Positions 1 through 64,000 of a stretch of DNA of 64,000 nt are shown here, piece by piece. Under the pieces are notes generated by a model. That model did no database searches. It was given only the letters and a program-made list of their open reading frames with translations, and was not told where the DNA came from. Numbering within the stretch: the first letter of the stretch is position 1; every line of letters begins with the position of its first letter. The position numbers and the translations under genes were made by a program. Source of the stretch: Auanema rhodensis. Its lineage: Eukaryota > Animalia > Nematoda. The stretch lies in the NCBI GenBank assembly GCA_964057225.1, contig OZ059897.1, positions 9,052,001-9,116,000 on the forward strand, read 5' to 3'.

Positions 1-848
1 TAATATGCAGTCTTTTTCTAGTATTTACTTCAGTTTTATGAAGTATTTGAGAAGAATTTGACATAATTTGAGTGATTAACCATATTGCGTGTTAAGAATG
101 TGTGAGTTGTCATAAATGCGTTAAATAAGTTTTAAACATAAAATGAAACTGTGTGCTGATTCATCGTCCTATCGCTTCCTGATGCGACTAAAATTCGCGT
201 GCATTTTCCTCGAATTTCACAAGATGTCCTATCATCACGTTGACAAATCTTGTTTAATAATGAAGTTTTACAATGATTCATTGATATAGCTTGTTTGATT
301 AGTCCTTAATCAACTGTTTATTTGGAAGAAGGTCAAAAACAACATGTCATTCGTTGAGATATAGAATGATGTTAGAAACGGTCACAAAGCAGCTGAAATT
401 CCTTTGACGCGAAAAAGAAAATGATTCATCCGAACTTTGATAAATTGAACTTAGCCTCTCTTCGCACATCACTGCTACCAATCACAAGCTCTCTAATGAT
501 CAGTCTATATGGCTGTGTCATATTTCCCATAACATTTCACCCATTTCTATAACTGGACGGAAATAGTTTTCGAACGCTGTGGCCGATAATGATGACGTCA
601 TTACGGTTTTGCGTCTACAATCGACCGCTATGCTATCTTGACTTTGTAAAAATTGTCGTCAACGACCTTCGAAATGAAGCTGCTTGAGAAATTTGTTCTT
701 GAGAAAAGGGGTTATATATATAAATATATATATGAATAATATAATGCGTTTTTCCAATAAGTTTTATATTGCGAGATTGAGAAACTCTTCATATTTTTCT
801 GTATTTCTAAAAAAGAATTATACACACCATATAGTCCTATACCAGCTT

Positions 849-3800
849 TGAGTCATCCGCTTATTAAGAATTCTTTGAATGTATGAGTGCCGAGATATGC
901 AAACTAACATCGTGACTCACTTAAATCATTGTCCCTCCTGTCATGACTAATCGTGGCTATGGGAGGAATAATGGGATAGTGAATCTTAATATTAGTTATA
1001 TTGTGAAATGTAGTGTTCCTATTCATACTTCATTCTCAGAATTTCTTGTTGATGATCTTGGTTGCCTAGCAAAATGATTCTGAGTCACCTTTATTACTAT
1101 ATTGCAAGTTAAATTTAATGTGTAGCCAATTTGTAATATTCTAATCACTTTCGGTGAATTTCTTCATACGTAACTCTTCATCACTCATTTCAACATAAAA
1201 TGAATATTAAACACGAATCGTTAGCGAATGTCACCTTCTTACGGATTCATTATTCACCTATTTGCTAGATTTCGTTATTTTGAGTTCAGATTCCCTTTGT
1301 GTCGCCTAACGAGTCACCATTCGATGACTCATAATACAGATTGTGCTTATAACAGTCAAGGCGGCGCGTCCTACAATCATATTCGATGATTGTTCATTCA
1401 ATCCAAGCTGTTACTTCGACCACAGTAGATCATATGAAGATCATGCTGTTCGGGTCATTACATTTTGTTATGATGCTTCCTGTGTGACATTCTTTTTATA
1501 GAATTGATACTGATGTTTTACTATGTGTATTCTCGTGACCCGATAATCCACATGCTGCTCTATCGCAGTAATTCGAAATTGAACTTTGTGCTTAATCATT
1601 TGAATGCTCTTTGTTTGTATGTGCTTATCTTGTACGGCATGTGCTTTCTATAGTAACACGAATATAAAATTAATTATATAAAATGCCATCGTTGAATTTT
1701 ATAATGATTAGCATACAGTTTTGCGACATTTTCTTTTGATATATATTGATATATATGTATTTTCTAAGACAAGTGACTAATAGGATGACTCGAACAATCA
1801 CCTAACGGGTTTCTCTACCCCCTCCCCATGTTGTAGTTCTTCTAATTCAACCGCTGTCGTCATCAACATCGTCGCCAACTGATCATCTTCGTCAGATGAA
1901 TCGGTTTCGTAGTATTTAAACTTTTCGTTCTCCCAACTCTAATATTTTCATTTGGATTAGTCGATTGGATATGAAATTGTTCCTTTTCAATATTTATTGA
2001 ACCAACTATTGTTTTCAAAGCCAGTAACTGCGAAGTAGTATATTTGTTATTAACAATATACTATTTGCACTGCTTATCAAATGTATATTATTGTTCCATT
2101 TTCTAGCAAATTTACTTTTTTTTGGAGAATGATTAATATCCCCTATTTCATTATTCTAAGTTTGTTTGTTCACATTAAAGGCGTGTAAGCTTTAATTTTC
2201 GACTCACATGAATCAGCCTTGATAGTTCACACTTTCCATGGCTGTACTTCATTAGTGTAGTGATGAGTGTTCTCTTCCCTTTCTCTCTAGAAACAAGACG
2301 TTTGCATTCCATTCTCTATTTTTTTCTTTCTACAAGTCTTCGTATCATATTCAATTTCGTTATATTTAATAATATACTTTAGGTTGATCAACGTTGTTTA
2401 TTAGAGCAACTATCAGGATCATCTGGTAGAGAAATAAGTGATAAAATGGACGTAATATTATATGGAGAGGAGCAAGATAAAGTTTCTCGAATATGTCCCA
2501 AACGCAGGTAATTCGCCATTATTTATTTTCTGAAGTTATCATTTACAAATACTTACAATATATTGCTCATCATTAAAACAAAACTTTTCTTTTCGTATTT
2601 TAAAAAATAATTGAAAGCCAATACAAACACCCTTTAGTAAATTTATTTTCAGAATCGGTTCATGCAACTCGACAGAGTCTGGAAATAAACTTCTTCACGT
2701 CTTACGGGAACAACTTGTTGAAACGGGCCGATTCAATAAAATATTGATTCTTGAAGGTAATGTTTGATTTCTCGATTCTTCGAAATTTGAATATTTGACT
2801 TCTTAAATAGTGCCTTTTTCGTACCGATACTACGTTTAGTATAGATTATAACATAGAAACACTAGTTCGTAATCACAAAACGGTTGCATTCTCATGTATC
2901 GTCTTTGATAAGTTAACAGCTGAACTGGCTATGATACTAATAATTAACCGCATACACATTTTATTGTAGCATACTTAATACTTTCTCATTTAATGTTTGT
3001 TAACGATCCTTGTGATCTGTATAACCGTCATCACATCAACTGCTCCTTGCTTTTGCTCAGTGGGCTCAAGGTAAAAGAATTCATTTGAAATACCTTGTCG
3101 ATGACTAAGCATCTTTCTCTCTCTCTGTTCGTCGTCTTTCTTTATTTTCCGTTAAGAAAAGCTGTCTCTGATCCTCATTGCCTTTTCACTCTTTTCCTTC
3201 TGCTCCAATCGTAGTTGTCTTTCATCTCCATCTCTCTCAACTGTGCTACACAGTTGACTCAATCGAGAGAAAACATCTGGATCAGATGCTTACCGTTTTG
3301 ACGCAAATGATGACCTCGACGAGTTTTATTGCTATTCTGCAATTAGTTTTGCTCTCGTCACACAACACGAATTTCATTTTCTTCTCATACTAGTATGTTC
3401 TTCCTGTGCTCTCTACTTTTGGCTAATGACTGATTTCTCACAATTTTCTCATTTTTTTCGTGTTAGTCAAAGCCAGACCTGCTCATTGAATTCTTACTGA
3501 TCAGTCTCAAATATGCTGTCTTTGAAATAATATCTTACATACATATATCTATAGATATATGTACATATACTGAGACGCCTTTCCCTTATTTTGTTACTCA
3601 CTAATGAATGAAGAGCAAGTAGTGAGAAAACCTAAATGGGAGCATCTTTCTGTTAGAGAAACAGAGATAAGCTTAGAGGAGAAATTAGGAACAATAGATT
3701 CCCAAATGCATCTGCTCAAAGCTGTTGTACACTGATACTAATTACGTTGACAACGAAGAGAGGAAAGGAGAATGCTGAAAACTCCTACTTTTTGGCCCTC

Positions 3801-5833
3801 TCTTTTTCTTTCCACCTCTTTATTTTACTTAATTTTCATGTTCAACGTCGTCTGTCAGAATATTCTTCATTTGCCATTCCTCGTGTATTTATCTATAATC
3901 ATTTTATAAGCGTTGCATACAGTGATGAAGTCGGTGAATTTATCTAGATTTCATTGAAATTAGTTTCCTACCAAAAAAAAATTATAATTGCTTTTTGGTT
4001 CTTTGTTTCACAAGCTTAATCAGCGTTTTACAATCAGATAATTTTTTCTATGAATTACTCATTGTATAATTAATTCACTGGAGCATATTACTAATTATAT
4101 CAATGCACTTATCTTCTTATCTTCATATCTTCAAAATGATGTGGGCTATTTTTTATGGGTAGATCAAGTTTTGAATTTCAAAATTATATTTGACAATTAC
4201 TCATACAATTATGATTTCATCTGTACGAATAGTGAATAATATTCCTTCAATAGGTGATGATAATACATTGTTTATCACATATTTTCTAACAAAACGATCG
4301 TGAGAAAAATATAAATCTGTTTTTGTTTAAGTGAAGAGTAGAACTTCATTTTTTAAATGCTGAGCTGACAGAAATCGATAAAGCAGTGCATGAATCGTGT
4401 TCACATCCTTCATCTGCGTTATGAGTCATAGAGTGAGCGAAGAAGAGAAAACGAATGGAAACGGAGAGTCTAGAGGACTAGTGTCTGTGTTTGAGATCGA
4501 TCGTCGGCTGTCGTAGCTTGTTTTCCCAGCCACCAACCGAACGATGGCGACCACGACAGCCATCTACGTCTCTACCGCCTGATTTATGTATATGATGATC
4601 ATGCCTCTGTTTCCCTAATGGATTCAGCTTCACTCCTCTCGAAGCCTAATCTCTAGCGTTGTACGCTTCTCTTGTTATCCACTCTTTGTGTGATCTCTCT
4701 TCTCACTCTCACTCTATCTGCTTCTCTTCTCTTGTGCTTCGTCTTTCCGTGGCAACTATTGTGCTCACTTCTCCCTTCCACGTTCTCTTCAGGACTTTGT
4801 GCCTCTCGTGTTGCCACTCTAGCTCCCTGCCAATCTCCTAGTATGGCTCGATTCCTCTCCAGCTCGCCGTCTTTGCTTCATTCATATATTGGAACAGAAT
4901 TTGGACAACTGCCAGCCTCTTCTACAAGCATAACTACTACGCCATCGCCTTATACATTTTTTTGCTAGTTTTACTCGCTTCATAATGACAAAGCAGGAAC
5001 GTCGACGTAAAAACCGTAAGAAACGTGGAAAGCGGAAGAATGAATCAACTAAGGAGCTACCAGAGAAGAAACTTATCCAGGAATCAGCAATGATACCCGA
5101 AGCATTACCCGAAACTACATGCTCGTTGACTGCAACTAATTCTAATTTTGCAAATACGCCCGTTGGACCATTTTCAAAATCTACTAACCATTCTTTTCGG
5201 CTTATTCTACCAACCCTTGGTTCATCTGAGAATAGATCAAGTAAGTTATCAGATTTCATGCCTGTGGATATTTAGCATGATAGATTTCGGCGCTTTCTTT
5301 AAATCTTATTTCTCTAATTCTTCTAGTTTACGATGTTATCTTACGGACTTAAAGCTAACCTGAAAATATCATATTGTGCTTCCATTTCTTCCTTCAACCT
5401 TCAGCTTACTAAAGACTCCAAAGTTTATTCTAATAAATCTCGTTTTGCTGTAATCCTTCCGCTTCTTAGTCATACAGCTTAGTGCTAACTTTAATTTTCG
5501 TTGATCGCTGGTCCTCTCAATTTCATTTTGTGCTTTACTATCTGAAGTCACATGCTACTCCTTTTGATTACTACAGGAAAGCAACATATCTAATTACTTC
5601 AATTCAAGTGTGCTCCTTGTTTTGATCAAAACAACGAAGTTAATTTCATTTTTTGTTGCGAAAATATCTGAACGTTTCGGCCTTCAACTTTTTGATCAAT
5701 CTACGCATAATTTACCGTAAGAACATACCAAATTTACGATGAGATTAACTCTCTTTGATAATTATTTCTATCAATTATTGTCAAGCTTCACGAGATTGTG
5801 CTCTCGCTTTTGCTGTATGTATAATATGAGTCA
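849..5833. promoter_or_regulatory. Cluster of AP-1 (TGASTCA) sites in vhp-1 introns
   Basis: Perfect TGAGTCA/TGACTCA starting at 849, 913, 1081, 1325, 3255, 4422 and 5827, plus a full CRE TGACGTCA at 593-600. Confidence 0.55.
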
Positions 5834-8721
5834 TTTCTTTGTCTCTTACTCGTCCATCGAATCAATCGATTTGCCATCCCTTGTCGCCCTGTTCTGCTGC
5901 CCCACAACGAATTTATAGATTTATGTTTCAGACCAGATGAAATGAAATATTTTTCATATTTAATTTGATTCTGGTGTATTTCATGTTATTTCATTCCGTA
6001 AGCTGATTTTTCCCTCACACTGTTAGTGTTGATTCGGGTAGGGGGTGGGAGACGTTTGTCTCATCTATGTTCTCATTACAACATTAACCTTCATTAAGAA
6101 TCTTCAATTCGTTTGATACCTGACTATTTCTATAGAATTTCTCTATATAAATCTAATTACAAGATTCACACACAAACATAATATCTTTCAAATTGTATCC
6201 AAACAATAATTTTTTCTTTTCAGTCATATTTCACGTTTATATTATTATTATGATATTCTTTTTCTTTTTTGTGATTTCATCAAAACAAATCATAGATTAT
6301 TCTGAATATTAAAAGCTTATACATGAGTTGTCGTCAGAAACATCTTGTTTTGCTCACTTCATTATAATGAAGATTCCTTTTCACAAAAAAGAAGGCTAAG
6401 TTACTTACCTTCAGCAATCTACCCACGCATGAAATGGGACTTCGCAATAACCTTCAGATCTCATCTTGTTCTCTATTCGTTTTTTAATTTCACCTCCCAT
6501 CTCTCTACATAGTTTTCTGTTATAATACGCTATTGTACAAAGCTGATCCATATCCCCACAATCTTTTGAAGCAACTATTCATCATCAGTGTAGAACATAT
6601 AGCCGAGACAACAACAATAGTAGCTGTTGTGCTTTTCAATTCATATATACATATTTATCTCTTCAAATTCTTCTTTAGAACTCTGAGCTCTATTCAGAAT
6701 TATTACAAATATTATGAAACGTTTTTAAACTTTTACGATTTCAATATATTATGGTTTCCAGGTGGCTTCCGTAATTTCCAGTCAGCTTTCCCACAACATT
6801 GCGAAGGCAGTTGTGAAGGAATGAGTCGGTTGCCCGCCTCTGTATCTCAACCATGTTTAACACAAGTTCCGAATGAGGGACCCACACAGGTATTATATAA
6901 TTAAAAGTAAATTAATAGATTATCTTCTCTAGATATTACCCTTCTTGTTTCTGGGTAGCCAACAGGATGCTTTGGATGAAGAATCAATGAAGGTAGTGTG
7001 ATTCTCACTATAGTAATATTGGTTATATATCATATTCAGAGGCACAAGATCACACATGTACTGAATCTTTCAATAGCCTGTCCACGAGCTACATCTATTA
7101 TTGATGAAGAAAATTTTATGCGCATCCCCGTAAATGACAGTTATCAAGAAAAATTGTCACCCTTTTTTGATAAGGCTTATGACTTCTTAGGTGAAATCGC
7201 ACCTTAACACATAAAAACTAAACCCTCGTCATTATAGAGAGTGTTCGAAAAAATGATTCCAATGTTCTGATTCATTGCCTAGCTGGAATCTCACGCAGTC
7301 CTACTGTGGCTATATCTTATATTATGAAATATAAACAAATGGGTTCCGATGACGCTTATAGGTTTGTTTTTTATTTCTTTTGTAACTTTATTATTTTATT
7401 TTGTTATGCATTCTTGTTTATTTACTATTTCTCATATCCTAAAAGGATGCTTTCATTTTTTTCTCATCTTTCTCTAATCTTCTATACGCATATAAGACTA
7501 GGCGCCGTTGGAAGAATAGAAAAAGATAGTTGAAATGCTTTCAAAATCAATGAGTTACAAGATGAATCATAAGCTGCGATCTATGAAAAAGGGCTAGTCT
7601 CTTTCTATTGCAAATTTTTAACACCAGCTGTTTACATGTGTGCTTGACAATTTAAAAACAGTCATTCAAGCGCTGTCAAAATTTCCAAATTCAATTCCCT
7701 TAAGCAAAAATATTAAAATTGAATTCTAAAATTTCTTGGCTTTTAGGTTTGTCAAGGATAAGAGACCAACAATATCTCCAAATTTCAACTTTATGGGTCA
7801 ATTGCTCGAGTATGAACAGCTTCTCATTAAGAAGAATTGTTTGAAAGTCAAGCCTCCTACTCAACCTCGAGATGAAAATAAGGTAAATCTTATTTTTTGA
7901 GAAATATCAGTCTGACAAATGTTTTTCAGTTAATATTATCGTCTCCATGCATGATTAAAGTTCCGAAGTCAGCTTCAACTCATTGTGTTTTTACTCCAAA
8001 ACGAAATGAGACATCTGTCACATGCGGACGGTTAAATGAAAACGGAAAGAGAAACTTAGAAACATCAAGTGATTGCCCTGTTCCTGACCGACCTAGGGCA
8101 CTGGGATTGGGTACTTTCAAACCTAGACGATTTGCTGAAGAGCTCCCATCTCCTTCCTCGGAACTCTCAAAGCTTCGTTTCGACTGTTGTGAAAGTGTAC
8201 CCTCTACCGCATCTGAGTTTCCTACTTCACTTGCCAATCCATGTTTCTTATCTCCGACGTCTCCTCAGCCGGAAGAACCCACTAAAGATGAAGATATTAA
8301 AAATAGCAAGCATAGTTACTTTAACCGATTCACCACTTTCTTATTAAAGGTAAACTAAATAATCAGCATATGGTGACTTATTCTGATTAATTACAGAAGC
8401 CTCATCATCGAGCTTGTCACATACCAACAACTCGACCGGAATGTTTAAAAAGCTCTGGAATTCAGCTAAAAAACTCTTCTCGGACATCGCGTTCACTTGG
8501 AGGCCTGTCCACGACTGCAGAAGAAGCAGAATCCCCAGAGTCCGGTTTCCAAGTGAGTATTCAATCGTTTAGCTCCGAACGGAACTATTCCTAAGTTCAT
8601 AATAATGAGAAAGTATTTACTAAATTCCTTCTTTTAGGATGGTTTTAAGCAATTACCGCCAGATGAACAAGACCGTTTATCTATAAGTTCACAGAGTTCT
8701 GTGGAAATAACAGTTCAATAA
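2383..8721 (+). CDS. vhp-1: Dual-specificity MAPK phosphatase (MKP7/DUSP8/16 family), 5'-partial, spliced
   Basis: Phase-consistent GT-AG exons 2383-2507, 2653-2756, 6762-6889, 6933-6992, 7040-7190, 7238-7361, 7747-7882, 7930-8349, 8397-8552, 8638-8721. They encode the end of the rhodanese domain (ILEGGF..F), [18 protein letters not shown], the catalytic loop [30 protein letters not shown] and the C-terminus [13 protein letters not shown], closely matching C. elegans VHP-1 as recalled. N-terminal exons not found in the window. Confidence 0.93.
4985..5240 (+). CDS. vhp-1: Putative alternative first coding exon of vhp-1 (85 codons + 1 nt)
   Basis: ATG at 4985 follows an acceptor-like TTTTTTGCTAG (ends 4968). 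The ORF runs to a consensus donor A|GTAAGT at 5241, phase 1, which matches the phase-1 exon at 6762 and gives ...SENRS-S-GFRNFQ. Confidence 0.65.
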
Positions 8722-10554
8722 CAGATAACATTTATCAAGTTTATCATCTATCTCATGAAAGCGATTCGCTGTATATTACATAAGACAGATAATCCTAAAT
8801 ACTTGTATATATTAAGTGTAGTTTTTTAAAATTTATATTAATTTCTATTTCCAATAATCAATCTTCCAAATCACCCCTACAATACACTACAATCATTACA
8901 ACTAATTAGATTCATATACATGAATTAGATAATTGTCTTGTATTATTATTTTCCCTTTTCAATACATTTCACTGTAGGTTTTTCATCGACATGTTGCGGG
9001 TACAACACTTTTTTTTTAAAATTAATCGACTTATTAATCAGCTGTATTACCGTTTTGAAGTTTTTTGATTCGGAACACTTCAATAACTATTTTTTTTTCT
9101 TCAGAGAAAAAGTTTGTCATAGACAATAAATAAAATCATTTAACTATGTACTGTTGTTGTTTGATTTTGTTTTTACGAAATATGAAACTAACTAACTAGA
9201 TTGATATCATATATACAATAGTCTAATAATCCATCAATAAGAGATCAATCAGCACAATATTTATTTATGATAAAATATTTTTTTAATCAGTGACATCATG
9301 TGAGATACAGAGTTGACGTTAAATTCCAAAAATAAATTTATTATGCGTACATAAATACATATATTATATCGAGTATATAAAAACAATTTTAGCGAAGCTT
9401 ACTGATGATGTCAGTAATAGCTTCATATCACACTCAGTTGTTCTTCTAGATTATCTTTCTTATTTGAATATAATGCAAATGTTTCATGTAATATATATAA
9501 TATTTAAACAATACAATTGGAAATCTTCGTCTGGATCAACAGTCAATTCATTTTGAAAAGCCTATTTATAGAAGTGACGTACTCTACGTGATTTACATAT
9601 GACCTTTTCTTCTACAATCACAGTACTTTCTTCAAAATCATGAATGACTTTGGATTCTTTGCAGAAAGGTTCTTGTATTATATTTCTTTTCGTCAAATGT
9701 ATATTGTCAGACTTAACGCTTGAAAATATTCAATGTGAGTATGCACTTTAATATATAATTAGTAAAAGCTCCATAGATTTTTTGTCCTTTCTAGTTTATC
9801 TGGCTTAATGTGCGAATAATATCGTTTATAACTCATTTCTTATACAAAACTTCATTTTTTAATATTTTATTTTCATATTTCGTTGCCACATAAAAAAAAC
9901 TACATCTTAAATTATTTCTATTGAAATGAGAAATGAAAAATATGATTTGGTTCACATATTAAACTATTGTGTAATGCATCTTGCAAAATTAGTGGAATTA
10001 GTTTATAAATCATAGATTAGTTTTGATTGCAGCTAATAATACAAAAAAAAATCTGAATTATTCATTCAGGTTTCTAAACGTTGTTACACCTAATTAGCAT
10101 GGCAAGGAATGCAGCGTTAATTTGACGTCTTCCACTTACGATATACTTTTTATTTTATTTTGACGATCTGCTGAGAGCGGTTGTGATTTTTATTATCCCA
10201 TCGAACTCGTACATGAATAAAATTTTGTTTCAGAGAACGAGAAGAAGGAAATTACAGAGCAGTACTGACCGCATTTCATGTATGGACTATTTAAAACCCT
10301 AGATTGCGTAATTGAATCTTCATTGCAAAAGATTAAAGAATCAGAATCAATTGAATTTTATTGTGTGACGAATCTGGAGCTGAATACAGAAATTATTGAA
10401 AAATGTCAAGCAAAAAAACTATTTAACATAGTTTTTGTCTTATTTTTTAATATTTTCTTACTATAATACAAACATGTAATTCTTACTTTTGATAGGAAAT
10501 GTATATTAACATGTTTTAAAGTTTCATTTTAACAGTTTACAAACTTGATGAAAT

Positions 10555-10821
10555 TCATCGTCGTCCCAATCGTTGAAGGTTTACAAGCCGGCCTGGTACT
10601 TGATCCAAAAAATCTGGGCCAAACCTTTCCATGAGATGGGCCATCAGCTTTGGGTTACTGAAAAAATAAGATTCCAAATAGAATACCCGATGAATATAAG
10701 TGTGTGCATACCCGGCAATTGCTTGAATGAATGCTTCTCTGTCTTCACTTGCCATGCTAGCTCTCACGATATAGCAAACGGATAAAATACAGAAGAAGTA
10801 AATTACTAATCTTGCCAACAT
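10555..10821 (-). CDS. Small secreted neuropeptide-precursor-like protein (70 aa, two exons), predicted C-terminal amidated peptide
   Basis: Exons 10821-10712 and 10657-10555 with a 54-nt GTATGC..TTTTCAG intron give MLARLVIYFFCILSVCYIVRASMASEDREAFIQAIAGNPKLMAHLMERFGPDFLDQVPGRLVNLQRLGRR*. Hydrophobic signal peptide, terminal G-RR amidation/cleavage signal, TTTTTAG acceptor 2 nt upstream of the ATG. Confidence 0.75.
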   Translation of the reverse strand: MLARLVIYFFCILSVCYIVRASMASEDREAFIQAIAGYAHTYIHRVFYLESYFFSNPKLMAHLMERFGPDFLDQVPGRLVNLQRLGRR

Positions 10822-11478
10822 ACCTAAAAATAGTAATAGAGGCTCAGAAAATTATGAAGTTGAGATTAGAATAAAATCAAAGGGAAAAGTAAGAAAAAAC
10901 GGAAATGGCATGTATCTGAAGTAAGATGGTCTAAAATGCTCGAATGACAGAATGGTGGCATGCGTCTGAAGCATTTGATGATATCAAATGGCAACAACAA
11001 TCTCGAAAGCTAATTACGATCGGAGAATTAAGGAGCAATCCCTGAATGGCAACATGCTATCATCGATAAAGAATTATTTCGAGAAAGAGTCAAACGAATT
11101 TGCAGTGTTAAGAGCTTCTTACCAGAGCATGGGTGGGTCTTGTGCCAATTCGAAATGAATTCGTACTAAACTGAATCATTCCATTAGCTTAATATGGTAA
11201 TAATGAGCCGCCTTTTTCCAGTTTTTAAAGCCTTATATAGTAAGAAAAAAGTTCATTCCTCATATCTGGACCTATTCTTTACCCCCATGTTTAGCATAGT
11301 AAAATGCTAATAAAGAAATAAGCAGTATCCTTGAAATATTTACTTCACTCAAGCTCAACGATTTTATTTTCAACAACAATATTGTAAAAAATACCATAAT
11401 TGGTAAACTTAGCATATAAAAAGAAGACAAAACAACAAGAGAAAAACCATTTCACCAAATTTTTTTCAAACAATTAAT

Positions 11479-13796
11479 TTAGGGCTTAACATCTAAATCC
11501 TTCAACATCTTTTGAACCTGAAAAAACAAAAAATTTCTTGGAATCTAGAGATTTGTTAGTATACCTCGTTCAACTTCTGAATATGTCGAATAAAGTGCTC
11601 TCCAACTCTTCTAGCAACCTTAGTATCAGCTATGCAGATCATTCCCTAAAACACATTTGCTTGTTATAAGCAATAATAATTTAGACTAACCCTATCGACG
11701 TAGAAGTCAATTTCAGTGTTGGGTTCATCATCTTCAGTAGCAGCGGCCAGGGGAACTTTACCTAACTCGTTTACAATCATCTGAAATATAAATATATATA
11801 TTATTCGCTATAGGCTCTTTCTTTAGTTTACTTTGTAGGCTAATAATTTGCCTAAGAAAGAATCATATTCAGAATCATCTACGTCCATGAAAGAGGCCAA
11901 TTTTTTGGCTGGTAAAGAAGTATATAACTTCAAATATCCTCTAAGAATGGGCAAAGCCATTTGAGATTGAATGCCTTCTAAGAAAGCTTGAGATTGGCGA
12001 AGAAGAGGTTCCTAAAAAACTCGAATAATTAATGTGGTTCGGATCTTATAGAGTACCTTTGAGAGATTAGTTCCCTCGTAAACAACAGTGGTTGGGCTCA
12101 AAAATTTAGGACAACTGAAAATCAGGTATATAAAGGAAGAAAGACATTAACGATTATACCCCATTTGGAAAATTTGCTTGAACTCATCAACATCTCCATT
12201 AGCCATACGACTCATACGATCGCCACTTCTTAAATAATCAATTATCAGTCGCGAAGTATTTTAGACACTTACTTCTCAGCAAGTTGAGAAGCAATAGATT
12301 CATCAATTCTCTGTGGTTGAACAGACAAACAGATAGCCAAAAGATGGAAAAGTTGATCCCAAGTCTTTCCAATCTAGGATAAAAAATGAAAAGCCTTATG
12401 GAAAAGCAATAAACTTACAACATCATATTGGAAGTTTTGCTTCTTGACTTGTTGAGTTTGAAGTGACTTAGTTCTTTGAATGAAAAGAAGGCAGTTAACA
12501 AACATCTTGGTAGCCTCGGCATAATTACGCATCATCATATGAGAGAATCCAATAAAGTAATGAAGAGTGACATAGCATGATGGCACTGTGTTGTACAAAG
12601 CCTAAAAAAATCATATGTGATATTTACCAAAAAATCTTAAGCACCTTAGGATCAAGTTCAACATGCTCTACGGTTTTCAAGGCTTGATGATAATCACCCA
12701 AAAGTACGTGAGTACGGAGAAGTCCAATTAAGGAGAAATATCCGAGCTTGAAGTACAATGCAGATTGACCAAATTGATCACAAACAGAGTCAGCATCACC
12801 TAATACATAAGAAGTTAAAATGAAAAATATTTAGTACTTACCTCCCTCCTTGATGATTTTCAATTGCTCAACAATTTGAGATTTGGAAAGAAGGGAATAA
12901 AGAATGTTCAAAACTGGATAAATATTCCATGCCTTAAAAAGAAAAATTAGGTTTCGAAAAGTTAAACGGAACAAACGTTTTGATTCTCCTCAATGTTCAT
13001 CAACTCGTCAATTTCATCGACAGAACGCTTGGTTGGGTTAGCCTTGTAGAGACAGAAGGATTGGAACTTAAGAAAAACAATTAAGTAAGTTCAAGATAAG
13101 TATTTACCTGATAAACAAATTCATCAATGATATCCCAAAGCCATACATTTGGGAGCGAAAGGGGAACAGGTTCTTTGCTCGACAACAACTCGGAGAATAA
13201 ATCCTTCAGAAATTAATATTAAAAAAAATAAAAAATTAAGAACCTGATAGTTCATGAAGGATTCATAACGATGAGTGAGAGATGGTCCACGTTGAGTGCG
13301 AGCATACAAGTGACGGTAATAAAGTTCCTTGTAAAGAATGATGAAAATTCTGTTGTCTAGAACTTCAAAATGCACAAAATTTTCGAAATAAAAGTTAAAC
13401 CTGTTCCAGTAATGTTCTCAACGGTGTGCTCATCAGGCCACATACGTTCCCGGAAGAATCTGAAGTACGACTGAAAAGCTACTCAAAGCAGAATTTTTAC
13501 CTTTCAGTGAGGTCAGGGAAAGCTTGCTCATAAAGGGTGTGGATTTCAGCAACATTTTCTTCTTCTACCATTTTGCTGAAGTATAACAAATAATCAACAA
13601 CTTCAGCTGGGAGTCCATCGTCATCAGCTAAAATAAGCAACAAATAAAAAAATTAATTTTGTTACAGAGAAAGAAAAGGAGAACGAACGTAATGCAGACT
13701 TAGTAACTCACTGTTAGCTCTTCGGCGTTCACGTTCATAAGCTAAATCCTTCTCTGGATCTCCAGTATGGGGCTCGTACTCAACACGACGGGACAT
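11479..13796 (-). CDS. eif-3.L: Eukaryotic translation initiation factor 3 subunit L
   Basis: About 16 exons, MSRRVEYEPH... to ...VQKMLKDLDVKP*. Motifs FIILYKELYYRHLYAR, LPNVWLWDIIDEFVYQFQSFC, LGYFSLIGLLRTHVLLGDYHQALK, CPKFLSP, RGYLKLYTSL and IDFYVD..MICIADTKVARRVGEHFIRHI match EIF3L. TTTAAG acceptor just before the ATG. Confidence 0.95.
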
Positions 13797-14104
13797 TTTA
13801 CCTTAAATTTCGGAATATTCTATTACATTTAAATCACTTAAAAAATTAAAATCAACTGAATAATCGCAACTATTACATAATATGTGAAAAGAGACGTTTC
13901 ATTAGAAGTGTAAATCTCTCCTTGAAATGCGTATGCTTTTGGCCACAGTAAACCACTTTATGATAAAAATAAAATGTTATCCTTCAAATTGAGTTGAACA
14001 TCAAAAATGAACCCTTTATTGATTTTCTTTGCTTGATATTCTATAACATATGCTTTCTTGATATTCTATGACACATATTTTAAATATTTTTCTTCAATCC
14101 AGAA
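13797..14104. promoter_or_regulatory. Probable bidirectional promoter between eif-3.L and the USP gene
   Basis: Divergent ATGs only 308 bp apart, each preceded by an unpaired 3' splice acceptor (likely trans-splice sites). Confidence 0.6.
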
Positions 14105-17100
14105 ATGGCAGAAATTGAAGAAATTATGGATGGTCATACAATTTCTCCTGATGATCCTGGCACATTAATCAGAAACAATGATAAAGCTGTGGAGTTTTCT
14201 GAGGTTATTGTCATTTTAAAAACACCTTTTTAATTGAAAACTATTAGAAACCTGCCATTGAATTAACCGAGAAAGAAGACAGAATTCTAAGAATTGTTGA
14301 AATGATTGTAGGTTCTTCTTATCAGACAGCAACTATAGTTCGGTACCTAAAGGTTCGTTCACACAGCGTAGAAAGAACTCATTAAATTTTATTTTAAGAA
14401 AGTTACAAATTTAAATCGTTCTGATGATTTGATTGTTAGTGATGTAGTCAATTTATTGTTCGATTCTAATGCATCTGAAGATGATAAAAAACGATCCATA
14501 ACTCCCCACCCTGTATGTTGTTTTTTAATAATTAATTTTTTGATATTTTTAAATAATCAGGTACATGCAGTTCACGATCTTGGAACTCAAACAAAAGATG
14601 ATTCTGCATTAGCAATAATGGGTCCCCATAACAAAAGTATTTCCGATAAAGAACAAAGTGAATTACAGAAGTAATAAAATTCTTATAATCTTTTTATAAC
14701 TTTTAACTAATTTCAGAGCCATTGAAGAATCTTTGATCAGTTCAAGCGCTGAAAAAACTTTGATAACATCATATTTAGCTGCACTTCCAGAAAATCCTGA
14801 AGATATGGAAAGATTGAATAGCTTTCCCGTAAGTTATATGTTTATTATTTTATTTTTTTTTCATTAATTGTAGTGTGGAATTCATAATATTGGGCAGTCT
14901 TGCTGGTTCAGTGTTGTGGCTCAATTACTCTTTAGTATTCGTAAATATAGGAATCTTTTGTACGAACTAGCACCTATTCCAAATGATAATGACCCCGAGA
15001 CTAATGTATGTGGCATTTTAAATTTATTTCTCAATTTCATTTATTTAGAATTCGTTAGAAGTAAAATTTTTATTAGCTATTCGACTTCTGTTCGCATCTA
15101 TGGATAAAAGTAATAAGAAGTTTTTGAACCCTTATCAGACATTAGAAGTTGTAAATGAAATAAGTAAAAAGAAAGATGGAAGGGATGTTTTAAATTGTCA
15201 ACAGGTTCGACTATCTTTTTTTTTTGAGAGCATTCTTTTTCAAGGATGCTATGGAGATGCTACTTCGTTTAATAGATTGGATTGAAAGTGGTGCTTTTAA
15301 AATTCAAAAACAGAGAAATCTTAATACCACCATGGACATAGTTTGTCATGTCTATGTATTATTTGTTAAAATTACTTTTTTTCAGATTACTGAGAGAGAT
15401 GAAGAAAGTATGGAGGTTGAAATTTCAGCTTGCTCCCCAGCTTTATCTTCCAAGAACAACATGTCAGTTGATGATGTCTCTAAGAATGATGATATTATGG
15501 AAGCATCTTTCTCAGCTGCTCAGGATGAAGATGTTGTATTCAAAGTTCCAACTATTGAATCTAGAGTTCAACGTACTGTTTTAATTTTCCACATCTTTAT
15601 AATGTTTGACATTTACAGCTTTAACATTACCCGATGATCATCCTATCAAAAATATTTTCTTAGAAAAATATGTCCAGCGACAACGCTCAGGTTCACTTAT
15701 ATTATTATTTATTATTATTATTTTGTTTATTTTAAAGAAAATGGCTATAACATCGTAGGAAAAGATGTGTCAGTTTTACATCTTCTGAATATCCGTTATG
15801 ATAATCTACATGATGCATTTGAGGATGGTTGTTTCCAAAGTTCAATTGAGGTATAATATTTGAAAAAGCAATGATTTCTTTAATTCTTGGTTTAGACTTG
15901 GATTGAATCGGCACCTAAAGTTATGATTTTCTCTCTGAACCGGTTTCATTACGATAAAGTAGGAGGTTCAACGAAAGTTCACAAACCATTCAAGTTCCCG
16001 GAAAACTTCTTTATAGATAGATATCTCTTGAGGTACAAAATCTAAAAATTGAATTTTCTTTTAAAATTTTCTGATGTATTTTCATTTAGTAATGCTGATG
16101 AAATCAAAATTATCCGAGAAGAATTAGAAGGATTGAGATATTCTCTAGCTGTAGTGCGTTCCGAGATTGAAGGGTAATCACTACTCTTTATTCAATTCTG
16201 GCAATTATTCTTTCAATTTCAGATTAGAGAAATTTCCTCTTAATGCTGATGGAGAAACATGCAAGCTTGCTACCGTACTGAATACAACTTTGTCTTTCCT
16301 TTCCGGCAATGCTGAAGTCCCTACATGTAAAAACGTTCAGGAGCCTGATCAACCCATTCCCCAACTTGCTAAAAGTTTGTCTTTGAAATTTTGATTATAT
16401 ATGATTTCTTGTAGAACTGCCACAACCAGCTGAAGTTTCTAATCTTGAACAAACTCTTGCTAATTTACGTAAAATACATGACGATATTCTTGCAAAGGAA
16501 ATTGGTATTTGACTCCTTTCCTTCAGTCTTTAGTAATTATTGATTTCTTAGATTTAAATAAAAGAGCTGAAGATCTACATAACCAAACCCAGTCTATTTT
16601 CAATAAGCCAGAACTTATGAAACATGGTTATCAACTCCATGCTATTGTTATTCATGAAGGAGAAGCTAATATGGGCCACTACTGGATATATGTCAGAGGT
16701 TTGAATTACTGTAAAATTGTTCAAAAATTTCAAATTTAGGCGAGAATGGATTATGGCAGAAAATGAACGATCGTAATGTTGAAGTTGCAACTTGGGCTCA
16801 AATAGAGAAAGATGCTTTCGGAATTGAACTACCAAACACATCAGCATATGGTTTAGTTTACTTGGCAGAAGGAAGTGAATTGCAATCAGGTATATGCGAT
16901 CCATTTGAAAAGAAAAACATTTCAAATTATTTAAGAAATATCGGAATTACCTGCTGATTTGGCCGCCATAGTTGAGCAAGATAATACTGAGTTAGAAAAT
17001 GATATCAAACGGTATAAGATGAATCGCCCAGCTATGATGCCTAATTCTCCTCATATTAACATGGATTTTGAAGGGGTAAATTATATATTTTCAATATATT

Positions 17101-18924
17101 TCTCATTATTTTACTTTCTTAAGAACATCAATGATTCTTCCTCTTTATATCTTCCTTTATCTTCAAATCTTATGAACTTATATACAAGCGATGAACGAGA
17201 TACTCTCAACAAAAAGGTTTCTTAAGCTTCTCTGTGTTCTGATTTACATTACTAATAATTTAGGTTGATCAACTACGTTTCTTCTTGAGTAAAGTATATA
17301 ATCAAGATTTCTCTTTTGAATCTGCCACCAGAAACTCTGTTGATGCCTTATATACAACATCGGGGACTTGTATGATAAATGCGTAAGATGTGCAGAATTT
17401 GAACTTTTTAATACATTATTTTACAGGCTGCTTCCTGCCTTAGTTGATGTTCCACAAGAGATGAAGAATATTATAATTTCGGAGATGTCACCAGAAAAAT
17501 GCCAAAGGATATATGAAAATGTATTTGATTCAAATTTGAAGTTTACATATTTCTCTACTTTCAGTACATAACTGAATGGTTTAATCAACAAAATAATCTT
17601 GCTACTCGGGATAGTCGAGCTAATGTACTTAACTTCTGGAAAGCGACTGGAGCTGGAATGCATGGGAAAGTTCATCGATATATTTTAGTGCTTTCTTTGG
17701 CACGTTCAGGATTACCGTAAGTATTTCAATGAGAAAGACATATTCATTGCTGTGTTCAGAGAATTTTCGTCAATTGCTCAGAGGGAAATTCGAGATTTTG
17801 AGCAAGATCGACTCCACAATGATGTCACATTAACTGCACAGGTTTGATAAGTTATTGGTTGTTAAATTATAATTTTGAAAATTAAAGCTTCACATGTGCT
17901 TATACGAGATTGTGCGCGTTATGTGGGCATGTGCTCTCGAATGTTTAAAATTCTTGTCTAATCCAGATAAGCCGAATGTAGAATGGTATGATTCATGCGA
18001 TTCTTAGAATCATATTTATGACGTTTTTTTCAGTTATAATGATTTTGTTAGTGAATGGTGCAAAAATTTGAAAGATGCTGTCTTTGTATATCATATGTAT
18101 AATTTTGCTTTAAAGGAATTGAAGGATGTTGTGGTAAATAGGCTTAGTTTCATCCCAACTTAGTATCTGATGTTTCAGAAAGTTGATCAATGGAAATGGG
18201 AATGTGAATATATGTTACCGCCTTTATATACAATCAAAGGCCTAGTATTAATACCGTTTCTGGTTTGTTGATTCGTTCCAATTATTTGTTATCTTTTTGT
18301 TTTTTTTAGAATATTTTCACATTCCTTGTTTATACAATTTCACAACGAGGCGTTCAAAATTCAGAACTTCAGAATCTTATTGAACCCCAATGCTGCTTAA
18401 TTAACTCCGCCATATTAGTAATTAAAAATTTAGCTTCAACTGAGAGTAAGAATAATATTGACAAGAATTTCCCTTGTACACAAGTAAGTTTATATAATTT
18501 CAAGTTTTAAGTTTCTTGTTCATGTTTCCAGGTACTTAAAAGGATGACTGATATTTTAGATAATTTATTACGTTGCAATCCTGGCACAGAATACCGTACT
18601 CACGTAGTTATAGTTTGTTATTTTTTGTTTATAATAATAAACTGTATTTTTACTAGGATTTAAAAAGAATAATAGCTGCAGCTTTAATTGAAGATAGTGT
18701 CCCTGAGCTACATATGCGAGTAAATTGGTCAAATATAATGGAGGATATAGGAGCGGTAAGCTCTCTTTCATCATATTATGGCAGCAACAAAAAAAATTTA
18801 GGTTAACGAGCATTCTATCAAAGCGGAAATAAATTCAGAAGAAAACGCTATGGTTCGGTACAAAACTATGCTAGACACAACGGAGTCAATCACAGGACAT
18901 GCTTTTGAAATCGTGCCAAGTTGA
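14105..18924 (+). CDS. Ubiquitin-specific protease, USP25/USP28-like (UBA-like region, UIM, C19 peptidase with insertion, C-terminal helical region)
   Basis: More than 20 short exons from MAEIEEIMDG to AFEIVPS*. UIM EQSELQKAIEESL, Cys box CGIHNIGQSCWFS, QQDAMEML, PKVMIFSLNRF..HKPFKFP..IDRYL, His box YQLHAIVIHEGEANMGHYWIY, WQKMND and SAYGLVY. Some internal exon boundaries were not verified. Confidence 0.85.
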
Positions 18925-19408
18925 ACAAAGTTTTGAACGTTTTCAAGATTTTTGAAAATAATTCGGGTGCTTTATATAATACGTGGTATATTTCAAATTT
19001 TTTTCATAACCCTTTTCATATTTTCGTGTGTCTTTAGACCGGTAATTTGAATTAAAATAATGCTTTATCAATATTCTGTGAATATCTTTACTTCTATAGG
19101 CTTTTCTTTCTTTTTAAAATCATAACAACATTGCTGGTTAGATAATATTTTTCGGTATATTTGTACTGATTTGTAGATTAATTTAATTATACATTAGTTA
19201 TTATTTTGTATAATCCTTCGGTGTGCTGTCTCTCGGTTACGGATATGTAGTTTTAATAACAAATATTTATGCAAAACTATGTACATAACTCGTTATATTC
19301 ATAGAGTAATCATATTTCTTTCATGTATTACCAAAGATCATTTACTTAATAAAAAGAAAAAAAAACAAGAATTTGCTTCTGTATACTGCTCTTTTCTGAA
19401 TTCGTTAA

Positions 19409-21821
19409 TCAATTTAATGATTTATCTTGTGTAATCTGAATTGAATGTGTTTGCGCATATATCCCATTCATTGACCCGGATAACTAAAAAGAAGATGAAG
19501 TTTATGAAATCACTAAGTTTTTCTAAGCAGTGACTGCCAATAGTTTTTAAGCTTACCGGGTCTCCAATGTTTATTCGAGTTTGCATTCGGGGCCTCTCGT
19601 CTGATACATGTATAATATTCTTGTCATCACTGTAGAATGACTGAAAAGAAAGATAAAACATTATTTGAAACGGATTATAAAGCAATGAATCAACCTCATA
19701 ACACGGGTATGCTGTTTTATCATTTTGATTTCCATTAAATGTTTTTTTTATATTATCACTCGTTATCTAGAAAATAGTGAATTAGAATGTTTTAAATGGT
19801 GATTCAAATAGGGACATACCCAATTCATGGTTGCATTAGGTGGTGGTGCAGATTCGTTATTTTTCATTTTTGAAGTTCTAACGGGGGCTACGGGATATAC
19901 CGTGTCTTCGATAACTGGCTTAGCGGGTAGCGGAGGCTTAACTACTTCTGGAACTGCCTGCGGTTTTGCCTCTTCCGATGAAGCAGAAGATGAACATGAT
20001 GAGTATAGGGAACTGGGTCTTTGTTCATAAAGCTGAAAAAAGAATTATGATTATGATGAATATCAAAATTAAACTAACATTTCTATATGGTGGTAAACTT
20101 CTCATATTTGCTACTGTTGGAGCAACATCATATACGACATTTTGCTTTTTTTCTTTTTTATCTCTGAATAGTTCCGGAAATGAGAATTTGTCTCTCCATA
20201 AGCCACGTGGCTTAAATACATCATAAATTTCTGTAGGACCTCCATCTTGATTATTCTTATTTTTTACTGGATTATTTTCATCCATAAATCTAATAAGAAT
20301 TTATTAGTTAAACGAATGAAAATGATAGAATTTGAAAGTTACCTTCTAATTGAACTTTCTTGTTTTGCAGGATATGAACCATTCTTCTTCATTCGTTTTC
20401 GGATCGAATTTCTAATGTCTCGCATAGCCTTAAGATATATGAATATGAAGAAGCTAAATATGATATTCAACAGTTATTTCTTATTGTATGCTTTAGATGC
20501 ATCTTTTGTTGTGATGTTTAGTTGAAATAAGTAATCAAAATAACACAAGACCAGAATATTTGGCTGTTCTCAGTGAAAAGTTCATGTAATTTCAAGAAAC
20601 TTCTATGTTTTGCAATTCAATTTAGAACTATCATGTCACTCACATTGTCTGTATCAACTGAAGCTACTGAGAATATGTTGGATATTTTCCATAAATTGAC
20701 ATATTCACTTTTTTTTGCATCAACAGCTTTCTTCAAGTGTCTACTTGTCTTCAGATGGCATTTCCCAATTTCTTCTAGTTTTTTGGCCGGAAGATCTAAT
20801 CTGAAAAGTACTTTTTGTGAAAATCAAAGTTCTTTGATATAAAGAAAAGAAGAAATTAAATGAAGAGAAAGATAGGAAGAAATAGGATAGAGACGGTGTT
20901 TTGGAGGATAAATGGAACGTCCATGTTAGTTCTTTTTCAATTCATTCTCAAAATGTCGTGACCTTGTTCATTCGTTTTGTTTCAATTTTCGAAGTTTGTT
21001 AACCTGATCAGGGATATAATCACATTTATCCATCTATTTTTACTTATCAGCTGACCTTAATTATGTGTTTGAAGAAGTAAAATTTCCTATTTTTTTTAAT
21101 AAAAATTTCATTTGGAACATAATGTGTAAGTTCAAGGAATGAAGATGACATATAGAAGCAGAAATATGAAGAAGATAAGAAAAAGAAAACATGTTTGAAG
21201 TGATTTCATTAATTTTGAATTTTTTTTTGCAGAAAAAGCTAATTTGATTTCAATGACATAAGCGGATGACGAATATGGATGATGAGAACATGAATCATGT
21301 GGTTTTAGCTTAATATGTTTATCGAAAAATAATTTTTTGTTATGATTTTTCTATTGAAAATATTGAATTTCACAAGATATTTCAATGTTATTTTTGGAAT
21401 TATTCATATAATTTGAACATAAAAGTATTCGATTTAGCAAGAATTGATCTTATCTTATCAAAAAGATGAATCAAACAGCTTGAAGTTTGTATAATGATTA
21501 CTCTTAATGGTATGCATAGTGGAAAAGTGGACAGAGTAATGACACACATTTTGAAAAAAAACTTATTTTCTTACCTTGAATTATAAAAACATTCGACAAT
21601 ACTTAAGATTTCTCTAGCATATCGCTCTTCAACATTCGCTCTGAAATTCAATTATTTTCAAAATACAAATAATGAAAGTGGTATATACTGAAAGAAAAAG
21701 AATGTGAAATATGGTTTAATGAGTGTAGAAAAGTGTTGAAAATATAGCTTTTGTGGTTGATTGTCTTAAAAACTTACAGACGATGAGCGAACTCGTTTAA
21801 AGGGTAATCTTCTCTTCCCAT
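19409..21821 (-). CDS. Uncharacterised protein of roughly 330 aa with an FCH/F-BAR-like N-terminal fragment and a Pro/Ser/Tyr-rich tail
   Basis: About 10 GT-AG exons can be joined in frame: MGREDYPLNEFAHRL/ANVEERYAREILSIVECFYNS/RLDLPAKKLEEIGKCHLK.../AMRDIRNSIRKR.../FMDENNP...YDVAP.../LYEQRPSSLYSS...PPLPAKP.../.../LSGSMNGIYAQTHSIQITQDKSLN*. Splicing around 20430-20670 is uncertain. Confidence 0.6.
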
Positions 21822-24800
21822 CTGCTCTTGCTTTCAATGCCAATACTAATTGTTATCTATTGTTCGAGTGAGAACTATAATATCTGAAAGAGAAATACGA
21901 TTTCATTATATGAATGTGAAATTATAAGGATGTTTAAACAAACATATATTGAAAAAAATGATAAAAAATGCCATAAAAATGTGTGTTATTCAAGAATTTA
22001 ATAGAATTTTTTTTGTTAACAGTTGATGTGAGAAGATTTATACGAATCTGCTGTGAAGTCTTAAGTGTAGTTCAGACCCAAAAACATACCCACGGGTACT
22101 ACGATGAAAAGAAGATGAGGTGAAAGGACAGAAAGTGACTGATAAAGATGGTATCGAATGGTAGAGGTAAGACGGGAAAGACTATATTAAAAGAAGGAAT
22201 GAACATAGTGTGGGAAGGAATGAAAGATTGCCTGTAAGTGGATTGTATTCAAAGAGAGAGCGTATGAGGAATAGGAGAGAAATATAGAGAGATAAAAAGA
22301 GTGATAGGAATATAGAGGGAAAGAGACAAAGAGGAGGAGGAAATGTTGAGAAACTGACAGAGTAAAAGAAATCAAGAGGTAAATAAGGAGGAAAATGATG
22401 AAGAATTCGAGGGAGAACGAGGATGTGTATATGTGGGACGAAGAAAATGAAAGAGAGAGAGAGAGAGAGAAGGCGCAAGTAAAAAAAGATGACAAAGCTT
22501 GGAAACAGCTTTCCGTTCTGAAAAATGGTGATTAAAAACGTGTGAGAAACTGGACAAGTAAATTTGTCCTCCAACCATCTCCTCAAAGGTTTCAGACGCA
22601 CAGACAATTGCTTTATAGAATTTATCATTAAGAGGATATGATGTATAGTTCAATCAAACGATTAGACAAGTGAGTATGAAGGATTCAGAATGCTGATGTG
22701 ATATCTATTCTGTTGTGCGTCTATATGGGGCAAGTAACTGGAAAACGAAAATGGAATTCACGTCAATTCAAAGACATAATCAAATAACAGTTAGCCTTCT
22801 TCTATGTCTTCTTTAGTTTTATTCGACACTGTTCTTTTCGGATTCTTCTAAGGAAAAAAAGAACAACGACTGTGTGTGGTGGTCACCTTGTAGGACAGAC
22901 GAAGGAGACTTCGTTAAGTAGGCGTATGACATCAATGCTGATACAACATGCGTCATTAGAATCATGTTTCGAACATGATTATAAATTCAGTTATGCAAAA
23001 ATAACGTATATAATACAACAATTAATGAAAAATGAAATGAGGAAAATCAGATAATCTTGGAATTGATTCAAGGAGAAGAAGAAATAGAAGGAGAAGGAGA
23101 AGGAGAAGAAGACAAACATCAAGACAACACTCTGATATCCGATTCTCACATTTTCACTTCTTCATTAGAGCTAAAAGCATATAACTCATGTTAAACTGAT
23201 TTTCTAGCTACATTCTTTGCATCACTTTGCAAAACTCTTGAGCTATTCTCACATTTTGTTTCTAAAAAAAGACAATTTTGCGTTGTTCCAGAAAATGAAT
23301 AGTTGAGACAGACATGCTGCAAGCTTTATGTTGAATTGAAGTGTCCATTGTTTCATTTCATTGTTTGATATAAATATTTCAAATGAAGATAACCGTTTTC
23401 TCTGCAATTATCTTTTGGCTCCTTTCTTTCATTTTATCTTTTTTCTTAGCAATTGAAATTTTTTTTGCACTTCGATCGTAGTCATTGTCTTTAAACTTTG
23501 TATCTTACTTAAATTGTACATTACTGATTAAAAGGGTTTTAAAAATTTCAAAAATCAGGTGATTTTACAAGTCAAATACAGCAAAAATCATTTATTAGGT
23601 GATAAAATGGTTCTTGAATCAAATTTAAGAACCGGAAATCAGTATTTAAGCTTATACTATTACTTTTAATAGCTTGTATGTGACGATGTGTGAATGTGTA
23701 TGAAGTTCAAACTATATGTTTATAAATTTTCGTTTTATTGTTTGAATGATGAATCGTACAAAATAAAACTTAAAACCTCAAGTTTTTAAGTTTCTATTTT
23801 GATTGACAGTATATTTATAAAATATTTTTCATAAAATTATTAGATAACTATGTATGGAATGCGAAAGAAAAATTACTAAAAATAATTTGAAATAATGAAC
23901 ATAAGAAGAGAAAAATGTGATCAAAAAATCAGATTAGGTGTCACATTTTATGATTTAAGTTCACATGTATTTTATTTTTATATCAATAAATTCAAATTAT
24001 GAAAATTGAGAATTTAACTTTGATAAGATTTTTAAAAAAATTCAATTAAATAGAACCGAGGTTGTAAATAAGTGACATACCAATGTATTGTTTTACACCC
24101 TTTTTATATAAATTAAAAACAAAAAAGAAATAAGAAATATGTAAATTATATAAGAAAATGTTCTTTTTTCTTTTGAAATTTCTATAAAAAAATTATTTTT
24201 TCAGCATATTAAACATAATTTTTGAAGAAATTTCCTCGTTTTCTCTGAAAATTTCATAAACATGCTGTGATATTAACATTTTTATATTTATATTTATATA
24301 AATAATCTTCATATTAATAAATAAATAAAATAATTAATTGCTGAGGAATGTTTTTGAGTGGTTTGTAATCAAATGTTCGAAGTTTTTATCTCAAACCAAC
24401 CTTCTATCATGGGAAAAATGCTGAATAGTATGTCTGTACGAAATCTGGGAATGTACTGTTTGTGCTGGAGCATGGTTTACTTACTTACTTACTTACTTAT
24501 TCATTTATTTTGCTCATTTTATGAAATAATGAACAAAATTGATAATTTTAATCAATAAATACACGTAAAAAAGAATTTATTTTGAAAAATATATGGAGTC
24601 TAAGCATAATCTGACATTAAACAACCTTTAAAAGCGATAGTCTGCGATGATTCGCACACATACTTTCAACCTTGCCTTCAACCTGTCACCTAACTTGACC
24701 TTTTAACGTTTTGCAGCTTCATTTATAGATCTATTTAAAACTATTTTAATACATTGAGAGAGAAAATAAACTTAACCACTAAAAACATATGAAATTTTAT

Positions 24801-25905
24801 TAAAAAAATCAAAAAAAATTTATATTTTTCAGTATTGCGAAACTACACAACTAGTTCAATTCATTTTACAATGTTATCTTGTTTTGTTTACTAGTGCAAA
24901 TGATTGAATTATGTAGTATTAGTTGTTAAGATTGAACATATAAAATATAAAATATAAGATATATGATATAAGAAATCTTTAGATAGTATAAGGTCCTGAT
25001 TGTCTGATATACATATCTATGTCGAAGCTTACAGCTCACAATACTTATTTTCTCGTTTGTAATGTTAAAATAATTATGAGGTTCGAAGAGATTAAAGCTT
25101 TGGCTTGATAGAAACGTTGGCTTATATGGAAATCCAGTTTCATCTTGAATCATATGACCTCCCCACCTCACTCCCCCAAGTATGATTGTAGGTAAATGAG
25201 AAGATATTAACATGATTTTTATTAATTATAGATTATTAATTAAGAAAGGAAAATATACATAAATACCGGTGAAAAGAAACACTATTTGATTGGTTTTCAA
25301 TATGAAAATAGGTTGTACAAGAAAAAGTATTTAAAGAGAATAAAGCAAATTGAATAAGATCATAGAAATGTACGAAAGATTTTAGAAACATGATGATATA
25401 AACTTATGAGGAAGAAGGTAATCATCATCAAAAGCAATTAGAAAGAGACTTTGAAAGATACAGAAAAGTTGAAAGAGAGAGAGGGTGAGATAGAGAGAGA
25501 TAGAAAGAGAGAGAAAGAGAGAGAGAGTATTGAGATGAAGAGGTTTTTGAGATAGAAGGATACAAAGAAAAGTGAAAAATAATAACTTAAAATACTTATG
25601 TTAGAAAGAAGATGAGTAAAAATAGAAAAATACATATAATATTAAAATGATTGAATCAAAAAAAAAACTTAAAAACAAAAGGCAATAAGTTTCGATCATG
25701 CTCATCATGTTATGTTAAATTACATTTTGAAGTAACATCATACACTCACTCATCAGATTGTCATCTTAGAAAAATATGTATATACATTCATATGTATATA
25801 CATATACATATATGTATTTATAAAAATATATAGATATATGTATGTATATATATATATGAAATTATCTTTAATTTCATACAAGAAATGTTCTATTTTATGA
25901 GATTT

Positions 25906-27092
25906 TTATGATGATGATGCCTCAGCCCAATCATCGCATTCTTCTTCCTCATCTTCCACTTCTACTGTATTGGTATTTTCTCGTCGAATTACCTTCTTAT
26001 GCTTCATTCGTCGGTTCTGGAACCACGTTTTTACCTGCAAATGGAGGATATCAGGCTAGAAATACACTGTTTTTTGATTTATTTGAAATTATGTTGCAAA
26101 AATTAAATATTTTGGAAGTTTAGATAGAATATGTTTCATGAGCCATAAAAGTGATAACATGTTTTGCATAATCTACACAAAATTTTCACGGTAATCATGT
26201 CAAATGGCCAGTTAATCTGGTAAAAACATGGCAATTTCCATTGTAAACGTTGTATTTTTAATGATTAAACATGCTAATACCTGTGTTTCACTTAAGTTCA
26301 ACACATTGGCTAATTCGATACGTTCTGGTGTACTGAGGTAGCGTTGAGTTTCAAATCGCCGTTCAAGCCCTTGTAGTTGTAAATCAGAAAACACGGTGCG
26401 AGCTTTTCTTCTGAAAACAATGTGAGTTTGATATTTCGATTTGAAAAATGCAGATATGATACACGTGTATATATGATTACAACTTCTAACCTGCGATATG
26501 ATTTACTTGTTGCTGCCAAACGTAAAGCATCAGATGTTGCTGCAGCTGCCCATAACTGAGGAAAAACTGAAAATAAATCTTAAAATCTCAAGAATGTCAG
26601 AGTTGCATCTTAGAAGATAAGATGATTGGTAATTACCATTTCTTTGAGCTAAGAGAAGACTTGAATCAATCGGTAATGGAGTACATCCAAACCAAAGTGG
26701 TAACTGTTCTGGTGCTGCTATCGCCAAATCAACAGGTAATAATGCTCCAGAACACCGACTGGCTAACTGAAAAAGTAAAAGTTTGATCGAAAATATTGGT
26801 TTGATTACAAAATAAAAAATTTCTAATTGTTTTTTAATTTAAAATTAATAAAAATATTTACATATATAGTAAAGAAAGAATAGTATATACTTAATAAACT
26901 CACTTCACTTTCTTTTCTTGATTGTTGTAACAATTCTGAATGAGTTTTCAGTAAGTCTTCAATCGAAAATCTCATCCCAGCAGCTGATACGCTGGATGCC
27001 GTCGAGTTTGTAGTTGCTGGTGTGGCTGGTTGTTGTGTTGCAACTGTAGGTAGTTGAGCTTGTGTTTGCTGAGCCAAATGCTCCATTATCAT
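25906..27092 (-). CDS. tab-1: Bsh/BSX-class homeobox transcription factor
   Basis: Exons 27092-26904, 26766-26637, 26566-26491, 26410-26281, 26034-25906. Homeodomain [58 protein letters not shown] (Bsh/BSX signature), eh1 motif FSIEDLL, acidic tail. Confidence 0.9.
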
Positions 27093-30000
27093 TTTGTTTT
27101 CTAAAATATTGTTAGTTAGCTATGGAATATACTTAAAAGTAATAAAAATAGTTTGAGATTATAACATGATTTGAAAAAAAAATTCATAAAGGATTTGCTA
27201 GAACACTGCTTATCTGGTTGAAAGACTTAGTCAGCGGAGTTGATACAGCCATCAGATGAATAGCACAACTGGTTTAGGACGGCTGCTCAGCGACGACGAC
27301 CTACCGTATACGGAGGTGGGGACACAGCTCTTGTTATTAACCGAAAAATGGGCGTGGTCATGTAGGATAGATCTCATTGGCTATGTTAACCGTCAATTTA
27401 ATTAGATATTAAAGGGAAAAGGAAAAAAGAAGACTAATTAATAATATTTCATATAATAATTATAGTTAAAAGCTATTTTTAAGAAATATTTTTCAGTTTT
27501 TAAACCGCACATCCTCACCACTCACGCAGAATTCATGTCACTTCTGTTATTGTATTGTATTCAGTCAGTTGTTTTTTACAATAATTTTCATATATGATAA
27601 TAAAAAATTTTGAATTAAACATCGGAAAAGGAAAAAGAGGCTGCTGGTTCTCAAATATGCTATACGTGGTATAGTCAAGTCATATTTTGAAGAAAAAAAC
27701 AAACTAATTGACATGGCATGAATAATAATAATAATAATTTACTTCTTTTTTTCTTTAATTAATAAAAAATAAATTATAATATTTTATAAATTATAGAAAT
27801 AAAATAATATTTTTTATATTAGCAGGAAGTTTTAATAAGAGATATGCTTATATAGAATTTATATTATTTTTAATTTGATTATAAAGAAAAATCTTTGCAA
27901 AGCTAAATATTTTCTCTTTTTTCAGAATTTTTCTGAAATATTTCAGTAAAGTTAGACAAGTTGCTGTAACAAATAGCTGGAAAGATATAATATTTTGTCA
28001 AAGGACAGAAGAAAAGTAACTGAAATTGAGAAGAAAAAAAAGTCTGAGCTCCTTAACGATAGCTAAAGTTGGAGAAAACGAGAGAGTGAATTGGTGAAAA
28101 GTAATTGTAGAAAACATATTAGTAGTTACACTAATGGGATTATAACAACAGACGGACTATCTGTCGATTCGGGTAAGTTCAGGATTGACCAAACAAAGCT
28201 GACAGGAGGAACATAACCAAGGAGGCAATAAGCCGAAAGGACTGTATAAGAGATATGTAAGTAATGTAAAAAGGATTAGTCGGCAAATGTATAATACAAA
28301 CAGTCAAAAAAAAGTTTTTTTATTCATTTAAGATCATTTATTTGCTTTTCTGAAAGAGGTGTTGAATCTATCTGTTTGTTACTAATGATGTATTAAGTGG
28401 ATGACGCAACTAAATATGGAAGAAGACAGATGGATGGATAATACATGTATTTCATATAAAACTTTACATTTTTTCTTTATTAACCATACTAATTATGCAA
28501 GAGCAGATGAGATATTCACTGCGCTTATTAGCAATCTAATCGTCTTGAAACCGTAATTTGCTATTGGGGGCAGTCAATGCCAGGTTCTCGTCATGGCTTT
28601 TTTAACAATATCTTCAGATTCAGGGAATTAAATCAAAAAGTATAGGAATCTGAAAAACTTTTTCGCATATTACCTCTGTTCCTCTCCCTCTCGAGCGTGC
28701 GCTCTCTCTCTCTCTTTCTCTCTCCGTCTATTAGTGTGGAAGGAGAAGAGCAATTCGACGTTTAAAATTGAAATGAAATTGAAGTGTCCAAAGACATAGA
28801 TTTTTTGATTTGATGTTTACTTGTCAATTATTATATTCATTAGTTATGAAGACTATATTATAGTCAATGCCACTTTATTATATAATATTCGAAGAATATC
28901 CTCAGGCTATCCATCTAATGCATAGAGTAATTGGCTTTTGTGTGAAAGCGGAAAATGAAGACAAGGGTGAAATCAAAGTAAATTGGAGAAGATTGATGAA
29001 AATAAGTGAGATTCTATTCGTGAATAGGTGAAGTAAATATGCTGTTCATATAATTTAATAAAGACATTTGTCGCTTTTCACTCTTAAACTTATGCGTTTA
29101 TAGCTTTTAGAGCTTTACTATCCATATTGAGCATTATGCTACTCTTACAAACTTTGTAACATATGGATAGCCAAAAGTGCCAAAAAAAAAAAGAAACAAG
29201 GGGATTGAATAAGAAGAATTATGAAGAGGCAGAGTAAAAGATAATAGACTGAAAAGTTTTGTATTTTTTCGGAGAAGAAACTTAGATCCTCAGATGTTGA
29301 TGAAGTGGTTGATGTCATAACTAATTAAGTAGTGTCATGTAATAGAAAGGTCAAACAGAAAACAAATAATAGTAATGAGGTATATTTCTTTTCAAAAAGA
29401 AAAAAAAGTTTTCTATTGAGTTGTGCCACATAAGGTGTCGACAACACACATACATACATATAGAGAGAAAGATAGGGAGAAGGTTGACCGACACAGCCTA
29501 TGCCACAAGTTGAATGCTATTGTCTGACTTCATTACTTTTATCAGAACATGCCGACACCAATCGACTTTGGTAGATCATTTGACACTTTTATTTAATCTA
29601 ACACCTCTTTTCACGCATGTCTTCTATCTTTTTGTCTTTCTACAACATCTAATCGTTTTTTGGGATTCAAATAAAGAGTCAGATATGGCTCTAACAAGAG
29701 GTAATTAACAGCCAATCAACATTTCATACCATAAACCGACAATACTTTCATTTTAGTGTGAAGTTTGCTGAGGATGGAACAGAAAAATGAAGTTAATGAC
29801 AGGGGGATAAGGAAAAAAATTTCTTGGAGTATACTATATCGTAAAGTAAATATTTGGTAGATCAAAAATCTGGAAAAAATGGCAACATAATTATGAAGAA
29901 TATGATTAGGCTGATGATCAAAGTTGTTGTCTTGATGGGTATAGGCAGTCGGCTTTCTTTTTGGCTTTCATGTCTTTCCTTTCGTAACTTCCTCTAAGAA

Positions 30001-30962
30001 GCAATTACAACTAATGAGGTGAGATGAGTTCTTAACTATTGCTTTTGCTCCAATAGAAGAGAGAAGAAACGGCTCCAGCCAATCAGGGGGTCAGTTGCAA
30101 AAGCAGTTTTTCGTTTTCAAATTACCGTAATCTTTTACTTTAATCAAAGATAAATAAGCAGATGTTATGATGTAGTAGAAGAAGAAAACGAAAACGAAAG
30201 ACTTAAATGACTAAAGAAAAAACGAGAAAACATCCGCAGGTTAGGCTAATAAGCTTAAAGTGAGTTGAAATAATTTGATTATGCTTAACATCACTGTATC
30301 TATGCCATGTTAGATGATTATCAAATAATAAATTTACTAAATATCGATCATATTCTCCTTATAATGCATCAATTGGTTCTTGTTAATGAGCCTGATGATT
30401 CTTTATTGTTTCGAGCAAAAGTTTGGCACATAAGGCGGAAATATGAGCAACAATACGGTTGTACTGTGTGCCAGTTAATTGCCATATCGACGGGTGGGAT
30501 AATTGGTTAGCGTTTGTATTGAAGACAAAGACACAATTGACACTTCATTCAAGCTCATCATGAATTGTCTGTTTGTTATTTTGAGATCAAAACTGAAGAT
30601 ATGGCATGATGTTGAGGGTATAAGATTAACAAATCTGGTCTGATATAAGTAATATACGACTGTATCATTTGAACCTTTACAGATCACATTTTGCTATTTT
30701 GATGTTTTTTATTTGAGATTGAACGAATCCATTGATCTGATTCCATGATTGACAAGTAAGTTTTTTCTTATTTTTTTATTGTTTTAAAATGAAAAAACAG
30801 TACTTTTAAACTAAAATTATTGCTATTTAAGATTTGAAGTTTCAATATTCACATAGTAATCTGAAGTAAATAAGAAATATTTTGAGGCAATAGTGGGATT
30901 ATTGTTATGTAAACGTTTCATGAAATAAAGATTCGATTAAAGAACATGGAAAGAAGATAGAA

Positions 30963-30964
<2 letters not shown>

Positions 30965-31030
<66 letters not shown>
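30965..31030 (+). repeat. (AG)n microsatellite
   Basis: About 65 bp of nearly pure AG dinucleotide. Confidence 0.95.
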
Positions 31031-31035
<5 letters not shown>

Positions 31036-31688
31036 ATATGACGAACTCGACCGTTGAGGACATTGCAACATAAAGTGAATGTTACGTCATTCGACGTGTT
31101 AAGGTTCACGTAAGACTTCACGTTATGTTTAATATAATTAGAATATTTTCTTAATATATGCAGAAATGCCAAGCTTGATCTGTTCAAATATGTTTGTCAT
31201 CAGAAGAGTGTGCGGTGTGATCAAGAAGTTACTTTCTAATTGAATTACTGCTTAATCCGATGTTGTACGTGTACGGTATATTTCCATATGTAGGCAGTTA
31301 AAGAGGTCAACTAATCCTAATATCAAAGAATGTACTTCATGAAGACAGGTGTCTGTCCTACACTACTCTACACTTGTCGGGATGATTAACACAGGAAAAG
31401 TAGGCTACAACTCTTATTCATCAGGTCATTGAAGGCTGTTTCAAAGTAAAGTACCACCGATCATACTTGATGAGATGTCACATCCAAGTTTGTGAATAAA
31501 TGAGCATTTATGTGTTTTATAGAGGCAACTAATAAGGTTTGCATTGATACGACAACATTATAATGAAAATTTTATTTCATTGCTTAAGATAATGTCTTGG
31601 GTACTGCTTTTCATGCTTTAACATCTATCCTTTTTCGAGAATGATTCCTCTCCAGGATTGTAAATATTCTTTCTCGTGCAAGCTATCG

Positions 31689-31760
31689 GCCCAAGTAGTA
31701 TAGTGGTTAGTACTCCACGTTGTGGCCGTGGCGACACAGGTTCGATTCCTGTCTTGGGCA
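31689..31760 (+). tRNA. tRNA-His(GTG) copy 1
   Basis: Cloverleaf: acceptor GCCCAAG/CTTGGGC, D-arm GTAT..GTAC, anticodon arm CCACG-TTGTGGC-CGTGG, T-arm ACAGG-TTCGATT-CCTGT, discriminator A. A and B boxes intact, T4 run downstream. Confidence 0.97.
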
Positions 31761-31845
31761 TTTCTTTTGGAGTTTTATCAGCTACTCTTTTGTGAGAATG
31801 CTTCCTCTCCAGGATTGTGACTTTTCTTTCTCGTGCAAGCTATCG

Positions 31846-31917
31846 GCCCAAGTAGTATAGTGGTTAGTACTCCACGTTGTGGCCGTGGCGACACAGGTTC
31901 GATTCCTGTCTTGGGCA
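31846..31917 (+). tRNA. tRNA-His(GTG) copy 2
   Basis: Identical 72-nt sequence to copy 1. Confidence 0.97.
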
Positions 31918-32002
31918 TTTCTTTTGGAGTTTTATCAGCTACTCTTTTGTGAGAATGATTGCTCTCCAGGATTGTGACTTTTCTTTCTCGTACAAACTAT
32001 TG

Positions 32003-32074
32003 GCCCAAGTAGTATAGTGGTTAGTACTCCACGTTGTGGCCGTGGCGACACAGGTTCGATTCCTGTCTTGGGCA
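32003..32074 (+). tRNA. tRNA-His(GTG) copy 3
   Basis: Identical 72-nt sequence; 3' flank TCGTTTTT. Confidence 0.97.
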
Positions 32075-32577
32075 TCGTTTTTGATAATTTTTTCTATACT
32101 TTTATAAGTCGTGGTTAGCTAACATTTTCCTGTTTCTCCTATGTTTTTATATCATTTGAAATGCTCTTGGTTTCTCATCGAATTTGTTTCATTTTTTGTC
32201 TATTTCTGAATGTACTTTTGCCACGTCTTTTGATGTTGGGTCATCTTTATTTTGCTAAACAAATTTTATATACCTCATCTCAACCTAAACGGACTATAGA
32301 CGTTCTATATTGTCGTTGAAATTGTTATCATTTGTTAATAAAATCATTCTATCACTGATTTTCTGTTCTATTGATCTTCAGCAGAATATTATCAACTGTA
32401 CAGGACAACGAAATAGCCTTGCCGAACCGACATCGTAGACTGTTTTTTTTCTTGAATATTTTCTTTTCAGGATTGTAAATATTCTTTCTCTTTCTCTTTT
32501 GGAGTTTTATCAGCTACCCTTTTTCGAGAATGATTCCTCTCCAGGATTGTAAATATTCTTTCTCGTGCACGCTATCG

Positions 32578-32649
32578 GCCCAAGTAGTATAGTGGTTAGT
32601 ACTCCACGTTGTGGCCGTGGCGACACAGGTTCGATTCCTGTCTTGGGCA
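32578..32649 (+). tRNA. tRNA-His(GTG) copy 4
   Basis: Identical 72-nt sequence. Confidence 0.97.
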
Positions 32650-32734
32650 TTTCTTTTGGAGTTTTATCAGCTACCCTTTTTCGAGAATGATTCCTCTCCA
32701 GGATTGTAAATATTCTTTCTCGTGCACGCTATCG

Positions 32735-32806
32735 GCCCAAGTAGTATAGTGGTTAGTACTCCACGTTGTGGCCGTGGCGACACAGGTTCGATTCCTGTCT
32801 TGGGCA
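32735..32806 (+). tRNA. tRNA-His(GTG) copy 5
   Basis: Identical 72-nt sequence. Confidence 0.97.
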
Positions 32807-33362
32807 TTTCTTTTGATGAATTCATTATAGACTGCAAAAGTTGTAATTTTTTAAAATTTTTGCGTCATGGATTTTTCTTTTATTATATAAACTTTTCTTT
32901 CATCATTTTCTTGTAGTGCCTACATAATATTTTATTTCTAATTTCTGTGGCTCGCTATAGATAAGTTCGATTGGAAATATCGTTTCTAAAGACAATCAAG
33001 TACTTAATTAATTCTGGTTTACATGTTGGAATAGAAGTTCTTTATTACTCCTTGAAAAATTGTTTGAATATACGTATATCACGATCAACCATTTTCTTCA
33101 TACTTTTCTTTTCCCTAATGAAAACTATTTATTATTTTACAACATATTAATCATTCAATAAATATGTAGATAACGAAGAATACCCACAGGCAATCACATT
33201 CGGAAGCTTCCGATGGTATTTTGAAAACTGATATGTTTTGAAATAAGAACGTGCGATTCATCATATTGTTCGGACGTAGGATGGTATACAACATTATTCC
33301 TGAACAAAATAAAATTTTCTATACAACTGGATCATCAGGAAGACAGGGTTTCAACACTATCG

Positions 33363-33434
33363 GCCCAAGTAGTATAGTGGTTAGTACTCCACGTTGTGGC
33401 CGTGGCGACACAGGTTCGATTCCTGTCTTGGGCA
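33363..33434 (+). tRNA. tRNA-His(GTG) copy 6
   Basis: Identical 72-nt sequence; unique upstream flank. Confidence 0.97.
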
Positions 33435-33519
33435 TTTCTTTTGGAGTTTTATCAGCTACTCTTTTGTGAGAATGCTTCCTCTCCAGGATTGTGACTTTTC
33501 TTTCTCGTGCAAGCTATCG

Positions 33520-33591
33520 GCCCAAGTAGTATAGTGGTTAGTACTCCACGTTGTGGCCGTGGCGACACAGGTTCGATTCCTGTCTTGGGCA
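33520..33591 (+). tRNA. tRNA-His(GTG) copy 7
   Basis: Identical 72-nt sequence. Confidence 0.97.
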
Positions 33592-33676
33592 TTTCTTTTG
33601 GAGTTTTATCAGCTACTCTTTTGTGAGAATGATTGCTCTCCAGGATTGTGAGTTTTCTTTCTCGTATAAGCTATTG

Positions 33677-33748
33677 GCCCAAGTAGTATAGTGGTTAGTA
33701 CTCCACGTTGTGGCCGTGGCGACACAGGTTCGATTCCTGTCTTGGGCA
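33677..33748 (+). tRNA. tRNA-His(GTG) copy 8
   Basis: Identical 72-nt sequence; 3' flank TCGTTTTT. Confidence 0.97.
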
Positions 33749-33833
33749 TCGTTTTTGGAGTTTTATCAGCTACTCTTTTGTGAGAATGCTTCCTCTCCAG
33801 GATTGTGAGTTTTCTTTCTCGTGCAAGCTATCG

Positions 33834-33905
33834 GCCCAAGTAGTATAGTGGTTAGTACTCCACGTTGTGGCCGTGGCGACACAGGTTCGATTCCTGTCTT
33901 GGGCA
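33834..33905 (+). tRNA. tRNA-His(GTG) copy 9
   Basis: Identical 72-nt sequence; 3' flank TTGCTTTT. Confidence 0.97.
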
Positions 33906-33990
33906 TTGCTTTTGGAGTTTTATCAGCTACTCTTTTGTGAGAATGCTTCCTCTCCAGGATTGTGAGTTTTCTTTCTCGTGCAAGCTATCG

Positions 33991-34062
33991 GCCCAAGTAG
34001 TATAGTGGTTAGTACTCCACGTTGTGGCCGTGGCGACACAGGTTCGATTCCTGTCTTGGGCA
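33991..34062 (+). tRNA. tRNA-His(GTG) copy 10
   Basis: Identical 72-nt sequence; 3' flank TTGCTTTT. Confidence 0.97.
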
Positions 34063-34147
34063 TTGCTTTTGGAGTTTTATCAGCTACTCTTTTGTGAGAA
34101 TGCTTCCTCTCCAGGATTGTGAGTTTTCTTTCTCGTGCAAGCTATCG

Positions 34148-34219
34148 GCCCAAGTAGTATAGTGGTTAGTACTCCACGTTGTGGCCGTGGCGACACAGGT
34201 TCGATTCCTGTCTTGGGCA
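34148..34219 (+). tRNA. tRNA-His(GTG) copy 11
   Basis: Identical 72-nt sequence; 3' flank TTGCTTTT. Confidence 0.97.
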
Positions 34220-36314
34220 TTGCTTTTGAAAATTCTTTTCATAATTTAATGCTTTTTTTAATTGTTTTCTTTCGTATTTAAATGGCATTCAGGTGCAGTT
34301 TTTACTCCCATTAAACTTGACAAATATCGAAAAAAACTTGTAGAATATTTGACCAATTAATGAAGTTCATCAACTTTATGACATGTTTAGAAATCAGAGA
34401 GACTCACAATCACTGGTTGCTGATAATATCTTATTTGATAGACTTGTTCATCAATATTCCATTTTATGATCTAATTATTATAATTTTCATCAGGTACGTT
34501 TACCTTTTGAAAATGTTTTATATATTGTGTTTCAATGTTTTTTCAATTAAAATCAAACAGAAATATTATATTTAAAATTCTTTATGGATAGTAACCCAAC
34601 TTAGAGTTGGATCTTTAAAGCTTACATCTTATGCAAATCTCTGAAAATAACATTAAATGGGCAATTAGAGTTCTTGGGTAATTATCACAAGTCATCAATA
34701 GGTTATTAGTATGGGTAATCGTTTACATAACAATTAATATACGGTATTCAAACTTTGGCAAGTTCGGTTAAAAAAAAAATTAAAGCCATATATGGAGTGA
34801 GAGGCAGATTGAGTATTCAGCATAGGCTAAGTATGAGCCAAGCTTACGGAGAGAGACGGGAGAGGATTTTGGGAGGTGGGGACACAGCTGGACAGGCTTC
34901 TGTGTGATCAGAAAATGAAAGACAGAAAACAATGCTCAGGAGTTCGAAAACGATTATAGCAATGTATGTATGTGCCAGTTGAAGTTTCAAAACGAAATGA
35001 CATTGCAGATTGAAAATCAATTGATACTAGACATAGCCAATATTTCAGAAACTTTCTTTGAGTTATTTTGGGGGAAAATGAGTTGAAAAGTTTTCTGAAT
35101 TTCATTTGTAATATTCAAAAGTAATCATTTACAGCAGAGCAGGTCATTGTGATGATATTGAATGAAAGAAATATTAAACTATATGTATACATATATAGTT
35201 AAAAAATAATATATAAGAGTAAAAGCACCTATAAGACTGAAATGAAGATGTTAGGCAACTAGCAAGGCTTCAGTAAATACATCTTATAGAATACCAAATA
35301 TAAAACTATTTTCTGAAGAATAGAACTTAAAAGGCGTTGGGACGTAAGAAAGGGATTGGCAGGGAGTAGACGGCAGAAAGGTCGGGGGAAGGGGATAAAT
35401 CAGAAGAAATAATATTCAGAGATGAGAAGAGAAAAGAAAACTCTTATAGATATACAGCTAAATAAAGCTTTGTTTTTTTTGATGATTTCAAGTTTCAAAT
35501 TGATAAAAAAAATATTTTTTGTATGAAACAAAGACATCTATGTTTTGTGTGCAGGTTTTTGTATACAAATCGGTAGTTGGACCTGTATTACCGAGGACTA
35601 GTGAGAGTGCTGATGACAAGATTTTGGAAAAAAAATTATTAAAAATAGAAATGAAAAATTTGTAAAAAAAACGTTGTGTGACGAATAGATTACGACGACA
35701 GTAACTTTTGTTTTGTAAAAATTTCTGCCACTAATCCAGCATCTTGTTCAATTCGTTTCTATCTATCTATGAAGATATATAGAGGGAGAAACAGAGATAG
35801 AGGGAGAGTGTGTGTGAGAAAGAAGGAGCGAGAGAGGGAGAGAGGTAGGTGGAAGTAGATATTATTCAGCTGAACATGCTTTTATTAAAAAAATAGAAAT
35901 CTAGAGATTATATTTAGTTCAGTTGAGCTGTTTCTATGCTTCCAAACAATGCATTCTAGAATATCCGTATCTGATTGATTCCGAAAAATTGACTTCTGGC
36001 CATATAATACCTCTTATGCCAATATGCTGCTTGAGCATATGCTCTTGGGAGAACAGAGACGAAACAGAATACTGATATCTGATGGACAACTAGAAGGGTT
36101 ATTTGACAACAATATATCAAATTTCAAAACAAAAAAAAAGTTTAAAAATAGATAGAAGGCACACACGTATGCGGATAGGACGGTAGCTGCACATTGGCTA
36201 AAGTCGTTAAAGGCAGTAAGGTAGCGAACCATACGGCTTGAATGAGCCGCATTGTTCAGCTTGTCTTGAAGAGTGAAAAAGGAAGACATCGACGCCCTGA
36301 ATTTATCTCAGCTC

Positions 36315-37911
36315 TCAAGATGCTGTTGATGTGGCGGTAGCAAGTATTTCTTCTTTTTTCGTTGGCTCGGTATGATTTTCTTCCAGTGGATCACGTGCTG
36401 TGAGTGGTTCTTCAGGAATTCGGGACTGATACCATTCCCTATTCTCTTCCAATTGATCCAAAATATTTTGAGCATCTGGATATACAAGATCTGCCCATGT
36501 CTCATACAAAGGATGAACGATGTAGTCGATGAATCCAACCTGCAAACACAAGGCCATGTTATTAATGAGAAAACATGTTTTCATAGAATTACCTGTGACT
36601 TTTCGATCGTAACATTTCCTCGATCACACATAGGTGATACTTCTAATCCATGTTCTTTTTCCTTATCACCTTGCCTCCAATATTCTTCCAAAATTCTCAT
36701 ATTCCATTGACGGTAAAGTTCAATTGGCTTTGTTGGGTTAGAAAGATCAGCCAAATGAATCATGGATTGAAGAACCTTGAAGGAAATATGTATGAGAACA
36801 CTATGAACATCAACTGATTATACTTGAATCTTATCGTTATATTTGTCAAGTACAATGACATTATTTCCTGCAACCTTCTTGGCTTCAACCATTGTCTTCA
36901 AATCAGCTAGAAGTGACATATGTTTGGACATATCAGTTGCCAAAACCTGCAAATATTCGAATAAATACAAGACAAATTTAAATTGAATTGGAAATAATAG
37001 GCTAGAAAGAAAAGTTTTTTTTAAGCTTAACTAAGGACATGATCAAAGCATGACATCATGAAATTTTCAATTGTTTTCGCTGTTGTGGAAAAGCTTGCAT
37101 ATGTTTCAAGGATATATCTTTCTAATTTATTATAATATCTCGATTATTCATACAGTTGCTGCTGCAGCTCGATAGGACGATCACCATTCATTATCAATCT
37201 GTGTGTGCTGATACGAATGATTACAGAACGGGTCGTCGTTCGACATCTAATGCTGTGACTGATGGCTTCCGGCGGAAACCGGGCCCTGTGTCGCTATCGA
37301 TGTCGCCAATCCGCAGTGTCGGCTAATACCGACGCCGTCAACGACTTTTACGATAACGACGTAATGAGAAGTCTTTCAATGATCTTATTCTTCCTCAACA
37401 TACACAAATCATCATCAATGTTGATCAAGACAGCTATTTGTGAAGGAGATCAAGCTGAGGCTGATTCATATAGTTAATACAAAGATCAACCAGAAGCTTG
37501 AATGGAACTGAGCGGTCACCTCAAACACGGATTGCGCAACAATCACGTTTTCAGAATGTTGCAAGTGTTGAACCGGAAACAAGTTCAACCTTTGACCATC
37601 TAGAGTAAAAATTGAAATAGTTGACACCATGAACTATTGGAATAAAATATATAGATAAACAAAGCTTATCTATATATTATAGTAAACTTTTCAATCACTT
37701 TGCTCAAAATAATCGTTGAAAATGGGAAAATGACTGTGGGACCACCCAAAGATATGTCATCTTAGCTGTTAATCTGCTAAATATGCTGTCAAAAAAAGAA
37801 TGATAAACGATCTATCTTAATCAACCATTTTCCTTTCTTTCTTTATAGGTAAAAACTAAACGAATTGAAATAAGGGACACGCATTACGAAGTATTTTAAC
37901 ATGGGTGAAAG

Positions 37912-37948
<37 letters not shown>

Positions 37949-40773
37949 GGCGGAAGGAAGACAGAAATGCAATGAAGTGGAAAAAACACAAATGCAACCG
38001 TTCTCTGTGCACGTAGTTTTTAAAATAAAAATTATGTGAGCGCGAAGTTGATGTAGTGATTTGGCTCAACGAATACTGTGCTTCTCAAGATGTTTTCTAA
38101 TTAATTGCTAAAACTATGCAGTTTCCGATAATTCTTAAAAGAAGAAATGAAAAAGAAGAAGAAGGAAGTAAGAAAAGTAAATTATATGCATAATTCTAAA
38201 GAATTCGATTTTAATAGATGATTACGAGAGAAAGTAATACAAGGTAACGAGGTTTACTACAATAACTTTTCCTTTTTCAGTTTAATGATGCAATGAAATT
38301 TGATAGTTTAGGGGGCTCTATTCCCTTATAATAAAATGAAATTTAAAAAATAATAGAAATATAAAGTAAAATTGGTTTGAATGAAAGTAAAAAGCCGGTT
38401 ATTAGTTGCTTATTGTATTTATGATTTTTTAAAAATATCATGTTGACTTTCGATTTTCTAAAAAAAACTGTTTGAACAGGTCTTTCAAAAAGACAACGAG
38501 GTAGATGATACTGTTAAGAAAGTAGATAGATAGTATAAAGTTTTAAGAGGTAGAAAGAAAAAATGAAATATAGAGATAGAGAGATAGAGAGAGATTCAAA
38601 TTAAAATTGACATCTAGTTTGCTTTCTTTGATTAACAGATACACACACACACACACATACACATAAGGAAAAATGATGGAAAAGGTAGAAAGATAGACAA
38701 CGTGAAATGAAAAAAATTTAGAAAAGAAAGTTCAAAATAATGAGAAGAGAGACAACTTTCTGTTTTTTAGAAATCTAGCGCACAAGTCCGCAGGAAATCG
38801 ACCTTAGTGTAGATTGTTCCAACGAAAAAAATATATTTAAAACACTTAAAAAAAAGAAGATAACACTAGGAATATTATAGGAAATTGGATGAAAAGAAAG
38901 AAAAAAACAGAATACTAAATGAACATACCATATCAATGACTATTTTTCTGAATTGAAGGCGTTGTTTTCGGCTTAAGCTCGTGAGGAAATCACAATTAGA
39001 ATCTTGAAGAAGCTTGAAAGCTACAGCTAGATGATGTTGTTCCAAAACACTCTCGTCATTGTACATGATAGCTAGTTCATTATCTGTAATACAAATGATG
39101 TATGAAATGAAAATAAAAGTTTAAAATGTACTTGAGTTAATAAGATATTGATTGGTAAATCCAGGATGATCAACATCGTGAATAGCTCCAGCGAAAATTG
39201 CTGCCATTACTTCAAGATCTGAGAAAACCTCCTAAACATACAGAAAGATTAGTATGATTGCAAAGCTTAAAGCATTGTTACCGTTAACACTGGAGATGTT
39301 AAGAGAACATGCATAGACTGTGTGACATCAGCAGCATGTATGTGGTTGTGATAGGGATTACTACGGTAATGGTGTTCCAAATTCAGAAGATAAGTTACAA
39401 GAGTTGATGATGGAATTTCAAATGTCTTGATTAATCCTCTTTCTTTGAATAATGTATATGTTACAGCTGTTAAGGCATGATTCTTAGATAATTCGTCTAT
39501 TTTGAATACGTCAGGTCCCCAATCGTTAATCTGAAAAGCAATAACACATAGGTTTGATCATATTATCGCGAAAGCGCGATGCTGTTTCTTACACGTTGCA
39601 TATAGACAGCAATTTCCTTTGCACACGTAACACCATATTCGGGTAAGTTACCCTCATGTGAGTGAGCACGAAGCTTTCTAACTCCAGAAATACGGTTCAT
39701 AGCTGCTGTTTGAGCCTTCTTCAGAAGGCCCATAGGTAGTTGAGGTGATGATGTTGACGGTCCCTGCAAATGCATTATATTCTTTCGTAGATATTACTAT
39801 TCATTTATGATTCTTGAAGAGATGTATGTATTTGCTGTCAGAGTTTCGTGAATAATGACTGCTTGTCCAGCAATTGCGACACGTACTCGTGACCTTAGAA
39901 GGGTGAATGCCTTGAAAGCTTTTCCACGTGAGATGCCACGCGAAAACTTAGTGCTAAGCCTGACGTCAAAGGCATGCGTAGAAGAGCTTTAAATGCCAAA
40001 AAGAAGAATATCGGATGTCCTTCTTCTTTCACTGCCCACTATTTGACTTAAATGAGTGTATTCTCTCAAAACTTCATATTACTTATATCATCTCAAAGAG
40101 ATTTTTTGTCATATTTCCCACCCACCCTCGCCAGTGTCAATCTAATCTCTCTCTTTTTCTCTCTCTCGCTCTCTTTTTCCATTTGAATGGCGAAAATTGT
40201 TTTTTGTCTTTCGTATGTTATAAGGTAAACCTTTAAACTGAGCCATAAATTGGATTTTTTTTCTCAAATGGAATCTTTGGTTTTCTCTCTATTTTCCTTC
40301 AAAAGACTGGAAATTATTTTTCTTCTCGCTTGACTGTGCTGTTTTATATGTTTTTTGTCTCCACCGATATTCAGCATGAGCATAGTCGTTGATCATCGAT
40401 GCTTGCTGACCATGATCCAACTAAACGCCATCAAACTGAGAAGAGAAACAACCCAATACGCTGCTCGTAACATAAACACTCACGAGAACGAGTAATGATG
40501 ATGCAATAAAGAGAGGAATCAGACAATCAAAGAGTTCTTAAAGAGAGAATTTTAAAGTAGATAGAGAGGAAAGAGAAAGAGAATGAAGAACATTGAGATA
40601 GTGAGAACAAAGAAACATTAAGGTTATAGTTTTTATGAAACAACCGAGTAACGGAAATGAACAAGGGCATTATCATCATTCTAACAAGCTTGCTTCATTG
40701 CTTGCTTGCATCTTATATAAACAAAAACCTTTTTTTTTCTTTCTCAGAATGAAATGCTTTATAAGGTTTTCAT

Positions 40774-40822
<49 letters not shown>

Positions 40823-43800
40823 TAGAGGGTGGAGTAATATTTTCTTTTTTCTCTCATCTTCCTCTGTTTTTTTTCTCTTGTTTTTAGCTTCTCTTACATT
40901 TTTTCAAAATGTTTGTTTGCACATACCGTTTGACACTCCCTAATTGAAAAGTTTTTTTTTCTTTTCTGGATCACGTGTGATTTTTTTATTCATATAACAT
41001 GCTAGAATTACACTCTTTTTTACGATGTTTTGATTCTTAAAAAGAGAGCAGAAAAAAGGTTTTGATGAGGTTGAACTGATGTCATCCAGTTCACACGAAT
41101 GATGATACTCTTCTTCTCTTCTTTCTCATCAAATGTAAAGTTCACAAAAAATGCTTATTTTATGACTTTTTAGCGATAGGCAAGACAAAGAAGAATCAGG
41201 AGATAGTGAAATACGAGGCTAAGATGATTCAAAGATGAGAAAAAGTTTTTTTTTCCAAAAAAAAAAACATCAGAGAGTCACAAACTTACATTAACTTCTC
41301 CAGGTACTTCTATTTCAATAGCTCCGTCATCCTCATCCTTATCCATATAAGTTGTAATAAGAAATTTGGAAACCTGAAACGTAGATACATAAATAGATCA
41401 GAATAACGATGTGAATGGCAGATGACGTGGTTGTAGACACGACATCCTCGTCAACAATGACAAGCAAAGAGATAATGGCTAGGTAACATACCTGAGTACC
41501 CGATTTCGAAGATTCAGCGAAATGACTGAGTTCTTTATTGAGCATTTTTCGGAACTGAAAATTATTATAATGATTATAGCTATATGATATAGTTAGTGTT
41601 TTATATATAATATGTTGTTTGTTTTGAACCTTTATATCTGCACAAATCACCTTCTTTTGCTTAGCTATATAACGCATTATGATTCTGTTATATAGTTCTA
41701 ACGGCTTCTGACGGCAGCGATGAGCTTGTCGTCGGTAATGTGGTCTAATAACGTCTTCAATTTTTTTTTTACTCAAATTACTACGATTCAGTAAAATAAC
41801 AGAGATTGTCAGAACAAAGGCCTGATAAAGATAAGAACGATCAGTGAAAATCTACGCAAACGCTAACGCAATAACGTAATTATTGGAGCGCAGAAACATA
41901 TGATAAAATGGAAATAGTCCGGAAAATGGAACGCCAACCTCATGAGACGGATGAAAAATTGTGGTTGAAAGGGCTGTCATCTGGAGATGTGTGAGGACGA
42001 TGACGATGAGATGGTGGCAGGTTGAGCAGTTTAATGAAGACGATCACTAGACAAGTGGTGAAGATGGAATTCAACAAGAATTCAAAGAACAGATAATGGT
42101 ACAAGAAAAGGATTTGTAGAAAAGTGGGAGGAGTAAAGACTGAAGAGAGACTAAAGAAGTCTGAATGACATCCAGATTGCTCATGAAGAAAGAGAGAAAA
42201 AGGAAAATGAAGAGTGATAGAGAGAGGAAGAGAGAGGGAGAGAAAGAGAGAGAGAGAGAAAGAGTACGCGAAGTTTCGAAGATAATTTGACGGAAAAAGG
42301 ATGGAAAAAAACGAAAAATGGTATTAGAAGGATGTGACCGAAGATGTTGTAGTCGCTATAGGAGAACAAGGAATTAAGTATCGGAACGTTGACACAGCTT
42401 TTGAAGTTTCAATAAGCCGATCATGGATTATACAACGTCTTCAGCAACGGTTTGGCGAGTTTTACAGAGGATTTTCCGGAACACATTATTGGAAATTAGA
42501 AAGAAAATGGTTAGTTTGTCGTTTGAAGACTATTAGAAGGCCGAAGGATTTGTGATGAATGTTTCAAATTACATGATGAAAGTAGGATATATCAAGTATT
42601 CAGATGCAAAAGAATTAAATAAATGGAAAAAGAAGAAAAGAGAATATAAGCATTGAGAGAAAGAGAGAAAGAGCTACATGAATGAATGCATATAGAATAA
42701 GAATAAATAAAAAAAAAATAAAAAGTTTCAAATGTATTAAAAACAAATAAAAAGAATGAAATAAGAAAGAATAGCAGTAGCAAGAAATGAATAATAGATT
42801 CTTATTTGGAAGTGTTTTGATTGGACGATCAGCTTGTTCTCTCTCTTTCTCTCTCTTGGATATAAAATGTTAAATCTTGCAAAATCTCTGTTGACTGTAC
42901 GATGACGAGAGAAATGATCTGGGCGGCCGGAAGTCAGTGATGTGAAAATGATGGGATGGGAAAGAGGGAGGAGCGGACGTTGATGTCGTCGTCGATGTCG
43001 ATGACGGTGTTGACGGTGCGCTGACGACAACGGCAAGAATGGAAAGAAGAGTTGATGCCATAGGAGAGTAGGGGCGGGCCGTATGTAGTGATGATGGCAT
43101 GTGTCTGTGTTACTTAATACATAAGATCGACATCATCCCAAATAAGGCAGAAGCATGGGGATAGGTGGATATACAGGGAGTTGGAGAGATCGGATGGAGA
43201 GAGGGAGCTGCAGATAGAGATAGAGATAGAGAGAGAGAGCGCGCATGAAAAGGGGAGAGAGAAAGAGAGAGTAGAGAGAAAAGATGCAAATGCAATGTGT
43301 GTTCCAGAAAACTTTCAAATTATGAAACCGTGACGATATATGCGGATATTCAAAGACTTAGATATAACAATAGTTGGAGGAAATGATGCATTTGATAGAC
43401 GTAGAAAGATAGAAAACGAGGTAGGAGATAGAAAGATTCTGGTTATGGAAATCAGCTGAACATATAGCTTGAATAAGATTGGCTATTGGGTAGTTATCAG
43501 CTGTCGAAAGATTGTCGGAGCAGATAATGGACAAGGAATAAGATGATAACGAATGATAACTAAGGACCTTTTTGTAAATGGACTTCATAAAAGGTGATGT
43601 AACGAGAACGGAAAGCTATGATCGCCGACAGAAAAATAGCTTCCGGTCGTTCAACCGCAGTCATCGTTGTTGTTGTTGTTGATGATGATATAGTAGATGT
43701 CTGATTAGATTAAAACAATTGTCGTCATGGTTCTCGTCCGTCGAATGTATCGCCTGATGCTATAGGTCGTAAGAAGATGTCTCCTGATAATGCAGATGAC

Positions 43801-45628
43801 TCTGCTATAACCACAACGAAAGACGAGACGGACGATGATGCAAGCTGAGATGACAAGAAGAAACATGTCATCATGTCCACGCAGATGAGTGTGGGCTGAG
43901 CCAAGCATCATGAACACATCATACCAGAATGGCACGATCACCGAGATGAGATGATGAGGATGAGAAAAAAAATTACAAAAATTGTATAAAAACGTGATTG
44001 GCAGCAGAAGGGCGAAGCTTTAGGAGGGAAGAAGCGGCCACATGGATCTTAGATTATCGTACGTCATCCAGCTGGGTGACCTCAGCCATCATCTGATCAT
44101 CGGCTGTTCATCAAATCTTTTGTTGTTTTATGAACGTGAAAGAAAAAAGCACCAGGGAATTGAAAAGATGATTGACTGGATGTGCATAATGGAAGCCCAG
44201 TGCATGTGTCGTTCAACTAAAAATAAAGCTTTATCCGCTGTTTTGAGCATATTTCCATCAGTTATACCAGTAGTCATCAATGAACGTTCAACTCCTTGGT
44301 CTTTCTGATGAGCGTTCTGATCGAGTAAACATGTGGTCAGCTTGTTTAACGGAACGTTCATAATTCGATAATTCAAAGCCGGATAAGTTCTATGTTTTTA
44401 GCAACATTGAAGATTTGGTGAGAAACATGATTTAGAGAGCAAAAACAGCAAAACACTTTCTGTGAACTAAGACAAAGCTGTGTATTGTAGAAACCGTGTC
44501 TCTCTTGCGGTTTCTGATTCCGACGTCAAAAGTCGGCCATGGTGGTGTCGAGGGTTTTCCATCGAAAAACGAAGAGGAAGGAAAGAAAAATAAAAGAAAA
44601 GGGACACTCTCGACGTCTCTTTGTCTGCTATGACATTTTAACGTTGAATCGTTCTTCGATTCGTTCACGAAATCCTTTATAATGAGAAGAAATAGAGATG
44701 AAAGAGCAGGTAAACTTCAGAGAATACGAGAAGAACTAATGAATACGAGAGATGGAGATAAACACTTGGAAAGGTAGGCTTTCGATAGGGAATTGAAATG
44801 TTTGATAACGACGACAACCACACAGATGTTCATCCATCTGAAGCACATCTTAGGTGAACATCTTAGTCCAAGCGACCGAATATGGTATCTAGATGTCTTG
44901 CTGTTATCGTCTTCGGTTGATCAGCAAAATGATTGCAAGAATGGTCAGAGAACGTGTACACCAATGGTTCTTGTGCAAAGTCGTTCAATCAACTGATAGG
45001 CTACATGGCATGGATGTGAGAGATGATGACGCTGATGGTGATGTCGCTGCTGGCAGCTAGTATTGACGTTAACACCTTAGGTTGCTAGTTGTAAGGTGCA
45101 AACCCGTGCGTTACCGGTTTGTCTGTTGGCAAAATTTCCGCTCGGAAGAGATAGGTTGTTTCGAGCAGATTCTGAAGATTAGACAGAACGTTGCCGTTCG
45201 TATGGTTGTGCAAGTTGTCGTCTTCATGTGATGTTATTACTGACAGAAAGGCAAAATTGGAAAAGCAATAGAGACTTTATAAAAACAGATCAGGACATTG
45301 GTTGATGACGGCTGTGGGGCATACAGGGGTTACTACCACGACAACGATCAGTAGCAGCTACATGACGGAAGGGGCTGGACAAGGTTGGAACGAGATAATG
45401 AGATCAGTTAAATGATCCATCAAAACCAACTTTGTCTGTATTAGCGCTTTAACGCTTCTAGTATTCCGACGAAGATGCTGCTGTCAAACGACGACGGAAC
45501 GAGGACGGACGGCATTTGTGTTGTTCATTTGACAACCGGAAGCCAATATAATATGGTTATCAGTTACCAGCCATGACGAGATCGTATGAAGTGATGACGG
45601 TACACATCAATGCTAAAGGGGTTAGCAG

Positions 45629-45702
<74 letters not shown>

Positions 45703-48700
45703 GATGATGTCGAAAATGCTACTGAACGAAATGATTTAAAGAAACAGTTCACACGGAAACTGTGAGTATCTGAACAGAATGATACTAGACTGAAGAGCTA
45801 TATGTTGCACTAAATCGAAGCCAAGCCCTCCTCCTATCGTGCTATATCTCTGAATATCGTAGATGATGGCTGGCTGAACGTCATGGATGAGAATCTATTG
45901 AAGGTTTTGAAAGAGACTGACTGTTTCATGAATGAATATCATGAAAAGGTCATATGAACGCTATGAGTACTTCTACAAGTAAAATCCCCTATGAAGAATG
46001 CATTATTACAGATCAATCTAGAATAACTGAATGATAATGATGGTAAATCGAGAATTTTCAAAAAAAAAAAAGTTTTTTTGACCATTTCAATCAAAAAGTA
46101 CAAATGATTTTGAAAGAATCTCGTACACATAAATCATTGTTTTCAATCTGCAGTTTTCATTTTTTGGAAAATAATTTTCGAAAAAGAAAGAAAAGAAAAC
46201 TTTTGAAGAAAAATGATACATGTATAAGATTTAAGGAAGTAATTCTTCTTTTCTTCATAATTATATATCGTTAGCCTCATCAAATTGACTAACAGTATAG
46301 GTTACAGACGAAAAAATCTCCTTTTCTTTGCTTATTGTCATCCATCCAAAAAAAAAAGTTACAAAAGAAAATCAGAAAATTTCCGGAAAGAAAATAAAAC
46401 AAAGAAAACTGAACGATAAAAGAGGAAATGATGTTCTTGATCATACTATCAGAGAACATATTGCCTAAAGATGTTCGATGTGCAGTTTTGAAAAGAATGA
46501 TTGATGAATATTTAATGGTATGAAATATGATGAAAAGAGCTTTTAAAAAATGAAAAAGGATCCTTCACTTTTCAAATAAACTATTGAAAGTTCTCTTTTT
46601 TTTTAATTTTTTTTTATTTTTTAGAAGAAAAATGAATAATAACAAGAAGTTGACACAAAAAAACAATCAACGAAATATTTAAAGATTAGGCTGAAAGCTC
46701 AAAAAAAGTTCTTTTTGTCAGATTAATGCTGTTATTTAATATGAAACTTGTTTGTAGTTTGGTGATTTGTGCAGATATTTGAGATCAAATATTTGAAAAT
46801 AATCAAAAACTACGAAGAAGAAGCCGTAAGAACGTACTTTGCTGGAAGCCATTTCTGACACAGAACGATGAGTTTGTATTGTTTCCAGCTGGTCCAGACA
46901 CCAATCTAATTCTTCTGAAAAGGAATAGAATCAAATTAGCTGCAAATAATATAAATATTTTATTATTATTTATCATATATTTTAATTAATTTTTATCTGA
47001 TAATTCTAATGATAATTAATGATATATTATAATATTTTTAGAAAAATTAAATTCTTAATAAGAATATGAAGATCGTATTTCAAATCAAAAAATTATAAAT
47101 ATCTTTCTCTTATTCTTGTGTATCTAAGATGTTTTTTGATTTTTCTTTCGTTGGTTTTTTGGTGTTTTTTTCTGTTGCACACAATGTAATGTGATGTTGC
47201 ATGTGGATTTGAAAATAAATGATATCATATAGTTAGTATATAATATTAAATATAACATATAAGTAACTGAATAAGTAAAGAATATTTACCTTCAGTTATT
47301 ATCACAAAAAGAAAAGAAAATATCAGTTTTGTGTATTAAATTACAAGAAAAAAAAGAAGATTATTATAAATAAAGTTATATAAATGAATAAGAATAATAA
47401 ATTATTCTATAAATAGATAACTACTATACATCACTTTATGTATATGTATATCTATTTATTTTATATTTAAGCTTTAAGAATTAATATCTAAATTTAGATC
47501 TAAAAAGGGATCACAAAATCATTTTAAAATCTTAAATTTAACATTTTTAAAAAAAAAATATAATAATGCTTATAGCATATATCATATATATTATAATTTA
47601 AGAATATTATATAGTATTTAGTAAAGAAACAGCTACATACACATACATACGTATCTATCTATCTATGTATTCTTAGTTGGTTATAAAGACATTTTTTCTA
47701 AGTTATTCAATGTCAAAATTGGATGAAGATATGGTTTTTGAACGAAAATTTCAATTTCCTTTTTTCTTCAATTTCTTTACTAATTTTTTGTCAGTTAAAT
47801 AGTCAATGGACATGAATTACTTATGATTTTACTATTAAATTGCACAATGTCTATCAATTAATAATTCTGACATGATGTTTTTTTTTAAATTATTCTATTT
47901 TCTATAGAATATTTCCTTTTCTTTTTTTTTTTAAATTATAAATCAAATTAATATAATCGATGACATAAAAGCAATACAGCCGTTATAATTTGTCTTTAAC
48001 ATCTATCGAATCACGTATCTCTTATTATAATTTAATTAATTTATATAATATAAAATTTAATATTTTTGAATGTATTTATATAAAATATTCCGAAGATCAT
48101 ACACATACTATGATTATATGTTTTTAAAACATTTGTAATTGAAAACTAGCTCATTGGTTTGTTCAAGTTTCACATGAGAATCTGAGTCAGACAACCGAAA
48201 CAGGAAACGGAGATTCGTGAGAAGTTTTTTTTTCCAAAAACGATATAGTACACGTAGTAATAAAGCGGAAATGAAATATCAAAAGAAAAGTTCACGTGAA
48301 AGGGCAAACTTACCTTTCACGTTAGCTTGCAACATCAAAGGTCACGTAATGATACATGTACTTTCACGTGTATTTGCAAAGAAAATATAATAACTAATGA
48401 TTTTAGGCGGGTAATGAAGTAAATTCAAACGGGTTTTTACAAACAAACTAGAAAAAATTGGTTAAAACTCACCTAAAGTTTCTTGAGCACAAGTGACAAC
48501 ATTGTCTGGTAATGAAGTATTATGTAGCGGCGGCCTCTTTGACGTGCGCGAAGCATGTCGACCCTCATCAGCATTCTGAATTAATTGATATAATATGATT
48601 ATTGAAAATCTAACCTATAAAGAGTTCAAGAAAACAAAGAGCAAAAGGTTGCTATTGCTTATTTGATTCCCTCATTTACTTTTACATCATTTCTTTCTTA

Positions 48701-51556
48701 CCTCTCTTCCCCTTTCTCTCTCTCTGGCAATCTTTTTACTTCCTCCTCCTCCTTCTCCCCCCCCCCTTCTTCTTCTTCTTTACTTATTTTTCAATATTTT
48801 CTCTCTCTTCAACTGAAAATACTTACAAAAAAGACAAAAAAAAAACTTATTTTTCAGTCATAAAACACCCACATGACGTGGAGTTGAGATTTAGCTTGAG
48901 GAATATGATTTATGTTAAAACAATGGCTGGCATAGACACATACAAACATATACTAACCTACCAAAAAAAAAAAAGAAAAAAATAGTTATCAGCTGATTTT
49001 GGATGTTCATCTTGCGCCCAGTTCCTCTTTATTGCTTCTGTTTTCATGTTACATATACTCTTCACTCTCATCCTTCTTCATGTCATTTTCTTCAATTGTT
49101 TCTTCTTCTTCTTCTTCCTCCTTCCTCACTTCCATCTTGTACCTCCTTTTTCTGTTTTTCTTCCCTCTCTCTATCTCTTGCTACGTCTCTACTGTTCGCA
49201 ATACCGCTTTCTTCAATATTTGAAACATTTCATTACTTACTGATGTATATTAACTTCTAATACTACTTCAAATATCTGATTATTTGAAGAAAAATATTAT
49301 TATTAGTACAAGGTAATAAAGAATTTGAGATGACAATTCAAAAAGATAGACAAAGAAAAAGAAATGAGGATCAAAAACTCATAACGAACCGGAATGTTGC
49401 TGATGGAGATGAGATTGGCACGTACGTTACGAAGACTGGCCAAGAGTTGGGCAAATGGTGTCACAATAAGATCGTCACCATGTCTGAAATACATATATAT
49501 CATAATTAAGCATAAAATAATAAATATTTAAAAGAATATTTGAAACTGGATGTTCATCTCGTCATCTGCTTTATTCCGTTTGCAAGCTATCAGCGAATCG
49601 GATGAGCTTTTCCAACATTGTTTTTTTTGCCTCTAGGCATGTCAGCAAATGATGATTTTCTACATTTCCTACGATAGTTTCGTAAGGAAAAGCTATTTAA
49701 TTGGTTGGAAAAATTCATCCAATAGCATGAAACACACACAATACAACAGGTTCATATGTATGTTTTGAAGGAAGGTTAAGGTACTATCACGAATATTATT
49801 CAGAATTTAGATATGCATGCATTAAAATAAGACAATAACGTCTTTCTTATGTTTTTATTATAATTTATAATTTAGAAATAACTTAATTTGTATTATTGGG
49901 ATATTATAATTAAAGTAATTATATACAATAAGTCACAAAAAATTTTTTTTTCAAAAAACTGATGGTCCATACCAGTAAAAAATTTTTTTTATTTATTTTT
50001 TGCTCTGCTTTTCAGATTGCACACACAATATGCAATATTAAATGTAATATTCAACAATTTTTTTTCAGCTGAATTTGACTTCGGATCGTTCACGTCAAGC
50101 GAATGAAGTGACGTGAAGATATACTTCACGTACGTACTGCCCCCAGGGCATTTTGTTTTTTCATTTTTTTTGCTAAACATAAAGCGGTTGTTTCTCGATT
50201 TATTATCTATCACTTCTTCCTCTTTTTGTTGTTTTTTTCGGGTTTGAAATATCCAATGTTTAAGGAATTCATATACTGAAGACAGAGAATTGAATATGTA
50301 CCAATTTCAAGCTGAGCTCCTCATTGTGGTAGTATAAAGAAAGGGAAACCAACAAAAAGCGGCGAGAAAACGTTGTATCTCTACTTTCTCCTTGTGTTTT
50401 GATAAATTGACAGGGGTCTATGTCTTCTTGGTCTGTCATTTTTTAAATTCAAATATAGATTTTACTTTTTTGCGAGAGTTAGAATATTATCGCGGAAATG
50501 CCTCGTTTCAGGGGGGGGGGGGGGGGGGGGGCTGAGGACTTGCTTCTGACTTCTGACAAAAGACGCGCCCTGAACAAAATTGCGTTCTCAAATGCTCTCG
50601 AGTCTTCCAATTCACAAAAAAACGTTGTCCAAAACCAACAAATAATAATAACTTAAAAATAATAACTTGCTTAGCAAAGATTATTATTTTTACATGTAAA
50701 AACGTTTTGAAGTTATGAGTTTTATTGATTTATTATTATTTTTTTTTGCAAAAAGGGAGAGACTTGCAAAAAAAAGAGATTGTGAATTATTATGTGCATT
50801 AGAGAGAAAGAGATAGATAGATAGAGAGGGAGAAAATTCTACATACAGAGGATAGATAAATGACATCTTCATTGCTCTCTTTGTTTCTAAACTAAAAAAA
50901 AAGAAAATATTTTAAGAAATCAACAAACAATGTAGTGACTTAGTCAAGTGTTCATAATATTATCTTATTCTTAATCTTTTTCAAAAGAAAATCTAATAGT
51001 TGATAGAGTTTAAAACATGTTATATGCTCTAAAGCACAAATTCAATTGATTTTCTGTCCCTATTTGGTAAAAAGATTAGAAGACATCAGAGAGGATGAGC
51101 AGTAAAATTTTTGTTCTTCGAGAAATAGAAGAGCGAATGCATTTTGTGGCAAAAAATGGATGATTTTTCTCTCATTTCTGTCTCCCTTCTATCATATATT
51201 TCTCTCGTTCTCGCTCTATCTCTCTCCCTCTCTCCCTTTTAATATCTACTTGTTGTCTTCAATTAACAATACAAAAATTTAAAAAACATATTAAAGATAG
51301 ATATTTGATAAATTAATACTTCTATAAACTATATAAAGCAGATGTTTTTATAGCTTAACAGCAGAATAAAAGAAATAGAAAATAAGCAGTTAGTCCATTT
51401 AGGAGTAAAATATATTTTTATGACAAAAAAAAAAAAGAATTATTGTGTATCTGTGTATATATATGTGTGTGTGCCTGTAAAGAATGAAAATAATTGAAAT
51501 ATGGATACTTTAAGTCTTTTTTCTTTTTCATACTTTTTCAAAGAGAATATGCCTCT

Positions 51557-51594
<38 letters not shown>

Positions 51595-53434
51595 CCATCT
51601 CTCTATCTTTTTTTCTATCTATAAAGAGAGAGAGAGAAAGAGAGAAAGAGAGGAAATAAGAAAGAAATATGGTATATAAATGCTAGTGATGCAGCTTATA
51701 CTACTACTGCTTATTCAGTGAAAAAAAAAGATACAATAGAAAAGTACTAAGAACTAATTATATGAATTAGAAAAGAAAATTTTTTTATAAAAACGCCTAT
51801 GCAGCTTAAGCTTTAAAAACCTTCACATATACATAAGAAGAATGTTAGCTTATTAAGAATGTTTGAATGAAGAGTAAAATACATTGACTTTTGCTAATCA
51901 TTAATTGAACTTTTATTCTTAAGAAAGAGCATTTTTCTTTTTTAGGATTTAAGAAATCAATTAATGATTTGATAAAGTACAAAGAAGAAGTAAAGAAAAA
52001 CATATAGTTAATATATAAATTTAATACAGTATTCATCTATAGAAGTAGAGAGATATGCATAAATTTGGTTTTGAAAACCCAGCAATTGAGCAGTAAATTG
52101 GTAATTTCGTCAAGGTGACAAAATTTGATGAAAAAAAAGAAAATTGTAAATGAATAAACAGAAGAAGTAAAATAGAAATGAAGAAATAACTTTTATAAGA
52201 AATATGTATTGATAGTGAAAGATGAGATGAGATGAGGAAGTAAGAAATGACAATTTGTTTGAATTTTCATTGATTAATTATCTTCAAACAGTTACAAAAG
52301 AAAAGAACAACAAGATAAATTGAACTATCCATTGGGAAAATAACAAAAATAATTTTTTTTTTCATAAAACAATATTTTATTGTGAAAAAAAAAATTGGAA
52401 AAACTAGATAACACAAGCTGTTAGTGCATAAAACAAGAAGAACACAATCACATTATGCTTGATGGAAAAAGGATGATGATGATGATGATGATGAAATGCT
52501 GTCATCATTCCATTTGTTGTAATTAAAGTTCTGATTTTAGGTAATTTGATATAAAAGCAAATAATAATAAAAGGAAATTGAGAAGCTGTTACTTGTCCTC
52601 TTAGTCGGAAAAATATTTCATAGGATGTGTATGCTTTGCAAGAATCATTACGTGCTTTTTCTTTCTTTCTTTTTTCGTTTTTTTTTAAGAAGAAAGAATA
52701 CTCAAATACATAGACACATATACAGCTATCAAACACAATCTAATAGCCAAAATCAGTTTGTAAACAGAATAATTAATGAAAAAATTAGTTTTTCTTACTA
52801 ATCAATTGAATATTATTTTGGAAAAATCGGAGAAATTAGGAAATATTTGAATTATTTGGAAAAAAAAGAGAATATCTCTACAAAGTTTGCATCATTAATC
52901 ATTCAGTAACAAAAAAATGATTAAAATGAACAAATTGAAGTAAGGGAATCAGAAAGTTTAAAAATCAGAATATAATAAGAGAAGCTGGTAAATAGAAAAT
53001 GAGTGACAAGGCTTCGAAAAAAGAAAAAAAGGAAAAAAAACTTTTGGGTGGCCTTCAGAGGGTTATTTGAAGATTTATGATAAGTTGACGGACAGAATGT
53101 GGCATCCAAATCAATAGAAAAGGAAAAATAAGTTTTTGTTTCTACTATCTCACACATAATACATCTTTTTTCTTTTATTTCTATTAACTATATATAACTA
53201 TACGTTATAAGTATTCCAACATTTCTATGCATAGCAGTGTGGCGAGGTTTTGAAAGAACATCGTTTCCTTACTTCATTCTGAATGGGATAACCCAAAAGA
53301 AACGGAAGTGATGACGAAAAGCCATTACAATGCATTTTTTTGGTTGAAAAAGCAGTAAGGAGATATGGAATTAGTTTCTTCGAAGAATCGAAAACCTACC
53401 TAAAGCCGGCATCACCGAATTTGCGGCGAAGCAT
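36315..53434 (-). CDS. pde-4: cAMP-specific phosphodiesterase PDE4/dunce family (isoform starting [12 protein letters not shown])
   Basis: Exons 53434-53400, 49483-49390 ([24 protein letters not shown]1 C-half), 48575-48473, 46914-46838 ([29 protein letters not shown]2), 41554-41492 ([12 protein letters not shown]), 41373-41290, 39763-39593, 39530-39282 ([10 protein letters not shown]), 39231-39132 (AIHDVDHPG), 39083-38929, 36946-36824, 36775-36593 ([11 protein letters not shown]), 36539-36315 ([11 protein letters not shown]). All junctions are phase-consistent. The first exon is inferred from its ATG, donor and phase. Confidence 0.94.
40777..40816 (+). repeat. (AG)n microsatellite in pde-4 intron
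   Basis: About 20 AG units. Confidence 0.95.
45634..45701 (+). repeat. (GA)n microsatellite in pde-4 intron
   Basis: About 33 perfect GA units. Confidence 0.95.
48314..48335 (-). CDS. pde-4: Candidate alternative first micro-exon of pde-4 (MLQANVK, phase 1)
   Basis: ATG TTG CAA GCT AAC GTG AAA G|GTAAGT; phase 1 matches the UCR2 exon at 46914 (gives MLQANVK-EELDWCL). Confidence 0.4.
50511..50531 (+). repeat. G21 homopolymer (G-quadruplex-capable)
   Basis: 21 consecutive G in an AT-rich intron. Confidence 0.9.
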
Positions 53435-56400
53435 GGCTGACTAGCTCAACACAGCTTGTGTGTTGTGTTGCACAGCAGAGAGACGAAATATGGGTCCCGG
53501 GCGTGTGGAAAGAAGGGAGAAAAGGGAGGTGGGAGAGGCTTTCTCTCTCTTACTCTCTTTCTCTCTCTTTCTCTCTCTCTCTCTCTTCTCCTCTCTTTAT
53601 ATATCTTTCTCTATCGTATGGCGTGTTTCTCCTTGCTATCTCTTTTTGGCTCGTGACGACCAAAAAGACGACGAGATATTACGTACAGAACTAGAAATTA
53701 AAAAGCCAAATATGGAATCGGAGAACGTCAGATGGAGATTCAGTTAGTGACTGAATAAGAGAGAGAATAAGAGAGAAAGAATGAAAACTTGAAGAATAAG
53801 ACGAAGAAGTTGCCCCAGGGAAAACGACTATTTAGACGAAGGGCACAAGCCGAAAGAGAATGTGACTCTCGAGGTAAAGCTGTCGTGTGTTGCTTGAAAA
53901 TTAGTTAACTGACGAACTTGAATGAAGTATGGTCGTCAGAGCACAGAGAAAAGAAAATGGTATCAATCGAATGAAGTCTTTTCTCTTAAGTTATAAAGCT
54001 CAGAATATCTAGTTTATGAATAATAGAAATAATAATTTTGGTAAGCAACTTAGCAGAAATTAAGTTTGCTGCCACGATATGTAACAGAATCTCCTTAATT
54101 CAACAGTTTTTTCTCGTTTGAGCCGTTGGATATTCTCTTACTCAAAGCTACCTTGGCAGTTTGAGACGTATGAGAGATGTGGAGTAGGGAGAGTATGGAA
54201 GAATGTTAGAACAGGGAGCTGAAAAGGAGAAAAAGCAATGACGGACGAGGCGAAAGGGGGTGGAGCTATGAGAAGGGTGGAGAAGAGAGAATTAAAGAGG
54301 AAGAGGAAGCAGAGACACAAACGAGAAGAGGCAAGAAAGCTGGTAGTAAGTAGATGGATCAAAAGAAAGTTGACGTCGAGAATATATTTCTTTTTTTCTT
54401 GAATCTCGCTTAGCGATCGAAGCAGCTGATGTGAACTAGCAATGACTTGGGTGGTCTGTTGCTGTATTTCAATGTTGTCGTTCCAATAGCTTGTTTCAAT
54501 AACGAATGTGCGCAGTCGTTCTTCTTCTTGTCACCTGTGTCGTCTGCTGAGACGCTGACAGATTAGATCGATGAAGCTTCCGCTCAGCTGGTATTATCAA
54601 ACGGTATGGGCGGTTTGTGATGCTGGCTAGCTGTCAGATGTTTTAATGAAATTAGGTGTTCGATGATGGGTCACTGGCAAGCAAATTGAAGAAGAGGCTT
54701 ATCTCGGATACTTCCTTCAGTATCAAATAAATGTTGTTAACGACAATTTGGGGTACGTAAGCCGTAAGCTGTTGGCTTGCAGTATTAGATCAACTTGAAT
54801 ATAAAAGAACGAAAATCGTCTTTTTTTTGCTTGACTGAAGTTATGCTGTAGTGAATGACAACTTGAAACTTTTTCTCAGAAGTTAGACTGAAGTCAAGTA
54901 GTTGTCCAAAAATTGGAGAAGCTAACAAGACAGACGAATAAATTCAGTTTCGCCTGTTTCAAGAAAACTGCTCAGATGATGCTTATGGAAGGTCTCTTTG
55001 AACTGCAGTCAATGAAGTTCGAATAAAGCCGAACAGAGTGCGTCGTAGCAGGGTGCCCAATTTGCACGATGTATGTAACGGATGACGGAACAAGAAACTG
55101 CATCTTCTGCTCAATATAAACTGATGAAAGAGTTCCTGAAGCATCCAGATTGTAGGTTCATAATCAAGCTTCCGCAGTTAGTTCAGCAAACGAAGAAAAA
55201 ATATGTTTATTTGACAAAGCCAAACAAACGAAACAATTTTTCTTCCAAGTAGTTTCGAAAGGACACTAGTCGAATAACAAAGGCTTTGAACTGTTGAATG
55301 ATATTTCTACATAGTTTACATATGAATTATGGCGTTTTGACCTAATCACATAGACAACAAGAGAAGAGAAGACGAAAAAAATCAAAGTGGAAGTTGTTTT
55401 CTGAAATTGTCTTTCATCTAAAAAACTTCTTGTTTAGCTTGTTTTTTCCTGCGTTCTCTTTTGTGTTTCTGATAGTTTCACTTACAATTAGTTTATGATG
55501 ACGTTTGTTCAAATGATTTGTCGAAAAAAACTAAATGAACGTGTTCCAAAAATGTCTCTCTCTCTTTCAATCTCTCTCTCTTAGTCTCTCTCTCTCTCTC
55601 TTGTGTACTTCTTGTTCTCTCAATTAGAAGATAGGGTTGGTGCTTCTCTTGCTCGTCCTAAGGTGTCTCTTGTTCTCCATTTCTTTATTTAAAGATTTTT
55701 AGAAAATAATTCATTTGAATTATGATTTTTTCAGTAAAACTGATGTATGTATTCGCTAAATTCATATATTGTACAAATTCTTTTCTTTGTTTTCAATATG
55801 TCTAACCCCCTTCCCCTCTCACCCCTTCCTCTCTCCCCTCCTTTCTCGTATTCCCATCTATTCAATAAGTTTTCTTTTTTTCTTTAGCTTAGATTAAGTC
55901 TACCAAGATTTCTAGATGTCTTCAACCACGTCTCGAAAATAGTATAATAGATTAAAAGGATATAGAAGAGAAGCGGGGACGAATAGGACTAACATGAATA
56001 CATCTCTCCCTCTCTATATATATATATATGTATGTATAGTATAGTATACAATATTATATATATATATATATAGTATATTCTTATCTAGTACCAGTCAAAC
56101 TTCAATGAGACTTTTAGCTATTACAATGGCAAGTGAAGAAGAACTGAACACATCTATTCTCATTAAGTCTGTGAATCAAACTGCCCCACACAGAATACCA
56201 ATTGATTGTCGTCTATGGATAATTCTATGAGTAATGAGGTGAGATTAGAGTTAACTAACCGTTAACTAATGCCAACTAACATCATTGAAATGAAGTTTTA
56301 TATCAAAAGTTTTCGGCAAAATAATTCGCAAGGTGATGAGATTGAAAAACAATTTGCCAAGTCAGTTGCCATCAACTGATTTTAGATCAAAATCAGCAAA

Positions 56401-59400
56401 TAATGTAAGAGTGAAATTTGAATATAACATAGAAATATTCTCAGAAATTTAGTTTGGGCTATGAGATCTTGCATATCTTTTCAATATTTGTCATAATTTT
56501 TGTTTAGTTTTCTAGAATCTGCCTTTGATTTTGAAGAATAATGCGTTGTATCGTTCAATTATTCATTTTATTTCTTTATCTTACACGTCTAACAAGTTGT
56601 TTATTAGTCTATTTCAAATAGTTTTCATTTCTATTTTCTCTCTCTGTTTCTCTCTCTATCTCTCTCTCTCTCTCTCTCTTTCCCTCTGTCTCTTCCTTTT
56701 ACTCTTATTCACATTTTTTGTAAAAAAAAAACCAAACAACAAATACAAAAAGAAAACAATTTTTTCCTCAATAGATTCACTAGGTATGCCAGCTGTGCCC
56801 AGGACAAGTGGAGAAGCTGATACCAAGATGCATTTGCGCCTGGTCTGGTCTTTTCTCAAGCGATTACCAGCAAAAACAGAAAGTTAGTCAACGCCAATTA
56901 CGAGAAGACATTGAATTTGCCATTTTTCCAAAAAAAAAATAAAAAGAAATCAGAAATTGGCGAGAAATATACAAGAAGAATATATCTCAAATAATTTTTA
57001 TTTTATTTCGAAAACTAGCTTTGCGTTTGATTTTCTCAATATTCGTAGTGATAATCAGCTGATTTTGATATAAAGAGCGATTGAGTTTTCGTTTTTTTTC
57101 TTTTCGTGACTTTTCTTTTATCAAAATAATAATCAAGTGAAGCAGGATATGTAATGAGATGTTAACAAATCTTTGAGGTAAGTTGTAATAAACAAGAGAA
57201 GTGATGAAAATTTCCGATAAAATGAACTCATAATGCTTGTTAGAACAGTGACTATCTGCAAGAGTTTTGCAGCCCAAAGAACAGGAAGTAATCAGACACA
57301 CACGTCAAACATGTGCCGTCCGATGTCAGCATTAGTCTTTCAGCATTTTTTTTTCTTTTCTTCATCCATTTTTGAAATAAACTGTTGAACTCACATCCGC
57401 CAGTTTATTGCATATGAATTTTCACGTGTACACGTGTAAATGGGTCGTAAATTGATAAAAAAAATTCATTTTTTTTATAGAAGTCAATAGACCGGTTGTT
57501 TCTCATACAAACTCTTTTACTCTTAACATTTCTCTTTTTCTCTTTTTCTCTCTTTTACACACGCTGTTTCTCTAGTTCTCTATCAAACAAATGCTTCTTT
57601 TCACAAAACGAGCAGGCGTAAAAAATATTTTATGAATGTATATCATCATCATCATCATCAAACAAATCAAATAACTTCGATTTCTCATGATTTAATGACT
57701 TTCTATACTATGTTTTGTGGGGGGTAAAAGTATGTAGTTCTGTAGAAATCGACTATATACTTTCATTTAATAATGCTTATTCAACACAATTTCACTTTAT
57801 ATTATGTGAGAATGAGATCTTCAAAACATGATGATCGAACGCTTATCATAGTTGTACATAAGCATATCTCATCAACATTCACATCAATGTGATGATAAAT
57901 TGATGAAAACGTTTGAAAAGAGGCGGAAGAAGAATAAGAATAGGAAGAAGACATAACGACTACCAATTCCTCGACCTGAGACGTGTACTCAAAAGAGTCG
58001 AAGCTCACGGCTGTGCAAATAATATTTTCACAGCTTTCAATACGAGGCCAGACAGACGTGGACACACATACATATACACACACGGCCACCACGATCATCA
58101 CCACGATGACGGCGACTACCATCAGTTGGTGATGGCCAATCGTGTGACGTCACACAGATACACACACATATGCGCATATGTGTGTAGAAAGAGAACTGCA
58201 TTATTCCTTTTTGGGAGCAAAAGAGGGAAAAAGGATTGCAAGAGGGGTTTGAATTGAAAGAGAAAGAGGTTAGAGAGGATAAGAGAAGAGGAGAGAGGGT
58301 TTCAGTGAACAATGAAATCTTTGAGCGGTCGGAAGCAAGAACAAAGAACCGGATATTGGTGTTGATGTGCTTTACATGAGCAAAACAGAAATAAAGGGGG
58401 GAGATGTACACATACTCATGGATCTATAAGTTCAGTTTATGTGGTCTCATCTATACTCTTCTTAACATATAGTAGTAGTTTCATCTTTATATGTCTCATC
58501 TCTTATCTATTCTCATACAGCATAGTATACATGATATATCTTCTGATTAAAAATACATAAGATATACATATGCTTATATGAAAAGACATATATATCAAAC
58601 AGTTATTCATCTTTACATTTTTAATTTTACGTTTAAACTTTAAACTTTAAACTTCAAATGAACAATGTATCATTTCTGGTCTTCATGTTCGTGTCTTCAT
58701 TGTCATTTCACTCATTTTTCAGTCAATGAGCTGCAATGAGACATAGATTCTGTGCAAGATCGACTACTACTAGCTCATCAGATAGATGGTCAGAGTTATT
58801 TATATGTCTACTACTATAAAGAAAACATAATATTTCTATATATACTAACAGATCTAAATGCCTATATTGACAACAAAAAAAACTTTTTTATCTTCATGAT
58901 TCTGGAGAAGACTAATTTTCATGAAAAAGCATCGAAAGCTGATAATGATATGATGAAACTTCTTAGAAGTTTATTTACTGATAATGTTGTTGCGTACAAG
59001 TAAATTCTTTTTGAAGAAATTTAAAAGTTATGATTTAAGTATTAAGATTAAACTTTGAAACTTAAGCATAAAACTTGCTCAAGTTGAACATAAAGATAAA
59101 AATATTATATTTATTTTAATTATTTGATGATTTCTAAGCTTTGTATAGTTAGTTATTGAACGAGATTATCGTAAAACTCTTCAAAGCAAATTGGGGATAG
59201 GAAACAAGTCCGGAATCTCAAATTCCGTTTTTACTGACTTAGTTGATGGTGCTGCTCGTATTTTTCAGCTAAAATATATTTTAACCGAATAACTATTGTT
59301 GAACCAAAATTTCAACTTCAATTTTTTTTCCAAAAAAATACGATGATGAAAGTGATGAAGTTGGTAATGCGGCTGAATTTAGAACTTCTTTTTTTGGGCG

Positions 59401-60946
59401 AATTTGTTTCTTTCTTTCAGTAAAAAAAATACTTTGAAAGATATACGAATAGGAAAATGCTTGAAGTCAAGCTGAAAGTTCCAAAAAAAATGCATATGAT
59501 TTTAGCAGAAAAAAAAACACTCCATGCGAAGATTTCGCGGTATTTCAAGAACAACTGTGCCATGTAAGAATAACAACGGCTGAAATTCAAAGCAGAAATA
59601 TATGTATCTCTATCAATATACATTTTTTAAGAAAAAAATATTTCAAATGAATGAAAACAATACGAAAATGGGGGTAGAATATAGCTCTTGTCTTGTAGTA
59701 AGTAAGTTAGAAGAACAAGAATTCGTAGTCCTTTACGCGAACATCACGTGGATAATCAGGTACTATGCTCACATATTACTAAGTTTTAATGAAAATCAGT
59801 TGATTTTACTGTCAATTTAACTTTCAGAAAGAAAAGGTACAAAGAGAGAGAGAGAGAGGGAGAGAGAGAGGGAGAGGGAGAGACAAAGAGAAAGAGACAT
59901 AGAGAGAGAGAGAGAGAGAGAGAGAGTATGTGATAATTTGAAATTTTAGAAACATGACGTTTGTTATATACTGGTTACTAGTTCGTAGAAGACTACCGAT
60001 TTCTCGATATAGGTATAGTAATATCAGATAGTTAAGCATATCCATATAATATTGAGTAATTCTAGAAAATACTTCTAAACTCACTTTGTTTTTTTATGAA
60101 GATGTCGCGAAAAGAATGACATGATGATGGAACTTTCTGGATAATTTTTTCCAAATATCTAATCAACATATATATATTGGATTAAATATTATTAATCAAT
60201 ATGTATATACAATAATTCAAAAAAGGTAAAACATGATATAATCGAAAAAAAAGTGAAGCAAGCGCAAGTACTTGGTTTTTTTCTGGGAGTCTAAACTGGT
60301 TTCGCGACCAGAAAGCGGCTGCCGCCCGCTGCTGGAGGCTAATAACTGAGCTTGGAGCTCTAGCTGGGAGGCAAAATGCAACTGCACAAACAGGCCGAAA
60401 AGGATGCAGTTGGTCAAAGGTTTAGAGAGTTTGGACTAGATTGTGAGCTGTTGAAGAGCTCAAAATTGTTAGTAACCAAATAGGATATACCCTTTTTTAG
60501 GAGATTTTACTATAAAAACAATCTAAATTGCAACAAAATGAATTTTTTTTTTGAAAAATATATAAGTTTGAGAATAGAGAAGAGTTGTTGGCTCCGTGAG
60601 CAACAGATGATCCGCTTACTTGTGTTGCTATACTGCTGAGTAAAATGATTCAGATACACATAGGTAGTGAAGTAGGATGAAAAATATTGGAAAGGAAAAT
60701 ATAACTTGGAATGAGGAAAAGAAAGAAGAAAGAATTTCACCAGAAAATCTTCAAAAAAACTAAAAACGTTGATGGTTGAGTTACATATACAAGACCGTAT
60801 CTAAGAAATTATGGAGAGAAATCAATGGTAACGTGGCGTTGTGTGAGCAGTGGTGTTAATCAACATGTAAGACTTTAAAGGAGAACAATGGCCATCGTCT
60901 GAACTGACATCGTCTGACTGTTCAGCATGCAATTCCGGCTACTTAC

Positions 60947-61083
60947 CCACACAGATGAAAAATGTCCTGATGTGCACCATGCTTTACGGATTCTGCAGCC
61001 GAACACTTGACGAACGGACGTACACCATCGGCGTTGTCGTCACGATCATCAGGTGTTGTTGGCGGAGTGGTCGGACGACTCAT
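60947..61083 (-). CDS. pde-4: Candidate alternative first exon of pde-4 (MSRPTTPPTTPDDRDDNADGVRPFVKCSAAESVKHGAHQDIFHLC-G)
   Basis: GC-rich 45-codon frame ending GG|GTAAGT, phase 2, matching the exon at 49483 ([10 protein letters not shown]). In-frame stops lie upstream of the ATG. Confidence 0.6.
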
Positions 61084-64000
61084 CCGTCTTCTCTCGGCCT
61101 GGCTCTGACCGTCTGGAGAAGAGCAGGATGGTAATGGTTGAGACAGAGTAACCAGAAAGGGGGGGGGTAGACCTGGCAGCAGTCGTCAGAATCAGAATCA
61201 GTGTGTCAGATGATGACCGTAAAAGGACAGAAAGGACTCGTGATGCTGATTGGTCGTCAGAGATAGGGTTGCAAGAAAAGACGGTGATATGAAAAAAGGA
61301 AAATCAGAAGTATCTGAAGGGAGAAGGCTTCCGTTGGCTATGACGACGACGAAGCTATCGTCCACGTCAACGAAAACACTGCTTAAAGTGGTAAAAGCGG
61401 TAGCTTTTCTTTATTTCTTCTTTATACTTCTGATCTCATCACCATCGTCATACTTCATCTATATTATCATTTTTTTCTTCTTCTTCTCCTCTTTCTTCAT
61501 CTTCTCTCTGCTTCTCTGCAACTATTCTTCATTATGGCCATCATGATTGTCTTCTCATTCTTTTCTTTTTCTTTTTATTCTCTGCATTTTCTTTCCATCT
61601 ATCTTCCACCTAAGATACCTGGGCATACTGCTTGGATGACGTCGATCATTGACATCTTCGTTGGTTGTCATTGTTCTCGTTGACAATAATTCAGATCATC
61701 CTTTTCTCTCATTAATATAAGATATATAGATCATATTATGTATAATACGTATAATTAATTTATATCTTATATCTAGTTAACTTTATAAATATAAATACAA
61801 ACTTTTTTAAACAAGAAATAGTATGTCTGACTGTTTATGTGTAGTTGTTCTACGACGACGACGACGACGACGTCTTCTGCATTCCCTTCACTACGAACTA
61901 GACTAAAGACTGTCGTCGTTTTCTAATTAACAGAAATGTCAGTCATAACGACAGCCAGGAGGACGTCGGCTAGCCTTTTCCACCGGAAGTGTGATACCGT
62001 AAGACAGACACTTGTTTCTTGTTCGACGTAGCTATCTTCATCAGTGTCACCGCCAAGACAATCATCCTCATCGACGTTGTCGTGCTGATGCAGCTTGTCA
62101 TCGTCATCAGTGTAGTCACAACTCTTTATCGTTCAGAGTCGAAGTGGAATCAGACAACAAAACGAAACTAAAAGTACCAAGTTCATACTTTCATATGAAC
62201 TGTTAAACCACAATCATCAAGAGTTTTCGTAATACAATTTTGATTGGCAAATGTTGGTATTACAAAGGAATTTGATAGCTATCTCTATAATCCGACGAAA
62301 CAAAAGTTTTATGAAGCACGGAGATGGAAGTAACTTTTTGCAGTCCAAAATTGACAGCAAGTTTTCTTTAGACATTGACAACGAAGTGCCACTTTTCGTC
62401 TTTTTTTTGACATTTTCTAAGCTTGAAAAGTACAAAGTTTGAATCAAAAATAGACGATATTAATTGTATCTCGTTAATTTGAAGAGGAAGATTCTTGAAT
62501 TTCGAGAATCTTTTTTTTTCTCAACGACATGACATCATCAGGATATGCTCATGAATACACATGTACTTGTCAATGTTTCAAGTGGTATAAGACGATAGAG
62601 AATATATGGATATCTTCTTTTACATAATTTAATCTTCTTTATCTTTAAATCACTTTCCTTAAAATATCAAATTGGTATTGAGAGAGAGAGGAGAGAGAGA
62701 GAGAGAAAGAGAAATAGAGGGAGAGATGGAGAGATAGCGAGATTGTATGTACTATACATGTTCAGATTCACGTGATAAACACATGAAAAGGGAGAAGAAG
62801 TTTCAAGCTGATATACTCATAAATCATTTTTATAATAATGCATTTTGAAGAAAAAAAATAAAAAAATGACTATCGAATTGTGACCATAAAGCTTAGAAAG
62901 CAGAAACAGTGTAATAAGCATTAGATATTGCTGTTTAAGGTTTGATGAAAAGACTACTAGGCAGGGATAACTTTAAAACTTGAACAAGTTTCTCACCTTA
63001 AACTCTGTGACTTTGCTAGAAAACTTGACTTCCGAGTACATTTTGGACGTGGCCTAAATCCAATTACGGCAGTATAGAAGAATGTGTAGAAAAGGTAAAT
63101 GTACAGCAAGATGTGATAGCGTTTTTTTTGTTTTTTTTTGTTTTTTTAAATAAAAAAAATTGAGAAATAAAACTTTTATGTTTAAATTAGTTTGAAATTT
63201 CATTGATGCTGCTGTCTACTAACCGATTTGTTGGATATGTTTGTTGCCGAGAAAATACCTGATTCGGTAGGCGAGTTGGTTGTGATGAAAGCCGACATAA
63301 AACTGTGGCAGGCATCTATTTAGAGTTTAGAAAAAATTGAAAAAAATGTATTTTTTTTCTAGGAACGTATGAAAAAAAAACGAAAAATTACGGAGACAAA
63401 TCAGAAATCATGTAAATATATAAGATTTAAGTAAAGTTTGAGAAATTACGTAGCGGGCTTGACTCGATGGCTAATGAGCAAGTGAGTTATGTTTGGGTTT
63501 CAAAAAGACAGAAAGTGTGAAAGAGTGAGAGAGAGAGAGAGATAGAGAGAGAGGGGGGGGAATAAGAGAGAATTCGTAGAGCTTAGTCGTATTTCTAGTT
63601 TAAGAAATCGATCTGATTTTTGGGATTATTGCTGCCAAAACAACAATGAAACCGTTTTAATTGTTTTTCCATAGCAGATAATTTGATAGTATACTATATG
63701 TAAAGAAAAATACATATAGTATATACATCTGAAGATGATGGAAATGGAAACATGACTTCATCATAAGAATGGCAAAAATTTAGAAAAATAATCTTTTCAA
63801 TAGAGATTATTAATAAAAATAATATTAATCTATATCTAATGTAAGATTAACATAGAAAAAAATATTTTAAAGACTGAAAATGATCAGAAAAAAATAAAAT
63901 TGGTGGATAGTAATGAGCAATAAAGAAAACAAACAACAACATCAACATGGAAAATAGAACTTATGTATATATGAATGCTTAAGAAATTGAGATGATAGTT

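Follow-up and report, generated by a model that had tools for sequence, protein, structure and literature searches.

The window, a 64,000-nt stretch of contig C5 of the Auanema genome, contains 11 tRNA-His(GTG) genes, all on the + strand between positions 31689 and 34219 (ARAGORN; the count is exact). We read them as a functional, locally amplified Pol III tRNA-His(GUG) cluster that supplies tRNA-His, and put the probability of this overall explanation at roughly 0.8. All 11 copies form a cloverleaf with a GTG anticodon (ARAGORN, RF00005), each matches Rfam RF00005 with 67.3 bits (gathering score 29), and the 72-nt bodies are identical in 11 of 11 copies. The predicted fold of the 73-nt RNA that includes G-1 is likewise cloverleaf-like. 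Consistent with an earlier note on this DNA, which gave each copy its own A and B boxes and a T4-5 terminator, the A box (positions 8–19) agrees with the consensus at 10 of 11 sites in each copy, the B box (GGTTCGATTCC) is perfect throughout, and an oligo-T terminator, T4 or T5, lies ≤9 nt from every 3′ end. With both boxes internal, each copy would be transcribed by Pol III as a unit of its own. The sense strand of each spacer carries three further T4 runs (four including the terminator), which argues against the multimeric read-through precursors that had also been proposed. The units also show 72-aa open reading frames on their minus strand, which are spurious products of a repeat without stop codons, and a bacterial promoter and terminator scan was set aside as inapplicable to Pol III genes. 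A metagenome query with 40 nt of the tRNA-His gave no match.

The whole locus spans 2.6 kb (contig C5, 9.0836–9.0862 Mb) in gene-rich DNA of an autosome and is not a satellite-like array with one uninterrupted period. Start-to-start distances between successive genes are 157, 157, 575, 157, 628, 157, 157, 157, 157 and 157, such that the 157-bp period is true of 8 of the 10 intervals, and only within blocks; TRF reports three separate arrays of 3, 2 and 6 copies (Table 1). The number and identity of the genes described in the earlier note therefore stand, whereas its single uniform array on a fixed period is broken by jumps of 575 and 628 nt, the blocks being set apart by non-unit DNA of about 503 and 556 bp. 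The MITE-like element in the first interruption has about 26 further copies, at 71–78% identity, on contigs C4, C5, C6 and C8, several of which sit within a much larger tRNA-His block described below. In the degenerate remnant that follows the element, positions 32446–32490 match positions 31631–31675 at 84% over 45 nt. The single-copy stretch in the second interruption stops exactly 6 nt 5′ of the sixth tRNA copy.

Table 1. Features of the tRNA-His locus and its neighbours (positions in the window)
Feature	Position	Strand	Evidence or remark
Bsx/tab-1-like homeobox gene	25909..27119	-	WFQNRR exon; PF00046, E 5e-13 and 1.7e-6
Block 1: spacer type A leader and three tRNA-His genes (31689-31760, 31846-31917, 32003-32074)	31593..32083	+	ARAGORN, Rfam
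MITE-like dispersed repeat, ~315 bp, 11-nt terminal inverted repeats, 7-9 nt past tRNA copy 3	32081..32395	.	Inverted-repeat search
Degenerate remnant between MITE-like element and block 2	32396..32494	+	Partial similarity to the 157-bp unit at 32446-32490
Block 2: two 100% identical units, spacer type A, tRNA-His 32578-32649 and 32735-32806	32495..32815	+	ARAGORN, TRF
Single-copy stretch of 541 bp between blocks 2 and 3	32816..33356	.	Sole genome match is to itself
Block 3: six tRNA-His genes (33363-33434, 33520-33591, 33677-33748, 33834-33905, 33991-34062, 34148-34219); spacers B, C, B′, B′, B′	33357..34228	+	ARAGORN, TRF, Rfam
PDE4-type cAMP phosphodiesterase gene	36318..49527	-	PDEase_I exons and two PDE4_UCR exons

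All eight internal spacers are exactly 85 nt long and together have 16 variable sites, bearing out the observation that the spacers vary yet hold their length. Genome matches of the 85-nt spacer are confined to this locus. Spacer types follow the order A-B-C / A-A / x-B-C-B′-B′-B′ across the three blocks, the three-unit segment at 31683–32083 matches that at 33357–33757 with 99.25% identity over 401 bp, and whole units are identical among copies 9–11 (three) and between copies 4 and 5 (two). Given that segmental duplication accounts for the order of spacer types, concerted evolution, which the earlier note had invoked, is not needed. The recent duplications of copies 9–11, copies 4–5 and the 401-bp segment fit a locus labile in copy number, in line with the dosage-tunable array of the earlier note. 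The cluster grew as its 157-bp unit, which is private to the locus, multiplied through unequal crossing-over and segmental duplication, and a small transposon-like insertion broke it up in a later step.

We searched the assembly of 180,911,798 bp for further copies of the gene. A tRNA-His block of 0.91 Mb (C5:10.17–11.08 Mb) lies on the same contig, 1.1 Mb from the cluster, and a 28-nt core of the tRNA-His occurs 1043 times in the genome. A 38.5-kb sample of this mega-array contains 112 His genes with a period of 332 bp, only 31 of which are canonical; the other 72% are mutated, at positions G10, G53, C56, A14 and U8, with G10A, G53A, C56U and A14C among the variants. Outside the mega-array we found 16 canonical His genes, namely the 11 in the cluster and five singletons (canonical in their 5′ half), as counted with exact-match patterns, which would leave out other isodecoders and any copy that has AA at -7/-6. 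A preprint of August 2026 describes the A. rhodense germline assembly as 180.9 Mb with 19,554 tRNA genes, and lists tRNA arrays among its germline-restricted tandem repeats. With that number of annotated genes, the reported arrays and the 0.91-Mb His array, similar arrays are routine in this genome, a finding that, as the earlier note recognised, lowers the novelty of the cluster. Taken alone, it is an ordinary tRNA gene cluster, and its value lies in the contrast with the giant array nearby: an intact cluster beside a decaying 0.91-Mb array offers a clean within-genome view of selected and unselected copies of the same gene. Small intact clusters would also show which copies serve translation in a genome where most of about 19,500 tRNA genes are in huge, probably discarded arrays.

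The tRNA bodies of the cluster have no variable site among 72 positions, against 16 among the 85 positions of the spacers ((85/157)^16 = 5.4e-5), and the spacers of types A, B and C diverge at as many as 10 of the 60 sites compared while the bodies are all identical. As far as sequence comparison goes, this points to purifying selection on the tRNA-His body while the spacers drift, in agreement with the earlier note, although body identity may partly reflect recent duplication, the independent lineages being fewer than 11 and several units being identical in their spacers. A genome that amplifies tDNA readily might instead have produced the cluster as a neutral by-product, that is, a small, young "seed" array with no dosage role and with bodies identical through youth. 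Thousands of arrayed tRNA genes elsewhere in the genome are consistent with such an origin, as are copies 9–11 and 4–5, whose spacer identity indicates very recent duplication. However, neutrality sits poorly with spacer types that have diverged around invariant bodies, and with the mega-array, which is evidently under relaxed selection and has 72% of its bodies mutated. Moreover, the MITE-like insert is only 71–78% identical to its relatives, which indicates that the locus is not very young. We consider a neutral origin unlikely.

The cluster occupies a 9.2-kb gap between two genes that we searched exon by exon. On one side is a homeobox gene, which from its homeodomain sequence we take to be Bsx/tab-1; it starts about 4.5 kb from the cluster, and its 5′ side faces the cluster. 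On the other side, the 3′ end of a PDE4 gene lies about 2 kb past the cluster (PF00233 matches at C5:9088575-9091240); this UCR-bearing gene is the only PDE4 gene detected in the genome, among six PDE loci. These domain matches (PF00046, PF00233, PDE4_UCR) confirm the location between tab-1 and pde-4 given in the earlier note. A position between a homeobox 5′ side and a PDE4 3′ end would suit a chromatin insulator or barrier, in which TFIIIC-bound tDNAs part the homeobox and PDE4 domains and 157 bp is the spacing of nucleosomes or Pol III complexes. However, the period is not constant across the locus, and in the nearby mega-array this tRNA repeats every 332 bp, so that a phase of 157 bp is not favoured; the reading of 157 bp as a nucleosome or Pol III footprint is therefore unsupported. 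In known cases of barrier activity, a single tDNA suffices, and 11 copies thus need another explanation. Barrier activity of tDNAs and TFIIIC sites is known from yeasts and human (for tDNA/TFIIIC insulators, Raab et al. 2012, cited in PMC6950938), and TFIIIC sites mark heterochromatin borders in C. elegans, but the candidates there are extra-TFIIIC sites without Pol III rather than active tRNA genes (PMC6950938). A human tRNA variable-number tandem repeat at 1q23.3, which like the cluster bears tRNA genes, varies in copy number and has been put forward as a boundary element; its unit, however, is 7.3 kb long and binds CTCF (PMC4041453), which nematodes lack (PMC6950938). Taken together, an insulator role appears even less probable than a neutral origin. 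Assemblies are prone to collapse or expand tandem repeats, but an error of copy number or block structure through mis-assembly is very improbable here, given a 2.6-kb locus far shorter than PacBio HiFi reads, 236-fold coverage of gene-rich regions (A. rhodense preprint), and blocks that bear distinct diagnostic variants and unique interruptions.

Under our preferred reading, that of a functional cluster supplying tRNA-His, its genomic setting bears on where that supply is used. Nearly all genes are in low-repeat, retained regions according to the A. rhodense preprint. Tandem repeats make up 4.5% of the window, which also carries the only PDE4 gene detected, and conserved genes lie within 2–4.5 kb of the cluster, which does not fit the germline-restricted (eliminated) class of tRNA repeats. 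The cluster resembles the reported germline-restricted arrays in gene type and in its head-to-tail units. Unlike them, it is tiny (11 copies, 2.6 kb), all its copies are intact, its 157-bp unit is private, and it lies in low-repeat DNA between conserved genes, which makes its retention in the soma probable. We suggest that the cluster would escape programmed DNA elimination and persist in somatic cells. As 11 of the 16 canonical His genes found outside the mega-array belong to it, the cluster is probably the main source of tRNA-His in body cells, as judged from sequence. The giant His array is probably confined to the germline and largely defunct. If this is true, about a thousand or more His copies would be germline-only, most of them decaying; body cells would be left with about 16 intact His genes, two-thirds of them in the 2.6-kb cluster; and germline and soma would differ in His-tDNA dosage by a factor of about 60 or more.

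The elimination boundary was not located within 9.12–10.17 Mb of C5, and seven motif guesses failed; the break-motif patterns were guessed from verbal descriptions, the published motif being given as a figure only. TTAGGC-N15-GCCTAA has one match, TAGGC-N15-GCCTA has 23 against 16 in a control, and TTAGGCNGCCTAA has none. A recurrent 25-mer proved to be a 29–35-bp minisatellite, and inverted double telomere seeds matched telomere junctions only. The published chromosome 5 break position, 16,502,174, was tried on C5, but the palindrome at that site recurs just 4 times across the genome, and the assumption that contig C5 is the preprint's chromosome 5 was rejected.

A G at -1 and an A73 discriminator are present in 11 of 11 copies, such that G-1 is genome-encoded, and a conserved leader, CTATC or CTATT, lies upstream of G-1. 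The G at -1 recurs in every His gene copy listed. A six-frame search of the genome gave no PF04446 match for Thg1. In C. elegans, the G-1 of tRNA-His is likewise genome-encoded (Rao and Jackman 2015, PMC4338351), with G-1 opposite A73 and, as here, no Thg1 detected; an encoded G-1 without Thg1, so far shown only for that species, would thus extend to Auanema. This suggests that nematodes beyond Caenorhabditis may encode the G-1 of tRNA-His in the genome. The conserved CTATC leader might guide an unusual 5′ cleavage. The number of presumably functional His genes is also similar, at 17 in C. elegans, of two isodecoder types (PMC4338351), and 16 found here. Unlike in C. elegans, however, 11 of these 16 are in one locus, and about a thousand or more extra copies form a satellite-like block. 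That both parts hold together, with elimination splitting the tRNA-His family and leaving the cluster as an essential somatic locus, and with encoded G-1 without Thg1 reaching Auanema, is a tentative proposal to which we give slightly less than an even chance.

The coexistence of tandem and dispersed copies of one isoacceptor has a parallel in the Ser-Tyr-Tyr and Pro clusters on chromosome 1 of Arabidopsis thaliana (PMC7544208, PMC12308677), and both systems raise the same question, namely whether or not the clustered copies are expressed. The Arabidopsis clusters are heterochromatic and largely silenced, whereas the His cluster lies in gene-rich DNA and is seemingly the functional set; here, the giant array would be the set that is silent or discarded.

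ARAGORN identified 11 tRNA-His(GTG) genes as the only tRNA genes of the 64-kb window, all on the plus strand between positions 31689 and 34219. Their 72-nt bodies are identical in 11 of 11 copies, and each copy scores 67.3 bits against the Rfam tRNA model, for which the gathering score is 29. The earlier note had described one array with a fixed 157-bp period. This description holds within blocks, where all eight spacers are exactly 85 nt, but not across the locus: start-to-start distances are 157, 157, 575, 157, 628, 157, 157, 157, 157 and 157 bp, and Tandem Repeats Finder splits the 157-bp repeat into three arrays. Given the 575- and 628-bp intervals and the three arrays, we conclude that the genes form three blocks, of three, two and six copies, rather than one fixed-period array. 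An (AG)35 microsatellite lies at 30965-31035, ~0.6 kb upstream of the cluster, and long CT/AG-rich low-complexity tracts are numerous elsewhere in the intergenic and intronic DNA of the window.

The spacers vary at 16 of 85 sites, whereas the tRNA bodies vary at none of 72, a contrast with a probability of (85/157)^16 = 5.4e-5 if mutations were spread evenly. This supports the proposal that the tRNA body is under purifying selection. The order of spacer types along the locus (see table) is A-B-C / A-A / unique-B-C-B'-B'-B', and positions 31683-32083 match 33357-33757 at 99.25% identity over 401 bp, indicating that a three-unit segment was duplicated whole. Segmental duplication and unequal exchange, as read from the sequence, account for the spacer pattern; homogenisation is not needed, and the concerted evolution that had been suggested becomes superfluous. 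The 85-nt spacer has no match in the genome outside the cluster locus, and hence the 157-bp unit arose there. The first gap holds a MITE-like element, inserted just after a tRNA terminator, and then a degenerate remnant of the 157-bp unit; the second is 541 bp of single-copy DNA. About 26 relatives of the element, at 71-78% identity, lie on four contigs (C4, C5, C6 and C8), several of them within the tRNA-His mega-array described below (e.g. C5:10,804,958 and 10,873,585), and the element may favour tRNA genes as targets. A neutral young amplification would also yield identical copies, but we consider it improbable, since the spacers have diverged while the tRNA bodies are invariant, and the transposon-like insert is old.

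Coordinates of features in the window and of singleton tRNA-His loci elsewhere in the assembly, with the spacer types of the cluster
Feature	Position	Strand	Remarks
Homeobox gene	25909-27119	minus	
MITE-like element	32081-32395		~315 bp; 11-nt terminal inverted repeats; first gap; inverted-repeat search
PDE4-type gene	~49527 down to 36318	minus	PDEase_I and PDE4_UCR exons
Spacer type A			leaders of copies 1, 4, 5
Spacer type B			copies 2 and 7; copies 9-11 differ by one site (B')
Spacer type C			copies 3 and 8
Singleton	C4:6,731,112 (locus with G at -1); C4:6,731,118 (canonical 5' half)		
Singleton	C5:5,861,938 (locus with G at -1); C5:5,861,944 (canonical 5' half)		
Singleton	C5:8,488,154 (locus with G at -1); C5:8,488,160 (canonical 5' half)		
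Singleton	C5:15,629,287 (locus with G at -1); C5:15,629,293 (canonical 5' half)		
Singleton	C6:7,439,501 (locus with G at -1); C6:7,439,507 (canonical 5' half)		

Within the unit, the A box matches 10 of 11 consensus positions and the B box shows no mismatch. Each copy has a T4 or T5 run ≤9 nt from its 3' end. Multimeric read-through precursors, which the earlier note had envisaged, are unlikely, because each spacer carries three further sense-strand T4 runs. The discriminator base is A73, and a G at -1 is encoded in all 11 copies and in the five singleton loci examined; RNA folding with G-1 included gives a cloverleaf-like structure. A six-frame search of the genome, which short exons can escape, found no Thg1 domain. 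C. elegans is alike in these respects, lacking Thg1 and keeping an encoded G-1 opposite A73 (Rao and Jackman), and from its sequence Auanema appears to have the same mechanism. The leader before G-1 is CTATC, or CTATT in copies 3 and 8, and CTATCG/CTATTG is common to the cluster and four of the five singletons, these four being on two contigs. The leader may therefore be under constraint, although shared ancestry could also account for it.

The window spans C5:9,052,001-9,116,000 of a genome that comprises 180,911,798 bp in 112 contigs; the A. rhodense germline assembly described in a preprint is 180.9 Mb with 19,554 tRNA genes, and its germline-restricted tandem repeats include arrays of 5S rRNA, several tRNA loci and U2 (10.64898/2026.08.27.747507). 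A 28-nt core of the tRNA-His gene occurs 1043 times genome-wide, nearly always in a single block, the mega-array (C5:10,172,412-11,082,401), which begins 1.06 Mb past the window end and has one inverted segment. In a 38.5-kb sample of it (loci L001-L030; C5:10,192,173-10,230,714) there are 112 His genes with a period of 331-333 bp, separated by an AT-rich spacer with no relationship to the 157-bp unit. Just 31 of these genes are canonical; changes in the other 81 fall at invariant or promoter positions (G10, G53 in the B box, C56, and U8 with A14), and one variant combines G53A with C61T, a double change that would re-form the T-stem pair. Counted with patterns that leave out the mega-array's upstream base, canonical His 5' halves beyond it are the 11 cluster sites and five singletons, so that the cluster holds 11 of 16 canonical His genes there, compared with 17 His genes in C. 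elegans (Rao and Jackman). The preprint's general statement on tRNA arrays, together with the sequence decay, makes elimination of the mega-array from somatic cells probable.

The cluster occupies part of a 9.2-kb gap between the 5' side of the homeobox gene and the 3' end of the PDE4-type gene, both read exon by exon. We take the homeodomain to be Bsx-like, the family of C. elegans tab-1. The names tab-1 and pde-4, given in the earlier note, are reasonable orthologue labels. This PDE4 is the only UCR-bearing locus among six PDE loci detected genome-wide, and would therefore be needed by the soma. Tandem repeats make up 4.5% of the window, which on this basis falls in the low-repeat, high-coverage class of DNA that carries the genes (10.64898/2026.08.27.747507). 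Because tandem repeat is low, conserved neuronal and developmental genes lie within 2-4.5 kb, and the sole UCR-bearing PDE4 is adjacent, we infer that the cluster is kept in somatic cells.

We favour, at a probability of about 0.8 on sequence grounds, an ordinary multi-copy Pol III cluster, whose copies, kept invariant by purifying selection, would supply tRNA-His and are probably its main somatic source. The insulator function that had been proposed is improbable: the broken period, and the same gene arrayed at 332 bp, speak against a structural meaning of 157 bp, and candidate insulators in C. elegans are TFIIIC sites without Pol III. An assembly artefact is very improbable for a locus of only 2.6 kb in a HiFi assembly. 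Like this Pol III cluster, Arabidopsis chromosome 1 (PMC7544208), the human 1q23.3 repeat (PMC4041453) and the A. rhodensis arrays carry tandem tRNA genes; such clusters are already well known, and the His cluster is a small further example. Its modest interest is as the intact counterpart to a decaying giant His array.

Candidate motif patterns searched across the genome did not locate a break site of programmed elimination. TTAGGC-N15-GCCTAA has one exact match, a telomere-seeded 27-mer at C5:14,063,480-14,063,506, which may be a break site or a decoy. A dispersed minisatellite of period 29-41 bp, with telomere-like seeds in its unit (TAGGC ... GCCTAAGCCTA), occurs at C5:8,677,170-8,677,264, C6:15,352,732-15,352,855, C3:15,668,594-15,668,676 and C1:15,272,784-15,272,837, and at single sites on C1, C4, C6 and C7; its architecture, TAGGC-N3-GG-N5-CC-N3-GCCTA, is reminiscent of the break-site motif as described in words. 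The GC-rich 25-mer GAGGCGTCGGGCTGGCCAAAGCCAA and close variants are present in dozens of copies, many on C1 and C3 (e.g. C3:9,403,767 and C1:18,488,571), and probably belong to a dispersed transposable element.
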